This document shows, piece after piece, positions 1 through 64,000 of a stretch of DNA of 64,000 nt; position 1 is the first letter of the stretch, and each line of letters starts with the position of its first letter. The notes below the pieces were generated by a model, which saw nothing but the letters and a program-made list of their open reading frames with translations, was not told where the DNA came from and did not search any database. The DNA is from an uncultured Gammaproteobacteria bacterium (GTDB taxonomy: Bacteria > Patescibacteriota > Patescibacteriia > Magasanikbacterales > GWA2-37-8). The position numbers were made by a program, and so were the translations under genes. The stretch is from assembly GCA_964634875.1 (NCBI GenBank), contig CAZWKA010000003.1, forward strand, positions 16,591 to 80,590. The letters run 5' to 3'.

Positions 1-503
1 CGCGCGAAGATGTGCTCGATGTTTTGTCGACTATTTTGGGCGGCGCGATGAGTTCGCGGTTATTTATAGAAGTCCGCGAACGCCGAGGTCTCGCCTATAT
101 GATAAGGAGTGGGGGAACATTTTTCCGTGATACGGGTGCAGTGTATGTCCAGGCTGGCCTTGATCCAGCCCGTATGCCCGAGGCGATTAAAGTCATCAAA
201 GAACAGCTTGTTCGCATGAAAGACGAAAAAGTTACGGAGAAAGAGTTAGAAGATGCTAAAAATAATATTGCCGGGGGTATTGCGCTTCGGATGGAAGATT
301 CGCATAACCAGGCAAACTGGTTTGCCGAAGAATTTATTTTTGCCAACCGTATCGAAACTCAAGAAGAAAAAATTAAGAAGATGAAAAAGGTGACCGCTGT
401 TCAAATTCAAGAATTAGCGAAGCAATTGTTTGATTTCGATCAGCTTCGAGTAGCGGCGATTTCACCGGTCACTCAAGAAAAAATTTTGGAGATGCTTAAA
501 TAA
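1..503 (+). CDS. M16-family (insulinase-like) peptidase, C-terminal portion; 5' end lies outside the window
   Basis: The reading frame is open from the window edge. The translation matches the Peptidase_M16_C-type region. A stop at 501-503 is followed 10 bp later by the tpiA start. Confidence 0.6.
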   Translation, partial: REDVLDVLSTILGGAMSSRLFIEVRERRGLAYMIRSGGTFFRDTGAVYVQAGLDPARMPEAIKVIKEQLVRMKDEKVTEKELEDAKNNIAGGIALRMEDSHNQANWFAEEFIFANRIETQEEKIKKMKKVTAVQIQELAKQLFDFDQLRVAAISPVTQEKILEMLK

Positions 504-512
504 TGTTCTTGT

Positions 513-1283
513 ATGGAAATGCCTACCCGCAAATACTATCTTTTTGCTAACTGGAAAATGTATCTCGATTACGACGAGAGTCTGGCTTTGGCGTCTGAGA
601 TAGCAACCAAGCTCGCCGTGGTGCCGGATTCAGTGGTGGCAGCAGTATTCCCGAGTGCCCTTTCTTTCGTTGGTGTCGAGAAAGTCCTTTCTGCCACGCA
701 AGTCAATGTAGGGGCTCAGAATGCGCATTGGGTAGATAAAGGTGGTTATACTGGTGAAATTTCACCAGAGATGTACCGGCGTGTTGGTGCTACATATGCC
801 CTCGTCGGCCACTCCGAACGCCGTCATCTGGCTGGTGAAACAAATCACGATGTACGCCAAAAAATAGAGGCGCTTTTGCAAGCGGGTGTAACCCCCGTTG
901 TTTGTGTTGGTGAAACTGCTCTAGAGCGGTCAGCTGGTCAGGCTACAGAAGTAGTTGAAGCCCAGCTCCGATCAGCTTTCGCAGAATTATCTTGGCCAGC
1001 GAACCAGCCGGTTATTATTGCCTATGAACCAGTCTGGGCAATAGGGACAGGGGAGGCGTGTGCAGCCCCGGCGGCCGAAGAGATGCATGCTCTTATCGCC
1101 GCGTTTACTCGGGCTTTGGTGCCAACTCCGCCAATTAGTATTTTGTATGGCGGCAGCGTCCGCACCGATAATGTGCAGAGCTATTTGCGTGAAGAACATA
1201 TTGACGGAGTCTTGGTTGGGGGTGCCTCGATAAAAACAGACACCTGGTTTCCGATTGTTGATGAAGTTTGTAAGCTTCTGTAA
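513..1283 (+). CDS. tpiA: triosephosphate isomerase
   Basis: 256 aa with the hallmark motifs FANWKM, VGHSERR and AYEPVWAIGTG. Confidence 0.9.
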   Translation: MEMPTRKYYLFANWKMYLDYDESLALASEIATKLAVVPDSVVAAVFPSALSFVGVEKVLSATQVNVGAQNAHWVDKGGYTGEISPEMYRRVGATYALVGHSERRHLAGETNHDVRQKIEALLQAGVTPVVCVGETALERSAGQATEVVEAQLRSAFAELSWPANQPVIIAYEPVWAIGTGEACAAPAAEEMHALIAAFTRALVPTPPISILYGGSVRTDNVQSYLREEHIDGVLVGGASIKTDTWFPIVDEVCKLL

Positions 1284-1291
1284 ACCACGCT

Positions 1292-2194
1292 ATGATTTGG
1301 ATCATCCTTATTGGTATTATTGTCCTCGGCCTTTTGTGTATTGGCTATATTATCTTTCGCCATTTTCCTCAATTATCCAACCTTGACGCGACCCGCCTGC
1401 CAGAAGAGCAGACAGCGCGCAAGAAAAAAGAAATTATCGACAAACGAGTTGATGAGCAGGCTCGCCATTTCCAGAAGCGGTTTGGTAAGCGCCTTGAGCC
1501 TTTGGCATTGCCGTGGAAAAAAATTCAACTTCGTTTTAGGATCTATGTGGGTAAGATCGAGCGTTTATGGCACCATGAAGAAGTTGTTAAAAAATCAACT
1601 AATCCTGGAGATGCATTAACTGATACTGATAAGGAGCAAAAAATTTTCCAGCATATCCAGGAAGGACAAAATAGCCTGAACCACGAGCATTTTGAGCAGG
1701 CCGAGGAGGCTTTTATCGCTGCAATCAAGATCGACCAGAATTCTCGAGAAGGGTATCGTGGCTTGGCTGATACCTATTTAGCCAAAGGAAATCTGCCTGA
1801 AGCCAAGGAAACCTACCAATTCCTGCTCCAGATGGAGCCGGATAACGACAATGTCCTCGTAAAGCTTGGTGAAATAGCAGAGAGCCAAGGGAATACAGAA
1901 GAGGCTATTGATTGTTACCAGCAGGCTGTAGTAATTAATGACCTTTTATCTCCGCGGTTTTACCATCTGGCCGAGCTCCTCCTCAAAGTCAAGCAGCCCG
2001 ACATTGCTCTTGAAGCTATCCAATCTGCAGTTGAGCTTGAGCCGAAGAGCCCAAAATATCTTGACTTATTAATTGAAGTTGCTATACTACTTTCCGATAA
2101 GAAACTCGCTTTGGAAGTGTACAACGAGCTCCGGCTCGTTAACCCCGAAAACCAAAAATTGGAGAGTTTCAAAAGCCGAATTAGTGAATTGTAG
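1292..2194 (+). CDS. TPR-repeat protein with N-terminal transmembrane helix
   Basis: N-terminal hydrophobic helix followed by repeated 34-residue Ala/Tyr/Leu-patterned units typical of TPR. Confidence 0.6.
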   Translation: MIWIILIGIIVLGLLCIGYIIFRHFPQLSNLDATRLPEEQTARKKKEIIDKRVDEQARHFQKRFGKRLEPLALPWKKIQLRFRIYVGKIERLWHHEEVVKKSTNPGDALTDTDKEQKIFQHIQEGQNSLNHEHFEQAEEAFIAAIKIDQNSREGYRGLADTYLAKGNLPEAKETYQFLLQMEPDNDNVLVKLGEIAESQGNTEEAIDCYQQAVVINDLLSPRFYHLAELLLKVKQPDIALEAIQSAVELEPKSPKYLDLLIEVAILLSDKKLALEVYNELRLVNPENQKLESFKSRISEL

Positions 2195-2200
2195 TTTTTT

Positions 2201-2282
2201 GGGCAGTTACCCAAGCGGTCAACGGGGGCAGACTGTAAATCTGCTGGCTCAGCCTTCCAAGGTTCGAATCCTTGACTGCCCA
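2201..2282 (+). tRNA. tRNA-Tyr (anticodon GTA), type II long variable arm
   Basis: Acceptor stem GGGCAGT/ACTGCCC, anticodon loop CTGTAAA, T-arm GGTTCGAATCC. Close to E. coli tRNA-Tyr. Confidence 0.8.
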
Positions 2283-2317
2283 CACCGGTGAGTGGTGAAA
2301 ATACTCATGTATACCAT

Positions 2318-2393
2318 GCCGCCTTAGCTCAGCTGGTAGAGCAGCTGTTTTGTAAACAGCAGGTCGTCGGTCCGAGCCCGACAGGCGGCTCCA
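2318..2393 (+). tRNA. tRNA-Thr (anticodon TGT), CCA encoded
   Basis: Acceptor GCCGCCT/AGGCGGC, anticodon stem GCTGT/ACAGC with loop TTTGTAA, T-loop GGTCCGAGCCC. Confidence 0.8.
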
Positions 2394-2412
2394 ATAACAA
2401 TTGAGAAAGAAT

Positions 2413-2485
2413 GCCGATGTAGCTCAGTTGGTAGAGCACGTCCATGGTAAGGACGGGGTCAGCGGTTCAAATCCGCTCATCGGCT
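2413..2485 (+). tRNA. tRNA-Thr (anticodon GGT)
   Basis: Acceptor GCCGATG/CATCGGC, anticodon stem CGTCC/GGACG with loop ATGGTAA, T-arm GGTTCAAATCC. Resembles E. coli thrT. Confidence 0.8.
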
Positions 2486-2494
2486 CTAAAAAAT

Positions 2495-2531
2495 AACCGG
2501 TTCTTAAGATAAGAGCCGGTTATTTTATTTT
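2495..2531 (+). terminator. rho-independent terminator after the tRNA cluster
   Basis: Stem AACCGGTTCTT / AAGAGCCGGTT followed by a T-rich run. Confidence 0.7.
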
Positions 2532-2614
2532 TGTGATGTGGGAGGTGTTGACTATGATAAAGATGGTTCTGTTAAAAAATCTTTGTATAGTGTATACTAT
2601 ATATACTTAGTTGT

Positions 2615-5572
2615 ATGATCTTACATCAAAATAAAAAGGAGGGGTCATTTATTCGTTTTCACAAAAGACATTTTCTTGTTGCGTTTATAGTTATGGTAGT
2701 GAGCACAGTATTTGTTACTGGGCTCGTTTTATTTTTTGTTAATTTATATCCACCTGGTTTGTCGCGCGCGGCTACTGTCGTTTGGACAGGTGAGACAGGG
2801 GATGGTTTGTGGCAAACGGCAGGCAACTGGAGCGGATCAGCTGTCCCGACTGCTTCTGATGATGTGACTATAGCTTCAACCAGTACTTTAATTACGGTGA
2901 CACTTTCATCGGGGCAAACGGCTAATTTTAGCACCCTAACTATTGGCGGGGAAACGTTATTGACTAATTTTATCCTCGAAGGGAATATTGGAACCGGTGG
3001 AAGTATTACAATTGATAACTCTGGTGTATTGGAGCAAAAGAATGCTGTTACTCAAACAATTAGTGGTACGCTGACTATAAAGGGCGGGGCAACTGGCGGT
3101 AAGTTAACACATACAGGAAATGCTTCTTCACAGAGTTATATTTTGAATTTTGTAGCTCAAGCTATTGATGTGCAAGCGGGTGGAGTCATTGATATTACGG
3201 GAAAAGGTTATGGAGATGCCAATTCTGGCCCCGGTCCTGGTATCGGTCAATCCAATGAGGGTGTTATTGAGTCAGGTGGTGGGGCGCACGGCGGTAATGG
3301 TGGAACGTATAATTTTTCACAAGGCGGCATTGGTTATTGTTTGGTAACCGATATTACAACCATGGGTTCGCCAGGTGGGCAGGCTGGTGGAGAGACTTTT
3401 AACGACCCAAGGCATGGTGCGGGAGGTGGGCTTGCTCTGCTGCGCTCGATCGCGACTACAACATTAAATGGTTCAATTATTGCTTCAGGTGCCGCAGGTA
3501 CTACTCTTGCAGACAACACGTATAGCGGAGGTGGGGGTGGAGGTGGTTTGCGAATTACTGCTGGCGGTGCGATTGCAGGTACTCCAACCGCAGTAACAGC
3601 TAACGGGGGCGCTGGTTTTGGTGAAGGTTCGGCCGCTGGCGGAGGTGGTTGTATTCAGTTGTCCTACCATACAACAAACTCAATTACCGCTCTTGGAGAC
3701 ATGGTAACGGTTGATGGCGGTGCTCAGTTTGTAGGTGCAAATCCGACTGCTGGTTTATTTTACGCTGCCCAAACTAATGCAGTCCCAACTACTACTGTTA
3801 CCAGCGTTGTTCAATCAACGACTTCCACAGTTACTTTTGTCGCCAGTGTCACTGATGTTGATTTAGACGTAACAAGCCTTGTGGTAGAACATTCGCTCGA
3901 CGGCGCAAACTGGTCGTCTTCTACGCTGGGTAGTGTTACCCCAAGCCAGGGGTCGGTCAGCACTTCAACCGGCCGTATTTCTGGTATTGCCACCGACACT
4001 GCTACTACGACACTAACAGCAGTTTGGAATATCGGGATCGACGCGCCGACAACAACAACCTCGACTGCCTACATGCGTTTTGTTCCAACCGACGGCGCAC
4101 TTACCGGCGCTGTGGCCACTTCGACAGTTTTTTCTATTGTAACGGTTCCCCCGAGTGATTTAAATATTACGAGCGTGACAGACCATGAAGCGAATTTTAC
4201 CTGGTCAACCCAGGATGTTTTTACAAGTTATGCGCTGCAAGATGTTGCTAATGCCGTTTCATCCGGATGGGTTACCGGGGATAGTCATCAGATTACTGAT
4301 TTAACCTGTGGAGTTGCATATACTTTTGCTATTAAAGGTAAAAGCAGTGCGGATGTTGAAACTGGTCTTTCCGCTAGTATTGCGACCACAACACTTAATT
4401 GTGGTCCAGCCTTTTCGGCGAGCGGGGGTGGTGGGGGTGGTGGAGCAAGTGATTCAGGAAGCTCTGCTCCAGCGCCGAGCCCAAGCACAGACGCGCCACA
4501 GCAACTGGTAACTGTACCTTTATTTTTACAACCACCGGTAACTCCTGAAGTGCTATTAAATGTACCTCTTACGCCCGTGCCGCAGGACAGGCTTTTGCAA
4601 CCGCTTACGGTTTTGCCGCCACCAACGACACCGTTGGTTCCAGACACCGTAGTATTGCCGCCACCGTTGCCTCCTCAGGAAGTGCAGTTGATTTTAAACC
4701 AGCAAGAACAAATAGCGCAAATCATTACCCAATCCGCCCAGGTCATTGCTCCTGTACTACAAGTAACCACGCCGGTAACGGTCGGTGCAGCGACGCACAG
4801 TGTAACGGTTTCCGCTGCTTCCGCATCGAGTATTACATTTGTTCTTCGTTCTAATCCAATTACCCTTACTCTACAGGCCGGTGAGCAGCGTGAGGCTGAT
4901 ACAGACGGGGATAGTGTGACAGATGTCTTGGTGTCATATAAAGGCTTGTTGGAAGGAAAACCGCTTTTGGCTTTAGCGCCGCTGATTAATCAGGATGAAG
5001 CTGTGGGTCCGTTTACCATCAATACCGGTGCCCTGCAGACAAAATCAACCGATGTGTTGCTTACCTTTGGTGTGAAGGATATTCGTTCGATAGAAATTTC
5101 TAATACACCAGATTTTGTTTCGAGCGTGCACTTTGTTGCTGCTTCTTCAACGCGCTGGAGGCTTCCTACTGAGGCTGGTGTCGCTACGGTGTATGCCCGT
5201 ATTTATAAAAATAATGATACGGTCGTTGGGGTGAGTGATAGTATCTTTGTCCGACCAGAAGCTTTGCCTAATTGGTCGGCTGTGATCCCGAAACCCGTTG
5301 CAACCTCCACCGTACCGGTACAAAAAGCGAAGCCAGTACCTGTGGTGTTTAAAACTCCCCTGAGAGCTGGTAGTGTGGGGAATGAAGTTCGCATGCTTCA
5401 AGTAATTCTTAAAGCGCAGGGGTTATTTCCCGTGCAGCAAGCCGTAACCGGTTACTTTGGTCAGTTTACGTACCAAGGGGTTGTCGCTCTGCAAAAGAAA
5501 AATTCCCTTACCCCTATCGGTCAGGTTGGGCCGCAGACGAGGGCACTTCTGAATGTTTTATCTGCTGAGTAA
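2615..5572 (+). CDS. large cell-surface protein with N-terminal TM anchor, Gly-rich beta-helix-like repeats, FN3-like segments, Pro-rich linker and C-terminal peptidoglycan-binding domain
   Basis: 985 aa. N-terminal hydrophobic helix, GGxGGxG runs and a PxxP-rich region. The C-terminal GNEVRMLQVILKAQG...GYFGQFTYQGVVALQK fits the PG_binding_1 pattern. Confidence 0.6.
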   Translation: MILHQNKKEGSFIRFHKRHFLVAFIVMVVSTVFVTGLVLFFVNLYPPGLSRAATVVWTGETGDGLWQTAGNWSGSAVPTASDDVTIASTSTLITVTLSSGQTANFSTLTIGGETLLTNFILEGNIGTGGSITIDNSGVLEQKNAVTQTISGTLTIKGGATGGKLTHTGNASSQSYILNFVAQAIDVQAGGVIDITGKGYGDANSGPGPGIGQSNEGVIESGGGAHGGNGGTYNFSQGGIGYCLVTDITTMGSPGGQAGGETFNDPRHGAGGGLALLRSIATTTLNGSIIASGAAGTTLADNTYSGGGGGGGLRITAGGAIAGTPTAVTANGGAGFGEGSAAGGGGCIQLSYHTTNSITALGDMVTVDGGAQFVGANPTAGLFYAAQTNAVPTTTVTSVVQSTTSTVTFVASVTDVDLDVTSLVVEHSLDGANWSSSTLGSVTPSQGSVSTSTGRISGIATDTATTTLTAVWNIGIDAPTTTTSTAYMRFVPTDGALTGAVATSTVFSIVTVPPSDLNITSVTDHEANFTWSTQDVFTSYALQDVANAVSSGWVTGDSHQITDLTCGVAYTFAIKGKSSADVETGLSASIATTTLNCGPAFSASGGGGGGGASDSGSSAPAPSPSTDAPQQLVTVPLFLQPPVTPEVLLNVPLTPVPQDRLLQPLTVLPPPTTPLVPDTVVLPPPLPPQEVQLILNQQEQIAQIITQSAQVIAPVLQVTTPVTVGAATHSVTVSAASASSITFVLRSNPITLTLQAGEQREADTDGDSVTDVLVSYKGLLEGKPLLALAPLINQDEAVGPFTINTGALQTKSTDVLLTFGVKDIRSIEISNTPDFVSSVHFVAASSTRWRLPTEAGVATVYARIYKNNDTVVGVSDSIFVRPEALPNWSAVIPKPVATSTVPVQKAKPVPVVFKTPLRAGSVGNEVRMLQVILKAQGLFPVQQAVTGYFGQFTYQGVVALQKKNSLTPIGQVGPQTRALLNVLSAE

Positions 5573-5573
5573 T

Positions 5574-5611
5574 AAAAAAATATCCACCTTGAGTAAGGTG
5601 GATATTTTTTT
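5574..5611 (+). terminator. rho-independent terminator
   Basis: Stem ATATCCACCTT gagt AAGGTGGATAT followed by TTTTTTT. Confidence 0.8.
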
Positions 5612-5681
5612 GATGCTCCACTTCGTCCTATCGCTCATACGAACTAATTCGTAGGAATGATAGGGTGGGCGAAGTGGGGTG

Positions 5682-5714
5682 GGGGCTCCGCGCGTTTTTG
5701 GCGCGCGGAGCCCC
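5682..5714. repeat. perfect 13-bp GC-rich hairpin at the left edge of a high-GC islet
   Basis: GGGGCTCCGCGCG-tttttgg-CGCGCGGAGCCCC. It is preceded by a second long imperfect inverted repeat at 5617-5680. Confidence 0.7.
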
Positions 5715-5726
5715 TGGATTGGCTTT

Positions 5727-6380
5727 CTAGCGGCGCCAGAAAGCCAGAAACATGAGGGCGAAGGGTGCGGTGCAGACCGCGCCGAGGAACACGAACGCGA
5801 CGAACCGTGCTCTCGGCGAGATCCGGCTGACGCGCCGGATGGCCTGGGTGCGGCGCTCCTGCTCGGGGATCAGCGTATATGGCTGCGTGCCGTTGCTGAT
5901 GGGGTGCCGCTGCGTGCCCTGCTCTGTGATGGGGAACAGGCCGGTCTCAGCCCCACGCAGAACCGCGAGCTGCATGGTTCCCTCTCTGGACAGGTCGAGT
6001 GTCGGGATCTCTTTGGTGTCGTCCTCGTCGCCCATGCTCTGCACCTCTTTGGTGGCGGTGAGCTGGCGCTCGAACGCGGCCAGGCGCAGGTTCAGCAGGG
6101 TCTTGTCCGGATCCTCCTCCAGTTCGTCAAGGAGGGGGGTGAGAGCCTGAAGCGGGGTGACAGACGAGGCCGGCGGCGGCACCTCAAGCGGCCGAGCCAA
6201 CAGTGTCAGCGCGTAGGCCTCCTGGTGGAAGCCGCGCGGGTTCGTGGGCGTACGCTCATCCCCGAAGAGAGGGGGTGTGCGGCTCGAGGGCGGGCTGTCG
6301 GCAGAGCTCTGCGGCGGGCACGACGGGTCAATCAGGGGCTTGGCGAAAAGGGGCGGAGTCAGACTGCTGTGCGTCTTCAT
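5727..6380 (-). CDS. proline-rich protein with C-terminal transmembrane tail anchor, encoded in a high-GC islet
   Basis: ATG at 6380 has GAGGT 6 nt upstream. The C-terminal stretch FVAFVFLGAVCTAPFALMFLAFW is hydrophobic. GC is visibly far above the flanks, and the opposite strand also shows long ORFs, as expected for GC-rich DNA. Confidence 0.45.
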   Translation of the reverse strand: MKTHSSLTPPLFAKPLIDPSCPPQSSADSPPSSRTPPLFGDERTPTNPRGFHQEAYALTLLARPLEVPPPASSVTPLQALTPLLDELEEDPDKTLLNLRLAAFERQLTATKEVQSMGDEDDTKEIPTLDLSREGTMQLAVLRGAETGLFPITEQGTQRHPISNGTQPYTLIPEQERRTQAIRRVSRISPRARFVAFVFLGAVCTAPFALMFLAFWRR

Positions 6381-6420
6381 GACTGTTACCTCGCTGGGTG
6401 GCAAAAAAGGTCGGGCATTG

Positions 6421-6469
6421 TAGCGGTGAAACAGTCTGATTAATAGCTTTATTAGACTGTTTCACCGCT
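6421..6469. repeat. 17-18 bp inverted repeat (hairpin) at the right edge of the high-GC islet
   Basis: AGCGGTGAAACAGTCTGAT ... ATTAGACTGTTTCACCGCT with one mismatch. Confidence 0.7.
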
Positions 6470-6685
6470 AGAACACTTTTTTAAGGAACAAAAAAACCTG
6501 CGGCTTTCGCCTACAGGATGCTCCATCCTAGCACATTTTTAGGGTTTTGTCAAGGGTGTTTTGGGGTATTTTGGCTAATTTTAGCTATTTTTATAGTTTT
6601 AGAGTAGTTCAAATACCACTATTTACTGTTGCGGGCAAACATTTTTAAGCAGTATCTTTTCTTGAGGCAAGAAGTTATTAGTGGT

Positions 6686-6710
6686 AAACTATAATTTCTA
6701 ATTATAGTTT
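6686..6710. promoter_or_regulatory. 10-bp perfect inverted repeat AAACTATAAT-N5-ATTATAGTTT immediately upstream of the J-domain gene start (candidate operator)
   Basis: Seen directly. Ends 9 bp before the ATG at 6719. Confidence 0.4.
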
Positions 6711-6718
6711 CTATATGT

Positions 6719-7660
6719 ATGCCTGGTAATCGAGAATGGCTGGTCCCCGCTGAATTTATAAAAAGAAAACCAACAAATTTGTATGAGGCACTTAAACTGC
6801 CTTTCCTTGCCTCGCCCGGCGAAGTGAAGGAGTCATATCGCCGTCTGGCAATGCGCTATCACCCAGACCAGGCCGGCACCAAGACTCCAGAGGAGATTCA
6901 AGCTGATGAAGAGCGTTTTAAAGAAGTTGATGAAGCGTACCAAATTTTAGCTCAGCCTGAAAAAAAGTTGAAGTATGATTTTGATACCATGGAAGCAGAG
7001 ACTGAAAAAGCAATGCACACGTGGAAAGAATGTGGAGGGCCAGATTTTGCCAATAAGCCGCAAGAGTACGAAATGCTCGCTCGCGATGAGGAAGCTTTTT
7101 TTAACAGCCTTTTTCGGACTGATCAGGCGAAAGAAAAAGCAACCAAAGTGTTGTCTGACCTTGGTTTTCACCGTGCCCCTGATGTGAAAGACCGTTTCCC
7201 GTATACTTTTATAGATACCGACCCTGGCGATACTGATGGGGCGTCAAACATTGTGTATGAAGCACGGGCGCTCCGTAAGGACGCAAAAGACCTTGGAAGC
7301 GCTGCTCAAAAAATTGTGGAGGAATGGGGCGAAAAGGAGGGTGTCCTTGACGCTCTCGGAATAAAACAGAAAATACGCGATTATATTGACACCGCGCGCC
7401 GAAAATTTTTTACGCCCCAGGCGATCGCTTATAGCGAAGCCGCTATAAAAATGTATGGCTCAAAGCAAAAGCGAAGGCAGACCGAATTTTTTTTAACCAA
7501 CTCCGATAGTCTGCTTAAACAGATGAAGGCGTACGACGAAACTGCCCAAGTTAATTTGTTGCCACAACAAGAAGGTGTTGATAAAAAAAAGCTGGCCACT
7601 TCTTTGCGAGGGCGGCGTTTATTATTTGTCGGACATTTAGAGACGATCGGTCTCGAGTAA
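6719..7660 (+). CDS. J-domain (DnaJ-like) protein
   Basis: N-terminal YEALKLPFLASPGEVKESYRRLAMRYHPDQ carries the HPD motif. The rest is an uncharacterised charged region. Confidence 0.7.
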   Translation: MPGNREWLVPAEFIKRKPTNLYEALKLPFLASPGEVKESYRRLAMRYHPDQAGTKTPEEIQADEERFKEVDEAYQILAQPEKKLKYDFDTMEAETEKAMHTWKECGGPDFANKPQEYEMLARDEEAFFNSLFRTDQAKEKATKVLSDLGFHRAPDVKDRFPYTFIDTDPGDTDGASNIVYEARALRKDAKDLGSAAQKIVEEWGEKEGVLDALGIKQKIRDYIDTARRKFFTPQAIAYSEAAIKMYGSKQKRRQTEFFLTNSDSLLKQMKAYDETAQVNLLPQQEGVDKKKLATSLRGRRLLFVGHLETIGLE

Positions 7661-7722
7661 GCTCTTTGTTCAGGGTGGCAAAAAAGGCCTGTTCAATCAA
7701 TGTATATTTTTAATTTTCGCCT

Positions 7723-8160
7723 ATGCTTAACCGCGATCTCATCAGCACCCTGACCCTCACTATCAACGCACCGGTCGCCAAAGTCTGGGACGGCCTTACG
7801 AACCCCGCGATGATCAAACAATGGCTCTTTGGCACCGATACCAAAACCACCTGGGAACCAGGCAGCGACCTTATTTTTAGCGGCGAATGGAGTGGGCAGG
7901 CCTACGAAGACAAAGGCAAAGTCGTCGTGTTCGAGCCGGAAAAAGTTTTGGAATATACCTATTGGAGCGCTTTTTCCAAATTACCGGACGCGCCGGAAAA
8001 TTATAGCCGCGTTAGGTTTGTTTTGTCTGATAAGGGTGATATCACCGAAATGGTGGTAACGCAGACCGGGTTTACGGGTGAAGAAGCGAAGCAGCATTCC
8101 ATGGATAATTGGAGGAGTACGCTGGGGAAGATGAAGGAGTTGGTGGAGGAAAATAATTAG
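7723..8160 (+). CDS. SRPBCC-family (AHSA1/polyketide cyclase-like) protein
   Basis: 145 aa. The VAKVWDGLTNPAMIKQW ... VVFEPEKVLEYTYWS pattern is typical of the SRPBCC/Activator-of-Hsp90-ATPase fold. Confidence 0.65.
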   Translation: MLNRDLISTLTLTINAPVAKVWDGLTNPAMIKQWLFGTDTKTTWEPGSDLIFSGEWSGQAYEDKGKVVVFEPEKVLEYTYWSAFSKLPDAPENYSRVRFVLSDKGDITEMVVTQTGFTGEEAKQHSMDNWRSTLGKMKELVEENN

Positions 8161-8171
8161 GTTTTTATTTT

Positions 8172-8753
8172 TTATCCCACTTGTCTTATCCAATCTCGGA
8201 TGATGCTTTGAATTCTCCCTATCTCTATTTCCGGCAATTCTCCGGTATGCATAATTATGTTTCTTGATAGTTCTAGGTCGTTAAAACGAGATGATATCCA
8301 GTGTTGATCGGGAAATAGATCGGAGAAATTCTCCCAATTAGCAACTATGATTTGAGCCAAGTTGCCAAACATTGTGTAACCTATTAACGAAGAGGATCGT
8401 GGAGTGTGGTATTTATTTTTCTCTTCTTTAGCCCTTAGATTTTCTGCTTGTTCCTGTACTTTCTTGGGAACATTGTCTTTCCACCATCCAATCCCAGCTC
8501 TCAATAAAAGTCGTTCTTCAATTAATTCTCGAACTGCGTTTTCCAAACAAAAGAACGATTGGTATGTCTTTGACATAAGACTAGCTCGATGTACTAAGAT
8601 TGGGCTGAAATCAGTTTCTTCCAAGACAGTGTCTTCCTCTTCTTTAACTATTCCCGAGTCAATCCCATCTCTCGTAAGTTTAATTAAGCTTTCGGTTGCA
8701 AGAATGCCATTAAAAACTAATTTTTTGAGCTGCTGTAAATTTGTTTTGTACAT
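8172..8753 (-). CDS. HEPN-domain protein (Rx4H motif), second gene of a two-gene cassette
   Basis: C-terminal LSRNIIMHTGEL matches Rx4-6H. Mostly helical composition. The local DNA is AT-rich, about 37% GC by eye. Confidence 0.55.
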   Translation of the reverse strand: MYKTNLQQLKKLVFNGILATESLIKLTRDGIDSGIVKEEEDTVLEETDFSPILVHRASLMSKTYQSFFCLENAVRELIEERLLLRAGIGWWKDNVPKKVQEQAENLRAKEEKNKYHTPRSSSLIGYTMFGNLAQIIVANWENFSDLFPDQHWISSRFNDLELSRNIIMHTGELPEIEIGRIQSIIRDWIRQVG

Positions 8754-8762
8754 AAGCCGGCC

Positions 8763-9389
8763 TTACTCAAATAAATTTTCTCTCAAGCTTTTAAAAATTG
8801 CACTATAGACACTTATATCAGTTGTTGCTGGCAAGTGTATTTCTATATTGTGATGGAAACTTAATGCTTTGGCTTCTTCCGGCGTTATCGGTTTTTGTGT
8901 TTTTTCATTTGTGCCACCACCTTTTTTTGTCTTCTCTTCTGTGGTTGGAGGAGGTGATATTTTAGGCGAAGCGCCAAATTTTGCTAGACCAACCAGTGCT
9001 TTATATGTCGCAAAGTATCTAGTGACCGTTTTCTCATCTTTGCCCGTAACTCGTGCCATTGCCCCTTTTATTGTATCTTCTGATTGCGTGTGCATCTCTG
9101 TATTGATTGCATAGATGTCTTTGTAGAGTTCAATTAATCTTTCCCCAATGACAAAAGGGTGGTCTTGTCGATCTTTCAGTCGGTCATAGTATTCTGTTGG
9201 AGCTCCGTCATCATTAAGTATATTAAGTCGTTTTAGAAGGGGGATTATTGCTCGGTCGTTAGAGCTTGCAAATCCCATTTGTTTAAGAAGTTCATTAGTA
9301 AATTTTTTTGGTTTTTCCGCAACTTTTATTTGTTCGAGAATAAAACTTATTTTATTGTTAGCGACCATGTAAGGGTATGTTTCTGGCAT
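8763..9389 (-). CDS. hypothetical protein, upstream partner of the HEPN gene (possible antitoxin/specificity partner)
   Basis: 208 aa. Stop lies 9 bp before the HEPN start on the same strand. No recognisable catalytic motif. Lys/Glu-rich middle region. Confidence 0.5.
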   Translation of the reverse strand: MPETYPYMVANNKISFILEQIKVAEKPKKFTNELLKQMGFASSNDRAIIPLLKRLNILNDDGAPTEYYDRLKDRQDHPFVIGERLIELYKDIYAINTEMHTQSEDTIKGAMARVTGKDEKTVTRYFATYKALVGLAKFGASPKISPPPTTEEKTKKGGGTNEKTQKPITPEEAKALSFHHNIEIHLPATTDISVYSAIFKSLRENLFE

Positions 9390-9473
9390 ATTTCGATTAT
9401 TTATTAATTAAAGACATTGTAATTGAAAGCATTGCAAAAAGCAAAGGTCATTATTGTTTATTGAGTGAAAGCA

Positions 9474-9500
9474 AAAAAAGCTCATTTTTTGAGCTTTCTT
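9474..9500. terminator. bidirectional terminator hairpin
   Basis: AAAGCTCA-tttttt-GAGCTTT flanked by A/T runs. Confidence 0.6.
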
Positions 9501-9515
9501 TCAATTCTTTATTTA

Positions 9516-10664
9516 TCATTTCCTCCTCGTAAACCACCAGCTCGCCAACAGCGTCGTTAACGGCACAGCCAGCACCAGCACGCAACTGCCCACCAGCGTA
9601 CGCACTAATTCTTCGGCAATAAAATTACTATTAAGCATGATCCACAACTGGGTGGATTTTTGCATGCTGTAGAGTAATAAGAGTGGGAACGACACGCCGA
9701 CGTAGGCGAGGACGAGCGTGTTCACGAGCGAGGCAATATGTTCGCGGCCAACCGAGAGGCCGCTTTTGTATAATTGAGCCAGGGAAACGGTGGGGTTGGC
9801 AGTATGGATTTCTTCGATTACAGCGGCTTGGGCTGTGGTGATGTCGTCAAGGACACCCAGGACGCCAATGAGAATGCCGCCGAGGAGTACGCCGCGCAGA
9901 TCTATCGTGCCGGCACCAAGTTGCAGGTAAAAGGCTTCTTCGGTACCGGTGCCTGCCAGTTTGGCAAAACGAACAAAGACAATGTCGATAATAATAGCGG
10001 CGCCAAGGGTGAGGAGGGTGCTGATAAGGGCGATGGTAGTGCGGCGATTAAAGCCGTGCGAGAGGTAGAGCGAACAAAAACAAATCAGGAGGGCGGCAAT
10101 GATGCAAGCGACCAACGGGTCGTGCCCGGCAGCGATGCGAGGGATTAGGAAGCGGAAAATGACCAGGGTTGTAAAGACTAGGCCGAGGATGGAGGTGAGA
10201 CCGCGCTTGCGGCCAAAGAATATGGCGAGCGCAAAAAAGACGGCGACAAGTATGAGGACGTTGGGCAGGCGGTACTTATCGGTAATGTAATAAAAGTCTT
10301 CTTTAATGCCGCCGGCGGGCTTGGTAATTATTACCACGTCACCCGCTTGTACTTTTTGGTATTCCTGGATGGCAAAGAGGCCACCGTGGTCGATAGTAAT
10401 TTTTTTACCTTTTTCATCGCCGCTCACAATCTCAAGTTCCAGTTTTTGGTATTCCTGCGGCGTACCATCCGCGTCTTTGGTGCCGCTCTCCACGACCTGC
10501 AGAACTTTGGCGCGGGCAAAGATGTCCGGTGCATCATTTACAATGGGCGCGTCTAAGTCGAGCGGCGCTTCTTCGAGTGTCTGCATCTGTGCCCGGTGGG
10601 GGAAAAATGCGGACAAAAAGAGAATGATACAAAAGAGGCTGCGGGTAAAGAAAGTGTGGTGCAT
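9516..10664 (-). CDS. YibE/F-family integral membrane protein
   Basis: 382 aa. N-terminal extracytoplasmic domain followed by about 8 TM helices, the typical YibE/F layout. Confidence 0.7.
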   Translation of the reverse strand: MHHTFFTRSLFCIILFLSAFFPHRAQMQTLEEAPLDLDAPIVNDAPDIFARAKVLQVVESGTKDADGTPQEYQKLELEIVSGDEKGKKITIDHGGLFAIQEYQKVQAGDVVIITKPAGGIKEDFYYITDKYRLPNVLILVAVFFALAIFFGRKRGLTSILGLVFTTLVIFRFLIPRIAAGHDPLVACIIAALLICFCSLYLSHGFNRRTTIALISTLLTLGAAIIIDIVFVRFAKLAGTGTEEAFYLQLGAGTIDLRGVLLGGILIGVLGVLDDITTAQAAVIEEIHTANPTVSLAQLYKSGLSVGREHIASLVNTLVLAYVGVSFPLLLLYSMQKSTQLWIMLNSNFIAEELVRTLVGSCVLVLAVPLTTLLASWWFTRRK

Positions 10665-10739
10665 ATGCTTAGCAGTATACCATGAAGCAGACTGTCCAAA
10701 AACTAGGCGACCGCCAGGGAGATGGCGGTCGAGAGGGGG

Positions 10740-11006
10740 CTAGAAACCGTACGATTGTCGGGTGCGGTTGAAGTAGGGTTTGGGAAAGCTAAAGCTGTAG
10801 TAGAATGAATCATCGGGGTAGACGACGCGGTACCAGTTTTGGGTAGGGCGAGTAGGTGGGTGCCAGGGGTCTGCCGGTTTACTGTAATAGTAAAACTGGG
10901 TCGATCCGTTGATGAGGACAGCTTGGGCTGGGGCAGCCAATGCGCCCGAAATGCCGAGAAATAGCGCGAAGCCAAGGGCGGTGGCTATAAGGGTATTTTT
11001 TGTCAT
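10740..11006 (-). CDS. small secreted Tyr-rich protein
   Basis: ATG at 11006. Signal peptide MTKNTLIATALGFALFLGISGALAAPAQA. About 88 aa. Confidence 0.4.
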   Translation of the reverse strand: MTKNTLIATALGFALFLGISGALAAPAQAVLINGSTQFYYYSKPADPWHPPTRPTQNWYRVVYPDDSFYYSFSFPKPYFNRTRQSYGF

Positions 11007-11137
11007 AGAGAGTAAATCAGGTTTGTGTGTGAGTATAGCACACCAGGCTGAAGGTACAAACACTACAACCGCCAGGTGTAGTGGCGGTTGCGATGTCTCT
11101 ATGGCCTTCGGATTAGCGAAGGATATGTGCAGTATAT

Positions 11138-11150
11138 GCAACTAAGTTGC
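11138..11150. promoter_or_regulatory. palindrome GCAACTAAGTTGC (copy 1 of an operator-like repeat)
   Basis: Part of the ~27-bp motif GCAACTAAGTTGCGTTTGTCAAATAGG. Sits between two minus-strand small-protein genes. Confidence 0.5.
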
Positions 11151-11179
11151 GTTTGTCAAATAGGAGTTGTGGAAAACTG

Positions 11180-11545
11180 TTAATAACTAGAGTACCTGCC
11201 GTAGTATACGACGGGTGTAGGGCGGTAGCTGTGGTACGTAGGGTAATTGCGCGTTTGCCACGAGCGTAGCGGAGCATATAAACGGGTTGGTGTGGTACGC
11301 AAATAGGCGGGGGCAGGCGGGGGCACGTAACCGCGCTTGGTGACAGGCTGGTTGGGTATCGTGGTGGGGGAGGCATGGTCGGCAGCATCATGTCCATCTG
11401 CTGCATGTTCTGTTTCTTCGTTGTCGTCGTGGCTGTGCCCCGGTTCAACTATGGTCCAGGCCTGGGCTGATTCAGTTGGTCTGAGAATGGCGAGGCTAAG
11501 CGCCAGAAAGAAAAAAATTCCTATCCACGCGTGTTTGTTTTTCAT
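11180..11545 (-). CDS. small secreted His/Asp-rich protein (possible metal-binding)
   Basis: ATG at 11545. Signal peptide MKNKHAWIGIFFFLALSLAIL. Acidic His-rich segment HSHDDNEETEHAADGHDAADH. Confidence 0.4.
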   Translation of the reverse strand: MKNKHAWIGIFFFLALSLAILRPTESAQAWTIVEPGHSHDDNEETEHAADGHDAADHASPTTIPNQPVTKRGYVPPPAPAYLRTTPTRLYAPLRSWQTRNYPTYHSYRPTPVVYYGRYSSY

Positions 11546-11637
11546 AGGTAGTAGATTACATATATACAGTACTCTTGTAAGCCTCATGGTTTGGGGCGCA
11601 CAAGAGTGCTCGAGGCCGACGATCCGACCTCGGTTTG

Positions 11638-12309
11638 TTATTCGTCTGCTGGTTCGTCGATCAGTGTGCTGGGTGCTCGGGGAACCAAATCTAGCTGAAG
11701 GTACTGTGGCGACGCGGGTTGTTTTGGTTCTGTTTCCCGCTTGAGAGCGAATTTCCACCCCAGCATGAGCGGTACCAAGTGCCATTCCCAAGGGTGCCCG
11801 TTCGCCAAGTTGAGCGGTGCCAGCATGGCTGCTTCGCTGCCGATGACAAAACCTTTGTACCGGAAACTGATGCCGCCGAGCAGCGGGCCGAGTTTGACTT
11901 CGGTCTGGCTCTGGTAGGGCTTTTCAATTTCTAGCACGATTCCAGGCAGGTGCAGTTCGAGCGACCAATGCTCGCTAAGGTGGATATCAAGCCCGCCGGT
12001 AAGGTGAATGTCGCCACCCGCCCGGTCGCCACCAATTGCCGCGTGCAGGCCGGCAACAATGCCAAAGTCGACGCTGCCCGCTTCGGCGAAAGGGAATTCA
12101 AACTCGAAACAGAGCGGGGTCATGAGTTGGAGGATAAATCCGCTTCCACCCTTGAGGCCAGTTGTGGCCGTGCGGGAACTATCGTATTTGGTGGGGGAGG
12201 CTACCGCTTGGCCGGAAAATATTGGGCCACCGCACCACAAGGCTGAGGGGGATTCGGCCCTCGCAACAATGCTCCAGGCAAGGAGCGTGACGATAACGAG
12301 GTAGCGCAC
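11638..12309 (-). CDS. secreted beta-strand-rich protein (porin/OmpW-like pattern)
   Basis: GTG start at 12309 with AAGGAGA 5 nt upstream. Signal peptide. Alternating hydrophobic pattern and a C-terminal aromatic residue. Confidence 0.4.
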   Translation of the reverse strand: MRYLVIVTLLAWSIVARAESPSALWCGGPIFSGQAVASPTKYDSSRTATTGLKGGSGFILQLMTPLCFEFEFPFAEAGSVDFGIVAGLHAAIGGDRAGGDIHLTGGLDIHLSEHWSLELHLPGIVLEIEKPYQSQTEVKLGPLLGGISFRYKGFVIGSEAAMLAPLNLANGHPWEWHLVPLMLGWKFALKRETEPKQPASPQYLQLDLVPRAPSTLIDEPADE

Positions 12310-12324
12310 AGGCTTCTCCTTAAA

Positions 12325-12337
12325 GCAACTTAGTTGC
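12325..12337. promoter_or_regulatory. palindrome GCAACTTAGTTGC (copy 2)
   Basis: Lies 16 bp upstream of the GTG start of the 11638..12309 gene on its promoter side. Extended motif GCAACTTAGTTGCACTTGTACCACAGG. Confidence 0.5.
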
Positions 12338-12368
12338 ACTTGTACCACAGGAATACCTAGTTGTCAAT

Positions 12369-12381
12369 GCAACAAAGTTGC
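12369..12381. promoter_or_regulatory. palindrome GCAACAAAGTTGC (copy 3)
   Basis: Upstream of the Fur-family regulator gene. Extended motif GCAACAAAGTTGCGTTTATCCACAGG. Confidence 0.5.
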
Positions 12382-12450
12382 GTTTATCCACAGGTGCTAC
12401 TTGAAAAAACTCAGTATTTTTGCTAGACTACCAGCATTAAAGCATTTTTT

Positions 12451-12891
12451 ATGACTACTTCGCACCAAGTTATCGCTGACCTTAAGGATCGGGGAGAGCG
12501 CATTACCGAAATCCGGCGCATCTTGGTAGACATTCTCGCCAAAAGTCACAAGCCGTTATCGGTGCAAGATATTTTGGCGAAATTAAAAATTCGCTGTATT
12601 GAGGCGAATAAAACCACCGTCTATCGTCAATTGGAAACGCTCCATAAGTATAATTTTATTTACGAAGTGCGTTTGGCGGATCGTTCGGTTTTGTACGAGC
12701 TTGCCAGTGAAGACGATCACCACCATCATTTAGTGTGTCTCGGTTGCGGTACGATAGAAGATGTGTCGTTTAAGGACGACGTGGAACGCCAGGAAAAAAA
12801 TATTTTAAAAATAAAGAAATTTAAAGTTGTGCGCCACTCGCTCGAATTTTTCGGCTGGTGCGCTAAATGTCAGAAAAAATATGGCAAATAA
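12451..12891 (+). CDS. Fur-family metalloregulator (Zur/Fur-like)
   Basis: 146 aa. HHHHLVCLGCG ... CAKC metal-binding motifs and a winged-helix N-terminus. Confidence 0.8.
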   Translation: MTTSHQVIADLKDRGERITEIRRILVDILAKSHKPLSVQDILAKLKIRCIEANKTTVYRQLETLHKYNFIYEVRLADRSVLYELASEDDHHHHLVCLGCGTIEDVSFKDDVERQEKNILKIKKFKVVRHSLEFFGWCAKCQKKYGK

Positions 12892-13810
12892 TTTTTGGAA
12901 ACAAGTATCGCGTGCTCTCGGTATCGTTGTTGTTCTCGCAGCAGTAGCTTTGGTTTTTTATTTTTTGGTTACGCGAGAAAATAAAATTACCCCACCCGAT
13001 GATCGACTTACAGTTAGCACTTCCTTTTATCCGTTGACGTTTTTAGTTGAGGGTATTGCGGGCGATCTTGCAATAGTGAACACCATTACCCCGGCCGGGG
13101 CAGAACCGCATGAGTACGAACCAACGACGCAGGATCTGGTAGCGATCGAAAAAAGCAAGCTACTTTTTTTGAACGGCGCTGGTTTTGAATCGTGGGCCGA
13201 GGGGTATGTTTCTGCTGGCGCCACTATTGTTCCGGTCGCTGACACGCTGGTAACGCAGAATTTTGTTGCGGGAGAAAGTGTGGCCCGCGATCCGCATGTC
13301 TGGCTTGACCCCACGCTCGCCAAAGCCTCGGCTCAGATTGTGCTTGATGCCTTGGTTGCAGCTGACCCTGGTCATGAACAAGAATACAAGGTAAACGCCG
13401 AAACCTTTTTAAAACAATTTGATGATCTCGACGCCGCCTTTCAGGCAGGCCTTGCTACATGCGCACGCCGTGATATTGTTACGGGGCATGCTGCGTTTGG
13501 GTATTTGGCTGCCCGGTACACATTAACCCAGGTACCGATTTCGGGTTTGTCGCCGGACGAAGAGCCTTCACCGCGGCGGATGGCCGAGGTGGCTGAGTTT
13601 GTTAAAAATAGTGGGGTAGAGTATATTTTCTTTGAAAGCCTGGTGAACCCAGAGCTTGCAGTAACAATTGCCAATGAAGTTGGTGTCAAAACGCTAGTAC
13701 TTAATCCGCTTGAAGGGTTGACGCCAGACGAAGTATCTCAAGGTAAAAATTATTTTACGGAAATGCGCCAAAACCTTGCTCACCTTAGAACCGCTCTCCA
13801 ATGTCAGTAG
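12881..13810 (+). CDS. metal (Zn/Mn) ABC transporter substrate-binding protein, TroA/ZnuA family
   Basis: Overlaps the regulator stop by 11 nt. N-terminal anchor. Cluster A-1 binding-protein motifs EPHEYEPT and DPHVWLDP. Confidence 0.75.
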   Translation: MANNFWKQVSRALGIVVVLAAVALVFYFLVTRENKITPPDDRLTVSTSFYPLTFLVEGIAGDLAIVNTITPAGAEPHEYEPTTQDLVAIEKSKLLFLNGAGFESWAEGYVSAGATIVPVADTLVTQNFVAGESVARDPHVWLDPTLAKASAQIVLDALVAADPGHEQEYKVNAETFLKQFDDLDAAFQAGLATCARRDIVTGHAAFGYLAARYTLTQVPISGLSPDEEPSPRRMAEVAEFVKNSGVEYIFFESLVNPELAVTIANEVGVKTLVLNPLEGLTPDEVSQGKNYFTEMRQNLAHLRTALQCQ

Positions 13811-14565
13811 ACCATAACAAAAATATACTCGAAGTTAAAAACGTTTCGTTTGCCTATAGTGCAAATGCACCGGTTTTGACCGCTATTTCTCTCAATATTC
13901 ATTCGGGGGATTATTTAGGTGTTATTGGTCCGAACGGTGGCGGCAAGACCACGCTTCTCAAAATTATGCTCGGACTCCTTCAGCCAACGAGTGGGAGTAT
14001 TTCTTTGTTCGGCCAAGACATCCGCGATTTTAAAGATTGGCCAGCGATTGGGTATGTGCCTCAGAAGGCGGTTAATTTTGACCTCAAGTTTCCGGCTACT
14101 GTCAAAGAAGTAGTAGCAATGGGGCGGTTTGGCAAACGGGGGTTGTTACGTCTTCCGACCAAAGAAGACCGGAACCAGGTGGAAGAAGCGTTGCGCCAGG
14201 TTGATATGATTGAATACCGAGACCGTTTGATTGGTGATTTGTCGGCTGGGCAGCAGCAGCGCGTGTTTATTGCCCGCGCACTGGCCACGGAACCGAAAAT
14301 TATTTTTTTGGATGAACCAACGGTTGGAGTTGATGTTGCAACCCAGGAACAATTTTATCGTTTGCTGGAAAAACTAAACCAAACACTCGGTCTTACCCTC
14401 GTGTTGGTGTCGCACGATATTGATGTTATTGCGAACGAAGCAACGGAACTGGCGTGTATTAACCAGACTTTGGTGTATCACGGCAGCCCGAAAGAATTTG
14501 TAAAAGGGGAGTACTTGCAACAATTATATGGTAAGAACCTTAAGTTTATTTTGCATGATCACTAA
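13801..14565 (+). CDS. metal ABC transporter ATP-binding protein
   Basis: Walker A GPNGGGKTT, signature LSAGQQQR, Walker B IIFLDEP. Confidence 0.85.
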   Translation: MSVDHNKNILEVKNVSFAYSANAPVLTAISLNIHSGDYLGVIGPNGGGKTTLLKIMLGLLQPTSGSISLFGQDIRDFKDWPAIGYVPQKAVNFDLKFPATVKEVVAMGRFGKRGLLRLPTKEDRNQVEEALRQVDMIEYRDRLIGDLSAGQQQRVFIARALATEPKIIFLDEPTVGVDVATQEQFYRLLEKLNQTLGLTLVLVSHDIDVIANEATELACINQTLVYHGSPKEFVKGEYLQQLYGKNLKFILHDH

Positions 14566-14568
14566 AGG

Positions 14569-15384
14569 TTGAAAAGTAAAAGTATGTTTTTAGAAATTTT
14601 TCAATATTCATTTATCCAGCGTGGCCTTGAGGCTGGGATTTTGATTGCGATTATTGCCCCGCTTATTGGTATTTTTTTGGTACTCCGCCGGTATTCTTTG
14701 ATTGCGGATACGCTGTCACACGTTTCGCTCGCCGGTGTGGCGATTGGTCTTCTGGCAGGTATTAACCCCATCATTACTGCGCTTGCTACTTCGGGCGCGG
14801 CTGCCCTCGCAATTGAAAAATTGCGTAGCTCCAAAAAAGTATACGGCGAAACTGCCTTGTCAATTTTTCTTTCAGGGGGCCTCGCGCTCGCGGTGGTGCT
14901 TATTAGTCTGGCGCACGGCTTCAATGTTAACTTGTTTAGTTACTTGTTTGGGAGCATTGTTACGGTAAAGCAAAGTGATGTTATGTTGATCGCTGTTTTG
15001 GGCTTGGTCATCATTGTCCTGTTATTTTCATTTTATAAAGAGCTTGTCTATATTTCATTTGACGAAGAGGCGGCCAAAGTCAGCGGGATACCGGTAAAGG
15101 CAATCAACTTTATTTTTATCTTGCTGGCGGCTATGACGGTCGCGCTTGCGATTCCAATTGTTGGTATCCTTTTGATTTCGGCCTTGATTGTGATCCCGGT
15201 AGTTACGGCGCTACAGCTTAAGAAAAGTTTTTCTACTACCTTGTGGTATGCCGAGGGCTTTTCAATTTTTTCGGTGGTGAGTGGAATCCTGCTCTCGTAT
15301 TATTTTGACCTCTCGCCGGGTGGTACGATCGTGCTTATTACTTTGGCTTTGTTTAGCCTAATTTTAGTCTTTAAACGGGCTTAA
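14569..15384 (+). CDS. metal ABC transporter permease (ZnuB-like)
   Basis: 271 aa with 8-9 TM helices. Operon position. Confidence 0.8.
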   Translation: MKSKSMFLEIFQYSFIQRGLEAGILIAIIAPLIGIFLVLRRYSLIADTLSHVSLAGVAIGLLAGINPIITALATSGAAALAIEKLRSSKKVYGETALSIFLSGGLALAVVLISLAHGFNVNLFSYLFGSIVTVKQSDVMLIAVLGLVIIVLLFSFYKELVYISFDEEAAKVSGIPVKAINFIFILLAAMTVALAIPIVGILLISALIVIPVVTALQLKKSFSTTLWYAEGFSIFSVVSGILLSYYFDLSPGGTIVLITLALFSLILVFKRA

Positions 15385-15451
15385 CTGCCAGCACTTGATT
15401 ATTTACCGGCCTTGTGGTAGAATACGACACGAAATAACGTAACTCTCTTAT

Positions 15452-15607
15452 ATGTCCCAAGATAATCTGGTTAAAATGGAATGTTCGGTCTGCAAGCGAA
15501 CTAACTATTTCACCAAAAAAAATAAAAAAATCCTCAAAAACCGTCTCGTCATGAGCAAGTTCTGCAAACATGACAAGAAACATGTTGAACACAAAGAAAC
15601 CAAATAA
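15452..15607 (+). CDS. rpmG: 50S ribosomal protein L33
   Basis: 51 aa MSQDNLVKMECSVCKRTNYFTKKNKKILKNRLVMSKFCKHDKKHVEHKETK. Absent from the ORF track only because it is under 60 aa. Confidence 0.8.
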   Translation: MSQDNLVKMECSVCKRTNYFTKKNKKILKNRLVMSKFCKHDKKHVEHKETK

Positions 15608-15617
15608 GGGTTGATTA

Positions 15618-15648
15618 AAGCGAGCTCCCGCTCGCTTTTATCTCTTTT
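15618..15648 (+). terminator. rho-independent terminator
   Basis: AAAGCGAGC-tccc-GCTCGCTTT followed by TTATCTCTTTT. Confidence 0.7.
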
Positions 15649-15651
15649 AGA

Positions 15652-16518
15652 ATGCCTATGAATTTTTTTCGTTCCCTCTACAACAGCTTGTTCAATGTGG
15701 AGTGGCTCCGCCAGCGTTTTTTGTTTCCCGGAGCAGCGTGGGCTTACTTTTTTCTATTGTCACTCATTCTTAGTGCCTTTGCTTTGATCCCCGTCGCGGT
15801 TGGTGTTCCGGCGGCACTTCGTGAAGTGCGCTCCGCACTTGAAACTAAAGTCCCGGATTTTAAGGCTGAGATCAAGAGTGGCGAACTTGCCTTGACCGGA
15901 GTCCCTAACCCGTATACTGTTTCGACAGTGGAAGGTGATAAAAGTTTAACGCTCTACGTGGATACCGTCGCCACGACGACGTATGATGCCGAGGAGTTGG
16001 TGCAAAGTCCGAACGGCAGTGTTATGTTGGTAACCAAAGACTCACTTGAGATTTATGAAGCGGCCGAACGCCGTAGCCAAAGTTTTTTGTGGAAGGATAT
16101 AGGTGATCTTGTTTTCACCAAAGCGACTTTGGATACATATTTTGATACGCTCACCTCACCGGTAATTGTTGTTGTGGTTGGTTTATTTGTCTTGATTCTT
16201 ACCTACATCGGGTTTATTATTGCGAAGCTCCTAAGTATCTTGATGGTAACACTCATCGTGTTGGTCGCCTGCCGGATAGCGGGGCGGGGCTGGCGTTTTG
16301 GTCAGTTATTTACCATTGGACTATACGCTTTTACCTTGCCGTCACTGATCGCGCTTGTTCTGTGGTTGGTCGGCCTACCAGTTTCGTCGATGCATTTTTT
16401 GGCTCTTCTTGCGTTTATGCTAGCTGTGGTGTTTACTAAAGATCGTGTTGCCCCAGAACCAATTGTGCCGATTGAAAAAGAAGTAGACAAAAAACTTGAC
16501 CTTGACCTCGAAAAATAA
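15652..16518 (+). CDS. integral membrane protein of unknown function
   Basis: 288 aa. Two N-terminal helices, a soluble loop, then 4 helices. Confidence 0.45.
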   Translation: MPMNFFRSLYNSLFNVEWLRQRFLFPGAAWAYFFLLSLILSAFALIPVAVGVPAALREVRSALETKVPDFKAEIKSGELALTGVPNPYTVSTVEGDKSLTLYVDTVATTTYDAEELVQSPNGSVMLVTKDSLEIYEAAERRSQSFLWKDIGDLVFTKATLDTYFDTLTSPVIVVVVGLFVLILTYIGFIIAKLLSILMVTLIVLVACRIAGRGWRFGQLFTIGLYAFTLPSLIALVLWLVGLPVSSMHFLALLAFMLAVVFTKDRVAPEPIVPIEKEVDKKLDLDLEK

Positions 16519-16546
16519 TTTTCTGGCGCCCTCGGGCGCTTGCCTT

Positions 16547-16617
16547 GGGCGCGTCGTATAATGGTAGTACGTTGGTCTCCAAAACCAACTGCGTAGGTCC
16601 GATTCCTACCGCGCCTG
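16547..16617 (+). tRNA. tRNA-Trp (anticodon CCA)
   Basis: Anticodon stem TTGGT/ACCAA with loop CTCCAAA. D-arm GTAT..GTAC. T-arm GTAGG-TCCGATT-CCTAC. Resembles E. coli tRNA-Trp. Confidence 0.7.
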
Positions 16618-16622
16618 CTGAT

Positions 16623-16659
16623 AAAATCATAGCTTATTAATTGAGCTATGATTTTTTTG
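16623..16659 (+). terminator. rho-independent terminator
   Basis: AAAATCATAGCT-tattaatt-GAGCTATGATTTTTTT. Confidence 0.75.
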
Positions 16660-16734
16660 TTAGCGCAGGCTGTTAGAAAGGTTCATTCTATGATAAAATA
16701 AAATTTATTCGTTAATTATAGTATTACAGCCTCC

Positions 16735-17862
16735 ATGAAGATCGCTACCAATGTACATCGGGATGCCTTTGGGGGTATTACGGTCTCCAATCTTGCTCTT
16801 TTTGATTGGCTGAAAGATAAAGAAGATACGGTTGTAGGTATTGAAATCATTACGGCTCGACACCTGCTCGGGCCAGAAATATTTCGACACTATTTACCGT
16901 CTTTTTTTCATCACCACATTATTAACGGTATTGATATAATGCCTCGTTTTTCGTGGGAAAAATGGGGGAGCCCTCGAAAAAAATGGAGTATTCTCATAGA
17001 AAAAACAAAAGATATTTTACGCCAAGAGTCGCCGGATGTTGTTTTGATTAATGGAACGTATAGTACGCCTTGGATTTTGGCCCAGGCCGCACAAGAGTTG
17101 GGAATACCATTGGTTCTACGCTATGCCGGAGTGCTTCAAAAAGAAGTAAGTCATAAGAATTTTTTTATAAAAAGGCGGTTGCTAGCTTATGAAAGGTGGC
17201 TTGCTTCGTCCGCCACCAGCATTATTTTTCCTTCTCGTGTTTGCCAAAAAATTGTAGAAAAAGAAATAGTAGGACACGCTGTTCAGCGCAGCATGGTTAT
17301 TCCGAACCCTGCAGTCCCTCCAAAAAATTTGATGCGAAGAAAAGCGGGGCGTTTTACCATTTGTGCGATAGGGAGGTGGACATCAATCAAAAATTTTCAA
17401 GCATTTGTAGCTTTACACCACGAGCTTCTTTCTCAGCAATGGCAACATCGGGCGGTTATGGTAACTTCGTATTGGGATAAAGCATTTGATATTCCTGAAA
17501 CGATTGAAAAGAAAAAACAAATGAGTCAAGAAGATCTTTTCAAATTTTATCGCTCCATTGATCTTCTTGTTGTTCCTTCGCATTTTGAGACATTTTGCAA
17601 TGTTGCCGCAGAAGCGCTGGTGAGCGGAACGTCTGTTTTAGTATCAAAAAATGTAGGATTTTCTGAAATACTTATAAAGTGCGGATTAAAAAGAATGGTA
17701 ATTGACTCGTTTGATAATCCTGTAAAGGTTGCTCAAGCGGTACAGCGAATTGCCAAAACCAAACTTTCACAAAGCGAAATAAAAAAAGTTGCTTGTTTGC
17801 TCAACCCGCAAGGGATACACCAGAGCATGCTCGATGTTCTAAATAGCGTTATAAAAGTATAA
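16735..17862 (+). CDS. glycosyltransferase, GT4-like (GT-B fold)
   Basis: 375 aa. The C-terminal VVPSHFETFCNVAAEALVSG matches the EX7E motif region. Confidence 0.65.
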   Translation: MKIATNVHRDAFGGITVSNLALFDWLKDKEDTVVGIEIITARHLLGPEIFRHYLPSFFHHHIINGIDIMPRFSWEKWGSPRKKWSILIEKTKDILRQESPDVVLINGTYSTPWILAQAAQELGIPLVLRYAGVLQKEVSHKNFFIKRRLLAYERWLASSATSIIFPSRVCQKIVEKEIVGHAVQRSMVIPNPAVPPKNLMRRKAGRFTICAIGRWTSIKNFQAFVALHHELLSQQWQHRAVMVTSYWDKAFDIPETIEKKKQMSQEDLFKFYRSIDLLVVPSHFETFCNVAAEALVSGTSVLVSKNVGFSEILIKCGLKRMVIDSFDNPVKVAQAVQRIAKTKLSQSEIKKVACLLNPQGIHQSMLDVLNSVIKV

Positions 17863-17898
17863 CTAATAGTACCAAGGTCGTTCGTAGAGTGTTTTGTA

Positions 17899-17937
17899 AA
17901 AAAATACCCAAACTTTTTAAGTTTGGGTATTTTTTTG
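17899..17937. terminator. bidirectional terminator hairpin
   Basis: AAAATACCCAAAC-tttttaa-GTTTGGGTATTTTT. Confidence 0.75.
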
Positions 17938-18006
17938 TGGCCACGAGTGGGGTCGTTAGCGCGCACGCCTCGTGGATACGTGAGTGGGCAGGGGAAAGCG
18001 GTCGAG

Positions 18007-18435
18007 CTAGTTGAGGGGCTCGAGGGCGATCGTGACCCAGCGCTCGCTCTCGAGCTGCTGCTGCCGGGGCTGTCGTAGCCGCTCCTGGCTTAGCCGAAAC
18101 GAGGCACGCAGGAACGTCTCGAAGGCTGAGGCGCGTAGCGGGTTCATCTTGATGTAGTAGCACCGCCACCAGTTGGGGTTGGCTCGGTCGAAGGTGGTCG
18201 AACGGGTCGTCCGGCTCTTCTGGACCATGACGAGGATGCGACGCCCGGGACCCTTGTCGTCTTCCCGAACGAGCTCGCCTTCGTCGTCGATGCCGACGAA
18301 TTCCCTGAGGACGCGCAGAATGTCCTCGTGGAAGATGGAAACCTGGCCTGGCCACCGTGCCGCTTCTCCGTCGGAGAGCTGGTGGACCAGGATACCGGGC
18401 TCAGCCACCTCTTTACTCGCTGCTTCGATCATCAA
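18007..18435 (-). CDS. hypothetical protein encoded in a high-GC islet
   Basis: ATG at 18435 with AAGGAGG 5 nt upstream. 142 aa with no recognisable motif. GC visibly about 60% versus low-40s flanks. Confidence 0.4.
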   Translation of the reverse strand: MMIEAASKEVAEPGILVHQLSDGEAARWPGQVSIFHEDILRVLREFVGIDDEGELVREDDKGPGRRILVMVQKSRTTRSTTFDRANPNWWRCYYIKMNPLRASAFETFLRASFRLSQERLRQPRQQQLESERWVTIALEPLN

Positions 18436-18556
18436 GGCCTCCTTGGGGGTTGATAACGTGGCAGTTTATATAGCATGCCTGGTTTTGTCAATGATTAGAC
18501 CTGTCCAACAAAAAAAGACTATCGCAGAGACAGTCTTTTTGTTGGTTAAGACGTGG

Positions 18557-19783
18557 TTATTTTTTCTCAATATAATAGACGGCACCATTAAAATCGTCTG
18601 TGACAAAGAAGGATTTTTCATCGTTTACCAGTATACCGGCGGGGCGACCATGTACAGTTGTACCTTGCAAAAATCCGCTCAGAAAATCAGTTTGTTTTCC
18701 GTCTTGGGTAGTGGCAATTACGGTGTAACCAGCTTTAAGGGTTTTGTTGCCAGAGCCATGCAGGGCAACCAAGAGTTGGTTGTTGAAATAGGTAATACCC
18801 AAGGGTGCGCTGTGGGCGGGGAGTTTTACATCGGCTAGGGGGACGGTGCTGCAATCAAACGTTTTGCTCCATTCTTTACTAGTATCAGGTTCAATTGTGG
18901 TATTGGATTCGTAACAGTAGGGCCAGCCATAATTTTTGCCTTCCAACACTTCGTAAATAGTGTCGGGCGGTTGATTGTCGCCGAGGTGGTCAGCATTATT
19001 ATTGGTGGCAATCAGGGCGCTGCCCACAAACGTGAGGCCGACAGCGTTACGCAGGCCGCTGGCAAAGACTTTGCTATCGCTTCCATCCGGGTTCATGACC
19101 AGGATACTAGCCCGGCTTGGTTCGTCTTCTTTTTCTTCGCACGAGTTGCAAGAGCTACCAACCGAAACATAGAGCTTATTATTCTTCGCGACAACTGTTC
19201 GGGTAATATGCCAACCGCCTTGACCCAGCGTTCGGCCATAGGCGGGGAACGTGGCAATCGTTTCTGGTTTGGTTGTGGGGGCATTGTCACTGTTTGTGTA
19301 AGGATAGCGGATAAGTTTGTCGGTTAGGGCAATATAGAGCCAGGTTTTGCCGTCCGTGTCTGTATAAAAAGCCAGGCTGTGTGGGTTGCGGAGGTTTGAC
19401 ACGTAGGTGTGCGTGCCGGTGAATTTTTTGGTTTGTTCGTCAAATGCATCAAAAATATAGACTTTTCCGCGCCTCGTATCGCTAGCATTGTACATTTCGC
19501 CAAGGAAAAGGCGATTATCCGGGCTTTTAGCCATAAAGCGCAAGCGTTGGTAGCCTTCAGCAGCAACGCTAAGAGTGTGGTCATTAGGGTGGGTGAGTGA
19601 AAATGCCCGGCCATTTTTGAGTTTGACGGTAGTTGTCGTTGGTGCGGGTGAAGACACTGACGGTGGGGTGCTGGTTGAGAGAGGTGTTCCGTTATCGAGT
19701 GGTTCATCAAAGAATTGCCCGTTCGTGCAGCCTGCGCCAAGGAGTACTAAGATTAAGGGCAGGGCAAAAAGTATTTTTTTCAT
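18557..19783 (-). CDS. lipoprotein, PQQ-dependent sugar (glucose/sorbosone) dehydrogenase-like beta-propeller
   Basis: Lipobox LLGAGC. GWPYCYE and beta-propeller repeat patterns. Confidence 0.6.
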   Translation of the reverse strand: MKKILFALPLILVLLGAGCTNGQFFDEPLDNGTPLSTSTPPSVSSPAPTTTTVKLKNGRAFSLTHPNDHTLSVAAEGYQRLRFMAKSPDNRLFLGEMYNASDTRRGKVYIFDAFDEQTKKFTGTHTYVSNLRNPHSLAFYTDTDGKTWLYIALTDKLIRYPYTNSDNAPTTKPETIATFPAYGRTLGQGGWHITRTVVAKNNKLYVSVGSSCNSCEEKEDEPSRASILVMNPDGSDSKVFASGLRNAVGLTFVGSALIATNNNADHLGDNQPPDTIYEVLEGKNYGWPYCYESNTTIEPDTSKEWSKTFDCSTVPLADVKLPAHSAPLGITYFNNQLLVALHGSGNKTLKAGYTVIATTQDGKQTDFLSGFLQGTTVHGRPAGILVNDEKSFFVTDDFNGAVYYIEKK

Positions 19784-19954
19784 ACTAAACTCAGGTGGAT
19801 TAAAAATGACCTTAGTATCCTAGCATCATTTTTTGGAATGGGCTACTAAAGTTATTTTACGGCCAGGAGCTCTTTCTTTTTTTGACCTGTGGGTTGTTAG
19901 CTTGGAGTTTATGGTGTATACTCCCTATACTTAATTAACACTAATCGTACTCTT

Positions 19955-20710
19955 ATGGATGATCAAAGATCATTTTTCCAGCAGCTTTCCCCCAAAAGCG
20001 CGATGACTGTAGGCCTCCTGGGCGGCCTGATGACCTTGTGTACTATCGGCTTTTTTGTCCTGCTCGGGCTTAATCTCAAAAATGGTTTTTCGTCCGGTGG
20101 AAGCAAGCCGCTCGCTGTGCAGCCAGCCGCTCCACAAGGTGAAGTTCAGCCTCCTGCCCCTACCGGGCCGGTTGATGTTGGTGTCGGGCATTTCCCGATG
20201 AAAGGCAAGAGTGATGCCCCAGTAACGGTTATACAGTTTGCGGACTTCCGCTGCCCATTCTGTGAGCGTTTTTATAGTGATGCGGAGCAGGGGATGTTGA
20301 GGGATTATGTTGCGACGGGCAAGGTAAAATATTATTTCCGTAATTTTGCTTTTCTTGGTCCTGAGTCGACACTTGTTGCCGAAGCGTCAGAGTGCGCTAA
20401 TGACCAGGGCAAGTTTTGGGAATTCCATAATTGGATCTTTGAGAACCAGGCTCCAGAGTCTGACTCAACCTATTACTCCCAGGATAATTTGATTAAGTAT
20501 GGTGTGGGTGTTGGCCTCAACAAAGCAAAGTTCACCCAATGTTTGACTGACCGCACCTTCGCCGCAAAGGTGCAAGAAGATTTGAACGAAGGTCAGGCAG
20601 CCGGGGTTAATGGTACGCCGACCACGTTTATTGACGGTGTTGCGCTTGTTGGTGCACAGCCTTACGCCGCCCTACAGCAAGCGATTGATCAGGCGTTAGC
20701 CAATAAATAA
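19955..20710 (+). CDS. membrane-anchored DsbA-like thiol:disulfide oxidoreductase
   Basis: N-terminal TM helix. CPFC active site within a thioredoxin-like context. Confidence 0.75.
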   Translation: MDDQRSFFQQLSPKSAMTVGLLGGLMTLCTIGFFVLLGLNLKNGFSSGGSKPLAVQPAAPQGEVQPPAPTGPVDVGVGHFPMKGKSDAPVTVIQFADFRCPFCERFYSDAEQGMLRDYVATGKVKYYFRNFAFLGPESTLVAEASECANDQGKFWEFHNWIFENQAPESDSTYYSQDNLIKYGVGVGLNKAKFTQCLTDRTFAAKVQEDLNEGQAAGVNGTPTTFIDGVALVGAQPYAALQQAIDQALANK

Positions 20711-20834
20711 AAATAATTTTAAATAACTCTGATTGTTATAAATCGGAGTTATTTTTTTAGCCGAAGCAGCTCTTTACATTTTTGAGTTTCAAGCGTACGC
20801 TTACACATAATAATTAATTTTTAATTACATAGGT

Positions 20835-21422
20835 ATGAAAAAAGCAATTTTTGCTGTAGTTCTGGGTATTGTAGTTATGGGCGCTGGATGCAGTGCTGCA
20901 AGTAACCCTGACCAGTCGAATGTTTCGGGAAATGGAGAAACTAAAACATACGAAAATTCTTTGTATAGTTTTCAATTTAAATACCCCGCCAATGCTCAAG
21001 AATCTGTTTTGACTCTCGGAAATTTAGATGAAAAATTAGTACAGTTTGAGTTACCTGTTGACCAGTACCCCTCAACCAATCTGGCTGAAGCTCAATTCAT
21101 TGTTACAGCCCTTCCCCTCGATGAATTGGACAGCTGTCTGTCTTTGGCTTTGCCAGATGAGTCGGTAAAATTTGATACTGCCAACAAAATAGTTATCAAT
21201 GGTCAGGATTTCTATTCTGCCACGGTTATTGATCAAGACAGCGCTGATTTGTATGAATCTCGAATTTACAGGGCGTTTAATGACTATGTCTGTTTTGAGT
21301 TTGAAGAAGCAATTCACACTACGAATGTAGAAGAAGGTGTAACTGAAGTCGACAAATCATCTGTCTGGCAGTCGCTCGAGGAAATGCTCCAGTCGGTTAC
21401 TTTCGACCGTCCTAACGTTTAA
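20835..21422 (+). CDS. lipoprotein of unknown function
   Basis: Signal peptide with lipobox VMGAGC. Acidic. Confidence 0.5.
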   Translation: MKKAIFAVVLGIVVMGAGCSAASNPDQSNVSGNGETKTYENSLYSFQFKYPANAQESVLTLGNLDEKLVQFELPVDQYPSTNLAEAQFIVTALPLDELDSCLSLALPDESVKFDTANKIVINGQDFYSATVIDQDSADLYESRIYRAFNDYVCFEFEEAIHTTNVEEGVTEVDKSSVWQSLEEMLQSVTFDRPNV

Positions 21423-21452
21423 TTTTAAACGTAACACGCCAGCTTAAAATAT

Positions 21453-21716
21453 ATGGCCACTTCTTGTGCACATATTTCCGAAATTAAAGCTGTTACCCCG
21501 ATAACACCGGACGGCTGCACAGACTGTCTTACGACTGGTGACGAGTGGGTGGCGCTCCGTCTCTGTCTGTCGTGCGGAAATGTAGGTTGCTGTGATTCTT
21601 CCAAAAATAAACATGCGACCAAACATTTCGAGGCAACCGGCCACCCGATCATGCAGGCCTACCAAGAGGGCAAAGAATGGAAATGGTGTTATGTGGATAA
21701 GATATATGTACTATAA
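21453..21716 (+). CDS. zf-UBP-type zinc-finger protein
   Basis: The CAH...C..C....W..L..C..CG..GCC....H...H pattern matches UBP-type zinc fingers. Confidence 0.55.
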   Translation: MATSCAHISEIKAVTPITPDGCTDCLTTGDEWVALRLCLSCGNVGCCDSSKNKHATKHFEATGHPIMQAYQEGKEWKWCYVDKIYVL

Positions 21717-21850
21717 AAAAATAACCCCAGGGTTTCCTGGGGTTATTTTATAATGAAGACTGTCCTCACCCTGCCTGCATATGTACATATTCGGGCACGG
21801 TGAGATAAAGGGGACAGTCTTGAGTCTGTGGGGTTGGGGGGTCGTAGCGG

Positions 21851-22285
21851 TTAGCTGAATCGGGAAAGGTCAGTCGGGAACTCGGTCTCGATCACCAGCT
21901 GTAGCGCTGAAACAGAAACCGGTTTCACTAGTGTGCCTTTGATGCCTAGGTTTCGAAGATCCAGACGTTCATGTCCGGTCGCCAGATAGGCGGGAACGTG
22001 GGCGAGAGTGCTGTCAGCCCGCAGTTGCTCGACCAGCCAGAATCCATCGTGCACGGGCATAGAAGCGTCAACGAAGACGAGTTTAAGTCGTTCGCCGACT
22101 GCTCTCGCCTCGTCCAGGCCATCAGCCGCATTCGTGGCGCTGATGATGTGGTAACCTGCGCACAGGCCACTAACGAGCATCGAGAAGAGCTCGGTTGTGT
22201 CAGGGCAGTCATCAACAACCAGGATGACAGGTCGGCCTTCCGGCCTGCTGGATGTGGGGAGTGCTTCTGGAGTATGGGTCAGCAT
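21851..22285 (-). CDS. stand-alone response-regulator receiver (CheY-like) domain protein, high-GC islet
   Basis: ATG at 22285 with GGAGA upstream. VILVVDD...LVFVDASMP...LATG...K motifs. The ORF may extend to 22345. Confidence 0.55.
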   Translation of the reverse strand: MLTHTPEALPTSSRPEGRPVILVVDDCPDTTELFSMLVSGLCAGYHIISATNAADGLDEARAVGERLKLVFVDASMPVHDGFWLVEQLRADSTLAHVPAYLATGHERLDLRNLGIKGTLVKPVSVSALQLVIETEFPTDLSRFS

Positions 22286-22386
22286 GAGAATTCTCCGCGT
22301 GAAGTGGAATAGAGGTACCCTGTGCCTAAAACACTCTTTTGTCAAGCCCAGACCCCATTTCTTGAAAATAACGGGTGGCCAGGGTA

Positions 22387-22399
22387 GTTGCTAAGCAAC
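22387..22399. promoter_or_regulatory. 13-bp perfect palindrome GTTGCTAAGCAAC upstream of the NUDIX gene
   Basis: Seen directly. Same half-sites (GTTGC/GCAAC) as the triple repeat at 11.1-12.4 kb, but in inverted order. Confidence 0.35.
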
Positions 22400-22432
22400 A
22401 AATGATTTTATCTTGTACTAGGTTATATACGT

Positions 22433-22870
22433 ATGGAAATTACCCGCCATTTTACCGCCACCACATTTATTGTGTATAACAAAAAAGTACTTCTACATTT
22501 GCATAAGAAGTTGGGTATTTGGCTTCCGCCGGGCGGACATCTTGATCGTGACGAGCTTCCAGAGGTGGCAGCGCTGCGCGAAGTTAAAGAAGAAACAGGG
22601 CTTGATGTCGAGTTGTACCAGCCTCCGAACAGTTTTACTTTTAAAAGCGTGGGTGTGCTGAAGCAGCCCTTTTGTATTTTGCTCGAAGACATCAATCCGT
22701 TCCATCAACATATTGATTATAATTACCTGGCTCGGGCAACGACCGCTGAGGTAAGTGAAGAAGGAACGCAAAAGCATGGTATGCGCTGGCTCAGCCTTGA
22801 AGAAATAAATGTGCTTGATGCGCCGGATGATGTAAAAAATTTAGCAGCCGAGGCATTGGCGCTTTTGTAA
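22433..22870 (+). CDS. NUDIX hydrolase
   Basis: Nudix box GGHLDRDELPEVAALREVKEETGL. Confidence 0.8.
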   Translation: MEITRHFTATTFIVYNKKVLLHLHKKLGIWLPPGGHLDRDELPEVAALREVKEETGLDVELYQPPNSFTFKSVGVLKQPFCILLEDINPFHQHIDYNYLARATTAEVSEEGTQKHGMRWLSLEEINVLDAPDDVKNLAAEALALL

Positions 22871-22875
22871 AAAGT

Positions 22876-23523
22876 ATGGAGAAACGTAAGCCCTTATTGT
22901 CTGCGCGGACAACCTACAGTATTGGCGCTGCGCTCATCAGTATTGGACTCATCATCAAAGGTGTCTATTTTTTGTCTAGCGCTTTTCAAGGGAATGAATT
23001 GTCGGTTCCGCTACCAGTAGTAACATCGACGTTACTGAGTTTTGACATTGCGTCCTCAACAGCCCAGATTCCCGTTGCGACTTCGACGCTTTCGTACCGT
23101 TTAATAATACCTAAGATCGGCGTTGATATGCCGATTGTGATTGACGAAAAAAATGAAACACGCGGCCTCGCCCAGGGAGCTTGGCAAATTCCAGGAACCG
23201 CTGTCCCTGGTGAAGAAGGAGGATATGGCAATATTGTGCTCAGCGCCCATCGGTATTTGTACACGTCTGGTCCGCGGACTTTTTTTAATCTCGACAAGCT
23301 TGAGGCGGGGGATGAAATTAGTATTGAGTGGCTTGGAAAAACCTATGTGTATGTAGTTGATGGTTCTGCGGTCGTGCCGCCAACTGCAGTTGAAATTTTG
23401 AACCCTAGTGCAGAGCCTCGTCTCACGCTCTTCACATGTACACCTGTTTTTACTACCAAAAATCGGTTGGTTGTAACTGCGTATCTTAGTACGCCGCATT
23501 CTTCCACAACCACCCCTAAGTAA
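22876..23523 (+). CDS. sortase (class A/E-like transpeptidase)
   Basis: N-terminal TM helix. Catalytic His (LSAHR), TLxTC motif (LTLFTCTP) and Arg. Confidence 0.8.
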   Translation: MEKRKPLLSARTTYSIGAALISIGLIIKGVYFLSSAFQGNELSVPLPVVTSTLLSFDIASSTAQIPVATSTLSYRLIIPKIGVDMPIVIDEKNETRGLAQGAWQIPGTAVPGEEGGYGNIVLSAHRYLYTSGPRTFFNLDKLEAGDEISIEWLGKTYVYVVDGSAVVPPTAVEILNPSAEPRLTLFTCTPVFTTKNRLVVTAYLSTPHSSTTTPK

Positions 23524-23586
23524 GACTTGACACAAAAATTGACTTTATGATGGGAGGGGAGTAGGAATAAGGAAGTAGTTACACTA

Positions 23587-24936
23587 TTGTTAGGTATGAA
23601 ACAGGATTTTTTTACAAATATTTGTTTACGTTTACTAGGGGTGAGCCTGTTAATTCTAGGTACTTTATTTTTTTGTGTTAATACCCGCGCTGCAGCCTCC
23701 CTTGTTCCGATTGAAGCTGATGATTTTGGTTTTTTGACTGTGTACAGTAGTTCAACCGTAACTGTTGCTGACGATGCTGCGACAGTTTTATATATAGTTG
23801 ATGGCGCCACTGTGGTCACGACTACACTGAGTATTAATGGTCAGGTAGATTTATATTTAACGCCCGGTGAGTATCAGTTGAGCCAGCAACCAAGTGATGG
23901 TTACACGCCAGTTTTTTTTGTTGATAGTGAAGATCCCGAAACTCCGCAGTGTGATACGTCCGGACGCATACTCGTCCCTGCTGAGCAGGGAGGGGTTCGT
24001 TTGGTCTGTAATATTTTACAAAGCATCTACGTTCCTACAGAAGAGGAAGTTCCGCCTTTTGTCCCAACCACCAGCACACTCCATATCAACCAGCTCGTTA
24101 TCAACGACAATGGTGACAACAAAACAGTTATAGATTTTCCTTTTGATGTGGCGATTGACGGGGTAACAACGACTTACCCTGGGGCGAGTACAACAACAAT
24201 TGTAAACCTCTCTGCAACGAGCACGTATAGTGTTGATCTTGCTGTGCCTGGCAGTTATGCTCGAACGCTTAGCGGGGATTGTTCGGGTACGAGTTCCGAG
24301 GTCGGCACTCTTGTAACGTGTACTATTGCTCTCGATGATCAGGAATTATTTTTGACCGATGTGCGGGCGGAAGCGGTTGATACGACATCAGTAAAAGTTA
24401 TGTGGACAACGAGTCATGCTGCTACGAGCCGGGTGATTTATGACGTGGTGAATCACGATGCCACGACTACGCCTCCATTGTATGGTTATGCTTTTACGAG
24501 TAATGAGCAGGGCGAGTTTGTTACAAATCACGAAGTGATTATCGCCGGTCTTGCTCCAGATACGCTTTATTATTTTCGCGCCGTCTCGCACGGCTCGCCA
24601 GAAGTAGTTAGTAACGAGGTGTCTGTTAAAACTATCGCCGCGACTGGCGGTGGACAGAATTTTAGCACGGGTGCGGGCGGGGGAGGGGTTGTTGCCCCGC
24701 CGCCAACAGCACCCACACCTGCTCCGGCACCAGTCCCAAGCGCACCGCAAGCAGTTTTAGGTGAAAAGATAGAAGTCACAGCTCCGCTGCCGAGCCCTAC
24801 TCCACAAGCCGTACTCGGTTTTCAAACTTTACCAGTAACTGGTGGGCGCGCGCCTTCACGTTTACCTGATGTAGCGGTGGACTGTATGTTATTAGGTGGC
24901 CTGCTCGTACTTCGAACCAGGCTCCTCGCTGAGTAG
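23587..24936 (+). CDS. LPXTG-anchored cell-surface protein (sortase substrate)
   Basis: Signal peptide. LPVTGG followed by a hydrophobic helix and an RTRLLAE tail at the C-terminus. Contains an FN3-like segment. Confidence 0.75.
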   Translation: MLGMKQDFFTNICLRLLGVSLLILGTLFFCVNTRAAASLVPIEADDFGFLTVYSSSTVTVADDAATVLYIVDGATVVTTTLSINGQVDLYLTPGEYQLSQQPSDGYTPVFFVDSEDPETPQCDTSGRILVPAEQGGVRLVCNILQSIYVPTEEEVPPFVPTTSTLHINQLVINDNGDNKTVIDFPFDVAIDGVTTTYPGASTTTIVNLSATSTYSVDLAVPGSYARTLSGDCSGTSSEVGTLVTCTIALDDQELFLTDVRAEAVDTTSVKVMWTTSHAATSRVIYDVVNHDATTTPPLYGYAFTSNEQGEFVTNHEVIIAGLAPDTLYYFRAVSHGSPEVVSNEVSVKTIAATGGGQNFSTGAGGGGVVAPPPTAPTPAPAPVPSAPQAVLGEKIEVTAPLPSPTPQAVLGFQTLPVTGGRAPSRLPDVAVDCMLLGGLLVLRTRLLAE

Positions 24937-25083
24937 TAACAGTATTTTTAATGTTAGAACACATAACCCTTCCTTCGGAAGGTTAAGTGTTTTTTGCTCA
25001 CCGGTTTTTAAAATTGATAAAAGGGCGGTTTGTGCGTGCAGTAGTGTGTTTTATAAACATCTAAAAAGGTATATACTAAGGCC

Positions 25084-26361
25084 ATGAAGCGTGCGCTTAA
25101 AAAATATTTTATCCCCCACGCGGAGAATAAGTACCACCCGCATTTTTTGCATGCCAAACGTGCGTTGGCATATTCGACTTTTTTTATTTGGATTAAAGCA
25201 TTTTTAGTTGGCTTAGTTTTGGCTATTCCGCTGCCTGCTTTTGTTGCGCCCGATGTCTTATCGGGCGAGCAGGCTCGTCTGGTGCAGCTGACAAATACGC
25301 TGCGAGCACGAGAAAACCGCGAACCACTGGTTGTTCGACCTCTGCTCAACCGTTCGAGCGCGCTCAAGGCGGATGATATGGCGGTGCAGCAGTATTTTAG
25401 CCACAACGGTCCCGACGACCATAATCTGAAATTTTTTCTTAAGGCTGCCGGATATGGTTACCGCACAGCCGGAGAAAATTTAGCCATGGGTTTTTTCAGC
25501 GCCGATGAAGTGCTTTCGGCGTGGGTAAAAAGTCCGACGCATTATAAAAATTTAATTGACAGTGAATACCTGGAGCTTGGCACAAGCATGGTGGCTGGTT
25601 TGTATAATAATATTCCCACTGCTTATGCCGTAGCGCATTTTGGTACACCGCCGATTACGGCTCCAAGCGCTGCCTCGTCAACTCCGGTAGTGCCTGCTAT
25701 CGCTGAGCCTGTAGTCACTGATCCGGTCATCTCAGTACCTCCAAAAAGCGTCCCAGCCCTCCGGGTGCTAAGCCAGAAGAGTGGTGTTGCTGTAGTAAAA
25801 ACTCCGGCTCCTGTAGAAATCATTCCGCCTCGATTGGCCTATGACGCTGATCGTTCGCAAGTGCTCTGGAAAGAAGCTGAAGGCGGAGTGCTGGTTCAGA
25901 TCCAGGCATATATCCAAGGTTCCGTAAAAACTGCTCAGGTAGAGATTGCTGGCCATACTGTAACTCTTGAGCCAGAGCTAAGTAGGAGCGAACAAGATAT
26001 GAGGCGCTACGCTGGATCACAGGTTTTACCGCTTAGTAAGTCGGAGTTGTTCCGAGTGGTGGTGCCGCCAACTCTTTCCGTAATTGGTGAGGGTGGGGAA
26101 ATAATTACCGGTTCTGTGGCCTGGCATGCTCCACCGATTATTACACCAAGCTCGTGGCAGCGCTATACTGTTGCCCGCCGGAGCATTCCTTTGGTTGCAA
26201 GTATTGTCGATTTTTCAAACAGCGTCTATATTGGTTTTTTGGCTTTATTCTTAGCGGCCTTTGTTGCTTTGGTTGTTGTGGAGGCTCGCAAACAACACCC
26301 TCATGTTATTGTCCAAACCCTGGGGGTGATTGCGTTGCTCCTGGTGCTTATCATAACCTAG
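25084..26361 (+). CDS. CAP/SCP (PR-1-like) domain protein with N- and C-terminal TM segments
   Basis: CAP-domain motifs (GENLA..., HYKNLID...). C-terminal hydrophobic anchor. Confidence 0.65.
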   Translation: MKRALKKYFIPHAENKYHPHFLHAKRALAYSTFFIWIKAFLVGLVLAIPLPAFVAPDVLSGEQARLVQLTNTLRARENREPLVVRPLLNRSSALKADDMAVQQYFSHNGPDDHNLKFFLKAAGYGYRTAGENLAMGFFSADEVLSAWVKSPTHYKNLIDSEYLELGTSMVAGLYNNIPTAYAVAHFGTPPITAPSAASSTPVVPAIAEPVVTDPVISVPPKSVPALRVLSQKSGVAVVKTPAPVEIIPPRLAYDADRSQVLWKEAEGGVLVQIQAYIQGSVKTAQVEIAGHTVTLEPELSRSEQDMRRYAGSQVLPLSKSELFRVVVPPTLSVIGEGGEIITGSVAWHAPPIITPSSWQRYTVARRSIPLVASIVDFSNSVYIGFLALFLAAFVALVVVEARKQHPHVIVQTLGVIALLLVLIIT

Positions 26362-26386
26362 TCCACACCCCTGTAGCGTCGAGGGG

Positions 26387-26415
26387 TTGACAAAAATGCT
26401 AAAAAGTGCTACTAT
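26387..26415 (+). promoter_or_regulatory. sigma70-type promoter TTGACA-N17-TACTAT for the cold-shock gene
   Basis: Seen directly. Leaves a 5'UTR of about 95 nt, typical for csp genes. Confidence 0.6.
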
Positions 26416-26507
26416 ACATTCACCTAAGCAGTCTTCACGTAGAGATGCCGTCGAGTTTCTACCTAAGACAAACTGTCTTAAGTCTTAATCCACCCATCTT
26501 TATCACT

Positions 26508-26705
26508 ATGAAAGGTGTTATCAAACGCTTAACGGATAAAGGATTCGGCTTTATTACTCCAGACGGAGAAGTAAAGGACGTTTTCTTCCACATGAGCGAC
26601 CTCAACGGCGTGCAATTCAACGATTTGCAAGTCGGCCAGGCTGTAACTTTCGAAGTTGCCCAGTCTGACAAAGGCCCTAAGGCCGTCAACGTTACTTTGG
26701 CGTAA
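26508..26705 (+). CDS. cold-shock protein (CspA family)
   Basis: 65 aa. MKGVIKRLTDKGFGFITP...VFFHMSDL carries the RNP1/RNP2 motifs. Confidence 0.85.
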   Translation: MKGVIKRLTDKGFGFITPDGEVKDVFFHMSDLNGVQFNDLQVGQAVTFEVAQSDKGPKAVNVTLA

Positions 26706-26808
26706 TAGCCCTAGTTACTACAAAAACCGCTCTAGCAATAGAGTGGTTTTTGTTTTTGCCAAGTTTTAGAGAGAGTGCTATGCTTTTAATAGTTTGTTTT
26801 TAAAAATT

Positions 26809-27321
26809 ATGTATATGGTGCACAAAGCAGAAGGCGCTGGTTTTGAACCCCCATCAACCGGCGATGCGGGCGGTGCTAGTCAAAAAGCCGAAAATACTTC
26901 AGGTAAAGAAGTTAGTTTTGCTTTAAAAATGAAAATACAAATGATGATAGTTGAGAAGCTTCAGGACCTTAAAATAGCCGCCCCTAAGCGTGCAGGAGGG
27001 GACGAGTCGGTTTCTTTGAAAGAAGACTCTAAAAAGCTGAATAAAGAAGTGGCTGCCCTAGAAGAGTATTTAGCTGAGTATAGTCTTATTTTTAATGCTT
27101 TATTGGATCAGCCCAAAATTAAAGACCTGGCTTTGACCGATCCCCAGGCCGCAGCAGACGCGATTTTTGTCCGTCTCAAAAAACTCAAACCTGTCTTTGA
27201 CGAACATTTTCCAAGAGACGTACGCCCGCTGGTCGTTGATAAACCTTCGGCTGAAGATCTGCGGTGGCTACACTTTTTGACGAAGGAAACAGATAGTGTT
27301 GATACTGCCGCGTTCAATTAA
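26809..27321 (+). CDS. hypothetical protein
   Basis: ORF with a charged N-terminus. Start uncertain: the first in-frame ATGs are 26809 and 26815, and the ORF-track start 26794 is TTG. Confidence 0.35.
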   Translation: MYMVHKAEGAGFEPPSTGDAGGASQKAENTSGKEVSFALKMKIQMMIVEKLQDLKIAAPKRAGGDESVSLKEDSKKLNKEVAALEEYLAEYSLIFNALLDQPKIKDLALTDPQAAADAIFVRLKKLKPVFDEHFPRDVRPLVVDKPSAEDLRWLHFLTKETDSVDTAAFN

Positions 27322-27339
27322 TGTTTTAAAATTTTGTGT

Positions 27340-27897
27340 ATGAATATGCCGCTTAAAATTGTCGGGATTGTTGGAAGTTTACGTACAGGTTCATATAATA
27401 GGGCTCTTTTGAATGCTGCGCGTGAATTGGTGCCAGAAGGGGTTGAGCTTGAGATTTTGGAAATTAGCACCTTTCCATTATTCAACCAGGATATGGAACA
27501 AAATTTGCCGCCTGATGTGGTGCAATTCAAAGAAAAAATTAAAGCCGCGGACGCTGTGCTTTTTGTAACTCCGGAATATAACTACTCTATCCCGGGTGTT
27601 TTGAAAAATGCCATTGACTGGGGTTCACGTCCCTATGGCCAGAATAGTTTTGACGACAAGCCGGTGGCTATAATGGGTGCGTCGATGGGGATGCTCGGGA
27701 GCGCTCGCGCTCAATACCAGCTCCGCCAGACGTTTGTCTTTTTGAATATGCACGCTGTTAACCGACCCGAGGTGATGGTGCCGAGCGTGCAGGATAAGGT
27801 TGATCAAAACGGTGTTGTTACTGACGCACATACTCGGGACAAGATACGAGAATTGCTCGAAGCGCTGGTTGGCCATACTCGTCGTTTGAACCACTAG
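27340..27897 (+). CDS. NAD(P)H-dependent FMN reductase (flavodoxin-like fold)
   Basis: LKIVGIVGSLRTGSYNRALL ... PEYNYSIPGVLKNAIDW. Confidence 0.8.
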   Translation: MNMPLKIVGIVGSLRTGSYNRALLNAARELVPEGVELEILEISTFPLFNQDMEQNLPPDVVQFKEKIKAADAVLFVTPEYNYSIPGVLKNAIDWGSRPYGQNSFDDKPVAIMGASMGMLGSARAQYQLRQTFVFLNMHAVNRPEVMVPSVQDKVDQNGVVTDAHTRDKIRELLEALVGHTRRLNH

Positions 27898-28012
27898 CCT
27901 GTCAATAAAAAAATTCATTTTCAGTCTCTTGTTTGATTGAAAGAGGGTTTTTAGGTATACTTATCTTGCTTGCGGATCCATTTTTTTAAGGGTACGGATG
28001 GGATCAGTCAGA

Positions 28013-28041
28013 TTGACAAAACCCTTAAAAAGGGATAGAAT
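28013..28041 (+). promoter_or_regulatory. near-consensus sigma70 promoter TTGACA-N17-TAGAAT
   Basis: Seen directly. The -35 element sits in the loop of a 9-bp hairpin (TTTAAGGG...CCCTTAAA). Confidence 0.6.
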
Positions 28042-28069
28042 ATCTAATCAATAGTTATTCAAACGTGGT

Positions 28070-28792
28070 ATGAAACGAGTTTTGCCTTTGGCTACGGTTG
28101 ACCCGTCAACCAAAAACCGGCCCACTTATTACAAGGTCATGGAAGTAGTTGGCATGACTATTTTCGCGATCTACATGGTTCTTTTGGCTAGTTTGCTGAT
28201 TCGTTCAGCAGGCGTTTTTGATTTTACCCTGATGGGCTTGGCGCTTATTTTAATCCTGCCTATCGCAGGGTATATTTTGGCTGATTTTTTTTCGGGTTTT
28301 GTTCATTTTTTAGGCGACACATTTGGTACAGAAGATATTCCCTTTTTCGGGCCTCATTTTATCCGGCCGTTCCGCGCTCATCATATTGATGAAAAAGAAA
28401 TTACTCGGCATGGGTTTATTGAAGTAAATGGTACAAATTGTATTATTTCACTGGTAGTTATTGTTCCGGCTTTTTACTGGCTGCCCATCATGAGTTCGTT
28501 TACCTATTTTTTGATCGGTGAAGTGATTTGGTTCATGATTCTTTCGATTTTTTTGACTAACCAAATCCATAAATGGGCTCACCAAGATAAACCACCCGCT
28601 TTCATCCGTTTTTTGCAGCGGTACCGCCTTATCCTGTCGCCTGAACATCATCAGGTGCACCATACTGCGCCGTTTGCAACGTATTACTGCATCACCTCTG
28701 GCTGGTTGAACGCACTACTCGCTAAACTTCATTTTTTTGACGGTATTGAGCGTATTTTCAAGTCAAAAAATTCCCAAAATAAAATTGTTTAA
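28070..28792 (+). CDS. membrane lipid desaturase of the CarF/TMEM189(PEDS1)-like family
   Basis: Multi-TM protein with His boxes HIDEKEITRHG, NQIHKWAHQ and HHQVHH. Confidence 0.55.
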   Translation: MKRVLPLATVDPSTKNRPTYYKVMEVVGMTIFAIYMVLLASLLIRSAGVFDFTLMGLALILILPIAGYILADFFSGFVHFLGDTFGTEDIPFFGPHFIRPFRAHHIDEKEITRHGFIEVNGTNCIISLVVIVPAFYWLPIMSSFTYFLIGEVIWFMILSIFLTNQIHKWAHQDKPPAFIRFLQRYRLILSPEHHQVHHTAPFATYYCITSGWLNALLAKLHFFDGIERIFKSKNSQNKIV

Positions 28793-28825
28793 AGCTAGGG
28801 TGAGTGGTCTGCTAGCTTGGTATCC

Positions 28826-28862
28826 CGATCTGCCTGTGGCAGGTCGGTTTTTTAATTTTGAG
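28826..28862 (+). terminator. rho-independent terminator
   Basis: CGATCTGCC-tgtg-GCAGGTCGG followed by TTTTTT. Confidence 0.7.
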
Positions 28863-28965
28863 CCCTGACCAAATACGTCTCTGTAGTTCTTACCTTTGAC
28901 CTTGTCTTTTTCTAAGAATAATGATAAAATGGCTGGGATTTTAATATTTTCTGACCTCTCTGCCT

Positions 28966-31809
28966 ATGTCGATCTTAACCAAGATTTTCGGTGACCCGAA
29001 CGCCAAAGTGCTCAAGGAACTCCAGCCGCTGGTGCAAAAAATTAATGACTTAGAAAGTTCGCTGGCCGGGCTTTCGCATGCTGAGCTTCAAGCAAAAACT
29101 CCGGAGTTTAAAGCCCGCCTCGCAAAAGGTGAGACGCTTGATGACCTTTTGCCGGAAGCGTTTGCGGTTGTGCGCGAAGCCTCGAAGCGCCTTACGGGCA
29201 TGCGGCATTTTGATTCACAATTGATTGGTGGTATCGTGCTTCATCGCGGGAACATTGCTGAGATGCATACTGGTGAAGGTAAGACCTTGACCGGGACGTT
29301 GCCGGTGTATTTAAACGCGCTCGCCGGAAAAGGTGCGCACGTTGTTACAGTGAATGATTATTTGGCTAAACGTGACGCTGTTTGGATGGGGCAAATTTAT
29401 GATTTTTTGGGGCTCAGCGTTGGTATTATCCAGAACCAGCTCGTGTCGTATCGGTACAATGCTTTGGCCAAAGCTACTCCTGCGCTTGCCGAAGGAAGTA
29501 CGGAAGATGCAGAGCGTGATCAAAAAGGAATGTTTAAAGTTGAATATGATTATCTTGATGCCTGTAGTCGGCCGGCCGCTTACCAGTGCGATATTACCTA
29601 TGGCACCAACAATGAATTTGGCTTTGATTATTTGCGCGACAACATGGTCCAGTCCCTCGACGATCGGGCGCAGCGTGATTTGCATTTTGCGATTGTCGAT
29701 GAAGTTGACTCGATTTTGATTGACGAAGCGCGAACCCCGCTTATTATTTCGGCTCCCGCGGAAGAGGCCGCGGATATGTACTATCGTTTTGCCGACCTGG
29801 TTGCGCAGTTGGTTAAGAATGATGATTATAATGTTGATGAAAAATTGCGTTCCGCCACGCTGACTGACACGGGTATCAAAAAAATTGAAGGGTGGCTGGG
29901 TGTTGAGAATATCTATGCTGAAGGCGGCATCACTACCGTGCATCATGTAGAGCAAGCTTTGCGTGCCCGAGCACTTTTTGCACGCGACCGAGATTATGTT
30001 GTTGAGAACGGTGAAGTCGTGATCGTTGACGAGTTTACGGGTCGTAAAATGCCGGGGCGGCGTTATAGCGAAGGTCTCCATCAGGCGATTGAAGCCCAAG
30101 AACGCGTCAAGATCCAGCGTGAAAGCCGGACCATGGCTACGGTTACTTTCCAGAATTATTTCCGCATGTATGCCAAACTCTCAGGCATGACCGGTACGGC
30201 TGTAACTGAGGCCGAAGAATTCGGTAAGATTTACAAGCTCGAGGTTGTTGTTATTCCAAGTAATAAAAAAAGCCAGCGCATCGACCATCCGGATCGGATA
30301 TATAAGACCGAGGACGCTAAATTCCGGGCGATCGCCAAACAAGTCCGTGTGCTCCAAGACCAGGGTCAGCCGGTTTTGATCGGTACTATTTCCGTCCAGA
30401 AAAATGAACAGCTTGCCTTGTATTTGGAGCAGGAAGGTGTGCAGTACCAAATGCTCAACGCCAAGAACCATGAACGTGAAGGTGAGATTGTCGCCCAAGC
30501 CGGTCGTCCAGGGGCAACGACGCTTGCCACCAACATGGCTGGGCGTGGTGTCGATATCATTATGGGTGGTAACCCGCCCGAAAAAGAATTGGCTGAGAAA
30601 TCCCGTGGTAGCGGTGGTTTGTTTGTGATTGGTACCGAACGCCACGAATCACGCCGGATCGACAATCAGCTTCGTGGACGTTCGGGTCGTCAAGGTGACC
30701 CGGGTGAAACGCAGTTTTATCTTTCGACTGACGATGATCTTATGCGTATTTTTGCCGGTGAACGTTTGAAGAGGGCGATGGATGCTCTGCGTGTACCGGA
30801 TGATATGCCGATTGAACAGCGGACTATTACCAAATTGATCGAGTCAGCCCAGCGCAAAGTAGAAGGTTTTCATTTTGATACGCGCAAACACCTGCTTGAG
30901 TACGATGATGTCCTTAATCGCCACCGTGAAGTCATTTATGGTATGCGCCGCGAGATTTTGGAGAGCTATAAACAAGAAAAGGACCGATTGGCTGGGATCG
31001 TTTCGGAAGCAAAGGTGGTCGGGGCACCTGGTGAGGAGACTCAAGTTCCTGCCGGGGAAGCTGCACTGCGTCAGCGTGTTTTTCAGATGATCGAAAATGA
31101 GATCGAGCAACTCGTTTCGTTCCACACCAGTGCAGAAGACAAGGCTGAGTGGCAAATGCAAGAAATTTATCAAACAGCCGCTACAATATTCCCATTTTCG
31201 GCCGAAGAAAAAGAAGTGCTCTTGAAATTTGGTTCTTGGGGCGAAGAGAAAATGGAAGCGGTGGAAGAGCGTACCCGAGTGATCACCTATTTGACTGACC
31301 TGGCGAAACGTAAGTATGAGGATTTGCTGGTTAAGAAAACGGGTAAACCCGAATATATTTTGGAGATCGAAAAGCAAATGCTCTTACGTTCCATTGATAA
31401 TTTATGGATAGAACATCTTGTAGCCGTTGATTACCTCCGTACGGGCATTGGTCTGCGTGGGTATGGCCAGCGCGACCCATTGGTTGAATATAAAAAAGAA
31501 ACGTACCGGATGTTCAACGAGCTCTTGAGTCTGATCCAAAAAGAAGTGGTGTATACCATCTTTAAAGTTAGTATTGGTATTGAATTGGCTCCAAGTATTA
31601 TGGAGGCCGGCAACATGCAGTTCCAAGGTGCGGCAAAAACCATGGGTGGTGAAGTCGCTGCTCCGGCTAGTCGTGATCCAAAAAATGTCGAAGGTGAAAC
31701 GATGGGGCGTAATGATGTTTGCTTCTGTGGCAGCGGGGTCAAATACAAACGCTGTGGCATGGTGAATAGCCAGGAGCACCAAAAAAATTTGACGAGTAAG
31801 AAGCAATAA
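28966..31809 (+). CDS. secA: preprotein translocase ATPase SecA
   Basis: 947 aa. Unmistakable SecA sequence with Walker A GEGKTLT and a C-terminal zinc-binding CxxC...C tail. Confidence 0.95.
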   Translation: MSILTKIFGDPNAKVLKELQPLVQKINDLESSLAGLSHAELQAKTPEFKARLAKGETLDDLLPEAFAVVREASKRLTGMRHFDSQLIGGIVLHRGNIAEMHTGEGKTLTGTLPVYLNALAGKGAHVVTVNDYLAKRDAVWMGQIYDFLGLSVGIIQNQLVSYRYNALAKATPALAEGSTEDAERDQKGMFKVEYDYLDACSRPAAYQCDITYGTNNEFGFDYLRDNMVQSLDDRAQRDLHFAIVDEVDSILIDEARTPLIISAPAEEAADMYYRFADLVAQLVKNDDYNVDEKLRSATLTDTGIKKIEGWLGVENIYAEGGITTVHHVEQALRARALFARDRDYVVENGEVVIVDEFTGRKMPGRRYSEGLHQAIEAQERVKIQRESRTMATVTFQNYFRMYAKLSGMTGTAVTEAEEFGKIYKLEVVVIPSNKKSQRIDHPDRIYKTEDAKFRAIAKQVRVLQDQGQPVLIGTISVQKNEQLALYLEQEGVQYQMLNAKNHEREGEIVAQAGRPGATTLATNMAGRGVDIIMGGNPPEKELAEKSRGSGGLFVIGTERHESRRIDNQLRGRSGRQGDPGETQFYLSTDDDLMRIFAGERLKRAMDALRVPDDMPIEQRTITKLIESAQRKVEGFHFDTRKHLLEYDDVLNRHREVIYGMRREILESYKQEKDRLAGIVSEAKVVGAPGEETQVPAGEAALRQRVFQMIENEIEQLVSFHTSAEDKAEWQMQEIYQTAATIFPFSAEEKEVLLKFGSWGEEKMEAVEERTRVITYLTDLAKRKYEDLLVKKTGKPEYILEIEKQMLLRSIDNLWIEHLVAVDYLRTGIGLRGYGQRDPLVEYKKETYRMFNELLSLIQKEVVYTIFKVSIGIELAPSIMEAGNMQFQGAAKTMGGEVAAPASRDPKNVEGETMGRNDVCFCGSGVKYKRCGMVNSQEHQKNLTSKKQ

Positions 31810-31810
31810 C

Positions 31811-31874
31811 AAAAAACCATCCGCCATGCACTGAATACATTTTGTATACTCAGTGCATGGAGCGGACGGTTTTG
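31811..31874. terminator. long imperfect hairpin (about 28-bp stem) after secA, likely bidirectional terminator
   Basis: AAAACCATCCGCCATGCACTGAATAC ... GTATACTCAGTGCATGGAGCGGACGGTTTT. Confidence 0.6.
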
Positions 31875-31907
31875 TCCTTTTAGGAAAGGGTGGGCGTCTG
31901 CGTTGTT

Positions 31908-32312
31908 CTACGGTTCGATGATGTCGGGGTAGTCCGACAGGTCGCAGGGGTTACGACGGCTGAGCAGTTCAGGGGCGGGGTGATCCGCGCTCAAGTAGAA
32001 CATGAATTCAACGTCCTCGGGGCCGATGTGGAGCGCGACGTAACCGCTGATGCTACCAATGGTTTGTTTGGTATATACCTTGGTGTGTCCATGGTAGTCG
32101 CGGAAGGCGATCTTCGCTGGTACGCCGCGGTTGGCGAGGATGACGCAGGTCGGCCACTTCTTGGGATCAGTGACGCGCGGAGCATTGGGGTCGCCAGCGA
32201 CTCGGAGGGCTTCGCCGAGTTTGGGGTCAGTTGGCGATGTATCCTCCCAGCCGGAGCAGTTGCCAAACCCGAGACAGGTAGTGCCCAACAGTGCTAACAG
32301 GTGTTTGTTCAT
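31908..32312 (-). CDS. small secreted protein encoded in a high-GC islet
   Basis: ATG at 32312 with AAGGAGA upstream. Signal peptide MNKHLLALLGTTCLGFGNC. Confidence 0.4.
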   Translation of the reverse strand: MNKHLLALLGTTCLGFGNCSGWEDTSPTDPKLGEALRVAGDPNAPRVTDPKKWPTCVILANRGVPAKIAFRDYHGHTKVYTKQTIGSISGYVALHIGPEDVEFMFYLSADHPAPELLSRRNPCDLSDYPDIIEP

Positions 32313-32383
32313 CAAGTTTCTCCTTGCGCGAGGAATGTTTACACGGTATTGTCATCGTGTCAATATTGTTTGTTAGGTATAGT

Positions 32384-32845
32384 ATGATTGCTTCAAAAAA
32401 ACACTGGCTCCTCAAAAGCGAACCATCCGCCTATTCAATTGATGATTTTAAACGCGACAATACCACTATTTGGGAAGGCGTTCGTAATTATCAGGCACGG
32501 AATTTTATGCGTGATGAAATGCGCGTAGGGGATTTGTTTTTATTTTACCATTCTAATAATGATATGGTTGGCGTCGTGGGTGTGGGCAAGATCGTTGAAG
32601 TGGGTGTGCCTGATCCCAGTGCGCTTGATGTGAAGAGTGATTATTTTGATCCTAAAGCAAGCAAAGAAAAAAATGTTTGGACAACGGTGCGCGTACAATT
32701 CGTTAAAAAGCTGCCGCGCTGCATTTCACTTGATGAAATAAAAAAACATCCTGTGCTTAAAAAAATGATGGTGGCGCAAAAGGGAGTTCGGTTGTCAGTA
32801 CAGCCTGTGTTGGTCGAAGCGTATGCTACGCTTATGGCGCTATGA
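32384..32845 (+). CDS. EVE (PUA-like) domain protein
   Basis: HWLLKSEP...WEGVRNYQARNFMRDEMRVGDLFLFYHS is the typical EVE N-terminus. Confidence 0.75.
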   Translation: MIASKKHWLLKSEPSAYSIDDFKRDNTTIWEGVRNYQARNFMRDEMRVGDLFLFYHSNNDMVGVVGVGKIVEVGVPDPSALDVKSDYFDPKASKEKNVWTTVRVQFVKKLPRCISLDEIKKHPVLKKMMVAQKGVRLSVQPVLVEAYATLMAL

Positions 32846-32973
32846 AATGGTAATAAAAATATCCCGATCGTGTCGGGGTATTTTTTTATTTCCTTGAGTG
32901 TGTCCACAAATTTTTATGAACACAATGGGGGAGGAGAATGGCGGCTGGGTTAAGCGGCTCGTTCTCCAGGTGG

Positions 32974-33465
32974 CTAGGTTAGGCCGAGAAGTCCGGCAAG
33001 GATATAGAGACCAAGTGCGACAGCGACACCGAGTAGCACAGCGTACAGCCTTGTCTGGCTTGGCATATGTTCAAACGGTGGCAGAATAACCTCTTCGGTG
33101 TTGTCTGCCGGATCGCGGGAGAGGGGCGGGATTGTCGGCGCCGTCGCCCGCTTGGTGAGCACTGTAGGTCGCATTGTCCGGGGAGGATAGATGGGTACCG
33201 GCACTGCCCCTAGTGGCCTCGTGTGCCTTTGGACTTCATAGACAGGGTCAGCATCGATGTTAGTCTGCCCAACTTCTACTTGAGGTGCTGGCGGGGGCGT
33301 AGGCAGGCCGAGGTAGTTGGCTTCGAGCACCGTGGGTTGCACCGGCAGTGCTGCGGGTGGTGGCTGGGGTGTCTCGCCAGGCCTGCCCAAGATGCGTTCG
33401 AGCAGGGTGGGCTGGTTACGCTTTGCGACCGGGGTAACTGGGGCTCGTGGTCTCAGTTTTGCCAT
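32974..33465 (-). CDS. proline-rich protein with C-terminal TM tail anchor, high-GC islet (paralog-like of 5727..6380)
   Basis: ATG at 33465 with GAGGA upstream. C-terminal LYAVLLGVAVALGLYILAGLLGLT. Pro-rich throughout. Shares the ..QRH..P..G.. segment and overall architecture with the 5.7-kb islet protein. Confidence 0.45.
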   Translation of the reverse strand: MAKLRPRAPVTPVAKRNQPTLLERILGRPGETPQPPPAALPVQPTVLEANYLGLPTPPPAPQVEVGQTNIDADPVYEVQRHTRPLGAVPVPIYPPRTMRPTVLTKRATAPTIPPLSRDPADNTEEVILPPFEHMPSQTRLYAVLLGVAVALGLYILAGLLGLT

Positions 33466-33486
33466 GGCGTTTCCTCGTTTGAGGGG

Positions 33487-33540
33487 TTTTTCCAGTTTTT
33501 GGAAGAGCCAAGTAGCTTGGCGGTTCTAAGAACTGGAAAA
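33487..33540. repeat. nested inverted repeats (hairpin within hairpin) flanking the high-GC islet
   Basis: Outer TTTTCCAGTTTTTGGAA...TTCTAAGAACTGGAAAA. Inner GCCAAG-tag-CTTGGC. Confidence 0.6.
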
Positions 33541-33657
33541 TTGCCTAAATAGCAGCTTATCGTATATCTTTGTCTTTTCTTTGTCAATTGGTGCAGAAGC
33601 GCCCTGTTGGTAGCAGTCACTCTTTCTGTTATAGTAAAAATAGACGCTTTTATACGT

Positions 33658-34254
33658 ATGCCTCAAAAATCAAAACAACAGGCGCTTGACCGTGTAGCCG
33701 AAGAAATCCGGCAATGTTTGGTTTGCCAGAAAGGTAAAACCGGACTGGCTGTACCGGGCGAAGGGAACCCGGACGCCAACATCGTTTTTCTCGGTGAGGC
33801 CCCGGGCAAAGAAGAGGCTAAAACCGGTCGGCCGTTTATTGGGCGGTCGGGAAAATTATTGCGTGAAATGATCGGTAAGTTGGGTATCCGTCCAGAGGAT
33901 GTTTTTATTACTAGCCCGGTAAAATATTTACCCACATATATTACTCCAACGCCCGATGATATTGCGCATGGTAAAATTCATTTAGAAGAGCAGTTGTCTA
34001 TAATACAACCGGCGGTCATTGTTCTTTTGGGTAGGGTGGCGGCCTTGGCTGCGCTGGGTTCGATTGGTCCGGTTTTAAAAAAACACGGGACGGTTATCTC
34101 CAAAGATGGAAGAAATTATTTTTTGACTATCCATCCGGCGGCTCCGTTGTATGCCCCTAAGATGAAAGTCGTCATTGAGGAGGATTTTAAAATACTGCGT
34201 CTTTTTTTAAAGCAGCAATTTTCTTTGAAAAATACCGGGATGAAGACTAAATAA
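33658..34254 (+). CDS. uracil-DNA glycosylase family 4 (Fe-S type)
   Basis: GEGNPDANIVFLGEAPGKEE...GRPFIGRSGKLL motifs. Cys residues near the N-terminus. Confidence 0.75.
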   Translation: MPQKSKQQALDRVAEEIRQCLVCQKGKTGLAVPGEGNPDANIVFLGEAPGKEEAKTGRPFIGRSGKLLREMIGKLGIRPEDVFITSPVKYLPTYITPTPDDIAHGKIHLEEQLSIIQPAVIVLLGRVAALAALGSIGPVLKKHGTVISKDGRNYFLTIHPAAPLYAPKMKVVIEEDFKILRLFLKQQFSLKNTGMKTK

Positions 34255-34349
34255 TGGCTTAAAAATGGCCTTTTTTTAACTCCTTATCCACTTGTCAAAA
34301 AGAGTAGAACAGAGTAAGATGCTGGAGAAATTAGTTCTTAATTATCAGT

Positions 34350-36398
34350 ATGCCTGCTAAACCTCAGCATTTCAGCAAGACGCCGACGCATTCCCAGGTA
34401 AAATCGAGACTGGCCGGTATTTTAATACTCGTTGTTTTTTGTGCAGTTGTGGCTGCGCCAGCCTACGCCAATAAAGGTATTGATTGGGTAAACAACACCG
34501 CCAACCTCGGGTTGCCCCGATTACCGGATAACGGTTACAACCTTGGTCTTGATCTCCAGGGTGGCGCACACCTCGTGTACCAAGCGAAAACAGATGCTAT
34601 TGCCGAAGCTGATAAAGCTAGTTCGGTTGAGGGTGTGCGTGATGTTATCGAGCGTCGTGTCCGTGGTGGTTTGGGTGTATCAGAACCGCTCGTCCAGACG
34701 ACTAAGGTTGGGAGTGATTACCGCATCATTGTTGAACTGCCTGGCGTGACGGATGTTAATCAGGCGATTAAGAGTATTGGCGAAACACCTGTTCTAGAAT
34801 TTAAAGAAGAAAATACTGCCCCACCACGGGAATTGACTGCAGCCGAAACAAAACAGCTCACTGATTTTAATAAAGCCGCTGATACAAAAGCGAAAGAAGC
34901 CCTTCGGGCAGTGCAGCGCGGCATGAACTTTGCTGAAGCCGCGGCTAAGTATAGTGAGGATGAAAAAACTAAGACCGCCGGCGGAGATCTAGGTTTTATT
35001 GATGAGACCGTCTATCCAGAATTATTTGCCTGGGCTAAAACCCACAAAGTAAATGAAGTCGGTAATGCTTTGGTTACGACGCCGACAGGTCTGAATGTCG
35101 TAAAAAAAGTAGCAGAAAAAGAGGGTGAAAAAGAAGTTACAGCTTCGCACTTGCTGATTTGTTTTGCCGGTGCCACGCGCTGTGATGACGCGCAATATTC
35201 TAAGGAAGATGCTCTTAAGAAAATCCAGGAAATTAAAGCAACGATTACTCCAAAAAACTTTGCCGAAAAGGCAAAAGAATTTTCGACTGAACCCGGGGCT
35301 GACCAGAGCGGTGGCGTACTTGGCACTTTTAAAAAAGGAGCTTTGGTAAAACCGTTTGAGGATGCTGTTTGGGATCAGAAAGTTGATACCATTTCTGAGC
35401 CAGTGGAAACGGAGTTTGGTTACCATCTTATCCATAAGACCGGTGAGGCAATCGCTAAGCAGTACCAGGTTGCTCGCATTTTGGTAGCCACTAAAACCAA
35501 GACAGATATCGTCCCACCAGCAGAACAGTGGAAATCAAGCGGCCTTACCGGTAAGCAGCTCGAACGAGCCGAGGTTACCCAAAACCAAATTACCGGAGAT
35601 ATCCAGGTAAGCCTTAATTTTGATGATGAAGGTTCTAAGTTATTTGCTGATATTACCGGCCGTAATGTGGGGAAAGCAGTAGCTGTTTTCCTTGACGGTG
35701 AAATTATCAGTGCCCCGGTTGTTAACGCGGCAATTACCACGGGGAGTGCGGTAATTACGGGTGGGTTTAGCTTGACTGACGCTAAGCTTTTGGCGCAGCG
35801 CCTTAATTCAGGTGCGTTGCCGGTACCAGTTGAGCTCCTCAGCCAGCAAACCGTGGACGCTACGCTTGGTGCTGATTCGCTTGATAAGAGTTTCCGTGCT
35901 GGTGTCTTTGGTTTGATTGCAGTTATGGTCTTTATGATTCTTTATTACCGCTTACCAGGCCTTTTGTCCGTACTATCCTTGGCTTTCTACGCCCTCCTGA
36001 GTTTGGCGGTATTCAAATTGATGGGTGTAACATTGACGCTCTCTGGTATTGCTGGGTTTATTCTTTCCATCGGTATGGCGGTTGACGCTAATGTGCTTGT
36101 ATTCGAGCGTCTTAAAGAAGAGTTGGCTGCGGGTCGAACGCTTAAGTCAGCTACTGAAGAAGCCTTTATTCGTTCGTGGCCTTCAATTCGTGATAGTCAT
36201 ATTACCGCCCTCATCAGCTGTGTCTTCTTGATTTGGTTTGGTACTGGGTTTATCCAAGGTTTTGCCGTTATCTTGGGAATTGGTACTTTAATTAACCTGT
36301 TTACCGCCATCACGGTAACGAGGACAGTCATGCGGTCGGTTTTCCCTTTCCTTAATGAAAAAGGAAATATTCTCTTTTTAGGATATAAAAAAGATTAA
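34350..36398 (+). CDS. secD: protein translocase subunit SecD with two inserted parvulin-type PPIase domains
   Basis: The SecD N-terminal TM helix and C-terminal 6-TM RND-like domain are present. Two parvulin signatures are inserted in the periplasmic domain: AGGDLGFIDETV and SGGVLGTFKKGALVKPFEDAVW. Confidence 0.8.
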   Translation: MPAKPQHFSKTPTHSQVKSRLAGILILVVFCAVVAAPAYANKGIDWVNNTANLGLPRLPDNGYNLGLDLQGGAHLVYQAKTDAIAEADKASSVEGVRDVIERRVRGGLGVSEPLVQTTKVGSDYRIIVELPGVTDVNQAIKSIGETPVLEFKEENTAPPRELTAAETKQLTDFNKAADTKAKEALRAVQRGMNFAEAAAKYSEDEKTKTAGGDLGFIDETVYPELFAWAKTHKVNEVGNALVTTPTGLNVVKKVAEKEGEKEVTASHLLICFAGATRCDDAQYSKEDALKKIQEIKATITPKNFAEKAKEFSTEPGADQSGGVLGTFKKGALVKPFEDAVWDQKVDTISEPVETEFGYHLIHKTGEAIAKQYQVARILVATKTKTDIVPPAEQWKSSGLTGKQLERAEVTQNQITGDIQVSLNFDDEGSKLFADITGRNVGKAVAVFLDGEIISAPVVNAAITTGSAVITGGFSLTDAKLLAQRLNSGALPVPVELLSQQTVDATLGADSLDKSFRAGVFGLIAVMVFMILYYRLPGLLSVLSLAFYALLSLAVFKLMGVTLTLSGIAGFILSIGMAVDANVLVFERLKEELAAGRTLKSATEEAFIRSWPSIRDSHITALISCVFLIWFGTGFIQGFAVILGIGTLINLFTAITVTRTVMRSVFPFLNEKGNILFLGYKKD

Positions 36399-36422
36399 TC
36401 CTCTCTTTACTAGCATGTCTCT

Positions 36423-37337
36423 ATGAAAAAAATTCCTTTTATTAAGTACCGAAAGACCTGGTTGGCACTTGCCTTGATTACCCTTGTTATTGGCGCAGGC
36501 ATGCTCTTGAAATGGGGTCTCAAGCCAGGTATCGATTTTACTGGTGGGTCACTTTTTGAACTGTCGTTTGGCAGTGCTGCTCCGGCAACAGAACAGATTG
36601 AACAGAATATAAAGAGTCAGGGTGTTGAAGAAGTGATTGTCCAGCGCTCAAGTGATAACCGTTTCATTATTCGTACTGGTTTTTTGAACGAAGACCAACA
36701 CCAGAAAGTTATCGGAGCACTCCGGAAAGAATTTGAGAATAAAGATCGTTCGCTTACCGAAGACCGGTTTGAGACTATCGGCGCCACCATAAGCCAGCAG
36801 CTCCGGCAGCGGTCACTCTGGGCGGTAATCCTCGTGAGTCTGAGTATTATTTTGTATGTTGCATTTGCTTTCCGTCAGGTTAATCGTCCGTTGCCTAGTT
36901 GGCAGTATGGTTTGATTGCAATCATAACCCTTTTGTATGTTGTTGTTATCGTTGGAGGTGTCTTTGCTGCGCTCGGCCGGTTTAAAGGGGTTGAAGTCGA
37001 CGTGGCGTTTGTGGTAGCAATATTGACTGTACTTGGCTATTCGGTAAATGATAGCATCGTCGTATATGACCGTATCCGCGAAAATTTAACCCGGAATCGA
37101 ATCGATGATTTTGGCGAGCTCGTTAATACCGGGCTTAATGAAACATTGGCTCGTTCAATTAATACCGTGGCAGCTGTTTTGTTTCCATTGTTTGCCCTGT
37201 ATTTTTTTGGCGGTTCGACTGTTCATTATTTTGCCTTAGCCTTGCTCCTGGGTATGGCTATTAGTACAATTTCTTCTATTTTTGTCGCCAGTCCGCTTTT
37301 GGTAGTAGCTGAAGAATGGCAGCGCAAGAAGGCCTAA
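36423..37337 (+). CDS. secF: protein translocase subunit SecF
   Basis: 304 aa. One TM helix, a periplasmic domain, then 5 TM helices. Immediately downstream of secD. Confidence 0.85.
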   Translation: MKKIPFIKYRKTWLALALITLVIGAGMLLKWGLKPGIDFTGGSLFELSFGSAAPATEQIEQNIKSQGVEEVIVQRSSDNRFIIRTGFLNEDQHQKVIGALRKEFENKDRSLTEDRFETIGATISQQLRQRSLWAVILVSLSIILYVAFAFRQVNRPLPSWQYGLIAIITLLYVVVIVGGVFAALGRFKGVEVDVAFVVAILTVLGYSVNDSIVVYDRIRENLTRNRIDDFGELVNTGLNETLARSINTVAAVLFPLFALYFFGGSTVHYFALALLLGMAISTISSIFVASPLLVVAEEWQRKKA

Positions 37338-37370
37338 GAAATTCTTGGACTCTTCGCAGTAAAAAATCAT

Positions 37371-37408
37371 CTTAACAATCTTGCCTTGCCAGGTAAGATT
37401 GTTTTTTT
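37371..37408 (+). terminator. rho-independent terminator after secF
   Basis: AACAATCTTGCC-ttgcc-AGGTAAGATTGTT followed by TTTTTT. Confidence 0.7.
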
Positions 37409-37503
37409 ATCAAGAATATGGTATATTCTCATTAAAGTATGAAAACACTGGGATGGTAAAACATGATCTCTTTTACTAGCGCGGTGTTTTAATGTTTTAT
37501 GGT

Positions 37504-37665
37504 ATGAGCGACTCCTTTATACGTCATATTGTGGCTCTTATCGCCACCCTTATTTGTTTGATGGCCTATTTTGCCGGGTATGTATCTGGCGGTTTTGGGT
37601 GGTGGTGGACAGGGTTTGCGTTGCTTATCATTTATGGCGGGGTGTACCGGATTATTGATAAGTAA
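37504..37665 (+). CDS. 53-aa two-helix membrane protein (not in ORF track; candidate pilin-like/VirB2-like subunit, speculative)
   Basis: ATG at 37504 and TAA at 37663-37665. Translation MSDSFIRHIVALIATLICLMAYFAGYVSGGFGWWWTGFALLIIYGGVYRIIDK. Ends 21 bp before the next gene. Confidence 0.3.
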   Translation: MSDSFIRHIVALIATLICLMAYFAGYVSGGFGWWWTGFALLIIYGGVYRIIDK

Positions 37666-37686
37666 ATTTGAAATTTGTAGTGCGGT

Positions 37687-39153
37687 ATGGAAACTTTTTT
37701 GACACTACCTTTTGGCATATCGTTCAGCCTCTCGTTTTGGCAGAACCTTTTTTTGTTACCTCCATACCAGCTCATTATCATGATTTTTGCGATCGGTGGC
37801 TGGGCAGTCTTGGCGCTTATTTTTTTCTTTATGGGCTCTGAGCTCTGGAAGGACTACCGCCAGGGTAAGTACACTAAAAATTGGCAGTGGGTTGTTTTAG
37901 CAGTAGATGTTCCGGCGCTTTTTATCCAAACGCCAAAAGCAGTTGAGCAGATTTTCGTACATCTGAGTGGGGCTAAAACAACCCCAAATGTGGGCGAAAA
38001 GTATTGGCAAGGTAAAAAGCAGAAGAGTTTTAGCTTTGAAATTGTCAGTATTGAAGGGTATATCCAGTTTTTAGTCCGTTCTGAAGTTGAATACCGTGAT
38101 TTAGTAGAGGCGGCTATTTATGCCCAGTATACTGAAGCCGAGATTACGGAGGTTGAAGATTACGTTGATAATATTCCTACGCACTATCCCCACCCAAATT
38201 ATGATATGTTTGGCATCGAATTTGCGCTCGATAAACCAAGTCCATTTCCCATTCGTACATACCCTAGTTTTGAGTATAACCTGAGTAAAGATGCGGTATT
38301 TAGTGACCCCATGGCGGCAATTCTGGAAAATTTTAGCCGTATTGGGCGAGGAGAAAATTTTTGGATGCAAATTATTTTAGAACCAATTAGTAGTAAGTGG
38401 AAAGAAGAGGGGATCGAACTTGTTAAATCAATTATAGCGAACAAGGGGTATTCGGGTGGACACGGAGGCCATGGTGGCGGTGGTAGCATGTTAACGGGTG
38501 CTTTGTCGGCAGTCATGGGGGTTTTGCACGTCATCATTAAAGAAATTGGCAGTGCACTTCTTGGTGGGGGCGAAGAGGAACATGGTGGAGGGCATGAGGA
38601 CGCACACGAAGAAGGCAAACTTAGTGACCTGTCACCTGGTAATAAGACGGTCATTGAGGCGGTTGAACAGAAAATTTCTAAAATTGGTTTTAAAACTAAG
38701 TTGCGTATTCTGTATGCGGCGCGTAAAGAAGTGTTTAACCCAAGCAAATGTCTTGACGGTTTTGTGGGGGCGATGAGTCAATTTAACATCCAAGACAGCA
38801 ATTCCCTGGTGCCGCACCATGATACTTCCGCGCAGTATTTATTTGCTAAATCCCGAACCGACCATCACAAACACCATTTTACTAGCGCTTTTAAGAAACG
38901 TAAGTTGAAGGCGCTTGGGGATCCTTATATCCTCAATATTGAAGAGCTAGCGACAATTTGGCATTTCCCGCTGCCGTTTGTTAAAACGCCACTTATTCAG
39001 AAAGCTGGTGCCAAGCGTGCCGAACCTCCGATGGGTCTACCCGTCGAAGCCAGCGAAAGCCCGCTCAAGCGCCGTACGCCGGTCCCTCAGGCAGCGCCGC
39101 CGCAATCAACCGTGCCGGTACAGGAAGCACCCGAAGATTTGCCCTATGGTTAA
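37687..39153 (+). CDS. membrane protein homologous to the N-terminal (non-ATPase) half of the VirB4-like ATPase at 48943..51498, with Gly/His-rich insert
   Basis: N-terminal TM helices. FEIVSIEGYIQFLVRSEVEYRDLVEAAIYAQYTEAEITEVEDY parallels FEIVVKENKISFYVAVPDKIRDLVEQQIHAQYPHAEITEESDY in the 851-aa protein. EELATIWHFPLPFVKTP parallels EEMASFWHLPVPHTETP. No P-loop. Confidence 0.5.
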   Translation: METFLTLPFGISFSLSFWQNLFLLPPYQLIIMIFAIGGWAVLALIFFFMGSELWKDYRQGKYTKNWQWVVLAVDVPALFIQTPKAVEQIFVHLSGAKTTPNVGEKYWQGKKQKSFSFEIVSIEGYIQFLVRSEVEYRDLVEAAIYAQYTEAEITEVEDYVDNIPTHYPHPNYDMFGIEFALDKPSPFPIRTYPSFEYNLSKDAVFSDPMAAILENFSRIGRGENFWMQIILEPISSKWKEEGIELVKSIIANKGYSGGHGGHGGGGSMLTGALSAVMGVLHVIIKEIGSALLGGGEEEHGGGHEDAHEEGKLSDLSPGNKTVIEAVEQKISKIGFKTKLRILYAARKEVFNPSKCLDGFVGAMSQFNIQDSNSLVPHHDTSAQYLFAKSRTDHHKHHFTSAFKKRKLKALGDPYILNIEELATIWHFPLPFVKTPLIQKAGAKRAEPPMGLPVEASESPLKRRTPVPQAAPPQSTVPVQEAPEDLPYG

Positions 39154-39186
39154 AAATAAAAACTGCCTCCATAAGTGGGGCAGTTT

Positions 39187-40104
39187 TTATTTTTCTTGGT
39201 AACGGTTTTCGGCGGCTAGGAGCGTATTGTAGAGTAGTAAGGCGATAGTGATGGGGCCGACACCTCCGGGGGTTGGGGTAACCGCTTGTGCCTTTTTAAT
39301 CACTTCTTCAATATTGACATCGCCAAACACCTTATTGTCTTCAATGGCGACCCCAGCATCGATTATAATACTGCCGGGTTTGACCATATTGCCGCGGATT
39401 AAATTCTTTTTGCCAACACCACTAATGAGTATGTCGGCACTTAGGCATTTTGCTTTGAGATTTTTGGTCTGGCTGTTACAGGTGGTGATGCTTGCTTTTA
39501 GGTTGGGCAAGATGATGCTCAGCGGTTTCCCGACTAAAAGTCCCATGCCAACAAGGCAAATATCTTTACCGGCCACGCTAATGCCAAGGCTGGCAATAAT
39601 TTCGAGAATCGCCCCGGCGGTCGGTGGAATAAACATATTTTTTCCAAGAACCATGCGGCCAATACTTGATTCGTTAAGACAATCAATGTCAAATTCAGGT
39701 TGAACCGCATTAATGAGTGTGGTTGTTTCAAGGTGTTTTGGAACAGGCAGTTGGATGATAAGCCCAGAGATTTTTTTACTACGCTGGATGCTTTTGATTT
39801 TCTTGAGAATAGTTTCTTCGGTGGTAGTGGTATCGAAGCGAAAGAGGGTAAAATCAATCCCTAGTGTTTTGGCAATCTCACCTTTTTTGCGCACGTAGGT
39901 CTCTGATGCCGGATTGTTGCCAATTAAAATAACTCCTAAGTGAGGAGTATGGCCGTTTTGATGCAGCACGCGCACGCGGCGGGCGGTTCGCCGGTTAATA
40001 GCGGTGGCAATTTTTTTTCCGTCTATGAGTGTTCCCATGGGAGTATTTTTGCCTAGTATAAGGCTGTTTTTAGTATTTGTCAATTTTGCCTTGAACTGAG
40101 CCAT
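39187..40104 (-). CDS. folD: bifunctional methylenetetrahydrofolate dehydrogenase/cyclohydrolase
   Basis: IDGKKIA...LGVILIGNNPASETYVRKK...GDVNIEEV...PTPGGVGPITIALLL motifs. An alternative ATG at 40038 lacks a Shine-Dalgarno sequence. Confidence 0.9.
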   Translation of the reverse strand: MAQFKAKLTNTKNSLILGKNTPMGTLIDGKKIATAINRRTARRVRVLHQNGHTPHLGVILIGNNPASETYVRKKGEIAKTLGIDFTLFRFDTTTTEETILKKIKSIQRSKKISGLIIQLPVPKHLETTTLINAVQPEFDIDCLNESSIGRMVLGKNMFIPPTAGAILEIIASLGISVAGKDICLVGMGLLVGKPLSIILPNLKASITTCNSQTKNLKAKCLSADILISGVGKKNLIRGNMVKPGSIIIDAGVAIEDNKVFGDVNIEEVIKKAQAVTPTPGGVGPITIALLLYNTLLAAENRYQEK

Positions 40105-40125
40105 CGCACCTAGTATACTGGTGTC

Positions 40126-41706
40126 ATGTGCTATTTTTCCGAACGTCAGCTTCGTTATTTCGGTGGTTTCCTTGTGGCAGTCTGGGCAATTTTTTTATTA
40201 GCCCGACCGATTAACTTAATGGTTGCCGATTTAGGACGGCATCTCCAGAATGGTCGCGTCATCGTTAATAGTGTTTTAGATGGTGATGCGTCAGCGCGGA
40301 ATGCGGTTTTACATACAAATTTTTATTCCCACACCCTATCACTTTTCCCGTTCATTAACCATCACTGGGGAAGTGGGGTAGTATTCTATGCCGTTTTCAT
40401 GGCAGGTGGTTTTACGGCACTCTCACTGTTTTTTATTCTCTTGAGTCTGGTAACCCTCTGTTTATTTTTTACCGCCGGGCTTAGGGGGAGTAATTTTTTT
40501 GTTGTTATCATTAGTTCGGTTTGGCTTGTTCCGCTTTTAGCCGACCGCACTGAAATAAGGCCTGAAATATTCAGTTATTTTTTCTTAGCTCTATTTTTTA
40601 CGCTCTTGTGGCGGCACACACGCGGGCAATTGCGGCGACATTGGTTGTTGTATCTGCTGCCCATTCTCCAGCTGGTGTGGGCTAATGTACACGTTTATTT
40701 CTTTTTAGGTTTGGTCTCTATCGGATCATTTTTTATCGAGGCATGGTTTGAGCGTCCTCGGGACTTGGTAAAAGTTAAGTTTTTGGGTAAGGTTGGTTTT
40801 CTTAGTATTGTTGCTGCCTGCATAACACCTTTTGGCCTTCGCGGGCTTTTGTATCCTTTGGCTATTTTTAAAAATTACGGGTATACCGTCCTTGAAAACC
40901 AGTCTTTATTTACGTTGGTTAAAAACGGGTTAACCTATCCTAACATCATTATTTTTTGTCTTACGGCAGTAGTCCTTATTGTGGGGTACGCAAGTATTAT
41001 TTTTCGTCAGCCGCGTTACTTTTTTAGAGCTGAGGTTTTACTGGTGTGCGTTGTCCTGGTTGCCGGATTCTTTGCTGTCCGTAACCTTGCCTTGTTGGGA
41101 TTTTTTGGGGTAGCTCTGCTACCGCTTCTGGCTGCGGAAGTTAAAAAGACTTTTTTTCCACAACGTAACTTTAGTAAAAAATGGCTAGTTATTGCTGGTA
41201 CAGCTGTCTTTTTTCTGACCATCGGATGTAATTGGGGGCGGCTTTCTATTCATGCCAAGAATTTTGGTGTCGGGCTTGCCCCAGGCGTTGCTCGGGCAGC
41301 TGAATTTATGCAAACACAAGGAATGGACGGGTCTTTATTTAATAATTTTGATAGTGGGGGATATCTTATTTGGTCCCTGCATCCCACTATTAAGGTATTT
41401 GTCGATAATCGACCAGAAGCGTATCCCGCACCCTTTTTTACTGAGCGATATATTCCTATGCAGTCTGATGATGAGACGTGGAAGAAAGAACTCTCGGTTG
41501 AAGATTTTGATACGATCTTTTTTTCGCTCAGCGAAAGCACTCCGTGGGGTCAGCGGTTTTTGGTGAATCGGGTGCAGGATCCTGCCTGGGCACCAGTTTA
41601 TTTAGATGCGTACGCACTTATTTTTTTACGCCGCACACCTGAGAACGCGGCAGTGATCAACGAGCATGAAGTTTCGCCCGATCGTTTTGGAATAACTGGT
41701 GATTAA
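40126..41706 (+). CDS. polytopic membrane protein (possibly GT-C-type glycosyltransferase-like)
   Basis: 526 aa. About 10 N-terminal TM helices plus a C-terminal soluble domain. No definitive motif recognised. Confidence 0.4.
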   Translation: MCYFSERQLRYFGGFLVAVWAIFLLARPINLMVADLGRHLQNGRVIVNSVLDGDASARNAVLHTNFYSHTLSLFPFINHHWGSGVVFYAVFMAGGFTALSLFFILLSLVTLCLFFTAGLRGSNFFVVIISSVWLVPLLADRTEIRPEIFSYFFLALFFTLLWRHTRGQLRRHWLLYLLPILQLVWANVHVYFFLGLVSIGSFFIEAWFERPRDLVKVKFLGKVGFLSIVAACITPFGLRGLLYPLAIFKNYGYTVLENQSLFTLVKNGLTYPNIIIFCLTAVVLIVGYASIIFRQPRYFFRAEVLLVCVVLVAGFFAVRNLALLGFFGVALLPLLAAEVKKTFFPQRNFSKKWLVIAGTAVFFLTIGCNWGRLSIHAKNFGVGLAPGVARAAEFMQTQGMDGSLFNNFDSGGYLIWSLHPTIKVFVDNRPEAYPAPFFTERYIPMQSDDETWKKELSVEDFDTIFFSLSESTPWGQRFLVNRVQDPAWAPVYLDAYALIFLRRTPENAAVINEHEVSPDRFGITGD

Positions 41707-41818
41707 TTTTTTGTTTTTACTGCTACGGGAAATTTTTGAAATAAAATAACGATAGCGTCAGCCGAATTTGCGGCACTAGGTTTTTTCGGGACTGCCAGGC
41801 CGTGTAGGATTGTAAAAA

Positions 41819-43075
41819 TTATTTTACAATCGGTACTTCTTTAATTGCCGTAGTAAAGCGTTGTGATTTGTGTTCGCTCAGCATACTCCATTTCTTTTTA
41901 ATGCCACTCCCAGCCATAAAAAGGGTGTCTTTTCCAAAATGACGGTTAACCTGGTCAACCGCTTTCATAAGTTCTTTATTTTTTTCAAACGCAACCGTTG
42001 TAAAGAGGTTTTGTTGAATCGTGTTTTCTGGTAGTAGCCCCACGCAGCAGACGCCGGCTTTGGCGTAGCGGTAGCCCTCACGGTAAATGGCGTCTACCAG
42101 CTCCATGGCCTTGCTAACTAAGAGTGGGGTGTATGAACTGGCTACGGGCAGGTGAATGCCTTTGCTGCCGATGTATTTTTTATCAAGGTTAAAATGGTTG
42201 GTGCGGATGTAAATATAAAAATATGAGGTTACTAATTTCTCCTCGCGCAGTTTTGCTGCGGCGCGTTCGGTGTATGTTGCCACCGCTTCTTTGAGCTCGT
42301 CTTTGGTAGTGATCGGTGTGCCAAACGAGCGCGTGCACATAATGCCTTTTTTTGGTTCCGGATTATCATCCAGCTTGAAGCAGGGGATGCCGCGCAGCTC
42401 GTAGACAATATGAAGGCCAGAGATGCTCAGATTTTTACGGATCCAAGCGTCTGGGCGGGCAAGGAGTTGTCCGGCGGTCATGACACCAAGCACCTTTAAT
42501 TTTTTGGTTGATTTTCGGCCGATGCCCCAGAGCTCTTCAACAGGTAGGTCGTGCAGGATGAAGTCTACGTCCTCGTTGGCAATGTCGCAGACACCGTTAA
42601 AGTAGGGGTATTTTTTGGCTAGGTGGTTTGCTACTTTGGCAAGAACCTTAGTTTTGGCAATACCGATTGAAACCGGGATGCGTGTCCACTGACGCACGGT
42701 CTGACGAATTTTTTGCCCTAAGGCTTCATTGCCCTGATCACCGGTAAATTTTAAGAAAGCTTCATCGATGGAATATACCTCTATTTCATCAGTGAATTGT
42801 TCAAGGGTCGTCATAACCCGCTGTGAGATGTCACCGTAGAGTGAAAAATTTGATGAAAAGACTTTGACATTATTTTTCTGAATAATATCTTTATATTTAA
42901 AGCATGGCGCCCCCATAGGAATACCTAAGTCTTTTACTTCTTTGGAACGCGAAATAAAGCAGCCGTCGTTATTCGACAAAACAGCTACCGGCACTTTTTC
43001 GAGAGCTGGTTGAAACGCTCGTTCACACGAGACAAAAAAATTATTGCAATCGACGAGAGCAAAGACTTCGGACAC
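41819..43075 (-). CDS. umuC: Y-family translesion DNA polymerase (UmuC-like)
   Basis: N-terminal ALVDCNNFFVSCE...VLSNNDGC...SIDEAF motifs. Confidence 0.85.
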   Translation of the reverse strand: MSEVFALVDCNNFFVSCERAFQPALEKVPVAVLSNNDGCFISRSKEVKDLGIPMGAPCFKYKDIIQKNNVKVFSSNFSLYGDISQRVMTTLEQFTDEIEVYSIDEAFLKFTGDQGNEALGQKIRQTVRQWTRIPVSIGIAKTKVLAKVANHLAKKYPYFNGVCDIANEDVDFILHDLPVEELWGIGRKSTKKLKVLGVMTAGQLLARPDAWIRKNLSISGLHIVYELRGIPCFKLDDNPEPKKGIMCTRSFGTPITTKDELKEAVATYTERAAAKLREEKLVTSYFYIYIRTNHFNLDKKYIGSKGIHLPVASSYTPLLVSKAMELVDAIYREGYRYAKAGVCCVGLLPENTIQQNLFTTVAFEKNKELMKAVDQVNRHFGKDTLFMAGSGIKKKWSMLSEHKSQRFTTAIKEVPIVK

Positions 43076-43080
43076 AGAGG

Positions 43081-43518
43081 TTATTTTACTTGACGAACCA
43101 CACCGGTCACGACACCGAGAATGGTAAAATTGTCGTCGGGGTTAATAAGGAGTGGGGCATAGTCCGGGTTTTCGGCTTTGAGCCAGGTTTTGCCTTTATC
43201 CTGCCAAAAGCGTTTCACGAGGAATTCACCTTCTACTGCCGCGACTACAATTTTATTGTGCATGGGTCGAAGCGATGCGTCAACCACGAGCAAGTCGCCG
43301 TCACAAATAGCGGCGCCTTCCATAGAAGAGCCGCTGACGCGAACCAGGTAGGTAGCCGGACGATTGTGGATTAAAAGATCGTTCAGATCAATTGTGTCTT
43401 CCACGTAGTCGTCAGCAGGGGATGGAAAACCTGCGGAAAGCGGGCTCGAGTATAAAGGGAGTGTGGTCGTTTTGCTGGGGCGCGGTAGAAATAGTTTTGT
43501 AGTTTTAGAAAGTTCCAT
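43081..43518 (-). CDS. umuD: LexA/UmuD-like S24 peptidase (UmuD)
   Basis: Ser-Lys dyad context VSGSSMEGA ... VKRF. Stop lies 5 bp before the umuC start. Confidence 0.75.
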   Translation of the reverse strand: MELSKTTKLFLPRPSKTTTLPLYSSPLSAGFPSPADDYVEDTIDLNDLLIHNRPATYLVRVSGSSMEGAAICDGDLLVVDASLRPMHNKIVVAAVEGEFLVKRFWQDKGKTWLKAENPDYAPLLINPDDNFTILGVVTGVVRQVK

Positions 43519-43520
43519 AG

Positions 43521-44543
43521 CTATACCTGTGAATCAATGGTGGTCAATAGTTTAATGAATTCTTTAGTGTATTTTTGTGGATCAAGCGAAATACGGAAGT
43601 GTGTTTCGGAAATCGGTCGTACTAGGTTGAACGGGGCTTTATCTATGGCGCGTTTAAAATGTTCACGGATATGGGTGTCTGGCTTAATAAGCACAAATGT
43701 CGCATCCGATGAGTAGGCGGTAAAATGCTTGAGCTTGGCAACGCTAGTTATAAAGGTGTTTCGGTCGTTGATGATACGCTCACGCAGTTTTTTATAATAC
43801 CCGGTTGCGCCAAGGGCGGCAATGGCGGTTTCTTCTAATATTCGGCTAAATCCCAAATAATATGGCTGGTAGCCTAATAGTTTTTGCGCTTCGCTGCCAC
43901 AGAGTCCATAGGCGATACGCAGGCCTGCTAACGCGTAGAGCTTGGAAAATGTTCGGGTAATGATTGGGTTTTCGTAATTCGTAACTAGTTTTGTGGCAAG
44001 GGCATCTTCGTTTTTTCCGGCTAGTCCCGCGTAAGCGCCATCAATAATTACTAATGTTTTTTTAGAAATAGCTGTAAGTAATTTTTCTAAATCACGAACG
44101 GCTACAGAGTTGCCGGTGGGGTTGTTGGGCGAAGTAATGAGAATAACTTTTGGTTTTGTTTTTTTATATTGGCGAATACAGTCATCGATATCAAAAATAA
44201 ATTTTTTACCGGTATCGATCATTTTAAAAGTGTTGATAGTAAAGCCTCGGGCAGCCGCGTATTTGTCGTAATAGACATAGTGGTACTCGTGCGTCAGTAC
44301 GGAATCTTTCTTGGGGTCAAGGCTGTTAAAGACAGCGCGCAAAAAATCTTCACTTCCGTAGCTAAGCGCAATCTGGTTTTCGGGAAGTTTAAATTTCTGG
44401 GCGAGTTTTGGAACAAGGAGCGAGGTGTAGTATCCGGCTAAGTACTGCGAAGCGTGGCTTGGTTTAAAATTCTTGAGCACTTTTAAACAGGCCGGAGCAG
44501 GTCCCACGGTCATTTCGTTCCGGTTGAGGAGGATTTGGCGCAT
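43521..44543 (-). CDS. class I/II PLP-dependent aminotransferase (histidinol-phosphate aminotransferase-like)
   Basis: 340 aa. Lys-containing SFSKLYALAGLRIAY motif typical of HisC/CobD-type enzymes. Confidence 0.6.
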   Translation of the reverse strand: MRQILLNRNEMTVGPAPACLKVLKNFKPSHASQYLAGYYTSLLVPKLAQKFKLPENQIALSYGSEDFLRAVFNSLDPKKDSVLTHEYHYVYYDKYAAARGFTINTFKMIDTGKKFIFDIDDCIRQYKKTKPKVILITSPNNPTGNSVAVRDLEKLLTAISKKTLVIIDGAYAGLAGKNEDALATKLVTNYENPIITRTFSKLYALAGLRIAYGLCGSEAQKLLGYQPYYLGFSRILEETAIAALGATGYYKKLRERIINDRNTFITSVAKLKHFTAYSSDATFVLIKPDTHIREHFKRAIDKAPFNLVRPISETHFRISLDPQKYTKEFIKLLTTIDSQV

Positions 44544-44547
44544 ATCT

Positions 44548-45126
44548 TTAGATGAATTTGTCAGCCAATTCAGTATTTCGGTAGTTTATAAAATACTGTA
44601 AAATTGTCTCAAGATCAGTGCTGTCATAGACAACAGACGAAAAATCTATTTTACTAAATTTTTTTTCGCAGAGTTCTTGGAAGAATACCGTTAGTGTTCC
44701 GTAGAAGTTTTTGTAATTATACACTGCAATTGGTTTGTCCAATAATTTGTTTATTTTCCCACCAGCAACAGTTATCAGTTCCTCAATGGTTCCATATCCT
44801 CCGGGCAGAATAAGCATCGCATCGCATGTGCTAATAATCCGATCTTTTCTCTCTCCGATGGTATCTACCATAATCGTTTGGTCTAGATGGGGGTAGGCTT
44901 CGTACCCTTTGGTTACTGCTATTAAATCTTTTGACATTATTCCGATGAGTTCGGTACCGCCAGCTTTTTTGTAGGTCTCAGCTAATTCGAGCATCATCCC
45001 GTAAGCTGTTCCGCCGTAGACGATAGAATGGCCTTTTTCGGCCAGTGTTTTGGCGATGAGGCGAGTAAGTTCGATATACTCGTCACCAACATGCAGGGAA
45101 GAAGTTAGTGAGATACCTATTTTCAT
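44548..45126 (-). CDS. LOG-family protein (cytokinin riboside 5'-monophosphate phosphoribohydrolase-like)
   Basis: PGGYGTIEEL motif within a Rossmann-like context. Confidence 0.7.
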   Translation of the reverse strand: MKIGISLTSSLHVGDEYIELTRLIAKTLAEKGHSIVYGGTAYGMMLELAETYKKAGGTELIGIMSKDLIAVTKGYEAYPHLDQTIMVDTIGERKDRIISTCDAMLILPGGYGTIEELITVAGGKINKLLDKPIAVYNYKNFYGTLTVFFQELCEKKFSKIDFSSVVYDSTDLETILQYFINYRNTELADKFI

Positions 45127-45132
45127 ATAAGT

Positions 45133-45549
45133 TTAGTTAGTAAGATTGATGAGGCTTAGATCGCCGTTGATTACCAGTGGGTTCATGCCCAGTAATTCAT
45201 CGTGTAAAATACCGTCGGGTAGAGGATTATAAAAAAAGATTTTTTTATTCAGTTCAAAAGCTTTGAATACCTCAAGGAAGGTTGCTCCGCCAATATAATT
45301 AGGCTGGCCATTTTTTTCAAAATTGAGCACCAAAATGCCGTCTTGGGGGCGTATTTTAACTTCGTGCTCACGGATAGTGGCGGCTTTCCAGGTGAGGTAT
45401 TCGGCGCTGCCAGGAGTAAACGAAGCTTCTTTACCGGGTTCGTTGTAGCTAATCGGAAGGGTAATTTCGTGCCCACTGTCTTCCAAAATTTTTTTGATTG
45501 GTGAAATTTTATCGTAAAATGATTTGCTGCAGCAGATAAAAATTTTCAT
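45133..45549 (-). CDS. nucleoside 2-deoxyribosyltransferase-like protein (putative)
   Basis: 138 aa starting MKIFICCSKSF. Weak resemblance to NDT/DUF4406 flavodoxin-like proteins. Confidence 0.35.
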   Translation of the reverse strand: MKIFICCSKSFYDKISPIKKILEDSGHEITLPISYNEPGKEASFTPGSAEYLTWKAATIREHEVKIRPQDGILVLNFEKNGQPNYIGGATFLEVFKAFELNKKIFFYNPLPDGILHDELLGMNPLVINGDLSLINLTN

Positions 45550-45812
45550 ACTACTGTTTATTTTTTTGACTTAGTTTGCTGTATGATTCGAGTGTGGGGC
45601 AGTGTCAAGTTTAAGAAGCGCTGTTCCTCGCGCACTCCCTCCGGGGTTAACAAAATTTAACAATAGAAAAACAGGAGTCAGGACTTTTGTTGCGGTCTAC
45701 GAAAAAATCGCTGAACTTGTCGTTTCCCATACGTTACCATACAACCCCTATCATTTCTAGGTCAAAATAATTGCTTTTTTTACTATACTAAGGTAGGTTT
45801 AGCCCAAGGAGC

Positions 45813-46226
45813 GTGGATATGAAGAACATCATTTTTGCTTCCTTGGCAGTTTCCTGTGGCATTGGATGTGCGCATCAGCCGCGCGTGGCTCCGCTACTGC
45901 CGGTCAAATCACGCCCAGGCCTTAACCGCGAGAAGATCCTGGTCGAAGTTGCTCCCTCAAACTTGTTTGGGCAGCATTATGCAGGCCTTCGGGCTGTGGT
46001 CATATCATTTCAGCCCCAAGAACGTGTCTGGACGTATTCTGGGGGCAACTATGGCCGTACCCCGGTATGCCCCGGTGAGCGTTCGGTGCCATTTTTTTTC
46101 CAGCCGCGTCCAGAGTACGTGTCTCCGGACCTGCGCAACCTCAAAACAGGGCGACGAGCCAAAATGTACTTTTTTCCAAGTACAACCAGGCAAGTTGAGG
46201 TGATCTTTATTTGTCCGGATATGTAG
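45813..46226 (+). CDS. small lipoprotein/secreted protein in a moderately GC-elevated segment
   Basis: Signal peptide MKNIIFASLAVSCGIGCA. No homolog recognised. Confidence 0.4.
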   Translation: MDMKNIIFASLAVSCGIGCAHQPRVAPLLPVKSRPGLNREKILVEVAPSNLFGQHYAGLRAVVISFQPQERVWTYSGGNYGRTPVCPGERSVPFFFQPRPEYVSPDLRNLKTGRRAKMYFFPSTTRQVEVIFICPDM

Positions 46227-46376
46227 CTAACCCTGCCTCCATGGTGTGCGTGGGGTTAGAAAAAGATGTATATTAAAAAATCCCTCCTACCGATATTCGT
46301 TCGCTACCTGCGGGGACGAGTGTTGGCGAGGGATTTTTTATTTTTTAACGGCTGCTATGTGGGATGTATAGCTGTG

Positions 46377-46447
46377 TTCGGGGACCAGGATTCGAACCTA
46401 GATACACAGCTTCAGAGGCTGTAGTCCTACCATTAGACGATCCCCGA
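46377..46447 (-). tRNA. tRNA-Gln (anticodon CTG)
   Basis: On the minus strand. Acceptor TCGGGGA/TCCCCGA, D-stem GTCT/GGAC, anticodon stem ACAGC/GCTGT with loop CTCTGAA, T-arm GGTTCGAATCC. Confidence 0.7.
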
Positions 46448-46459
46448 ATTTTTGTTGTA

Positions 46460-47200
46460 CTACTCTTCTTTTGAGCTGGTGAAGAGCACTGTTGGTTCAC
46501 CGCTCGTTTTTTGGGTAGCATGACTATAGTCATGCAGTGTGTCCAAGATTGTAGCATATGGATAGCGCGAGTCAAGCCCGCCCTCCCACCCGTTATCATT
46601 AACGATAAACTCCCGTTTTTGTTCGTCAAAACCAACTAAAACCATCATGTGGTACGATGAGCCGGTTGGTAGAAAGTTGAGGCGTGGGTTATTGAGTCCA
46701 AAGCCGTAGTGGAGGGAAATCACGGGACGGCCAGCGGCGATTTCGGTTTTAATTTCTTTTAAGGTGGGGTTGCGTTTGATAGTTGCTGTAAACGAAGTTG
46801 CTTCGTTGATAAGGCGGGCAGTTTCGGCTGCATCCGTATTGGCGTTATAGCCAAATTTTTTGTTTTCCCACGCCACGAGTTCTAAGATGCGCTTTTCTTC
46901 TTCGGCGCGATTAGCTGGTTTTGTGCCGCGGTAAAATTGTTCAACCATGGCAACGCTAGCCTCTTCACAGGCGTTATTCCAGGGTTTTGTCCAATTATTA
47001 TTAACTACTTCAGGTATGAAAGGTACGTCTAAATTAACCACCGTCTGTTCCTTTTCCTCGCTGGGCTTGGGAGGTGTGGGAGTGGAAGAGGTGGTTTTGT
47101 CAGGGGTGGACGTTTCGATCGTGGTGGTGTGTGGAAGTGTTGGTTTGCCACAGCCGGAAAGCAGGGAAACAGCAGTAAGAAGGAGGAACAGTCTTTTCAT
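46460..47200 (-). CDS. lipoprotein with papain-like Peptidase_C39-like (BtrH-like) domain
   Basis: Lipobox LLSGC. Cys in NNACEEASVAMV and His in SSYHMMVLVG are separated by about 110 aa. Confidence 0.55.
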   Translation of the reverse strand: MKRLFLLLTAVSLLSGCGKPTLPHTTTIETSTPDKTTSSTPTPPKPSEEKEQTVVNLDVPFIPEVVNNNWTKPWNNACEEASVAMVEQFYRGTKPANRAEEEKRILELVAWENKKFGYNANTDAAETARLINEATSFTATIKRNPTLKEIKTEIAAGRPVISLHYGFGLNNPRLNFLPTGSSYHMMVLVGFDEQKREFIVNDNGWEGGLDSRYPYATILDTLHDYSHATQKTSGEPTVLFTSSKEE

Positions 47201-47206
47201 ATGCGG

Positions 47207-48862
47207 TTAGCTTACCAGTTCGCCGCCAAATTCGCTAGCCAGCGTATTAAGGGTCGTATCTGGTGTAGCAGCTCCATAGGGTGAGGCGGCGGGTACTACC
47301 TTAGAATTGAGATTTATTTTTTCATTACATAATTTTTCGAGCGCGTCTTCAACGGCGCGGCGGTTTTTGTGCTCTTCTAGTTTTTCTTTATGGAAAGCAT
47401 AAGGGACGGCGAGGTGCAGTCCTTCGTGGTCGATGCTTTCAATTGAAGACATTTTCAAGATAAATGTCAGTGAGTGGTTAGTTTCGGAGAGTTTAGTCAT
47501 CAGGTCGTTCCATTTACTTTTAATATCTTCAAGCGTCGTGGTTGGAGGTTGGTGGTGGCCGGTAAGTGTGGAAAGGGCTGATTTGATTGACTGGCCAATG
47601 CTTTGTTCGGGTATCTTTTCTGATTCGGCTAGTGGCTGTGGTTCCACCATCTGTTTTACGGGGGCGGCTTTTAGAGGGGTGGTGGTCTGGGTCGCTGGTT
47701 GTGCGGCAGCGGAAGCTGTGGAGCGTAATCCAACTGTTGGTGGGGTAATCGGTGCTGCTTCAGGGGAATGGCAGAATTCTACTGCCAAGAGTTCTAGTGG
47801 TAAAAGGGGAAAGGGCGCACTTTTCATTTCGTTGCGTCGTTTGATGGCCAGGTCCAGAAGCCGAACTAGAGACGGTGCAGAAATTGCGACGCTTGTTTTT
47901 TCAAGCGCACCAAGTGTTTCGGTGCTGTAGAGACCCGAGAAAAAACTAGTGTCTTTGGTGCTTTGGATAATCAGGAGTGCGTGGAGCATTTCAATAAGGT
48001 CAAGCGCAAATTGTTGGGTGTTTGCTCCTTCAGTATGGAGTCTGCCTAGGAGTTTTACTGCTTCTGTGCTATTGAGTGCGATTAAGTGTCCGGTGAATTC
48101 GAGTACTCGAACTGTGTCGGAGCTCGGCAAGATCATTTCAGCATCAGCCTCACTGATTTTTTTTCCACCCGGGGTGGTGAGTGACAATATCTGGCCAAGC
48201 AAACTTTCGGCGTCGCGCAAGCCTCCTTCGCTTTTCCTGATAATGCGGTCAAGCACTACTTCGTCAACGGTTACCCCTTCGGCAGTAGTAATTTTTTTCA
48301 AACATTCCTTCATGAGGGCGTACGGGATGTTTTGAAAGTGAAATCGCTCGCAACGGGAGACAACGGTGGCAGGTAGTTTGTGAAGTTCGGTAGTAGCTAA
48401 AATAAAAATAGCATGCTTCGGAGGTTCTTCCAGCGTTTTTAAGAGCGCGTTGAACGAGCTGGTTGAAAGCATGTGGACTTCATCGATGATAAAGATTTTG
48501 TATTTTGAAGCTGTTGGTTTAAATTGAGCATTTTCAATGATGTTTTCGCGGACATTGTCTACACCGGTTTGTGAAGCAGCGTCAACTTCAATAACATCAA
48601 TACTGCGACCTGCTGTGATATCTGTGCATGACCGGCAGGTGTCGCAGGGCTCAGCGCTGTCTACGGGGCGGTTTTGACAATTGATGGCCTTGCTGACCAG
48701 GCGGGCAATTGTTGTTTTACCCGTACCGCGTGGCCCATAGAAAAGATAGGCATGGGAGACGGTGCCACGTTTAATTTCGTTTTGGAGTGTTTGGAGGATG
48801 TGTTCTTGCCCAAAGACTGAAGAAAAATTTTGAGGACGGTATTTGCGGTAGAGTGTAGTCAT
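47207..48862 (-). CDS. dnaX: DNA polymerase III subunit gamma/tau
   Basis: YRPQNFSSVFGQEH, GPRGTGKTT, zinc module CDTCRSC, DEVHMLS. Confidence 0.9.
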   Translation of the reverse strand: MTTLYRKYRPQNFSSVFGQEHILQTLQNEIKRGTVSHAYLFYGPRGTGKTTIARLVSKAINCQNRPVDSAEPCDTCRSCTDITAGRSIDVIEVDAASQTGVDNVRENIIENAQFKPTASKYKIFIIDEVHMLSTSSFNALLKTLEEPPKHAIFILATTELHKLPATVVSRCERFHFQNIPYALMKECLKKITTAEGVTVDEVVLDRIIRKSEGGLRDAESLLGQILSLTTPGGKKISEADAEMILPSSDTVRVLEFTGHLIALNSTEAVKLLGRLHTEGANTQQFALDLIEMLHALLIIQSTKDTSFFSGLYSTETLGALEKTSVAISAPSLVRLLDLAIKRRNEMKSAPFPLLPLELLAVEFCHSPEAAPITPPTVGLRSTASAAAQPATQTTTPLKAAPVKQMVEPQPLAESEKIPEQSIGQSIKSALSTLTGHHQPPTTTLEDIKSKWNDLMTKLSETNHSLTFILKMSSIESIDHEGLHLAVPYAFHKEKLEEHKNRRAVEDALEKLCNEKINLNSKVVPAASPYGAATPDTTLNTLASEFGGELVS

Positions 48863-48942
48863 ATCAGAAAGTGAGAAGCTAAAAACGAAAAGTGTAAAAT
48901 ATTGGTGTCGCCGCGACGACTCGATTATTTTTAGTTTTTATT

Positions 48943-51498
48943 TTATAACGTAGCTTCGCTGAAATCTATATCATCAGGTTTGCTGGAACCAAGCTGGGCA
49001 CGATCCATGATTTCGGCATTGACGATCTCGCGCGGACGGCCATATTTGAGGCGGGAAAGTTCTTTGATGGCAGCCGCTAGTTCCTTGTTACCTTCTTTGG
49101 GACCGTATGTCAACATATTAAAAGGTTTGGCAGCAGTATTGTCGATAAGAAGTTTAATATACGCAGTATATTGTTCGACGTTAATCAGGTCGTACGCACC
49201 AAATACAGGCGCGAATTCCTTGGCGAGAACTTCGGCGTCTTCAACACCGATACGGAAGGAAACAAGTGTGCCCGCGTTACCAAGCACGGCGTCGCGCACT
49301 GTGGTTTTACCTTTGTTGTCTTCAAGTTGCTTCATGTACTGGTGGGCAATGATTAACTCTAAGCGATACTTGCGAGCTTCGGATAAAATGGTGGCAATCG
49401 AGTCAGTAATAAAGTTTTGGAACTCATCGATGTAGAGGAAAAAGTCGTTGCGCTGGTCTTCTGGAAGCGAGGCGCGCTCCAGGGCAGCCATCTGAAGTTT
49501 GCTTACAATAATCATGCCCATCAGGTTGGCATTAATTTCACCCACTAAACCTTTGGCTAGGTTAACGAGGAGAATTTTTTTACCATCCATCACTTCGCGG
49601 AAATTAAAGCCGGAATGTGATTGGCCGATGATGTTACGAACCATTTCGTTTTCAACAAAACGTCCGACTTTGGAGATGAGATAGCCGAGCATTTCTGATT
49701 TGTGGAAGTCAGATGTTTTAGCCATTTCTTTATCCCAATAAGCGCGCACCACCGGATCTTTCAGTTTTTTCTTCCACTGATTTACAAAGGTGTCGTCGCT
49801 GAACATGCGGGGAATTTCAGCAATAGTGCCCGGGTTTTCAAGGTCCGACATGAGGGTTAACATGACGTTGCGCATGTTATGCTCAAACATTGGACCGATC
49901 ATCGACGGATCAGTAACCATTTTATAAAAAATGGAGATCATTTCTTGAGTGGCAAAGTCTTTTTGTTCCTCGCTTCTGACCTCGAGCATGTTCAGGCCGA
50001 TCGGGCGTTCAATGTCTGAGGGGTTGAAATAAATAACATCGTCGGCACGCTCTTTGGGGACGTGTTGCAGTACGTATTCGACAAAGTCACCGTGGGGATC
50101 GATAACACAGACCCCCTCACCGTTTTGGATGTCTTGAACTGCCAGGTTTTGGATAAAGACCGATTTACCGCCACCCGATTTACCGATGACATAGAGGTGT
50201 CGCCGGCGGTCGGAAACTTTCATTTTTACGAGTGTTTCTTCGCCACGGTACATGGCGCGTCCTAAGAGGAGGCCTTCTTTAGGCATGTTGGCTGGCGGCG
50301 GCGCTTTACGGGCTCCGAGCCAGTTAATGTGAGGGGTTTCGGTGTGAGGGACGGGAAGGTGCCAAAAACTAGCCATCTCCTCGGTATTCATAACCATGTA
50401 AAAACCTTCGCGCATGGAGCGATAGATCGACTCTTGGATCAGTGCGGTTTGGCGACGGGGGATGGCTGCGCCAAACGAATTGCCGTAACGGTAAATATTG
50501 TACTGGCTGAAGGAGTTGATGATGTTCTCAAGATTCAATTGGGCTTTTTCTTTGCTAGCAGCTGAGCTGATGAGGCGGATTGTAACTTCAAGTCCGCCGT
50601 GGCTGATTTTTTCTTCCATGTTTTTGACCATCTCTTCTTCCATTTGGGTGAGGTGGTATTTTTCACTGGCTGGTTTACTTGGGTCGTGCTTTTTTGGGAA
50701 AAGCAATTTGCCCAACTTCCCAATTTGGTGGAAAAAAGCGATGCGGTTGGCAACATCCTCAAATTTTTGGCCTTCGCGGATTTCGCGGATGATGTGCACA
50801 GCTTCATGGCGCCATTTTCCGCTGGCTGGACGGACGACATATTGGATGATAGCACCTTCATCTTCAGCGATTTTGCTCAGCGGGTTGAGGATGGAAAGAA
50901 GCGGGTCAGCGTCCATTTTTTTGTAGGTTTTGAAAGGAAAAATTGATTTGTGTTTGAACCACAAATAAGCTCCAACAACATGGCTCGTTGGCTTAAAAAT
51001 GTTATAATCGCTTTCCTCGGTAATTTCGGCGTGTGGATACTGGGCATGGATTTGTTGTTCGACCAGGTCGCGGATTTTATCAGGTACGGCAACGTAAAAT
51101 GAGATTTTGTTTTCTTTTACGACAATTTCAAAAGCAATATGGTCATTGCGTCCGCGCAGCCAAGGGCCCAGTCCTTTTTCTTTGTGCAAACCGGCGATGG
51201 AAGAAAAGAAAGTGTCAGCAACGGCGATTTGTTCACGGACCTGGTTGATATTGTCTTCATTGCCACCTTCTTGTTTTTCACTTTTTCTTTCTTTGGGGAC
51301 ACGGATAAGGAAGATGGTGCGGTGGAATGCCTTGCCTGCTTTATTTTTAGCGTGCAAAACCCCTCGAGCCGTAAACAAAATAGCCAGGAAAATTCCGACT
51401 ATGATAAGGCAGAAGAAAATAGCCGCGCTAATCGGGCTCGCTAGAGCGGCGTTGGCCGCTTCCCTTAGAAAATCAATAAAAGGGGTCAAGAGTTCCAT
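48943..51498 (-). CDS. membrane-anchored FtsK/HerA-superfamily ATPase, VirB4/TraC-like (N-terminal TM + ~420-aa domain + P-loop NTPase)
   Basis: Walker A VIGKSGGGKS, Walker B FFLYIDEF, then EARKYRLELIIAHQY (RKxG...TQ-like). Confidence 0.55.
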   Translation of the reverse strand: MELLTPFIDFLREAANAALASPISAAIFFCLIIVGIFLAILFTARGVLHAKNKAGKAFHRTIFLIRVPKERKSEKQEGGNEDNINQVREQIAVADTFFSSIAGLHKEKGLGPWLRGRNDHIAFEIVVKENKISFYVAVPDKIRDLVEQQIHAQYPHAEITEESDYNIFKPTSHVVGAYLWFKHKSIFPFKTYKKMDADPLLSILNPLSKIAEDEGAIIQYVVRPASGKWRHEAVHIIREIREGQKFEDVANRIAFFHQIGKLGKLLFPKKHDPSKPASEKYHLTQMEEEMVKNMEEKISHGGLEVTIRLISSAASKEKAQLNLENIINSFSQYNIYRYGNSFGAAIPRRQTALIQESIYRSMREGFYMVMNTEEMASFWHLPVPHTETPHINWLGARKAPPPANMPKEGLLLGRAMYRGEETLVKMKVSDRRRHLYVIGKSGGGKSVFIQNLAVQDIQNGEGVCVIDPHGDFVEYVLQHVPKERADDVIYFNPSDIERPIGLNMLEVRSEEQKDFATQEMISIFYKMVTDPSMIGPMFEHNMRNVMLTLMSDLENPGTIAEIPRMFSDDTFVNQWKKKLKDPVVRAYWDKEMAKTSDFHKSEMLGYLISKVGRFVENEMVRNIIGQSHSGFNFREVMDGKKILLVNLAKGLVGEINANLMGMIIVSKLQMAALERASLPEDQRNDFFLYIDEFQNFITDSIATILSEARKYRLELIIAHQYMKQLEDNKGKTTVRDAVLGNAGTLVSFRIGVEDAEVLAKEFAPVFGAYDLINVEQYTAYIKLLIDNTAAKPFNMLTYGPKEGNKELAAAIKELSRLKYGRPREIVNAEIMDRAQLGSSKPDDIDFSEATL

Positions 51499-51524
51499 GC
51501 CGGAAACTTAAGGAGTCAAATATT

Positions 51525-52025
51525 TTATTTTTTGATGTGCACGATCCGATCGGTTTTGATCTTTGCTTCTTGTTCCAGGAAAAAACGGTTCACACCCGGC
51601 AGTAATTTAAGCCATTCAAAAATAAGCTTAAAGATTTTTTTAGCTTTGATATGGGTTGAAAGCATGAGTTCTCGGATTTTGAGAGCCACTTCTTCACCTT
51701 TGATCTTAAATTCCTGTTTAGCGACAGGGGAGAGTCGTTGGTAAGAATCCCCCAGGCCTTCTTCAAGAACTTTTTCAATACTGATGGTGATCTCGTCGCG
51801 TTTGACGGGGATGACTACTTTTTTAGGGCGGTGCAGGCTCGGAAAATGAAAACGAGCCTCGGGGTTTTTACCTGGGCCAGTGGATTTTTCATTCCCAGAA
51901 GGCTCCTCACGCAGGACTTCATGGGCGCGTTCCGGGCTCGGGGTGCTTTTCCCTTGTTCGGGGCCAGGAGCGTTTTTTGGTTTTTCAAATCGAGAGGGCG
52001 AGAGTGGAAGTTCGTTGTCACTCAT
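51525..52025 (-). CDS. hypothetical protein upstream of and co-oriented with the VirB4-like ATPase
   Basis: ORF with an ATG at 52025. The ORF track extends it to a TTG at 52064. Charged, Lys-rich C-terminus. Confidence 0.4.
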   Translation of the reverse strand: MSDNELPLSPSRFEKPKNAPGPEQGKSTPSPERAHEVLREEPSGNEKSTGPGKNPEARFHFPSLHRPKKVVIPVKRDEITISIEKVLEEGLGDSYQRLSPVAKQEFKIKGEEVALKIRELMLSTHIKAKKIFKLIFEWLKLLPGVNRFFLEQEAKIKTDRIVHIKK

Positions 52026-52207
52026 AGTGCTCACTAGTGTAGCATGTTTTTTGCCCAACAACAATATCTTGTGGGAGCGAAATTTAAAAGTATGTTACTC
52101 TCGGTTTGTCATTCTGAGTGAAGCGAAGAACCTCTTCGAAAAGTCTTTCTGTATCCTGAGGCGGACATTGATCGGTCAGCGGTTCGGGGGCGGATTGGTT
52201 CTCTTTA

Positions 52208-53605
52208 TTACTGGGTTTTCACGACAGTGCCTTCTTTTGTATCTTCCACTTCATAACCTAAGTTTTCAATTTCTTGCCGGAGACGGTCGCTTTCAGACCA
52301 GTTTTTGGTTGTGCGGGCTTCGTCGCGCTGAGTTATTAAAGTTTGAATAGTAGCTGGTATAGTTGTTACTTTTTTGTGTAAGATAGGTTCTTCTAAGTTA
52401 TCTTCAATTTTAAGACCAAGAACTTGGTCGAAATGGGATAGAGTTTGAAAATCAATTGCTTCTTGTTCAAACGCTGTCCAAATTGACGCAAGGGCTGATG
52501 GTAAATCTAAGTCGTTGTTTACATGCTTAATAAAGGTGTCTTTAGTTTTTTGCAAGACATCGGGTGATATAGTTTTGTTTTCTTTTTTAAGCCAACGAGC
52601 TTCGCTGTAAAAATGCTCCAGGCCGGTTTTTCCTCCTGCAAGAGTGTCCCAATTAAAGGTGAGTTGTTTTCGATAGTGTGTTTGCAAACAAATAAACCGA
52701 TAGGCAAGGGGAGGGATATCCTTATCTTTTAAGGATTGGAGCGTTAAAAAGTTCTCGCCCGATTTGGCCATTTTTTCGCCATTTGGAATAACTAAAAATT
52801 CGCCGTGCATCCAGTAATTGGCCAAAGGTTTTCCTTCGGCTGCTTCGCTTTGGGCGATTTCGTTGGTATGGTGGACGGGGATATGGTCAATGCCGCCGCA
52901 GTGGATGTCGAAGGGCTGGCCTAGATATTTGGTGGCCATGGCCGAGCATTCAATGTGCCAACCAGGGAAGCCAATGCCCCAGGGGCTTTCCCATTCCATT
53001 TGGCGTTTGGTAGTGTGATCCGAAAATTTCCAGAGGGCGAAGTCGGTGGGGCTTTTTTTATCTCCAATTTCCACTCGCGCACCTGCCTGCAGGTGTTTAA
53101 GATCGAGTTTGGCTAGCTTACCGTAGTCTGGGAGCTTGGTGGTATCAAAATATATCCCGTCTGAAGTCGGGTAAGTAAAACCTTTTTGTTCTAATTTTTG
53201 GATTAAATCAATTTGTTCGGGAATGTGATCGGTGGCTTTACACCAGGTGTTTGGCGGAATGATGTTTAAATCCGCGAGGTCGTGTTCAAAAGCCTGAGTG
53301 TAAAATTTGGCAATATCCCAGGCACTTTTACCCTCGCGCGCAGCACCTTTTTCCATTTTGTCTTCTCCGCTGTCGGCGTCGTCGGTGAGGTGTCCGACGT
53401 CAGTAATATTCATGACGTGGTTAACCTGGTAGCTGTTATAGACCAACACCCGCTTAAGAACGTCTTCGAAGATGTAGGTGCGTAAGTTGCCGATGTGGGC
53501 GTAGTTATAGACTGTCGGTCCGCAGGTGTACAATCTAACCAAACCAGGTTTGGAGGGTGCAAAGGCCTGTTTTTTTCGGTCCATTGTGTTGTAAAGCTCA
53601 AGCAT
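52208..53605 (-). CDS. cysS: cysteine--tRNA ligase
   Basis: HIGNLRTY (HIGH-type) and KMAKSGENF (KMSKS) motifs. Confidence 0.9.
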
Positions 53606-53822
53606 ACCAGAAAATTAGGATAGAAAGCGCCATTTTTACTCTTCGAGTATACTGTATATCTTAGTTCTTGACAAAGTCTTTTTTCCCTCGAATCCTTCTT
53701 ACTTATCAACAGGCATTCATAGCCCTGAGCGCTCTTTTTTGGTATACTATGAGTACTTCAAAGCCTCTTTATCTCTTGCTGCAACGACTAAAAAGTAAAA
53801 GACTTTTGAGTATTTTCACGTT

Positions 53823-54998
53823 ATGTTTTTTTCCAAGCCAAAGTCTTTTTTAGGCATTGATTTTGGAGCTGGCGGCATTAAGCTTGTTGAGCTCAAACAA
53901 GAAAAGAATCGTCCGGTTCTTTTTACGTACGCAATTGCTCTTGAATCACAGGACATCCATCGTGTTTTGAAGCCGGGCGCTGAACGAACGCTTGGGGATC
54001 TGTTGAAAGAAAAAACCTTACCGGAAACGCGTCCGGCGAGCCAGGTTCAGACTGAAACAGTTGCCGCCCCAGAAGACGGCCTCGATGCGGCGAAGATTGC
54101 ACGTTATGCAGCGCTTATCCGATCGGTTTGCAAACAGGCGCGTACCGTGAGCACGACGGCGGTAGTCAGTTTGCCGGTGTCAGCAGTGTTCCACACTATT
54201 GTTAATTTGCCGATTGTTAAAAAGGATGAGATTGATGCTCTTTTAAAAGCCGAGATACGCAAATTACTGCCGTATAAGCTGGAAGACACCGCCCTTGATT
54301 ATGAGCTTTTGCCGCACGCACCTGATGCTAAGGTGCAGACGGTTTTAGTCAATGCGGTTCCGAATAGCATGGTTTTGTTTTTTTCCAAGGTTTTTCAGCA
54401 GGCTGGTCTAAAGTTACATGCTTTAGAACCTGAATCAGTAGCTCTGGCTCGTTCGCTTATTGGCCGCGATACAGCGCTCACAATGATTATCGATATTGGT
54501 GCGGAGCGAACAAATTTTTTTATCATTGATCAGACCGTCCCGATTACGCACCATAGCATCGAGCTCGGGGGCAACAGAATAAATAAAAACCTGGCGAACA
54601 TGCTCGGAGTTGATGATGGTGTGGTAGAACGCCTAAAAGAAGACCTTTTTAATTACCTGCTCCGGTACCCTGAAACAGCTGGTATTGGTCGTGAAAAGTT
54701 TTTAGCATTGTTTACGACTGTGGTTGATCCGATAATGAAAGAGATTGCCTATAGTTTCAACTTGTATCTGCGGCAAACCTGGAATGAAGCCAAGCGTCCG
54801 GAAAAAATTATTTTGACTGGTGGCGGCGGGTTATTTCCTTTTTTAGCTGATTTTATTAGTGAAACCTTTAAGATCAAATGCTATATTGGTGACCCTTGGG
54901 GACGCGTGGTCTATCCCGACACTTTAAAGCCCGTGCTGCGTGATATCGGGCCACGTATGGCGGTTGCGATTGGCCTTGCGCTCAAGAATCTGGTATAA
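53823..54998 (+). CDS. pilM: type IV pilus assembly protein PilM (actin-like ATPase fold)
   Basis: N-terminal LGIDFGAGGIKLVEL. Overall actin/Hsp70-like pattern with a C-terminal ILTGGGG. Confidence 0.75.
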   Translation: MFFSKPKSFLGIDFGAGGIKLVELKQEKNRPVLFTYAIALESQDIHRVLKPGAERTLGDLLKEKTLPETRPASQVQTETVAAPEDGLDAAKIARYAALIRSVCKQARTVSTTAVVSLPVSAVFHTIVNLPIVKKDEIDALLKAEIRKLLPYKLEDTALDYELLPHAPDAKVQTVLVNAVPNSMVLFFSKVFQQAGLKLHALEPESVALARSLIGRDTALTMIIDIGAERTNFFIIDQTVPITHHSIELGGNRINKNLANMLGVDDGVVERLKEDLFNYLLRYPETAGIGREKFLALFTTVVDPIMKEIAYSFNLYLRQTWNEAKRPEKIILTGGGGLFPFLADFISETFKIKCYIGDPWGRVVYPDTLKPVLRDIGPRMAVAIGLALKNLV

Positions 54999-55050
54999 CT
55001 AAATGGTAAGCGAGTTCAGTTTTACACTAAATCACTATTAACCATAGTCT

Positions 55051-55431
55051 ATGGACAAAGATAAAGCTCATATTTTGCTGGTAGAGGATGATGTGTTTTT
55101 ATCGAATATCTATCAGAAAAAGTTTGAAATGGAGGGGTTCAAGATCAGTACTGCAGACAATGGTGAAAAAGGTTTGGCAGATGCAAAACGCAAGAAGCCA
55201 GATATTATTTTGCTTGATGTCCTGCTGCCCAAGCTCGATGGTTTTGCTGTGCTTGAAAAATTGAAAGAAGATCCGGCGACAAAAGAAATTCCTGTCATCC
55301 TCCTGACCAACCTCGGCCAGAAAGATGATGTAGAAAAAGGCTTAGAATCTGGTGCGGCTGATTATTTGATTAAAGCCCATTTCAAACCATCGGAAGTTGT
55401 GGATAAGGTGAAAAAAATATTGCAGCAGTAG
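55051..55431 (+). CDS. single-domain response regulator (CheY/PilH-like)
   Basis: ILLVEDD ... DIILLDVLLPKLDG ... LTN...K. Confidence 0.8.
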   Translation: MDKDKAHILLVEDDVFLSNIYQKKFEMEGFKISTADNGEKGLADAKRKKPDIILLDVLLPKLDGFAVLEKLKEDPATKEIPVILLTNLGQKDDVEKGLESGAADYLIKAHFKPSEVVDKVKKILQQ

Positions 55432-55502
55432 TCTGGCCGTGGTATACTTTTCTTGAAGTTACGTATGTTAGATTTCATTCTTCCACGAAAGGGGGTGACT
55501 CT

Positions 55503-55925
55503 ATGAAAAGACAAGGTTTTACTTTGATCGAATTACTCGTTGTTATCGCGATTATTGGACTTTTGTCCACGCTCGCGGTCGTCGCCCTTGGCTCAGCCAA
55601 AGTTAAGGCCAGAGATTCCAAACGGCTTTCGGATTTAAAACAACTCCAGACAGCGCTCGAACTATATTATACTGACCAGAATAATTATCCGACCGGTACA
55701 GCAGTTACGCTTGGTGCTGGCATGTACGAATGTCTCAACGCCTCCGGTTGGGCTGCGATTGGTTGTACTAACCCGTATATGGGTAAAGTTCCATCAGACC
55801 CTAATGGTAGCGCGTATGTATATACCTACGGGACAAATACATATACCATTACTGATACGCTCGAAGGTACGGTTAACGGTTTGACTGGTGCTATCCAGCT
55901 GACCCCTTCAGGTATTGGGCAATAA
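55503..55925 (+). CDS. type IV pilin (prepilin with class III signal)
   Basis: MKRQGFTLIELLVVIAIIGLL is the canonical G/FTLIE prepilin leader. Confidence 0.85.
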   Translation: MKRQGFTLIELLVVIAIIGLLSTLAVVALGSAKVKARDSKRLSDLKQLQTALELYYTDQNNYPTGTAVTLGAGMYECLNASGWAAIGCTNPYMGKVPSDPNGSAYVYTYGTNTYTITDTLEGTVNGLTGAIQLTPSGIGQ

Positions 55926-56034
55926 TTTTTAACACTGAAAAATCCCTTCCAACATTCCGAGGAGGGATTTTTTTGTTTTCCTTGTCTTTTAATCTTTTCT
56001 TTACTATACTACCGTTAGTTTTTACTTCTTCCTT

Positions 56035-56826
56035 ATGGAATTTTTTCTGACCAACTGGTTCACGTATGCCTTTGTTTTTTTCTGTGGCGTGATTTTGGGC
56101 AGCTTCCTTAATTCATGGATTTGGCGGGCGTGGGAAAATGTCCGGATCATTATGGGTCGTAGTATGTGTGTGCATTGTCGGCGTACTTTGGCGTGGTATG
56201 AGAATGTGCCGATCGTGAGTTTTTTGGCTCTTGGTGGTAAATGCCGAACGTGTTTACATCCAATCCCCAAGCATTATCCGTTAGTAGAAATAGCTATGGG
56301 AGTGCTGCTTACCCTTGTTTTTGCCTACCATGTTAGTCTGCCTGTTTTTAAGGTCGGGCTTTTTTGGCGCGACATTTTTTTTACTACGTTGCTCGTGGTT
56401 ATTTTTGTTTATGACGCTTTGTATATGATAATTTTGCCGCGCGTTGTTTGGCTCGGCGCAGTTGTTGGTTTTGTTTTTAATTATTTTGTTTTAGGCATAC
56501 CACTTCGTTCGTTGATTATAGGAGCTTTGATTGGTGGTGGTATTTTTTTGATCCAGTTTATTATTTCCCGGGGACGGTGGATTGGCGGGGGTGACGTGCG
56601 ATTGGGGTTTATGATGGGTGTGTGGCTTGGTTACCCGTCGATAGTCGTCGCCCTTTTTATCGCGTATGTTGTTGGGGCTATATGTGGTGTGCTGCTTCTT
56701 GCGTTTAAAAAGAAAACCTGGCAGGCTCAAATCCCTTTTGGAACCTTTTTGGCTATCGGTACTCTGGCGAGTCTGTATGGGGGAACGCACATTATTCAAT
56801 GGTACGTCGGTCTTATTGCTGGGTAG
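56035..56826 (+). CDS. pilD: prepilin peptidase (A24 family)
   Basis: CVHCRRTL...GKCRTC zinc cluster. Multi-TM. Asp-containing motifs. Confidence 0.85.
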   Translation: MEFFLTNWFTYAFVFFCGVILGSFLNSWIWRAWENVRIIMGRSMCVHCRRTLAWYENVPIVSFLALGGKCRTCLHPIPKHYPLVEIAMGVLLTLVFAYHVSLPVFKVGLFWRDIFFTTLLVVIFVYDALYMIILPRVVWLGAVVGFVFNYFVLGIPLRSLIIGALIGGGIFLIQFIISRGRWIGGGDVRLGFMMGVWLGYPSIVVALFIAYVVGAICGVLLLAFKKKTWQAQIPFGTFLAIGTLASLYGGTHIIQWYVGLIAG

Positions 56827-56853
56827 CCGACCAGATGTTGTATGTAGTTTGAA

Positions 56854-60022
<3,169 letters not shown>

Positions 60023-60094
60023 GAGGTCTCTTCACTAAAATACCCGGGTTTGTATACCCGGGTATTTTATTAGGTTTGGAATATTTTCTTTCTA

Positions 60095-60547
60095 TCAATA
60101 TAAAACTTTTAAAGTATGGGTCAAAGTCATGACTTTGTTTTTATCAGGACCAGTCACAACAATAAAATACCCCGGGCTCGAAACTGCGGCTTGAAAGCGC
60201 CCGGTAAGTTCGGTGGTCTGCATGTCGCCCTTATTAAATACCCAGGTCTCATCTTCAATAGGCTGTACTAAGACGGCAACGAGACTGGCAGCATCACCCC
60301 AGGCAGTGCCTGGAGCTCCGGAAACCGTTTCTTTGGTTTCAAAATAGTAGACCGGCGCGCGGTAACGGCCAGTGGCTGGATCGTGTTGTTTTATTACGGT
60401 AAAACCAGCTCCTGCGACAATGCTTTTAGAAACACGAGCAGGAATGACGGCTTCGTTTGTTGGTGTTGCTGCGTAGCCAGGAGCAATAAACAGGACGGTT
60501 CCTGCCAATCCAGACAAAAGAAGGGTTAAAATACGTTTGATAAGCAT
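60095..60547 (-). CDS. secreted protein of unknown function
   Basis: Signal peptide MLIKRILTLLLSGLAGTVLFIAPGYA. Confidence 0.45.
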   Translation of the reverse strand: MLIKRILTLLLSGLAGTVLFIAPGYAATPTNEAVIPARVSKSIVAGAGFTVIKQHDPATGRYRAPVYYFETKETVSGAPGTAWGDAASLVAVLVQPIEDETWVFNKGDMQTTELTGRFQAAVSSPGYFIVVTGPDKNKVMTLTHTLKVLY

Positions 60548-60630
60548 GTTGTTAGTATAGACAGCAAAGCAGGTTTTGTCGAGAGCTCCTGCATTGACGA
60601 AAGTAAAAAATTTTGCTAAACTAATGGCCT

Positions 60631-62091
60631 ATGACGCACGGCGACGTAATTATCCGTTTTGATAAGGTAACCTTTGGCTATAGCCATAACCGGCCGCTTC
60701 TTGAGGAGGCTAGTTTTTCGGTACGTGAAAATGCCAAAATTACAATCATGGGCCAAAACGGCGCTGGCAAAAGCACGATTTTTAAGATGATCACCCGGGA
60801 TTTGAAACCAGAAGAGGGTGCGGTACATACCGGAATTGACGCGAGTATTGCGATCGCTACTCAGGTCATGAAGGCTGAAAACCTAGATAAAACCATTGAG
60901 GAATTTTTTGCCCAAGTTTTTGATAAAAAAATGTATGACTTGCCAAAGCGGATTAAGTCTGTTTTGGATGTCGTCCACCTGAGCGCGCCCCTTGATAAAA
61001 AAATCCGCCAGTTTAGCGGCGGCCAGCAGGCTCGCCTTCTTTTGGCCTACGCCCTTATCCAGCAGCCAGATATTTTGCTCCTGGACGAACCAACCAATAA
61101 TTTGGATGCAGACGGTATTGCGCATCTGACGCAATTTTTGATCGAATATCCTAAGACTTGTTTGGTTATTTCACACGATGCTAATTTTTTGAATTCGTTC
61201 ACCCACGGTGTTTTATACCTTGATTCCTATACGCATAAAGTTGAACAGTATGTGGGTGACTATTATGAAGTGTTAGGTGAAATCGAAGCGCAGATTGAGC
61301 GTGAACGGATGAAAAACGCACAGCTTAAAAAGAGTATTCAGGATCGTAAAGATAAAATTAACTTCTTCTCCCACAAAGGCGGTAAGATGCGCGCCTTGGC
61401 AAGTAAATTGAAAGACCAGGTAGAAGAAGCTGAAGAAGAAATGGTTGATGAGCGCCAGGAAGATAAGACGATCAACGAATTTACTATTCCGGCGCAGACC
61501 GATATTGTCGGGCCGGTCGTGACGATCGATTCGGTGGGTATTATGGTTGGCCATGAGCCCGTTCGCAAGACGCTTGCCACACCACTTGAGGTGCGTAAAA
61601 AACAACGGTTAATCATTAAAGGGCCGAACGGTATTGGTAAGAGTACCTTTTTAGCAGCTCTCGCAAGCGGTGAAGAAGCGGGCGCAACTATCGCACCGGG
61701 TGCGCGCGTGGGATATTACCGGCAGGATTTTTCAGGGCTTGATTTTGATAAGACTGCGTACCGGGCGCTTGAAGAAATGATGGACCGCCCGTGGAACCAA
61801 GAAATTTACGCGACGGCTGCCCAGTTTTTATTGTCAGCGGATACGCTCAAAAATAAAGTGGGGTCACTGAGTGAAGGACAGAAAGGTTTGCTCTGTTATG
61901 CCCGATTTGTTTTACAAAAACCAGGTCTCCTTATTATGGACGAGCCAACTAACCATATTAATTTCCGTCATTTACCAATTATTGCGAAAGCCTTGGATCG
62001 ATTTGAAGGGGCGGTAATTGTGGTTAGTCATGCGCCGGAGTTTGTGGATGAGATGAAGTTTGACCAGACGCTTGATTTGGGGGCTTTGTAA
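60631..62091 (+). CDS. ABC-F family ATPase (tandem ABC domains, EttA/Uup-like)
   Basis: Two Walker A boxes (GQNGAGKST, GPNGIGKST) and two LSGGQ signatures, joined by a charged linker. Confidence 0.85.
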   Translation: MTHGDVIIRFDKVTFGYSHNRPLLEEASFSVRENAKITIMGQNGAGKSTIFKMITRDLKPEEGAVHTGIDASIAIATQVMKAENLDKTIEEFFAQVFDKKMYDLPKRIKSVLDVVHLSAPLDKKIRQFSGGQQARLLLAYALIQQPDILLLDEPTNNLDADGIAHLTQFLIEYPKTCLVISHDANFLNSFTHGVLYLDSYTHKVEQYVGDYYEVLGEIEAQIERERMKNAQLKKSIQDRKDKINFFSHKGGKMRALASKLKDQVEEAEEEMVDERQEDKTINEFTIPAQTDIVGPVVTIDSVGIMVGHEPVRKTLATPLEVRKKQRLIIKGPNGIGKSTFLAALASGEEAGATIAPGARVGYYRQDFSGLDFDKTAYRALEEMMDRPWNQEIYATAAQFLLSADTLKNKVGSLSEGQKGLLCYARFVLQKPGLLIMDEPTNHINFRHLPIIAKALDRFEGAVIVVSHAPEFVDEMKFDQTLDLGAL

Positions 62092-62107
62092 AAAATATTT
62101 AGAAAAA

Positions 62108-62135
62108 CAGGCTTAGGCCTGTTTTTTATTTTTGA
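62108..62135. terminator. bidirectional terminator
   Basis: AAACAGGC-ttag-GCCTGTTTTTTATTTTT. Confidence 0.75.
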
Positions 62136-62370
62136 TCAGTTTTATTTTTTCTTGCCGCGATAATTTTTTGATGGCAATTTCGCGCTTGAGGGCGGGGGAG
62201 AGGGTGCGGAAGTTTTCTTGGTGGACGAGTTTGACGGGGCGCCGAGCGCGAGTGTATTTGGCGCCGGTTTTTCCTTCGTTATGGTTTTTAATTCGTTTTT
62301 CGACATCGTTCGTATAGCCGGTGTAGAGGGTTTTGTCGGAGCATTCCAAAATGTAAACTGTGTATTTCAT
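62113..62370 (-). CDS. GIY-YIG nuclease family protein (YhbQ/UPF0213-type)
   Basis: YTVYILECSDKTLYTGYTNDVEKRIKNHN. Confidence 0.8.
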   Translation of the reverse strand: MKYTVYILECSDKTLYTGYTNDVEKRIKNHNEGKTGAKYTRARRPVKLVHQENFRTLSPALKREIAIKKLSRQEKIKLIKNKKQA

Positions 62371-62740
62371 ATTTGTTTATTTTAACATTTAAGACGTCGA
62401 AGTGTATAGCCTGCTCGTTACCTTTTTGGCAGCAAAAAGGTAACCGAAAAACTGCCCGAGCTGCTATCCGCTTCAGCACCACTTCGGATTCGTCGTCGCT
62501 CACCGGCCAATGTTCCTGCGCCGGAACTGTGGCCAGTGTGCCTCTGGGCACCGCTTCTCCTCATCTCGAAGCGGAGCTTCATCGGCTCGGGGCTCGGGGG
62601 AGTGGCGAAGTGAGCGTTGGTCGTGTGAGTGATTGTTTTTTAAAAACTAAAAAACAGCCTTTTTGAAAGCTGTTTTAGTAGGTGCCCCAGAGGTACGTGG
62701 GGCGGCGCTGCACGAAGGTGTGCGAGTGGGGTTCGGTTGG

Positions 62741-63681
62741 TCAGTAGTCCCGCAGGTCGCGGGTTTCGCGTCGCCAGATGCGGCGCTGGTCGCTCCGGTG
62801 CTGCCCGCTCGTGAGGCAGCCATGAAGCAGGTTGCGTCTGCTCCAGACGAAGCTCCGGAACTCTTGCTTCGTCATCTTCATGGACCGACGGAGCTTGATG
62901 ATGTTTCGGTGCCGGACTTCGTGGCCGCGGTTGTAGGACAGGTTGATGTGCTTCTGCTCTTCATCCTTCGAAGACGAATCAGAAGCGATCTTCTTGTCCC
63001 ACTTCGCTTCGAGGAGCTCGAGAGGGGTCAGCTCATCGAGCGGGTGCTTGAGGTACCGCTTCTCGAGCCACCGGACTTCGCGAGTCGATCCCTCTGCCTC
63101 CTTGCGGTGGCTGAGGTAGGCTCGCTGTTCCGCCTTGGTGAGGAGCTCGTGCTCCTTGTCCGTGATGCGCCCGGCGCACTTCAGCTGGTCGGCCTTGACC
63201 ATGGTGAGTCCGCCGATCGTTGGCCAGTCACCCCCTTGGATCTTGGCGAGTAGATCCTGGACTTCGGCGAAGGCTTCGTCGAGCACCTCGGCCCAGCGTG
63301 CCGCTTCCTCGGCCTGACGCTTGCGACTCGCTTCCTCGGCCGCTCGCTTGCGGTCTGCCTGTGCCGCCGTGATCGCGGGGTAGGCGGCTGTGGCTTGTTC
63401 GAGCCAGGTTGTAGTGGGCTGGTAGCTGTCGAGCACGCGGTTGATGAACTCCATGATCTCGTGGTCCACGTACTCGAGCTGCTTGAGCTCCTCGATCTTC
63501 CACTTCAGCTGCTGTGCTTCACGCCCGAGCCGGCGGCGCTCCAGTTCCCCGGAGCGCTCCAGTTCCATGCGCTGTTCAGCGGCCAGGCGCGCCTGTTCAG
63601 CATGCTTCGACCGCATGGTGTAGCTGCGGCCGCGGCTGAAGTAGGGTTGAGGTTCCATGACGATCTCGATCTTGCGTCCCA
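62741..63681 (-). CDS. coiled-coil-rich hypothetical protein encoded in a high-GC islet
   Basis: ATG at 63681 with GGAGAGA upstream. About 60% GC by eye. The long Arg/Glu/Ala-rich helical region suggests a coiled-coil. No catalytic motif recognised. Confidence 0.4.
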
Positions 63682-64000
63682 TGTGTCTCTCCTTGTGTGT
63701 ACGGTTGCCCGCACTCACGAGGATTGACTGGTGGGAATGGGTCAGGTCGTTCGTGCGGTTGTTCAAACAAAAAAGACTAACGTTGGAAACTCATTGGTCG
63801 CCTCCTTGTAAAAGTGCTCGTCGTACCGGACTATCCCGGTTGTTTCGACGGTTTTTGCTCTGTGGTTAGCCAAAGGGAAAAAACCGCTAAAACAAGGCAC
63901 GGAACAAGCCAGTATAGCACAAAAAACGGGTTTTGTCAACCCCCTTTAGGAAGCTCCTGTTACAGTTTTATTGAAGAAATTCGTTGATTTTTTGTTCGAT

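Follow-up and report, generated by a model that had tools for sequence, protein, structure and literature searches.

In Bacillus subtilis, the Fur, PerR, and Zur boxes are TGATAAT-N-ATTATCA, TTATAAT-N-ATTATAA, and TCGTAAT-N-ATTACGA, respectively. The half-sites of classical Zur boxes (enterobacterial, Bacillus, and actinobacterial) are A/T-rich, for example TCGTAAT, TGTTATA, and TGAAAAT. Small RNAs repressed by Fur (RyhB, FsrA, and PrrF) combine a metal-repressor box in a strong promoter with a hairpin-rich transcript. To our knowledge, almost nothing is known about transcriptional regulation in the Patescibacteria (CPR), whose members cannot be grown alone.

The closest described operator is the ZUR_D palindrome, ATGCAACnnnGTTGCAT, which Rodionov et al. 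(2004, Genome Biol 5:R90; PMC545781) predicted computationally as a Zur box ahead of znuABC-zur in the genomes of Desulfovibrio vulgaris and D. desulfuricans. The Gram-positive Zur consensus is TAAATCGTAATNATTACGATTTA (PMC545781). In Streptomyces coelicolor, Zur activates the exporter gene zitB at high zinc from a box upstream of the -35 element (PMC5472717, PMC9371925). A review of Zur lists 7-1-7, 9-1-9, and 23-bp palindromes; the box described here, TGCAACT-N-AGTTGCA, is not among them. Our literature search retrieved no paper on Zur in CPR and none on YibE/F and zinc, and we know of no experimental test of the box.

Organization of the locus

The window, by which we mean the whole 64,000-nucleotide stretch of DNA analyzed, contains three copies of the palindrome around a Fur-family regulator gene. 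Judged from its sequence context and from related genomes, it is very likely that these palindromes are operators of that regulator (12451-12891), most likely a zinc-sensing repressor (Zur). The three sequences quoted in the original prediction, at 11138, 12325, and 12369, were found exactly as given. The features of the locus are listed below; promoters are assigned throughout by consensus matches, and loci of relatives carry L numbers.

9516..10664, minus strand: YibE/F-family membrane protein (homology)
10682-10674, minus strand: extended -10 TGGTATACT of YibE/F (sequence)
10731-10708, minus strand: terminator ahead of YibE/F (sequence scan)
10740..11006, minus strand: 88-aa secreted Tyr/Pro-rich protein (ORF; homolog in L097)
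11032..11040, minus strand: extended -10 TGCTATACT, likely second promoter before the 88-aa gene (sequence; same 9-mer before YibE/F in L082 and L097)
11055..11124, minus strand: short structured RNA or leader from P1 (folding; shape kept in L082 and L088)
11131..11159, minus strand: promoter P1, TTGACA (11159-11154), 17 nt, TATACT (11136-11131) (11/12 to consensus)
11137..11151, no strand: box 1, TGCAACTAAGTTGCG, filling the 17-nt spacer of minus-strand P1
11168..11176, minus strand: TTTTCCACA, differing from TTATCCACA at one position, 8 nt before the P1 -35
11180..11545, minus strand: secreted His-rich protein of 121 aa, encoded second in the divergent operon (ORF)
11638..12309, minus strand: 223-aa beta-rich secreted protein, GTG start (ORF)
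12324..12338, no strand: box 2, AGCAACTTAGTTGCA, abutting the -10 and covering the start site of the beta-rich promoter
12339..12367, minus strand: beta-rich operon promoter, TTGACA (12367-12362), 17 nt, TGG-TACAAG (12347-12339) (sequence reading; not reported by a simple promoter scan)
12368..12382, no strand: box 3, TGCAACAAAGTTGCG, touching the beta-rich -35, around -68 to -54 relative to the fur start site
12384..12392, plus strand: TTATCCACA element (exact DnaA-box consensus), 8 nt before the fur -35
12401..12429, plus strand: fur-znu promoter, TTGAAA, 17 nt, TGC-TAGACT (conserved in L082, L084, and L088)
12451..12891, plus strand: Fur-family regulator, probable Zur (PF01475, E = 1.8e-23)
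12881..15384, plus strand: zinc-type ABC importer, znuA 12881-13810, znuC 13801-14565, znuB 14569-15384 (homology)

The plus-strand genes after znuB are rpmG (L33) and a DUF1189 gene. L33 was considered as a box-controlled paralog and rejected, as it has its own promoter without a box. An identical 4.7-kb contig is present in SRR12762304.

The placement of the copies relative to three genes was as originally described, except that a second promoter and a conserved leader with two hairpins lie between copy 1 and the 88-aa gene. A homolog of the 88-aa protein (3e-16) is encoded within the fur-ZIP-89aa operon of L097, and the protein is therefore plausibly part of the regulon. YibE/F lies near the regulator in many relatives, and the 121-aa His-rich protein has weak homologs in L082 (4e-8) and L088 (1e-4). 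The beta-rich protein has no Pfam or NCBIfam match, an HMMER search of 1.84 billion representatives found only the protein itself, and BLASTP against the syntenic proteins of relatives was not significant; its single-sequence AlphaFold model (pLDDT 37) was unusable.

Extent and specificity of the palindrome

Three exact matches to GCAAC-N3-GTTGC occur in 64 kb against 0.09 expected, and none of 100 shuffles contained three, so the palindrome is non-random. Permitting one mismatch added a single match in the window, which is the chance level.

The motif had been described as approximately 27 bp long, but the conserved unit is only a 15-19 bp palindrome, aaTGCAACTnAGTTGCAtt, with the extensions belonging to separate promoter elements. 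TGCAACT-N-AGTTGCA is found at 11137-11151, 12324-12338, and 12368-12382, with boxes 1, 2, and 3 matching the consensus at 13/14, 13/14, and 12/14 positions. Base counts were taken from 28 sites in the window and 12 other genomes and were symmetrized; GCAAC-N3-GTTGC was imposed by the search, and the preferences given here are those at the other positions. T/A was found at ±1 in 86% of sites and at ±7 in 68%, and A/T at ±8 and ±9 in 71-79%. These preferences outside the core define the unit as aaTGCAACT-n-AGTTGCAtt, a 15-bp inverted repeat of 7 + 1 + 7 in the layout typical of Fur-family boxes. The window sites, aligned with the ZUR_D consensus as aTGCAACtaaGTTGCg, aaGCAACttaGTTGCa, and aTGCAACaaaGTTGCg, all fit it.

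By manual count, the 3' tails of the 27-mers are similar to each other in the window (8/14 and 10/14 identities), and in relatives only the copy 3 tail, TTTATCCACA, is conserved, being invariant there. Read on the minus strand, the copy 1 tail is the -35 hexamer of TTGACA-17-TATACT, and the copy 2 tail is the complement of the extended -10 TGG-TACAAG (12347-12339, minus strand). A reading of TTTATCCACA as a -10 element with TTGTCA as its -35 was rejected because of a poor hexamer match and because L002 and L090 have no -35 at that position.

A 19-bp matrix trained on 25 sites from the 12 other genomes, with the window left out, scored the window boxes at 25.9-28.8 bits (box 1, 28.8; box 2, 25.9; box 3, 27.2). 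The next-best score in the window was 11.6 bits, within a coding ORF at 38689, and the remainder were at or below 3.3 bits. Because the matrix picked only these three window sites, chance and a dispersed repeat were effectively ruled out. It is extremely improbable that the copies are a REP- or MITE-like repeat, or an RNA hairpin in transcripts with a 5-bp stem and a 3-nt loop. The sites are perfect short inverted repeats, and boxes 2 and 3 share flanking similarity resembling a local duplication, as either origin might produce. However, a REP or MITE would be present in many copies irrespective of gene function, and it would occur inside genes, which the original prediction had named as grounds for refutation; the 64 kb contains just three copies, all intergenic by the ORF map, and among the matches listed there was one chance-level match in 454 kb of unrelated loci. 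Alignment of the copies revealed no mobile-element ends, and a hairpin of that size is weak. The boxes also lie mostly upstream of predicted start sites, in promoter spacers, as would operators of the Fur-family regulator: box 1 is in a spacer, box 2 is over a start site, and box 3 touches a -35 element.

The regulator and its predicted metal

The 146-aa regulator has the recognition helix NKTTVYRQL, an HHHH motif, and a Cys4 site. C96, C99, C137, and C140 and the HHHH motif are invariant in 37 aligned sequences, as in a Cys4 structural site, and NKTTVYRQ shows little or no variation across 37 aligned Patescibacteria proteins. Homologs were found in Magasanikbacteria, Parcubacteria, and other Patescibacteria MAGs, which assigns the window to a CPR bacterium. 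The closest solved Fur-family structures are only approximately 25-30% alike to the regulator, and the curated Zur equivalog NF008646 gave 42.5 bits against a cut-off of 167. With no equivalog threshold reached, the metal was therefore deduced from the neighboring genes only.

Those genes point to zinc. The best solved relatives of ZnuA are the zinc-binding proteins AdcA and YcdH (approximately 2e-51), followed by AdcAII and Lmb (to 2e-40), whereas the manganese-binding MntC and PsaA match at approximately 1e-27 or weaker. ZnuA keeps the H/H/H/E ligands, with EPHEYEP, DPHVWL, GHAAF, and NPLE aligned with the zinc-ligand motifs. In L097, a ZIP-family permease is encoded in the operon that begins with the regulator gene, and in L004, two boxes are located at genes for a CooC-like P-loop protein and a His-rich membrane protein. 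By homology and context, the regulator would control zinc acquisition genes, and zinc is the best inference for the sensed metal.

Binding of the boxes by a Fur-family regulator that senses manganese, iron, nickel, or peroxide is unlikely. The NCBIfam scores place Fur (77 bits) and PerR (58) above Zur (42), but all three are far below their cut-offs; ZnuA also matches MntC models in profile searches, but its closest relatives and ligands are those of the zinc-specific proteins. The 7-1-7 layout is common to several Fur-family types. Against another signal, there is also the ZIP permease of L097, and no iron, heme, catalase, or peroxidase genes were seen next to the boxes in any locus examined. 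The Desulfovibrio box was likewise assigned to znuABC (PMC545781).

Named Desulfovibrio proteins were not among the homologs found. A tblastn search of plasmids with the regulator returned only ordinary Fur proteins (31-37% identity), none from Desulfovibrio, and a homolog search seeded with a Deltaproteobacteria-labeled regulator returned no named Desulfovibrio protein.

Conservation of the box and its link to the recognition helix

Loci of relatives were fetched via the regulator protein, not via the motif. Conservation in related genomes had been proposed as a check, and boxes were kept at corresponding positions in L082 and L084 (with regulators 73-75% identical), in L088, L090, L097, L103, L111, and L112 (56-62%), and in L002 (46%). 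Among the matches listed, a box also precedes distant homologs (38-44% identical) in L003, L004, L006, L007, and L009, from MAGs labeled Gammaproteobacteria, Bdellovibrionales, Saccharibacteria, Deltaproteobacteria, and Patescibacteria. In these five loci, the box sits in the TTGACA-17-TAnnnT spacer of the regulator promoter, 25-45 bp before the start codon. A box within such a spacer is also found in the window, L082, and L097, while L002, L090, L103, L111, and L112 have a box just after the -10.

The box-bearing regulators have the helix NKTT(V/I)YR(Q/E)(L/I) in common. Among the matches listed, the exact core is present at 15 of the 19 distinct loci with helix NKTT(V/I)YR(Q/E) and at 1 of 79 Fur-family loci with other helices (a 454-kb control); the association has a Fisher p of 3e-13, a value that is overstated because the loci are phylogenetically related. 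The four loci with the same helix but no box within 3-5 kb are L005, L085, L100, and L106. The negative controls came from a scan of the genome collection with the pattern HHHHLVCxxC, for which the matches listed were mostly distant Fur homologs. A metagenome scan with a single regulator protein gave six distant loci, none with boxes. The box together with TTATCCACA was also seen in two near-identical phage contigs, with no related genes; this occurrence was taken as chance.

These data bear on the alternative that another, unlinked transcription factor recognizes the palindrome and that the Fur-family gene is nearby by accident. The second conserved element, TTATCCACA, suggests that other factors probably do act at these promoters. 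In contrast, presence of the box tracks the helix of the adjacent regulator across 98 loci in several phyla, among the matches listed, and in L003, L004, L006, L007, and L009, it falls in the regulator's own promoter, which makes an unlinked factor very unlikely. We therefore retain the reading of the boxes as operators of the adjacent regulator.

The original prediction had further suggested that the motif differs from classical Zur boxes and may define the box of this lineage. The first part is borne out, as the half-site TGCAACT does not match the A/T-rich classical half-sites. The second part does not hold: the same palindrome, ATGCAACnnnGTTGCAT, was predicted as a Zur box in two Desulfovibrio genomes in 2004 (PMC545781), and it accompanies the same regulator type, in the usual 7-1-7 layout, in MAGs labeled Bdellovibrionota, Deltaproteobacteria, Gammaproteobacteria, and Saccharibacteria.

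Promoters of the beta-rich and fur-znuABC operons

Downstream of box 2, the beta-rich gene has the Shine-Dalgarno sequence AAGGAG followed by the GTG start. Four genomes conserve the block series [SD]-[box 2]-[variable]-[TTGTCAA]-[box 3], with TTGTCAA invariant. The -10 of this promoter is weak. Cooperative looping between boxes 2 and 3 was rejected, as the center-to-center distances of 43, 44, 47, and 50 bp have no helical phasing.

On the other side of box 3, the arrangement box-TTATCCACA-N8-TTG was found in nine genomes. TTATCCACA at 12384-12392 is an exact DnaA-box 9-mer that occurs as a single box per promoter at a fixed distance of 8 nt from the -35; two further exact copies occur in the window, both within coding sequence. 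The GC skew of the window shows no turn, and the literature search retrieved no paper joining TTATCCACA with Zur. A second box just after the -10 of the znu promoter is found in L002, L090, L103, and L112 and is missing from the window, L082, L084, and L088. In those relatives, the additional box covers the start site of znu, so znuABC may be less tightly controlled here.

Promoter P1 and its predicted RNA

The P1 layout is also found in L082, with a perfect TTGACA-17-TATAAT and a 14/14 box, and in L088. Upstream of the P1 -35, L082 has gTATCCACA-N7 and L088 has TTATCCACA-N9. The predicted RNA consists of hairpin 1 (11122-11105), the linker CAUAGAGA (11103-11096), and a terminator-like hairpin 2 (11091-11065), and folding of the two-hairpin region gave z = -5 to -6. 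L082 and L088 retain this structure with divergent sequences; hairpin 1 of L088, for instance, has another sequence and the same shape. Hairpin 2 has the core GACCGCC...GGCGGTC, with a U-tract that is good in L082 and L088 and poor in the window. Hairpin 2 recurs, with a U-tract, after the 88-aa gene, and then come TGGTATACT and the nearly leaderless YibE/F gene; the module of terminator, TGCTATACT, and YibE/F is also present in L082 and L097. A search of Rfam with 10500-12600 gave no credible family for the leader.

L082 and L088 lack the 88-aa gene, and there P1 seems to make only a short RNA. The RNA could equally be a leader or the shared terminator of the upstream operon. Our tentative proposal, which we regard as somewhat doubtful, is that the zinc promoters of this clade are composite, with TTATCCACA 7-9 nt upstream of the -35 serving a second factor, and that P1 drives an approximately 70-nt Zur-repressed small RNA or an attenuating leader. 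In the attenuating version, the linker CAUAGAGA would base-pair around the start codon of the 88-aa gene.

Proposed model

When zinc is sufficient, a metal-loaded dimer of the regulator would occupy each TGCAACT-N-AGTTGCA and keep RNA polymerase off the promoter. Occupancy of box 1 would block the near-consensus P1 and thereby repress its two-hairpin transcript, a short RNA or a leader that precedes the 88-aa and YibE/F genes. Boxes 3 and 2 of the beta-rich/His-rich operon, the former abutting the -35 and the latter reaching from the -10 across the start site, would together give strong double occlusion. Box 3 may in addition dampen fur-znuABC by interfering with whatever uses TTATCCACA.

The original prediction of an autoregulated metal regulon is partly upheld. 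The boxes of relatives, the promoter overlap, and the co-occurrence with the helix argue for operators of the adjacent Fur-family regulator, with zinc as the probable metal. Autoregulation of fur-znuABC in this genome is the least secure step, as copy 3 lies approximately 54-68 bp upstream of the predicted fur start site and off the fur promoter; a position of -68 to -54 is unusual for a repressor.

Taken together, the operator, regulator, and promoter set would make zinc regulons predictable in thousands of MAGs. The locus also provides candidates for uncharacterized zinc-starvation proteins, namely the beta-rich, His-rich, and 88-aa proteins and possibly YibE/F.

Comparison with known systems

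The box itself is not new; it has an ordinary zinc-repressor layout, and no concept is changed. What is new is the occurrence of the box in Patescibacteria and other uncultivated lineages, its multiple copies, its further targets, and its link to the NKTT helix. The boxes share with ZUR_D the core ATGCAAC-N3-GTTGCAT and the location upstream of an operon with znuABC and a Fur-family gene. The boxes described here differ from ZUR_D in that the central triplet is mostly T-N-A (86%) with A/T-rich flanks, several boxes occur per locus, they are found in Patescibacteria and other uncultivated lineages, and the further targets are secreted proteins and a structured RNA.

Like the box at S. coelicolor zitB, box 3 is located upstream of a -35 element, that of the fur-znu promoter. 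In contrast to the zitB exporter, however, the genes downstream of box 3 encode an importer; activation by zinc-loaded Zur would therefore be counter-productive, and interference with the upstream element is more likely.

In the window, in L082, and in L088, P1 is analogous to the promoters of RyhB, FsrA, and PrrF in having a box in a strong promoter, an approximately 70-nt hairpin RNA, and a terminator. Unlike those RNAs, the P1 RNA is a prediction from sequence and has no Rfam match.

Finally, the analogy with the Fur, PerR, and Zur boxes of B. subtilis extends to the 15-bp 7-1-7 inverted repeat and the promoter overlap and, by presumption, to a Fur-family dimer and metal-bound repression. 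The half-site TGCAACT gives a G+C-rich core, whereas the B. subtilis boxes are A/T-rich, and the recognition helix is NKTTVYRQ here versus S(V/L)ATVY(R/N) there. This link between the helix NKTTVYRQ and a G+C-cored 7-1-7 box should be useful for the recognition code of the Fur family.

A possible small RNA or leader and repeated hairpins downstream of a predicted Zur-box promoter

After P1, the predicted minus-strand promoter (11131-11159) whose spacer is filled by a predicted Zur box (the palindrome TGCAACT-N-AGTTGCA), a putative conserved RNA of ~70 nt is predicted to fold into two hairpins, with a terminator-like stem at its end. Its sequence was identified in the window and in two loci fetched from other genomes through the Fur-family regulator protein (these loci carry L numbers):

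Window 11055-11124 (-), two-hairpin RNA
L082 about 2655-2724 (-), two-hairpin RNA
L088 about 1410-1490 (-), two-hairpin RNA

No Rfam family matched this RNA; it could be an attenuating leader or else a small RNA. The window version has a linker, CAUAGAGA (11103-11096), with predicted base-pairing to UCUCUAUG (11011-11004), which spans the start codon of the 88-aa secreted protein gene (10740-11006, minus strand). The hairpin (C)GACCGCC-loop-GGCGGT(CG) occurs in two copies, one on each side of the 88-aa gene, and each copy is followed by an extended -10 element, TG(C/G)TATACT:

11065-11091 (-), hairpin copy
10708-10731 (-), hairpin copy

Recombination between the two copies would yield the arrangement of L082 and L088, from which the 88-aa gene is missing.

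Genes adjoining the regulator

In many genomes, a regulator of this Fur-family type has a YibE/F-family membrane protein (PF07907) as a neighbour, a hint that these proteins may take part in metal transport. Their genes have their own predicted extended -10 promoter, are nearly leaderless and lie downstream of a terminator.

Window 9516-10664 (-), YibE/F gene
L006, L008, L011, L012, L082, L088, L090, L097, L106 and L111, YibE/F gene next to the regulator

The minus-strand block of the window has a G+C content of 53%, above that of its surroundings. For the beta-rich secreted protein (11638-12309, minus strand), a search of 1.84 billion representatives returned no relative but itself, and comparison with the secreted proteins encoded at the syntenic position in relatives gave nothing significant. 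The latter proteins form a separate family with a His-rich N terminus and the motifs NKDDGNxxWGxH, LLGYHGERR and YWEWE.

Downstream of znuB, the window (15452-15607, plus strand) and L082 both carry an L33 gene, the zinc-ribbon pattern of which is CxxC ... CxH, with the second CxxC incomplete. It has its own predicted promoter, TTGATT ... TGG-TAGAAT, and no box.

Other palindromes and boxes at Fur-family loci

In L004, from a Bdellovibrionales-labelled MAG, two boxes (1107-1160) lie between genes for a His-rich membrane protein and a CooC/MinD-like P-loop ATPase, and this position suggests that a metallochaperone belongs to the same regulon. In L084, an inverted repeat, GTAACGT-CTAGGT-ACGTTAC (3978-3999), covers the fur promoter at its -10 and start region; L085, a locus without a Zur box, has the similar sequence CCGT-CTAAGT-ACGG (about 3890-3905) upstream of its fur gene. 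Loci from Verrucomicrobia and Bacillota MAGs (L027 762; L029 2209; L033 394) carry a different 7-1-7 palindrome, TGCAAAT-N-ATTTGCA, close to Fur-family genes whose recognition helices are of other types; another branch of the Fur family may use this palindrome as its box.

A DnaA-box-like element at predicted Zur-box promoters

In nine genomes, the element TTATCCACA is located 8 nt upstream of the -35 in Zur-box promoters (7-9 nt at P1-type promoters):

Window 12384-12392 (+), exact copy
Window 11168-11176 (-), copy with one mismatch, at P1
Relatives: L002 778; L082 3935; L084 3933; L088 2919; L090 1538
Further relatives: L097 4939 (-); L103 1723; L112 4918

The 641 kb of fetched DNA contain 17 exact copies, nine of which adjoin a box; among the fetched loci, the element was not found at those from outside the CPR. 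TTATCCACA has the same sequence as the DnaA-box consensus; it might be bound by DnaA, by the alpha subunit of RNA polymerase or by some other protein.

Follow-up and report, generated by a model that had tools for sequence, protein, structure and literature searches.

The GC-rich segment that we call islet B lies between two convergent genes, a GT4 glycosyltransferase gene (16735-17862, plus strand) and a gene for a GSDH/TrAA12-type lipoprotein (18557-19783, minus strand; GSDH below). Throughout, the window is the whole stretch of DNA analysed, 64,000 nucleotides long. A plateau of high GC content extends from 17940 to 18450: 200-nt steps across 17900-18400 have values of 0.585-0.645 against 0.35-0.45 on either side, which confirms the compositional anomaly of the original prediction. 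The 500-nt bin 18001-18500 has a GC content of 0.608, the mean of the window being 0.467. The stretch 16589-28432 of the window recurs with 100% identity in a Logan assembly made independently from SRR12762304, so that the junctions of the islet are real and do not result from a chimeric assembly. Also confirmed were the AAGGAGG Shine-Dalgarno (SD) sequence, the lone minus-strand protein gene that follows it and the two hairpins between which that gene had been placed. The features are listed in Table 1.

Table 1. Features of the small-gene unit and of the adjoining variable slot, in window coordinates.
Feature	Position	Strand	Remarks
GSDH gene intrinsic terminator hairpin	18505..18545	-	inverted repeats I8 and I9; fold -21.4 kcal/mol, z = -4.6
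Sigma-70-type promoter of the small gene, TTGACA-17 nt-TAAACT	18463..18491	-	best promoter match of the region, 10/12
Shine-Dalgarno sequence AAGGAGG	18438..18444	-	5 nt upstream of the ATG; AAGGAGG in L004, GGAGG in L005
CDS, 141 aa and TAG	18007..18432	-	lineage-restricted, fast-evolving small soluble protein; GC3 0.81; 17 Arg vs 4 Lys
Conserved 3'-UTR block	17940..17985	-	CCACGAGGCGT (17965-17975) and ACTCGTGGC (17940-17948) invariant in three species
Bidirectional intrinsic terminator, 18-bp stem	17898..17936	.	flanked by an A7 and a T7 run; common to the small gene and the convergent GT4 gene
Variable slot between tRNA-Trp and the small-gene unit	16547..17936		window: GT4; L004: LigB; L005: adh_short and LigB; L002: 293-aa gene, LigB and PP2C-like gene

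Counted from a TTG codon, the minus-strand ORF (18007..18435) encodes 142 aa. An ATG is located one codon inside (18430-18432) and, as it lies 5 nt from AAGGAGG, a protein of 141 aa is the likelier product; public gene calls likewise give 141 aa. The GC content at the three codon positions (0.65/0.43/0.81) is characteristic of coding frames in DNA rich in GC, a pattern absent from two competing ORFs of 168 and 221 aa in the same segment. When the orthologs from three species described below are considered, the frame of the islet gene alone is free of stops in all of them, and each of the remaining five frames contains 1-6 stops. This frame stays open in 1.3-4.3% of mononucleotide shuffles per species, which corresponds to a joint chance of about 1e-5 over the three species. 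Codon periodicity and maintenance of the ORF thus show the islet ORF to be a real gene, one that would be translated. Its product is not a housekeeping protein and its codon usage is not normal, the two properties that had been named as speaking against the original prediction: GC is 0.63 versus 0.47 for the genome, and GC3 is 0.81 versus 0.28-0.64 for the backbone genes.

The protein homologs of GSDH carry Patescibacteria, Nomurabacteria or Parcubacteria annotation, and the host of the window is a Patescibacteria (CPR) MAG. The nearest relatives, with 72-73% identity, come from two NCBI MAGs and one JGI population. The loci compared with the window were L004 (GCA_964510495.1, the same as L007), L005 (JGI contig Ga0490029_000604) and L002 (GCA_964540825.1, the same as L008, of which L003 is a short Logan copy). 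Both GCA_964540825.1 and GCA_964510495.1 are titled "uncultured Gammaproteobacteria bacterium" yet match the Patescibacteria-type locus in gene order and with 63-92% protein identity; the label is probably wrong. The conserved gene order comprises sortase, NUDIX, response regulator, zf-UBP, a 195-aa protein, DsbA and GSDH and, further on, tRNA-Trp, DUF1189, L33 and an ABC transporter. Directly 3' of GSDH and on the same strand, L004 carries an ORF of 130 aa (P0125) and L005 one of 135 aa (P0126). The L005 ORF starts at ATG 3305 and its 135 aa are confirmed by the Logan call P0126, a 104-aa call existing as well. The ORFs of L004 and L005 have a GC content of 0.60-0.65 and a GC3 of 0.74-0.84.

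The three species share one architecture: GSDH terminator, TTGACA-17 nt-TA(A/C)ACT, (AA)GGAGG, ATG and ORF, stop codon, a spacer of 15-24 nt, the 3' block and a terminator. The promoter reads TTGACA-17-TAAACT in L004 and TTGACA-17-TACACT in L005, and TTGACAAAA occurs six times in the 64-kb window versus 1.6 times expected. The GSDH terminator separates the lipoprotein gene from the small-gene unit, and comparable hairpins are found 3' of GSDH in L002, L004 and L005. At the other end of the unit, a perfect 18-bp inverted repeat (17898-17915 with 17919-17936), flanked by A7 and T7, forms a stable stem-loop with an A-run and a T-run between convergent genes, as expected of a bidirectional terminator. 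It is conserved in L004 and L005, with two compensatory pairs in the stem, and its layout in the orthologous units is AAAAAATACCC-loop-GGGTATTTTTT; part of this conservation reflects a genome-wide AAAAUACCC...GGGUAUUUU terminator consensus. The terminators at 17898-17936, 60036-60069, 32858-32885 and 5575-5610 have AAAAUA(C/U)CC...GG(G/A)UAUUUU in common, which is apparently a bidirectional terminator consensus typical of the lineage.

L002 differs: here the next gene directly follows the GSDH terminator and the unit is missing, the other proteins being 83-98% identical to those of L004. Taking into account that the window, L005 and the L004/L002 pair represent three roughly equidistant lineages, the simplest history is that of an ancestral unit with one loss in L002, and its absence there fits a loss better than a gain. 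The absence from this close relative of L004 is clean, and the unit is dispensable. Among the more distant relatives L006 and L009-L011, whose GSDH is 57-58% identical, no GC-rich ORF is located downstream of GSDH, and a scan of metagenomes with a GSDH profile yielded, among the matches listed, distant relatives only. Nine contigs of the L005 type are nearly invariant, eight being identical and one showing a single mismatch. One JGI contig (L173, 876-998) carries the L005-type ORF and 3'-UTR block and then diverges, inside the terminator stem, into another neighbourhood with a methyltransferase gene; either the strain is rearranged at the terminator or the assembly is chimeric. In L005 itself (3185-3327) the conserved stop codon of GSDH is lost in an A9 run, and gene calling extends the protein by 40 aa, across the terminator of GSDH and the small-gene promoter. 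This extension is either a homopolymer error or genuine.

Islet B had been proposed to be inserted between the GT4 and lipoprotein genes. The comparison contradicts this: units with the same promoter, SD, 3'-UTR block and terminator sit 3' of GSDH in the deep lineages L004 and L005, and the islet is missing from the locus just in L002, the close relative of L004. The GT4 and lipoprotein genes, whose adjacency in relatives had been suggested as a check, are never adjacent there, and the reason is the opposite of the one expected, since the GT4 gene is missing from all the relatives. It is the slot between tRNA-Trp and the small-gene unit which varies in content among the window, L002, L004 and L005; tRNA-Trp lies beside DUF1189 in all four genomes. 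The GT4 gene, found in the window genome only, is AT-rich, with the lowest GC3 of the region (0.34). No att-like repeat and no repeat of the tRNA end flank it, and islet B is accompanied by no integrase, transposase or other mobility gene and by no meaningful flanking repeat.

The three small proteins align colinearly with 21-25% identity (alignment A3). Residues R83, W89, A103, R131 and W132 are invariant, and a C-terminal motif [DE]RW-x-h-x-I is shared. Shuffling of local alignments gave p values of 0.0005-0.0045 for the window versus L005, 0.006-0.017 for L004 versus L005 and 0.08-0.19 for the window versus L004 (these homology statistics, as well as the covariation reported below, come from three species only). 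Although the similarity between the window and L004 proteins is not significant when taken alone, the alignments together with synteny and the shared flanks led us to treat the three proteins as orthologs. A word-indexed search of 5.8 billion proteins, both with the single sequence and with a three-sequence profile, recovered the family itself only, and an exhaustive HMMER search over 1.84 billion cluster representatives found no homolog beyond the three species. Two weak HMMER matches, P0122 and P0123, were discarded; both are internally repetitive and rejected by the family profile (hhalign probability 0.3% and 2%). The islet protein has no match in Pfam (E <= 0.1), PHROGs or PADLOC, tblastn against phage and plasmid collections gave none either, and a fold search of BFVD returned nothing. 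That the protein has no motif by which it could be placed, as initially noted, is thus borne out by Pfam, PHROGs, PADLOC, PDB and homology searches.

With the three-sequence alignment as input, AlphaFold modelled the window protein with pLDDT 56 and pTM 0.53 and the L004 ortholog with pLDDT 73 and pTM 0.62. Both models, of low to moderate confidence, have a beta-alpha-beta-beta-alpha-beta topology. The protein shows neither a signal peptide nor a hydrophobic segment. The halves of the protein do not keep their net charge from one ortholog to another, which counts against a conserved nucleic-acid-binding surface. Three other assignments were considered and rejected. A resemblance to the ribbon-helix-helix fold (CopG/Arc/MetJ) was suspected by eye; the sole PDB profile match, CopG 6xrw_B, has an E value of 0.57, and the modelled topology speaks against the fold, one long helix being present where it needs two. 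As for a target of a diversity-generating retroelement, the ORF is not repeated within the 64-kb window and no reverse-transcriptase-like gene appears in the neighbourhood tables. A toxin-antitoxin or defence module is not indicated either, the gene having its own promoter and terminator, no partner gene and no PADLOC match. The three proteins make up a new family, that of an atypical GC-rich ORFan with a conserved position and a conserved 3' UTR.

The small protein has diverged nearly as fast as is possible for a sequence, and much faster than its surroundings, the regulatory flanks of the gene being still recognisable. Between the window and its relatives, the neighbouring proteins are 63-92% identical and the small protein 22-25%. 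When the window is compared with L004, pS is 0.70 for the small gene and 0.69-0.81 for the neighbours, which is saturated, and pN amounts to 0.60 for the small gene versus 0.05-0.21 for the neighbours. Simple pairwise DNA identities are uninformative here, because gapped alignment of GC-rich sequence inflates the values. The GC1/2/3 profile is 0.61/0.49/0.84 in L004 and, in L005, 0.62/0.43/0.77 for the 104-aa call and 0.61/0.47/0.74 for the full 135-aa ORF. R/(R+K) is 0.77-0.88 in the small-gene proteins versus 0.27-0.46 in the backbone. We applied a rough two-state relaxation, assuming that each lineage has undergone at least one substitution per synonymous site and that GC3 of the backbone tends to an equilibrium of about 0.45. 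By this rough calculation, a foreign GC3 of 0.95 would fall to about 0.55-0.6; the values observed are 0.74-0.84. As they lie well above the decayed expectation, we infer that GC-richness is actively maintained and would not be a decaying foreign signature; either a local process biased towards GC or selection acting on the mRNA would maintain it. Biased gene conversion, conflict-linked repair and selection on mRNA are candidates for this force, and we cannot tell which of them acts.

In the three species the 3' UTR contains invariant runs of 11, 9, 11 and 11 nt, whereas the CDS part of the same alignment (A2) shows isolated conserved columns. The block has the layout ACGTAyCCACGAGGCGT ... ACTCGTGGC. 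Two pairings are possible within it. Hairpin S1 (17979-17984 with 17962-17967) has compensatory G-C to C-G swaps in two of its six pairs; helix S2 (17969-17975 with 17941-17947) consists of seven invariant pairs, in which CCACGAG of the S1 loop meets the downstream CTCGTGG. S1 and S2 may form either an H-type pseudoknot, with plausible loops of 3, 1 and 14-18 nt, or two mutually exclusive hairpins. Folded without the terminator, the block is no stabler than shuffled sequences (z = -0.1 to -1.7), and it could instead be a site that acts at the DNA level.

The 3'-UTR motif is unique to this locus, both in the window and among the loci compared. With a covariance model (R1), the true matches are the orthologous units of the window, L004 and L005 and the partial copy in L173; the other loci match by the common terminator consensus alone, and the S1/S2 block is thus unique to the small-gene unit. 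Rfam returned tRNAs and terminator look-alikes only, and no family for the block. The motif has five matches in IMG/VR, all of them unrelated chance palindromes. CACGAG, the core of the invariant arms, was also considered as a restriction-type site and dismissed: with 31 occurrences versus 19 expected, the window shows no avoidance of it.

GC3 exceeds 0.8 in three ORFs of the window (5727-6380, 18007-18432 and 62741-63682), the backbone range being 0.28-0.64. A nearby stand-alone response regulator gene (21851-22285, minus strand; L002 3915-4367; L004 3115-3573) shows the same syndrome as the small gene; it has a GC3 of 0.6-0.7 and is syntenic in all relatives. Its product is 29-30% identical to its positional orthologs. 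Between L002 and L004, dS of this gene is 0.78 (neighbours 0.5-2.0) and dN is 0.40 (neighbours 0.015-0.11); an ordinary dS combined with a raised dN points to fast change in place and not to replacement by a distant allele. Five GC-rich genes (5727, 18007, 21851, 32974 and 62741) are all encoded on the minus strand, on which crude calls place about 26 of 66 genes (p about 0.01). The cumulative GC skew rises steadily, which makes the minus strand the lagging one and the five genes head-on to replication. Four of the six TTGACAAAA promoters in the window belong to these five genes.

We read islet B as a transcription unit with a single gene, complete in itself and inherited vertically within a small Patescibacteria clade, and not as a recent insertion, and give this reading a probability of roughly 0.6. 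In this unit, its own promoter and the SD precede an ORF of 141 codons, which is followed by some 50 nt of conserved 3' UTR and then by the bidirectional terminator. Its product would be soluble, non-essential and about 15 kDa in size, with a predicted ferredoxin/RRM-like beta-alpha-beta-beta-alpha-beta core; it is presumably under relaxed or diversifying selection, as is typical of genes involved in conflict or in interaction with a partner. In cis, the conserved 3' UTR may act on the stability or termination of the transcript, or it may be the source of a 3'-UTR-derived small RNA, and a GC-favouring force would act locally. Our best guess from the sequences is a dispensable, fast-diverging accessory protein made from an mRNA whose 3' UTR is probably functional.

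Several other explanations have to be weighed against vertical inheritance of a protein gene. The islet might be a recent horizontal acquisition that came from a GC-rich donor and landed between the GT4 and lipoprotein genes. Its composition in a 0.47-GC genome would suit such an origin, as would a protein that is Arg-rich and Lys-poor like those of high-GC organisms, the lack of homologs in CPR or among other proteins and the presence of tRNA-Trp 1.3 kb away. However, orthologous units occupy the same locus in species with saturated synonymous divergence, promoter, SD and terminator are of the host type, no integrase, att repeat or other mobility signal and no match in phage or plasmid collections was found, and the variable element is the GT4 gene and not the small gene. 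We regard a recent insertion as very improbable and, indeed, as essentially excluded. An ancient transfer before the divergence of the clade is possible as the origin of the gene; it would not explain its present composition. Even less credible is a spurious ORF, the GC-rich DNA around it being non-coding or specifying a large non-coding RNA. Chance ORFs do run long in GC-rich DNA, as the 168- and 221-aa ORFs in other frames illustrate, but codon periodicity and a frame kept open specifically for this ORF in three species are hard to reconcile with chance, and so are the conserved SD and ATG and a colinear protein alignment that can be folded. A different possibility is that RNA is the functional product and the ORF a weakly constrained carrier; the 3' UTR would then give rise to a small RNA or act in cis as an element for stability or regulation. 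Small RNAs that derive from a 3' UTR and share the terminator of the mRNA are known from enterobacteria (CpxQ and SroC type), and in the islet unit, too, invariant blocks adjoin the terminator in three species. The contrast between these runs and the scattered conservation of the CDS, the compensatory changes in S1 and in the terminator, the fit of S1/S2 to H-type pseudoknot geometry and a pN of the ORF near saturation argue for this possibility. Against it stand the single frame kept open in three species (joint chance about 1e-5), the conserved spacing between SD and ATG, strong codon periodicity and a consistently predicted fold; moreover, the block is thermodynamically undistinctive, Rfam has no family for it beyond terminator look-alikes, and the conservation of the terminator is in part a genome-wide consensus. 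An RNA as the functional product therefore seems unlikely to us.

The composition and rate of the small gene might also come from locally accelerated, GC-biased evolution of strongly promoted single genes on the lagging strand, with no selected function needed. The classical signature of gBGC is that GC3 and dN are both raised and that residues shift towards Gly, Ala, Arg and Pro. Candidate processes would be biased gene conversion at a recombination hot spot and repair linked to head-on conflicts between replication and transcription; PMC4450053 sets out a gBGC hypothesis for bacteria. The response regulator, whose dN is raised in place at an ordinary dS, agrees with such a process, and so does the orientation of the GC-rich genes, all five of which lie opposite to the leading strand defined by GC skew (p about 0.01), four of them with TTGACAAAA promoters. 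On the other hand, the effects of bacterial gBGC on GC3 reported in the literature are said to be small, other minus-strand genes (GSDH and the 41-53 kb block) have a normal GC content, the nine L005-type contigs are nearly invariant, and the sample consists of five genes from one window. We consider it doubtful that such a process, free of selected function, accounts for the gene.

In several respects the islet gene resembles the ORFans described in an E. coli population study (PMC3514957) and in a review (PMC12315717): it is short, restricted to few species, fast-evolving, variably present and without a domain. According to the former source, ORFans are typically AT-richer than their own genome. 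The islet gene, in contrast, is 16 points GC-richer than its genome, keeps a GC3 of 0.8 across saturated synonymous divergence and possesses a strong promoter and a 3' UTR that are both conserved. With GC islets acquired by horizontal transfer it shares a sharp, terminator-bounded GC discontinuity and a variable region near a tRNA gene; unlike them, it is found at the same locus in diverged relatives, with host-type signals and no mobility functions, and it is the neighbouring GT4 gene that varies. The transcript is similar to those that give rise to CpxQ/SroC-type small RNAs in that conservation is much stronger at its 3' end than in the coding part and in that this end is formed by the intrinsic terminator of the gene itself. 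It differs in showing no sign of processing, of an internal promoter or of a target, and in coming from another phylum, in which no chaperone is known.

Callers of genomic islands based on composition would tag the small gene as foreign, and the comparative data show this tag to be wrong here. If the pattern of a high GC3 that is maintained, a protein that diverges extremely and a position that stays fixed were general in these reduced genomes, it would offer a tractable case for studying what creates and maintains compositional outliers in bacteria, would flag candidate interaction or conflict genes in organisms with a partner-dependent lifestyle, and would call for caution before GC islets in CPR MAGs are put down to contamination or to horizontal transfer. 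Very tentatively, and with low expectation, we suggest that islet B represents a class of single-gene units in this Patescibacteria lineage, which lie on the lagging strand behind strong promoters, keep a GC3 of about 0.6-0.84 and fixed positions, and encode proteins that evolve several-fold faster than their neighbours. The response regulator gene (21851-22285) and the orphans 5727-6380, 32974-33465 and 62741-63682 would be further candidate members. Such a class, if true, would imply a local GC-biased engine (gene conversion or conflict-linked repair) or selection on GC-rich mRNAs, and would constitute a bacterial counterpart of gBGC-driven accelerated gene evolution, the reverse of the usual AT-rich ORFan.

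Some of these units show features of their own. The orphan unit at 5575-6553 (minus strand; GC3 0.84) contains the 217-aa ORF 5727-6380, which has no Pfam or PADLOC match. It is provided with a promoter (TTGACA-17-TAGGAT, 6525-6553), a bidirectional terminator (5575-5610) and a structured 3' UTR of about 115 nt, and its leader of about 140 nt includes two hairpin-plus-T-run structures (at about 6490-6520 and 6418-6473) that resemble an attenuator or riboswitch. A second orphan unit, at 62741-63939 (minus strand; GC3 0.81), encodes 313 aa (62741-63682) behind the promoter TTGACA-17-TATACT (63911-63939). Its leader, of about 230 nt, carries an SD-led five-codon uORF, MSFQR (63777-63794), and a 27-nt tandem repeat is located within the CDS (63302-63352). 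Beside FUR, finally, the window (11638-12348, minus strand) and L004 (14969-15682) each have a gene of 236/237 aa with a GC3 of 0.64-0.66; the two counterparts give no mutual BLASTP match at E <= 1e-3 and are a candidate for the class of GC-rich, fast-evolving genes.

Follow-up and report, generated by a model that had tools for sequence, protein, structure and literature searches.

A stand-alone receiver gene, which we refer to as REC, lies on the minus strand of the window, by which we mean the whole 64-kb stretch of DNA that was analysed (Table 1). Its product is identical across 144 amino acids to the public protein P0001, and it matches the Response_reg family of Pfam with 42.1 bits against a cut-off of 30.2. 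The match takes up residues 21-131 of 144 and profile positions 1-109 of 111, which leaves no space for an output domain and agrees with the original prediction of a receiver that lacks one. That prediction had left the phospho-acceptor aspartate to be verified, and we found it as D73 together with the other catalytic residues, namely the acidic pair D25/D26, T103 and K121-P122, all of which are invariant across the three proteins P0001-P0003. The ATG of REC aligns with the start of its ortholog in a sister lineage (L001), and the stop codon is also kept there. At the ends of the product, the 20 N-terminal residues are disordered, and the final seven residues (TDLSRFS) are identical between the two lineages.

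Table 1. Coordinates of the features at the REC locus and of other genes in the window that are discussed in the text.
Feature	Position	Strand	Basis or detail
Stand-alone receiver (REC) gene, 144 aa	21851-22285	-	Pfam Response_reg (PF00072) match
Ribosome-binding site GGAG	22293-22296	-	7 nt ahead of ATG at 22285; read from sequence
Conserved upstream block, putative promoter	22304-22348	-	39 of 45 bases identical to sister lineage
Putative -35 TTGACA	22340-22345	-	Perfect; 17-nt spacer to -10
Putative weak -10 CAGGGT	22317-22322	-	A at position 2 and T at position 6 only
C-rich unstructured start of REC 3' UTR (CCGCUACGACCCCCCAACCCCACAGACUC)	21822-21850	-	Unpaired in REC-strand fold
Long imperfect hairpin, REC 3' UTR	21756-21821	.	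Folds on both strands; inverted repeat I10
Two-way intrinsic terminator, 14-bp stem	21718-21749	.	Terminator scan and folds; A-run on one side, T-run on the other
zf-UBP protein gene, 87 aa, convergent neighbour	21453-21716	+	Pfam PF02148, 54 bits
Second stand-alone receiver	55051-55431	+	87 bits, GC 0.40
GC-rich islet gene	5727-6404	-	
GC-rich islet gene	18007-18435	-	
GC-rich islet gene (REC)	21851-22285	-	
GC-rich islet gene	31908-32312	-	
GC-rich islet gene	32974-33465	-	
GC-rich islet gene	62741-63766	-	

Upstream of REC, the sequence CGGAG at the ribosome-binding site is kept in the sister lineage and is preceded by a conserved block, which we assign as a putative promoter from its sequence. 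A consensus promoter scan does not call a promoter for REC, and the block has no second copy in the window. The motif TTGACAAAA occurs at six sites in the window compared with 1.6 expected. Four of these lie ahead of GC-rich genes and the others ahead of the cold-shock and desaturase genes, so we take the motif to be the house promoter box. Since other intergenic promoter blocks are equally conserved, the block ahead of REC is not special in this respect. We propose that transcription of REC would begin at a promoter of this house style, in which the -35 TTGACA is perfect and the -10 CAGGGT weak.

The intergenic gap between REC and the convergent zf-UBP gene measures 134 nt and holds two structures. 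The zf-UBP protein is 84% identical in the sister lineage, where the position of its gene is unchanged. The original prediction had placed a complex structured segment 3' of REC, and the long imperfect hairpin that we found there has the stems and palindrome that were described. Its outer stem pairs AAGACTGTCC (21756-21765) with GGACAGTCTT (21812-21821), and its inner stem, CTCACC/GGTGAG, encloses the perfect palindrome ATATGTACATAT (21779-21790) at the apex. When the segment 21715-21850, which takes in the stretch whose folding had been proposed as a check, was folded, the energy was -52.8 kcal/mol for the REC strand (z = -7.5) and -59.1 kcal/mol for the plus strand (z = -5.3), and none of 200 shuffled sequences was as stable. 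By length, the hairpin is in the top three of the window's local inverted repeats; a perfect palindrome of 12 nt is by itself not unusual, as simple arithmetic gives about 16 in 64 kb. The second structure is the terminator that had been assigned to the zf-UBP gene. A terminator scan flags it for the minus strand, and its A/T flanks allow two-way use, by both of the convergent genes. The longer hairpin has no U-tract and is not classed as a terminator.

We also compared the hairpin with its counterpart in the sister lineage. The core, GTCCTCACYCTG...CAGRGTGAGGAC, is kept there with one compensatory change from C-G to T-A, and one mismatch in the window corresponds to a pair in the sister lineage. 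The apex differs between the lineages, with GTAC retained at the centre, and in place of the outer stem the sister lineage has a separate hairpin that forms locally. Fold z-scores are strong for the region in both lineages. This conservation is suggestive and falls short of proof, with the covariation resting on a single pair because just two independent sequences are available. The core has no second copy in the window, and an Rfam search of 21650-22450 at the gathering threshold and at E <= 5 returned only sub-threshold chance matches, such as hairpin-shaped miRNA models. We propose that the REC transcript would pass through the conserved stem-loop in its 3' UTR and stop at the two-way terminator that it has in common with zf-UBP. 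The stem-loop would most likely shield the 3' end of the mRNA and help to insulate the convergent genes, a role that we infer from position alone.

The base composition of REC had been described as far higher in GC than that of the neighbouring genes. REC has a GC content of 0.57 and a GC3 of 0.60, compared with gene means of 0.475 and 0.483 for the window, and the genes that adjoin it range from 0.41 to 0.48, which shows that the excess over the neighbours is real. However, REC ranks only 7th of 63 genes in GC (z = 1.6) and 8th of 63 in GC3 (z = 1.1), and "far higher" is therefore an overstatement of an excess that is mild to moderate. The GC3 of the gene is alike in the window lineage and the sister lineage, at 0.58-0.60.

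REC is not alone among GC-rich genes in its orientation: the window's top eight genes by GC all lie on the minus strand, which carries 26 of the 63 genes. Among the six GC-rich islet genes listed in Table 1, REC is the only one with a Pfam match, and the remaining five have GC contents of 0.59-0.67, with GC3 reaching 0.81-0.84 in three islets. Each islet gene stands behind a house-style TTGACA promoter. The product of 62741-63682 (minus strand; 313 aa, charged, coiled-coil-like, GC3 0.81) had no relative but itself among 5.8 billion proteins. At least two islets, the one beside GSDH and the one after EVE, recur at the same positions in related lineages and are GC-rich there too. Their proteins can hardly be aligned, but homology is recognisable in the 3' UTR or in the N- and C-termini. 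These observations show that high GC lasts long after arrival, which simple decay toward genome composition does not explain. The idea of a repeated element was rejected: neither the hairpin core nor the upstream block of REC recurs in the window, and the GC-rich islets have no repeat family in common.

Several further features were observed at these genes and elsewhere in the window. The 3' UTR of the GSDH-side islet gene (17880-18010; 7300-7400 in lineage L005) contains the conserved stem CCACGAG...CTCGTGG and, after it, a two-way terminator; the 3' end of REC has the same layout. A GC-rich lipoprotein gene with its own promoter (31908-32312, minus strand) occupies the gap between SecA and EVE (31810-32383 of the window), which is 3 nt long in the lineages L076, L078 and L079, where this gene is missing. 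Its absence from three other lineages indicates that gain of GC-rich genes does happen here. Upstream of 5727-6404 (6400-6560, minus strand), the promoter TTGACA..TGCTAGGAT leads straight into a hairpin that resembles a terminator and has a U7 run, and after that hairpin comes another with perfect arms of 26 bp (6418-6473). The arrangement may represent a leader, attenuator or small RNA. At 8172-9389 (minus strand), a low-GC pair of genes (0.37-0.38) encodes a Swt1-like HEPN protein and a DUF5343 protein, possibly a toxin-antitoxin or defence module.

A cognate kinase was sought with Pfam across the 63 plausible genes of the window, and no HisKA, HATPase_c or Hpt domain was found, which bears out the claim that none is encoded nearby within the 64 kb. 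The gene tables of the relatives' syntenic loci likewise contained no kinase. The window does encode a second stand-alone receiver, with native GC, which suggests that orphan receivers are unexceptional in this genome and weakens the view that one is unusual for a reduced genome, "reduced" being itself a reading of gene content alone. This second receiver lies between pilM (53823-54998) and genes for a type IV pilin and prepilin peptidase (55503-56826), a PilH-like placement.

To place REC among its relatives, we searched 5.8 billion proteins with its product and obtained the ortholog P0002, with 69% identity, and one weak match of 39%. The locus of P0002 in the sister lineage has the same gene order, with DsbA, a lipoprotein and zf-UBP converging on REC and the sortase diverging from it. 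The best match of REC thus comes from the same lineage and is syntenic, which is half of what the original prediction had named as speaking against it. Flanking proteins are 44-94% identical to those of the sister lineage, and the value for REC is typical of this range. At four-fold synonymous sites of REC and its neighbours, identity between the two lineages is at the random level (0.23-0.37), and REC has a dN of 0.24 and a saturated dS of about 2.5, similar to its neighbours. From the syntenic ortholog and the neighbour-like divergence it follows that REC has been inherited vertically under purifying selection. These comparisons show an intact, expressed-looking gene that has been passed down at its present locus at least from the time when the two lineages parted.

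Relatives outside the clade are distant. In the 185,579 species genomes covered by a pattern scan, relatives outside the clade reached at most 44% identity, with matches scattered across many phyla, and an exhaustive HMMER search of 1.84 billion representatives returned the ortholog and multi-receiver proteins whose scores are summed over several stretches. No NCBIfam family exceeded its cut-off for REC, and a metagenome scan that used zf-UBP as an anchor yielded two unrelated high-GC contigs. No donor lineage for REC was identifiable among the 185,579 genomes and 1.84 billion representatives. With the EVE-domain neighbour as the query, we found two further lineages, L076 and L078, and protein identities give the tree ((window, L001), (L076, L078)). 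The corresponding assemblies, GCA_964540825.1 and GCA_964510495.1, have no REC ortholog on record and do have other proteins in the database. Their loci as read run only to the NUDIX gene or slightly into it and do not reach the REC site. In more distant relatives reached through the EVE neighbour, synteny is lost.

The neighbourhood on the other side of REC shows its own variation. The NUDIX gene (22433-22870, plus strand), which lies between REC and the sortase, occurs in the window, L076 and L078 but not in L001, where REC and the sortase are divergent neighbours 119 nt apart. The gene after the sortase (23587-24936, plus strand) encodes a protein that has a fibronectin / purple-acid-phosphatase-N domain and, close to the C-terminus, the sorting signal LPVTGG, and this product is the fastest-diverging conserved neighbour, with 44-50% identity. 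SecD (34350-36398, plus strand) contains inserted PPIC-type rotamase domains, with an identical architecture in all related lineages. Only one conserved neighbour, the divergent sortase / LPXTG surface-protein / CAP operon, hints at a process for REC.

An AlphaFold model of the REC product (pLDDT 84, pTM 0.79) contains a CheY-like sheet and helices 1, 2, 3 and 5, and the top structural matches to the product were CheY, DivK, the SLN1 receiver and Spo0F. The expected place of helix 4, residues 104-114, came out as coil in this model, which was built from an alignment of three sequences. The distance from T103 to K121 is 18 residues, compared with 22 from T87 to K109 in CheY, which makes the link between strand 4 and strand 5 four residues short. 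The aromatic switch position is occupied by Thr118, and by Ala in the ortholog. Because the link is short and non-helical and the aromatic position carries Thr or Ala, REC signalling probably does not use the classical helix4-strand5-helix5 switch.

The explanation of the whole that we judge likely is that REC encodes a lineage-restricted single-domain response regulator. The donor of the phosphoryl group on Asp73 would be encoded beyond the window and could be a histidine kinase, a phosphotransfer protein or a small phosphodonor. Since the product has no output domain, we propose that it may act by contacting other proteins or serve as a relay or a sink for phosphate, and the invariant tail TDLSRFS is a candidate contact site.

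Other accounts of the origin of REC were weighed against this explanation. The original prediction regarded the gene as a horizontally acquired islet. Read as a recent event, this would make REC a newly arrived gene and its structured flank the relic of an insertion, such as an attachment site or the end of a mobile element. The GC content of REC above that of its immediate neighbours and the long inverted repeat at one border would fit such an event. However, REC, its promoter block and the hairpin core are found at the same site in a lineage that is saturated at synonymous sites, the hairpin stands at a single border and is unique in the window, and neither mobility genes (integrase, transposase), tRNA nor direct repeats were found at or near the borders of REC. 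Vertical inheritance since the split from the sister lineage means that the GC excess is not the signature of a fresh foreign gene, and, because the sister lineage shows REC to be old and domesticated, the moderate excess and the hairpin are no evidence of recent transfer; we consider a recent arrival highly improbable. An older gain deserves more weight. In this case the common ancestor of the window and sister lineages would have taken the receiver from a higher-GC donor and domesticated it under a native promoter, which is compatible with the favoured explanation for everything after the gain. The base composition of REC relative to the gene means is consistent with a high-GC donor, as is the top match among solved structures, the PhoP receiver of Mycobacterium tuberculosis, a high-GC actinobacterium. 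The missing records from GCA_964540825.1 and GCA_964510495.1 would, on the tree above, put a single gain on one branch, and the clearly lineage-specific gain of the GC-rich gene 31908-32312 keeps an old horizontal origin plausible. Against it, relatives outside the clade reach at most 44% identity and are scattered over many phyla, no mobility gene, tRNA or flanking repeat is present, and a foreign GC3 should have decayed at saturated synonymous sites, yet it is equal in both lineages. Furthermore, the loci of L076 and L078 stop just before the REC site, which weakens the argument from absence and at the same time leaves room for a gain on the branch that leads to the window and L001. On balance we lean against an old gain while giving it serious consideration. 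A broader view would place REC in a class of at least six minus-strand genes that are GC-rich (GC3 up to 0.84 in a genome of 47% GC), TTGACA-driven, fast-evolving and mostly without a known domain, at least three of which are at the same positions and still GC-rich in synonymously saturated lineages. We regard this class as doubtful; if it is true, it would reflect either recurrent capture from high-GC donors, for example a host, or a gene-specific process that holds GC high on the lagging strand, and on either view REC would be a captured signalling module.

Alternatives to a single-domain regulator with a structured mRNA 3' end concern the hairpin and the receiver class. The hairpin might instead be a DNA site, such as an operator or some other palindrome to which a protein binds, or else a small RNA in its own right. 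As DNA, the inverted repeat is conserved, with GTAC at its centre in both lineages, one T-G position pairs on the plus strand only, and the half-motif GACTGT-N(1-2)-TCACC also builds the 26-bp hairpin at 6418-6473, all of which would suit such a site. In contrast, Rfam gave no match near threshold, the promoter scan predicted no promoter for an independent transcript, and the apex is not conserved in sequence, in a comparison of two sequences only; we find this alternative improbable and retain the reading as a 3' structure of the REC mRNA. The half-motif itself (6425-6466 and 21758-21770) has three matches compared with 0.07 expected; it was noticed post hoc, and the order of its arms is reversed. 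As for the receiver, REC could belong to the FATGUY-type Rec-only phosphorelay intermediates (MrrA, SdrG, Sma0114, CpdR), which pass phosphoryl groups between kinases and phosphotransferases with no switching of an output face. The 'TGH' that follows strand 4 in REC is frequent in ordinary FixJ/NtrC-type receivers too. The FATGUY class is described as having the motif PFxFATG[G/Y], a missing helix 4 and a strand 5 that has no aromatic residue (PMC9981736), and REC resembles it in the last two traits. In strand 4, REC reads PAYLATGH (PVYLVTGH in the ortholog), which fits the motif at P, A/V, T and G, but both Phe residues are missing, and no Hpt or HWE/HisKA2 kinase was found within the window. 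Neither sequence nor structure rankings placed Sma0114, SdrG or MrrA closest to REC. With traits alike, a motif that is only partial and no specific affinity in the rankings, we set the FATGUY class aside as an unlikely assignment and keep REC as a lineage-restricted single-domain response regulator.

By itself, REC is one more divergent orphan receiver within a very large family. It lies in a small, gene-dense genome with Patescibacteria-like gene content, which retains at least two receivers and no kinase in the 64-kb window. The persistently GC-rich, fast-evolving set of minus-strand genes is a more curious lead than REC. If these genes stem from a high-GC host or owe their lasting GC to a local process, they would bear on how genes are gained and retained in small symbiont-like genomes.

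Comparison with known systems places these features in context. Convergent genes that share a two-way terminator, with a stabilising stem-loop in one 3' UTR, have the same arrangement as REC and zf-UBP: a GC-rich stem with A- and T-runs lies between the genes, and a second stable hairpin lies upstream on one of the transcripts, here that of REC. The extra stem-loop of REC differs in that it has no U-tract of its own, and its stabilising role is only putative. Among solved structures, the top sequence match to REC is the receiver of M. tuberculosis PhoP, a member of the OmpR/PhoB family (PDB 3R0J/9JI3), with 39 bits and E = 6.5e-9 over residues 13-114. Unlike PhoP, REC has no winged-helix DNA-binding domain, and the alignment ends short of the helix4-strand5-helix5 dimer face that defines activation in that family. 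With the FATGUY class, REC has in common a stand-alone receiver, xATG[H/Y] after strand 4, a degenerate helix 4 and a strand 5 that has no aromatic residue, whereas that class comes from alphaproteobacteria and none of its partner types was seen in the window. Compared with CheY, DivK and Spo0F, REC lies near no partner genes for chemotaxis, cell cycle or sporulation and has no kinase within 64 kb, the sequence identity is just 22-28%, strands 4 and 5 are joined by a short, non-helical link, Thr or Ala stands in place of the aromatic switch residue, and a disordered N-terminus of 20 residues and a conserved C-terminal tail are added. The REC product shares the five catalytic residues of these proteins, which consist of PF00072 only, its modelled fold is CheY-like apart from helix 4, and like them it carries no output domain. 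We conclude that it is a divergent addition to the single-domain response regulators, ordinary though real.

Follow-up and report, generated by a model that had tools for sequence, protein, structure and literature searches.

The gene at positions 28070 to 28792 of the 64,000-nucleotide stretch of DNA analysed here (the window) appears to encode an intact, vertically maintained di-iron lipid desaturase of the CarF/PEDS1 type in a Patescibacterium, transcribed as a single-gene unit and likely to function as a plasmanyl desaturase, with the inverted repeat that surrounds the -35 box of its promoter being incidental. Taken as a whole, this explanation is favoured with somewhat better than even confidence. 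Membership of the family, the catalytic residues, conservation of the promoter, the DedA deletion and the lack of conservation of the hairpin are demonstrated here, whereas what the enzyme acts on and produces, its electron donor and the point at which transcription starts are inferred. The features of the locus are as follows.

27334 to 27897, forward strand: NADPH-dependent FMN reductase gene, the upstream neighbour (PF03358, E = 1.6e-48)
27933 to 27961, forward strand: relic promoter of a deleted DedA/VTT gene, TTGATT-N17-TATACT, identified by scan and aligning with the DedA promoters of loci L001, L003 and L091
27983 to 27993, forward strand: 5' arm of the inverted repeat, TTTTTAAGGGT, 11 nt, at the DedA deletion junction and with no counterpart in relatives
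28013 to 28041, forward strand: sigma-70-type promoter of the desaturase gene, TTGACA-N17-TAGAAT, with 11 of 12 consensus positions in a promoter scan
28021 to 28031, forward strand: 3' arm of the inverted repeat, ACCCTTAAAAA, 11 nt, within the conserved spacer of the promoter and homologous to the end of the relatives' DedA gene (final codons and stop)
28070 to 28792, forward strand: CarF/PEDS1-type membrane di-iron lipid desaturase gene, 240 aa, ATG start
28825 to 28857, forward strand: intrinsic terminator after the desaturase gene, comprising a 10-pair stem (7 G-C) followed by TTTTTT

Assignment to the CarF/PEDS1 family was proposed originally on the basis of two histidine boxes, NQIHKWAHQ and HHQVHH, both of which can be read directly from the sequence, at residues 164–172 (nt 28559–28585) and 193–198 (nt 28646–28663) of the desaturase, respectively. 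The profile search suggested as a check returned a match to Pfam PF10520 (Lipid_desat) of 173.4 bits against a gathering cutoff of 26.4 (E = 6.1e-51), spanning profile positions 1–167 of 175. PF10520 comprises CarF and PEDS1 (plasmanylethanolamine desaturase) together with plant FAD4, and the chemistry differs between them (PMC9131029, PMC8960569). Mutagenesis has shown that eight histidines are essential in all members (mouse H96, H121, H122, H187, H191, H215, H218 and H219; PMC9131029, PMC8960569). All eight are present here, as H79, H104, H105, H167, H171, H194, H197 and H198, and are invariant in alignments of 25 and 43 homologues, Myxococcus xanthus CarF included. A ninth histidine (CarF H113, mouse H131) is present in CarF, animal PEDS1 and Leptospira and not in FAD4 or alphaproteobacterial homologues (PMC9131029, PMC8960569); CarF and human PEDS1 both require it, and FAD4 and the alphaproteobacterial homologues that do not complement have another residue in its place (PMC9131029). 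Its equivalent in the desaturase is H114, located in the motif ITRH nine residues past the HH pair, which aligns with H113 of the 281-residue M. xanthus CarF taken from genome locus L073, the numbering of which reproduces H113. Aspartate and phenylalanine residues that are also essential (mouse D100 and F118; PMC8960569) have equivalents in D83 and F101, both invariant in the alignments; considered together with H114, these positions are invariant or nearly so among the 25 and 43 homologues.

The predicted membrane topology comprises four helices, as in a four-transmembrane-helix di-iron fold, and the best match to the predicted fold among solved structures is a membrane di-iron hydroxylase; a sequence search retrieved no solved structure from the CarF/PEDS1 family. 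Against the NCBIfam CarF equivalog model (NF045946) the desaturase scores 216 bits, which is below the 500-bit cutoff. However, this failure does not discriminate, since the cutoff admits only Myxococcus-like CarF proteins: M. xanthus CarF reaches 571 bits, compared with 218 bits for the homologue from Leptospira borgpetersenii, and an M. xanthus carF mutant is complemented by the homologue from L. interrogans (PMC9131029). In a neighbour-joining tree of 43 homologues from bacteria, rooted at its midpoint and not by an FAD4 or alphaproteobacterial outgroup, the desaturase falls within a Patescibacterial clade among Leptospira, Myxococcota and other bacterial clades, with a second Patescibacterial clade being placed elsewhere. 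Placement within the CarF/PEDS1 subfamily rests on the diagnostic residues and on sequence identity, as opposed to an outgroup-rooted tree. Judged from its sequence, the gene is a real and intact member of the family, with all residues known to be required in place.

By homology with characterised members, the nine histidines would be positioned at the cytoplasmic face of the membrane and would hold two iron ions, with O2 and two electrons from a reductant being used to remove two hydrogens from the chain of a membrane glycerolipid. Since the desaturase has the full set of residues on which plasmanylethanolamine desaturase activity is known to depend, the best guess is that it converts a 1-O-alkyl (plasmanyl) phospholipid to the vinyl-ether (plasmenyl) form. 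Lipid synthesis is reportedly lacking in CPR bacteria, which scavenge lipids and modify them (PMC7242380). Since Patescibacteria generally cannot make lipids, the substrate would presumably be a lipid imported from a host or neighbour, and the enzyme would constitute a remodelling step. A Pfam scan of 44 proteins from the window, which contains approximately 63 open reading frames of at least 90 aa, identified no lipid-synthesis genes in the 64 kb, and no ether-lipid genes of the AGPS, FAR, GNPAT or ElbD-like types. A 2026 survey located single plasmalogen pathway genes in several phyla, but no more than 73 bacterial genomes, the majority from Myxococcota, had the full aerobic pathway (PMC13012113). 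The availability of a plasmanyl substrate cannot therefore be taken for granted.

It is possible, albeit clearly less likely, that a member of the same family is catalysing different chemistry here, namely desaturation of an ordinary acyl chain or scavenged lipid in a host without ether lipids, in which case the protein would be a membrane-fluidity or remodelling enzyme as opposed to a plasmalogen synthase, in the manner of plant FAD4, which acts on the sn-2 16:0 chain of phosphatidylglycerol. This weight is given to a different substrate because no ether-lipid precursor genes are visible among the window proteins scanned and because PF10520 includes enzymes of differing regiospecificity, of which FAD4 is an example. 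The rarity of the full aerobic plasmalogen pathway outside the Myxococcota (PMC13012113), the sub-cutoff score on the equivalog model, and the arrangement at locus L005, where a classical PF00487 acyl desaturase gene ends only 4 nt before the CarF-type gene, all point in the same direction. However, the ninth histidine, required by CarF and human PEDS1 and substituted in FAD4, is present in the desaturase, as are the essential aspartate and phenylalanine. The desaturase also matches the L. borgpetersenii homologue in its level of identity to CarF, and the homologue from L. interrogans is able to complement. Plasmanyl desaturation remains the preferred, if provisional, assignment.

The identity of the reductant was considered with reference to neighbouring genes. 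Synteny between the FMN reductase and the desaturase is retained in L001 and L003/L004; the reductase is absent from beside the desaturase in all loci outside the closest relatives, and inspection of approximately 15 Patescibacterial loci revealed no conserved redox partner adjacent to the desaturase beyond those relatives. The FMN reductase is an attractive candidate for the electron donor, but since only the closest relatives share the linkage this remains speculation. Neighbours of the desaturase across the approximately 15 loci include SIMPL, ABC-2, cupredoxin-like, methyltransferase, DUF1189 and ClpB proteins. At L005 (4023–4997, equivalent to L012 4975–5946), where the desaturase is 53% identical, the PF00487 fatty acid desaturase gene that ends immediately upstream apparently gives rise to an operon with two different membrane desaturases in a Patescibacterium. 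In a Candidatus Magasanikiibacteriota MAG (L016, 5133–6002) the upstream gene encodes a SAM methyltransferase that weakly matches CMAS (cyclopropane/mycolic acid synthase), possibly another lipid-modifying partner. A cupredoxin-like protein is encoded directly upstream of the desaturase at L014 (5106–5504), where it comes after a DsbD_2/HMA protein, and at L021 (5515–5907), and may represent a redox or metal link. The PF00487 desaturase and CMAS-like methyltransferase neighbours fit with membrane-lipid remodelling.

A more elaborate scheme can be envisaged in which lipid-scavenging Patescibacteria turn host ether lipids into plasmalogens, or newly desaturate scavenged lipids, with the adjacent FMN reductase acting as the dedicated donor in the genus-level clade of the window organism and a DedA-type lipid transporter originally completing a small lipid-remodelling module. 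The scheme in its entirety is unlikely. Were it nevertheless correct, the FMN reductase would be the first redox partner of the CarF/PEDS1 class of enzymes to be defined in bacteria, and there would be evidence that CPR bacteria edit lipids in an O2-dependent manner.

The DedA gene itself has been lost from the window genome. In the three closest relatives with sequence upstream of the desaturase, a DedA/VTT-domain gene encoding a protein of approximately 207 aa is located between the FMN reductase and desaturase genes (regions compared: L001 4238–5000, L003 4238–5000 and L091 100–863), whereas in the window the two are separated by a spacer of only 172 nt (27898–28069). MAFFT alignment revealed that the spacer keeps the DedA promoter and roughly the last 50 nt of DedA, with approximately 570 nt deleted. 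The relic promoter thus retained is arranged in tandem with that of the desaturase, 52 nt upstream. A hairpin terminator, ATCCGTTA...TAACGGAT, with an associated T-run is present after the FMN reductase gene in L001 and L003 (L001 4236–4275). No intact stem of this terminator was found between 27895 and 27930 of the window, and read-through from the FMN reductase gene toward the desaturase is therefore possible.

The original prediction of a near-consensus promoter in front of the desaturase held up well. The -35 box, TTGACA, is at 28013–28018 and is separated by a 17-nt spacer from the -10 box, TAGAAT, at 28036–28041. Matches to TTGACA-N17-TATAAT with no more than one mismatch occur four times in the window compared with 0.24 expected from shuffles, the additional three promoters, each matching 11 of 12 consensus positions, being located as follows.

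11131 to 11159, reverse strand: promoter beginning TTGACAAA
40055 to 40083, reverse strand: promoter beginning TTGACAAA
63911 to 63939, reverse strand: promoter beginning TTGACAAA

Since all four, that of the desaturase included, begin with TTGACAAA, it would seem that promoters of this type are used by the organism. The promoter at 63911–63939 and the desaturase promoter have the longer sequence TTGACAAAACCC in common, and sharing of TTGACAAA and TTGACAAAACCC suggests an extended -35 preference in this organism.

Conservation of the promoter was assessed in the three closest loci for which upstream sequence is available, L091, L001 and L003, the desaturases of which are 74%, 71% and 69% identical to the window protein, respectively; the contigs of the closest relative, P0004 (80% identity), end inside the gene and hence are without upstream sequence. 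TTGACA is present at all three loci, in each case within the final DedA codons (Val-Asp-Lys), and is followed after 17 nt by a -10 box of the type TAnnAT, in the form of TATTAT, TAAAAT or TACAAT. The near-consensus promoter does not extend to relatives with 58% identity or less. Since TTGACA and the spacing have been kept in the window without any coding constraint, and since the non-coding -10 box is conserved, it can be argued that the promoter itself is under selection, and its conservation in three related genomes indicates that it is real. Transcription would start near 28048, which would give a leader of approximately 21 nt. Given the strong terminator 3' of the desaturase and a promoter of its own, the gene appears to be a self-contained transcription unit, read from the promoter at 28013–28041 to the terminator at 28825–28857. 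The locus also provides a small and clean example of an internal promoter, within the 3' end of an upstream gene, that has outlived the deletion of that gene.

The -35 element had also been described as lying inside a hairpin loop, with a hint that this might enable structure-dependent regulation. The first of these claims stands, since the repeat is present and is longer than reported earlier, comprising a perfect 11-nt repeat with a 27-nt loop that includes the -35 hexamer. If functional, the repeat might serve as an operator pair flanking the -35 box or, in transcripts that start from the relic DedA promoter at approximately 27968, as a leader RNA hairpin that modulates read-through into the desaturase, although a role of either type is improbable. 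Markov shuffles give an expectation of 0.64 ± 0.87 perfect 11-nt inverted repeats with loops of 3–40 nt per 64 kb, which makes the repeat locally unusual, yet the occurrence of one somewhere in the window is unsurprising. The 71-nt stretch folds as single-stranded DNA with a free energy of -10.5 kcal/mol (z = -3.4), and the presence of the tandem relic promoter upstream means that the repeat would be transcribed. However, no inverted repeat of 7 nt or longer spans the -35 box in L001, L003 or L091, despite the promoter being kept in all three, and the MAFFT alignment is in agreement; the 5' arm lies at the scar of a deletion unique to this genome, and the 3' arm is conserved promoter spacer. 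The 123-nt RNA context, representing the leader from the relic upstream promoter, has a fold that is not significant with respect to shuffles (z = -0.7), and the hairpin within this fold does not touch the ribosome-binding region, leaving the start-codon region free. The stem is not followed by a T-run and is therefore not a terminator, and extrusion of a cruciform from duplex DNA is disfavoured by a loop as long as 27 nt. The possibility that the repeat arm is a recurring regulator motif was considered and rejected, there being 9 matches in the window against 8.4 expected. AAACCC, with which the promoter spacer starts, is found also after the -35 box of the promoter at 63911–63939. Since the repeat is absent from the three relatives, in which the same position corresponds to the 3' end of the DedA gene that is deleted here, structure-dependent regulation is unsupported, and the repeat, which is not conserved, is concluded to be an incidental product, as far as can be judged from the alignments, of a lineage-specific DedA deletion rather than a regulatory device. 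A slim chance of a lineage-specific role is retained because a perfect repeat of 11 nt is locally improbable.

With regard to the host, the SecA protein encoded directly downstream of the desaturase is 70–73% identical to its best named relatives, which are from Candidatus Magasanikbacteria and the 'Patescibacteria group', and the gene content of the window is typical of Patescibacteria, with a sortase, type IV pilus genes, a TrwB-like coupling protein and sparse metabolism. Together, these observations indicate that the organism is in all likelihood a Magasanikbacteria-like Patescibacterium (CPR), a tiny bacterium of the symbiotic type. Adjacency of the desaturase and SecA genes is kept in relatives with SecA proteins that are 74–92% identical, and from this persistent synteny the desaturase gene appears to be vertically maintained. 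The alternatives, namely that the gene was acquired recently by horizontal transfer, entered the assembly through faulty binning or is a functionless relic in decay, are highly improbable, since, despite the patchy spread of the family across phyla, the two separate Patescibacterial clades in the tree and deletion of the adjoining DedA gene in this genome, the gene occupies the same position beside SecA in those relatives, is located mid-contig among typical Patescibacterial genes, and has an intact reading frame, catalytic residues, promoter and terminator.

Several other features of the window are of note. The SecD protein (34350–36398, forward strand) has PpiC-type peptidyl-prolyl isomerase (Rotamase) domains inserted ahead of the P1 head, an architecture that is also present in L001 and L003 and that represents an unusual translocon-chaperone fusion. 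A Swt1-like HEPN protein and a DUF5343 protein are encoded side by side (8172–9389, reverse strand), a pair that may constitute a toxin-antitoxin or defence module. The coupling protein (48943–51498, reverse strand) is a large TrwB/TraG-like type IV protein of 850 aa, and the type IV pilus genes (PilM, prepilin peptidase) are located nearby, at 53823–56826.

Relatives of the desaturase are present in at least 578 GTDB species when one genome is scanned per species, the taxa among the matches listed including Myxococcota, Leptospira, Patescibacteria (Magasanikiibacteriota, Uhrbacteria), Bacteroidota, Gemmatimonadota, Planctomycetota, Terriglobia and others. An exhaustive HMMER search recovered 2232 clusters at 50% identity from 1.84 billion representatives. 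The original description of the family as rare in bacteria is therefore correct insofar as the family is small, and no longer apt as regards its spread across at least 578 species and many phyla; it is not 'rare in bacteria' in the sense of the 2019–2022 literature. Many TPA MAGs with the title 'uncultured Gammaproteobacteria bacterium' (L009–L014, L017, L020, L021, L027, L028, L046, L050 and L059) have SecA proteins and neighbourhoods that match Patescibacteria, with, for example, SecA proteins that are 90–92% identical to that of the window, and the Gammaproteobacteria labels look like placeholders or errors. Additionally, the CarF protein of Comamonas sp. KCTC 72670 (L051, BNCN01000001.1) forms a tight cluster in the tree with Myxococcus CarF, and the assembly may be mislabelled or contaminated.

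The exact desaturase protein is already present in public databases, and Patescibacterial relatives carry the NCBI label 'fatty acid desaturase CarF family protein'; in the literature searched, no discussion of Patescibacterial CarF homologues with the full residue signature was found, although databases annotate them. With relatives having been annotated automatically, the modest interest of the gene resides in the role of an O2-dependent, plasmalogen-type desaturase in a lipid-scavenging Patescibacterium. Aerobic bacterial plasmalogen synthesis has so far been treated as essentially myxobacterial, with Leptospira as the exception. If the enzyme is active, then ultra-small symbionts would be editing scavenged membrane lipids with an O2-dependent enzyme, which would bear on how CPR membranes are built and on the exposure of these bacteria to oxygen.

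The closest known systems are M. xanthus CarF, the Leptospira CarF homologues, animal PEDS1 and plant FAD4. M. xanthus CarF shares with the desaturase the PF10520 domain, the predicted four-helix topology and the complete set of nine histidines needed for function, the H113 equivalent among them, with 52% identity over 171 residues that make up the catalytic core. The two differ in length (281 residues in CarF compared with 240 here), the N-terminal stretch of approximately 20 residues and the C-terminal tail of CarF being missing here, in their equivalog model scores (571 as opposed to 216 bits, relative to the cutoff of 500), and in host, which in this case is a reduced-genome Patescibacterium with no ether-lipid pathway visible in the window. 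The Leptospira homologues, at approximately 236 aa, are from a different phylum and have the same diagnostic residues as the desaturase; that of L. borgpetersenii is 47% identical over 215 residues and has a nearly equal model score (218 versus 216 bits). The L. interrogans genome contains an annotated AGPS (PMC9131029), whereas none was seen among the scanned window proteins. In animal PEDS1 (TMEM189) the spacings H-x3-D, F-x2-HH, +9 His, H-x3-H and H-x2-HH are equal to those of the desaturase, the residues matched in the mouse enzyme being, by published positions, H96/D100, F118/H121/H122, H131, H187/H191 and H215/H218/H219. Animal PEDS1 enzymes use cytochrome b5 as electron donor. Plant FAD4, the delta-3-trans desaturase of phosphatidylglycerol, has PF10520 and the eight shared histidines in common with the desaturase, but is without the ninth, which is usually replaced by Arg (PMC9131029) and which is present in the window protein as His114.

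Follow-up and report, generated by a model that had tools for sequence, protein, structure and literature searches.

The question raised by this locus is how a single GC-rich gene came to separate secA from the gene of an EVE-domain protein, in a genome of clearly lower GC content, and what its composition says about the time of its arrival. The stretch of DNA analysed, referred to below as the window, comprises 64 kb with an average GC content of 46.7%. Among many other SecA matches, the nearest to the SecA of the window is that of a Candidatus Magasanikbacteria MAG (L002, 71% identity), and the organism is therefore taken to be a Patescibacteria bacterium near Ca. Magasanikbacteria. The gene, here called gene D, had been described in a first-pass annotation as one half of a double insertion, the other half being a second GC-rich islet (islet E) further downstream. 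As set out below, gene D is a real, well-formed and ordinary accessory gene, encoding an ORFan exported protein and followed by a putative bidirectional terminator, both of known kinds. Only two aspects are unusual, namely the persistence of its GC3 excess and the density of such islets (eight in 64 kb, against few in relatives).

The minus-strand protein of 134 aa that had been placed between secA and the EVE gene corresponds to an open reading frame without interruption. Two start codons are available: an ATG (32310-32312), giving 134 aa, and a TTG one codon upstream, giving 135 aa. The shorter product is preferred because the TTG would leave just 3 nt to the AAGGAGA motif, against 6 nt from the ATG; the consensus Shine-Dalgarno sequence noted on first reading is thus present at this distance. 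Further upstream, in the 71-bp spacer that separates gene D from the divergent EVE gene, lies a promoter-like element (Table 1), which received no call in a consensus promoter scan and which could serve as the promoter of gene D. As regards composition, the earlier estimate of about 58% GC was right in direction and slightly low in value, the gene having 59-60% GC and a GC3 of 0.73. In 200-nt windows, the GC fraction reaches 0.56-0.63 at islet D, against approximately 0.42-0.50 in the flanks, while GC3 does not exceed 0.63 in any non-islet gene of the window and is typically 0.34-0.52. Gene D thereby shows the atypical composition of horizontally acquired islets (60% against 46.7% GC). Islet E, with up to 64% GC, does lie about 600 bp further on, as had been stated.

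Table 1. Features of the islet D locus, GC-rich islets of the window, and composition of related genes in low-GC surroundings.
Feature	Position	Strand	Description
secA	28966-31809	plus	947 aa; upstream neighbour, convergent with gene D
Long imperfect hairpin	31813-31873	both	flanked by an A6 run (5') and a T-run (3')
Gene D (islet D coding sequence)	31908-32312	minus	open ORF, 134 aa plus stop
Signal sequence of protein D	32256-32312	minus	residues 1-19, MNKHLLALLGTTCLGFGNC; basic n-region, hydrophobic core, Cys
Shine-Dalgarno sequence AAGGAGA	32319-32325	minus	6 nt before the ATG of gene D
Promoter-like element of gene D	32335-32363	minus	TTGACA 32358-32363, TG 32342-32343, -10-like AAACAT 32335-32340
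EVE-domain gene	32384-32845	plus	153 aa; Pfam PF01878, E 3e-49
Islet E gene	32974-33465	minus	163 aa, proline-rich, C-terminal hydrophobic tail, 61% GC; singleton orphan
Uracil-DNA glycosylase (UDG) superfamily gene	33655-34254	plus	Pfam PF03167, E 9e-30
secDF fusion gene	34350-36398	plus	directly after secA in L002, L007 and L038
GC-rich islets	5551-6500, 11201-12350, 17901-18500, 21851-22350, 31851-32350, 32901-33550, 45851-46150, 62451-63850
D-family gene in L086			55% GC, surroundings 41-47%
D-family gene in L087-89			58% GC, surroundings 36-40%
D-family gene in L093			53.5% GC, surroundings 37%
D-family gene in L084			64% GC, surroundings about 50%

The convergent stop codons of secA (31807-31809) and gene D (31908-31910) are separated by a gap of 98 bp, which contains a long imperfect hairpin. 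The stem of some 28 bp proposed initially is close to what folding gives: the plus strand forms 26 pairs at -36.2 kcal/mol (z -6.5), and the minus strand 27 pairs at -44.4 kcal/mol (z -7.2), with none of 200 shuffled sequences as stable on either strand. Directly after the stem, the plus strand reads TTTTGTCCTTTT and the minus strand TTTTTTGTTATTG, so that a stem-loop with a U-tract, as expected of a bidirectional intrinsic terminator, is found in both directions. The succession of A-run, stem and T-run between convergent genes is therefore read as a candidate bidirectional intrinsic terminator common to secA and gene D. It resembles known bidirectional Rho-independent terminators in its GC-containing stem, set between an A-tract and a T-tract so that both transcripts receive a U-tract; in contrast to typical terminators, with 5-14 pairs, the stem is unusually long and contains bulges. 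The hairpin arm does not recur elsewhere in the 64-kb window and is thus not a dispersed repeat. In the related contig L083, which carries the same gene arrangement and is described below, a 27-pair hairpin occupies the same place. Its outer stem, AAAAAACCATCCG...CGGAYGGTTTT, is conserved with the window, while the inner stem differs in sequence and retains its pairing.

Long hairpins with arms of 18-26 nt also mark, exactly or nearly, the boundaries of further GC-rich islets (5567-5618, 6418-6473, 17898-17936, 63840-63895 and 21713-21754). Several of them, namely the first four listed, are flanked by A-runs and T-runs, in a terminator-like design resembling that between secA and gene D. Because of these similar hairpins, the use of long two-way terminators appears habitual in the genome represented by the window.

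Taken together, these elements would make gene D a single-gene, self-contained transcription unit, divergent from the EVE gene, and this arrangement forms part of the overall explanation that is regarded here as the probable one. The gene would be monocistronic, expressed from the conserved promoter-like element and translated from a strong Shine-Dalgarno sequence, and its transcripts, as well as those of the convergent secA, would be stopped at the common two-way hairpin.

Protein D begins with MNKH followed by LLALLGTTCLGFG, with a maximum Kyte-Doolittle mean over 11 residues of 1.92 at residue 5. The N-terminal export signal mentioned on first reading is thus visible in the sequence, with the charged n-region and hydrophobic h-region of lipoproteins, and an N-terminal hydrophobic segment is present in all 12 family members. 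Export of protein D through the Sec system is considered likely. The strict lipobox [LVI][ASTVI][GAS]C is absent from the protein, which has FGNC at Cys19 and GTTC at Cys13; Cys19 aligns with strict lipoboxes in other members, namely LAGC in P0004, the closest orthologue, and in P0002, and LSGC in P0011. Three other ORFs of the window have canonical boxes (LGAGC, MGAGC and LSGC). The family is lipoprotein-like, with a degenerate box in this member. Lipid anchoring is probable in the orthologue P0004 and uncertain for the window copy, where Asn occupies position -1 of the FGNC box.

The likeness to bacterial lipoproteins, with their type II signal peptide and Lgt-LspA pathway, extends to the basic n-region, the hydrophobic core, the Cys at the end of the signal, the small all-beta mature domain and the likely disulfide. 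Protein D differs from canonical lipoproteins in its box, and the family as a whole differs in that some of its proteins lack Cys altogether; these may be anchored by their signal or processed by signal peptidase I. Moreover, the mature domain fits no described lipoprotein family. In the proposed mechanism, Sec would export protein D by means of its N-terminal signal, which in P0004 and several other members ends in a canonical lipobox.

The homology searches suggested for the protein revealed a small family; protein D itself matches no entry in Pfam, NCBIfam or the PDB. An exhaustive HMMER scan of 1.84 billion representative proteins gave 11 small proteins, including the query, and 3 repetitive chance matches; when 5.8 billion proteins were searched with a profile, one further member (P0016) emerged, which brings the D family to about 12 members of 133-151 aa. 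Protein D had no match in PHROGs or PADLOC either, its sequence-profile search against the PDB gave just a chance match to a designed TIM barrel, pattern scans of JGI metagenomes and IMG/VR found no relatives, and no description of the family was found in the literature. The D family is thus very rare and uncharacterised.

With an alignment of 11 sequences, AlphaFold2 predicts eight beta-strands with an overall pLDDT of 89, rising to about 97 in the mature domain. According to this model, the mature domain of some 115 residues would be a compact eight-strand beta-sandwich, probably pinned by Cys56 and Cys123. These two residues occur together in four of the five members having Cys56, and the C-terminal Cys is missing from all six aligned members with Trp at position 56. 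This co-occurrence points to a probable disulfide and hence to an extracytoplasmic location. Comparison of gene D with its L083 counterpart gave a dN of 0.41 and a dS of at least 1.8 (NG86, complemented by counts at four-fold sites), consistent with purifying selection, the resulting dN/dS being an upper bound only, with dS near saturation.

No structural neighbour of the model was significant. The top matches, all weak, were carbohydrate-binding modules of the type found in Ruminococcus flavefaciens (PDB 5aot), CBM35 and GOLD domains, beta-sandwich or jelly-roll binding modules with which protein D shares the small eight-strand architecture; significant similarity to a CBM family, in structure or in sequence, was not found. 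The likeliest role would be that of a non-enzymatic, surface-anchored or secreted binding module of the envelope, with binding in preference to catalysis given about an even chance. The module would belong to the envelope of an ultra-small, episymbiotic, Magasanikbacteria-like Patescibacteria cell. A more specific role, that of TssJ/SciN, a small beta-sandwich lipoprotein in the membrane complex of type VI secretion systems, is highly improbable. It was suggested by one of 11 family members (P0007), which matches the Pfam T6SS-SciN family over 87 residues (E 6e-4), and by similarities in size, lipobox and all-beta fold. The match of P0007 to PF12790 scores 19.9 bits against a cut-off of 27 bits, the window protein has no match, and neither structural similarity to a solved TssJ nor nearby T6SS genes were found.

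The same data bear on whether the ORF of gene D could be spurious and lie within a GC-rich non-coding element or antisense feature. GC-rich DNA does yield long ORFs on both strands, one of which (31890-32297, plus strand, 135 aa) overlaps gene D, and the gene has no Pfam match. Against this stand homologues from no fewer than 10 independent contigs, which have motifs and signal sequences in common, the confident AlphaFold2 fold, a dN much below dS and the conservation of the Shine-Dalgarno sequence and start codon with L083, as well as an Rfam search that found nothing at islet D. A spurious origin is refuted by this conservation at the protein level and deserves practically no credence.

The genomic surroundings of gene D were then compared with the corresponding loci of relatives. 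In the Magasanikbacteria MAG with 71% SecA identity and in two other loci (L007 and L038), secDF lies directly after secA. Other loci have different contents: in L004, secA is followed by a DUF3850/ASCH gene, a lipoprotein and a Peptidase_C39-like gene, in L009 by a Band 7 gene and a membrane protein, and in L006 and L044 by 2-4 kb of other DNA before secDF. Gene D is absent from this site in all seven (L002, L007, L038, L004, L006, L009 and L044), and the EVE and UDG genes had no match in the loci of distant relatives either. Since distant relatives have either adjacent secA and secDF or unrelated cargo, the cargo carried at the secA-secDF junction varies within this group. The D-EVE-E-UDG block (31810-34349) is lineage-specific as a whole, beyond the two GC-rich genes, with UDG as the last gene missing from distant relatives. 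The variable junction is therefore not that between secA and UDG, as had been supposed, the two genes of ordinary composition being absent together with the GC-rich ones.

The first-pass annotation had held that related genomes with the same gene at the same position and with similar GC would speak against an insertion, and L083 is such a case. This 1.9-kb contig, from a sequencing run (SRR23592405) and sample different from those of the window (run SRR12762304), encodes a SecA C-terminus 84% identical and an EVE protein 69% identical to those of the window, and between them, in the same position and orientation, a homologue of protein D with 51-54% identity. The gene has 61.8% GC and a GC3 of 0.77, against 42-45% GC and a GC3 of 0.41-0.47 in its flanks. 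In the otherwise diverged spacer, the blocks TTGACA...ATACC.TGTAA are conserved, and the Shine-Dalgarno sequence, AAGGAGG, is placed at the same spacing. Furthermore, GC-rich DNA starts in L083 downstream of the EVE terminator, at a place equivalent to that of islet E. Thus, of the original claim, the reality of the gene, its export signal and its atypical GC hold good, and the stretch is indeed missing from distant relatives. The idea of a recent or private double insertion fails, as this closer relative shares the gene.

Two further observations concern this region. A block, TTTTTATGAA.A.AA...GGG.GGAG, is conserved between 32908-32940 of the window and approximately positions 40-75 of the reverse strand of L083; this short block lies downstream of the EVE terminator, immediately beyond the islet E gene at its 3' end. 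In addition, in both the window and L083, the EVE gene is found close downstream of secA, with the small gene D alone in between, and in L004, whose SecA is 61% identical, the DUF3850/ASCH gene (12732-13055) follows secA directly. ASCH and EVE are both PUA-like domains. The presence of PUA-like genes at the 3' flank of secA may be a coincidence or a recurring association in the group.

The composition of gene D is shared by its family. Members have 52-64% GC irrespective of the surrounding genome, and form islets in the low-GC contexts of L083, L084, L086, L087-89 and L093 (Table 1). In three contigs of 55-61% GC (L085, L090 and L091), the D-family genes differ from their neighbours by a few percentage points at most, the homologues there being just 31-37% identical. 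Because members of the family also occur in such GC-rich contigs, gene D most likely came from a GC-richer pool by horizontal transfer. Horizontal transfer and genomic islands are documented generally in Patescibacteria (PMC12455944); no description of GC-rich islets in Magasanikbacteria was found in the literature. Gene D resembles horizontally acquired islets and ORFans in having GC and GC3 values far from those of its host, few homologues, no counterpart in distant relatives and a junction with different cargo in different lineages. It differs from them in being single, without mobility genes, repeats or tRNA, and in that its position is kept in a relative near synonymous saturation, with GC3 not ameliorated.

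This last point is brought out by the four-fold degenerate sites. Between the window and L083, those of secA and EVE are 38% identical, against a random expectation of 26-27% (JC K about 1.3), and for gene D the figure is 34%, where composition would lead one to expect 40%, which amounts to full randomisation; both copies of gene D have about 82% G+C at these sites. Over such a divergence, passive amelioration should have erased most of the GC excess, which a transfer long ago does not by itself explain. A two-state calculation suggests that passive retention from a single acquisition would need an ancestral GC3 above 1. This would leave active maintenance of the composition, or a separate arrival of each allele out of a GC-rich pool.

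Three other accounts of the origin of gene D have to be weighed against acquisition before the split of the two lineages. That islets D and E were each dropped into the secA-UDG junction of the window genome alone, recently and from a high-GC donor, and have had no time to ameliorate, is very unlikely. The strong contrast in GC and GC3 and the absence of gene D from the loci of the closest GTDB representatives are what such an event would leave. L083, however, has the same gene, site, GC contrast and hairpin, with synonymous sites in the flanks near saturation, and the EVE and UDG genes, of host-like GC, are as absent from distant relatives as the GC-rich ones. Moreover, no direct repeats or target-site duplication, terminal inverted repeats, tRNA, integrase or transposase were found around islet D, and an 11-nt repeat, AACCATCCGCC, is at chance level and absent from L083.

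It is somewhat less unlikely, although still doubtful, that the alleles of the window and L083 were received separately and fairly recently from a shared GC-rich pool, by homologous recombination in the conserved flanks; such cassette replacement would keep GC3 high in both. It would agree with the lower identity of protein D (51-54%) compared with its flanks (69-84%), with a GC3 that is unameliorated despite near-saturated neutral divergence, with the wholesale exchange of the inner hairpin stem inside a conserved outer stem, and with the mixture of low-GC and high-GC contexts in both subgroups of the family, which implies several transfers. On the other hand, such a rate of change is common in exported proteins under plain descent, conservation of the promoter-like element, Shine-Dalgarno sequence and outer stem reaches as far as the coding sequence, and no GC-rich donor with secA/EVE flanks is known, two genomes having been compared. 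A native or long-resident gene D whose GC-rich, C-ending codon usage is actively maintained, by selection on codon use or mRNA properties or by a gene-specific mutational bias that would also affect the other islets, is distinctly unlikely. The GC3 values of 0.73 and 0.77 in two lineages between which four-fold sites are randomised would be explained, as would the eight GC-rich single-gene islets in 64 kb, mostly orphan envelope-type proteins, of which related genomes have far fewer. Yet no mechanism is known for gene-specific maintenance of GC in a bacterium of 46% GC, native lipoprotein genes and housekeeping genes of the window have ordinary GC3, and the family members in GC-rich contigs suggest that the composition came with the gene. 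The explanation preferred as a whole, and regarded as probable, remains that gene D was acquired by transfer and was already at its site before the lineages of the window and L083 split.

As regards the wider setting, the eight GC-rich islets of the window have 57-69% GC and GC3 values of up to 0.84, and the related Patescibacteria loci contain far fewer of them. Most consist of a single minus-strand ORF without Pfam match, the exception being a receiver-domain protein (21851-22345), and several of the encoded proteins have signal peptides, lipobox-like cysteines or C-terminal hydrophobic tails. The possibility that the islets are paralogues was rejected, since the others are unrelated to islet D and to each other.

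The islet E protein, when compared with 5.8 billion proteins, matched itself only. It ends in the hydrophobic tail LYAVLLGVAVALGLYILAGLLGLT, and its layout is that of a 225-aa protein encoded by an ORF on the minus strand (5727-6404) in the islet of 69% GC, in which a proline-rich region is likewise followed by a C-terminal hydrophobic tail; the two have no sequence similarity. An imperfect inverted repeat (33479-33549) with 34-nt arms, 76% complementary, and a 3-nt loop lies in the interval from the islet E gene start to UDG; for this repeat Rfam gave a chance miRNA match only. A sigma-70-like site, TTGACA-17-TACGAT, is present on the minus strand just upstream of this repeat (33587-33559).

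Two D-family genes in other genomes have informative surroundings. At L087 1008-1448 / L088 280-720, in flanks of 36-40% GC, the gene for P0011 is preceded by one for a second orphan, of 146 aa and 56% GC, and the two form a two-gene GC-rich islet in another low-GC genome. The gene for P0006 lies at about 10001-10420 of L085, a 158-kb contig (JGI 3300013121), in a region of approximately 55% GC. Its neighbours encode an integrase, a DnaG-like primase, RadC, a SNF2 helicase and a prokaryotic ubiquitin-like E1/E2/JAB cluster. This richness in mobile-element and defence-type genes hints that the D family can travel on mobile elements.

A broader reading, unlikely but worth stating, is that islet D is one of a class in this Magasanikbacteria-like lineage: single-gene GC-rich islets scattered between housekeeping genes, in many cases on the strand opposite to these and with long two-way terminators at their borders, which encode fast-evolving orphan envelope proteins and seem to hold their GC3 excess over evolutionary time. 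If this were true, nucleotide composition would be under selection, or alleles would keep arriving from a GC-rich partner pool, for example a host or a mobile element belonging to the episymbiont, and protein D would be the founding member of a new fold family of beta-sandwich surface proteins.

At the level of the locus itself, the secA-secDF junction is shown as a variable cargo site in this group. The persistence of the GC3 excess of gene D in two near-saturated lineages runs, in a small way, counter to the usual argument from amelioration, and GC contrast alone should not be taken to mean recent insertion in these genomes. Finally, the D family represents a very rare, confidently folded family of predicted exported beta-sandwich proteins, encoded mainly by GC-rich islets, and its members are candidates for the cell-surface interactions needed by ultra-small, host-dependent Patescibacteria.
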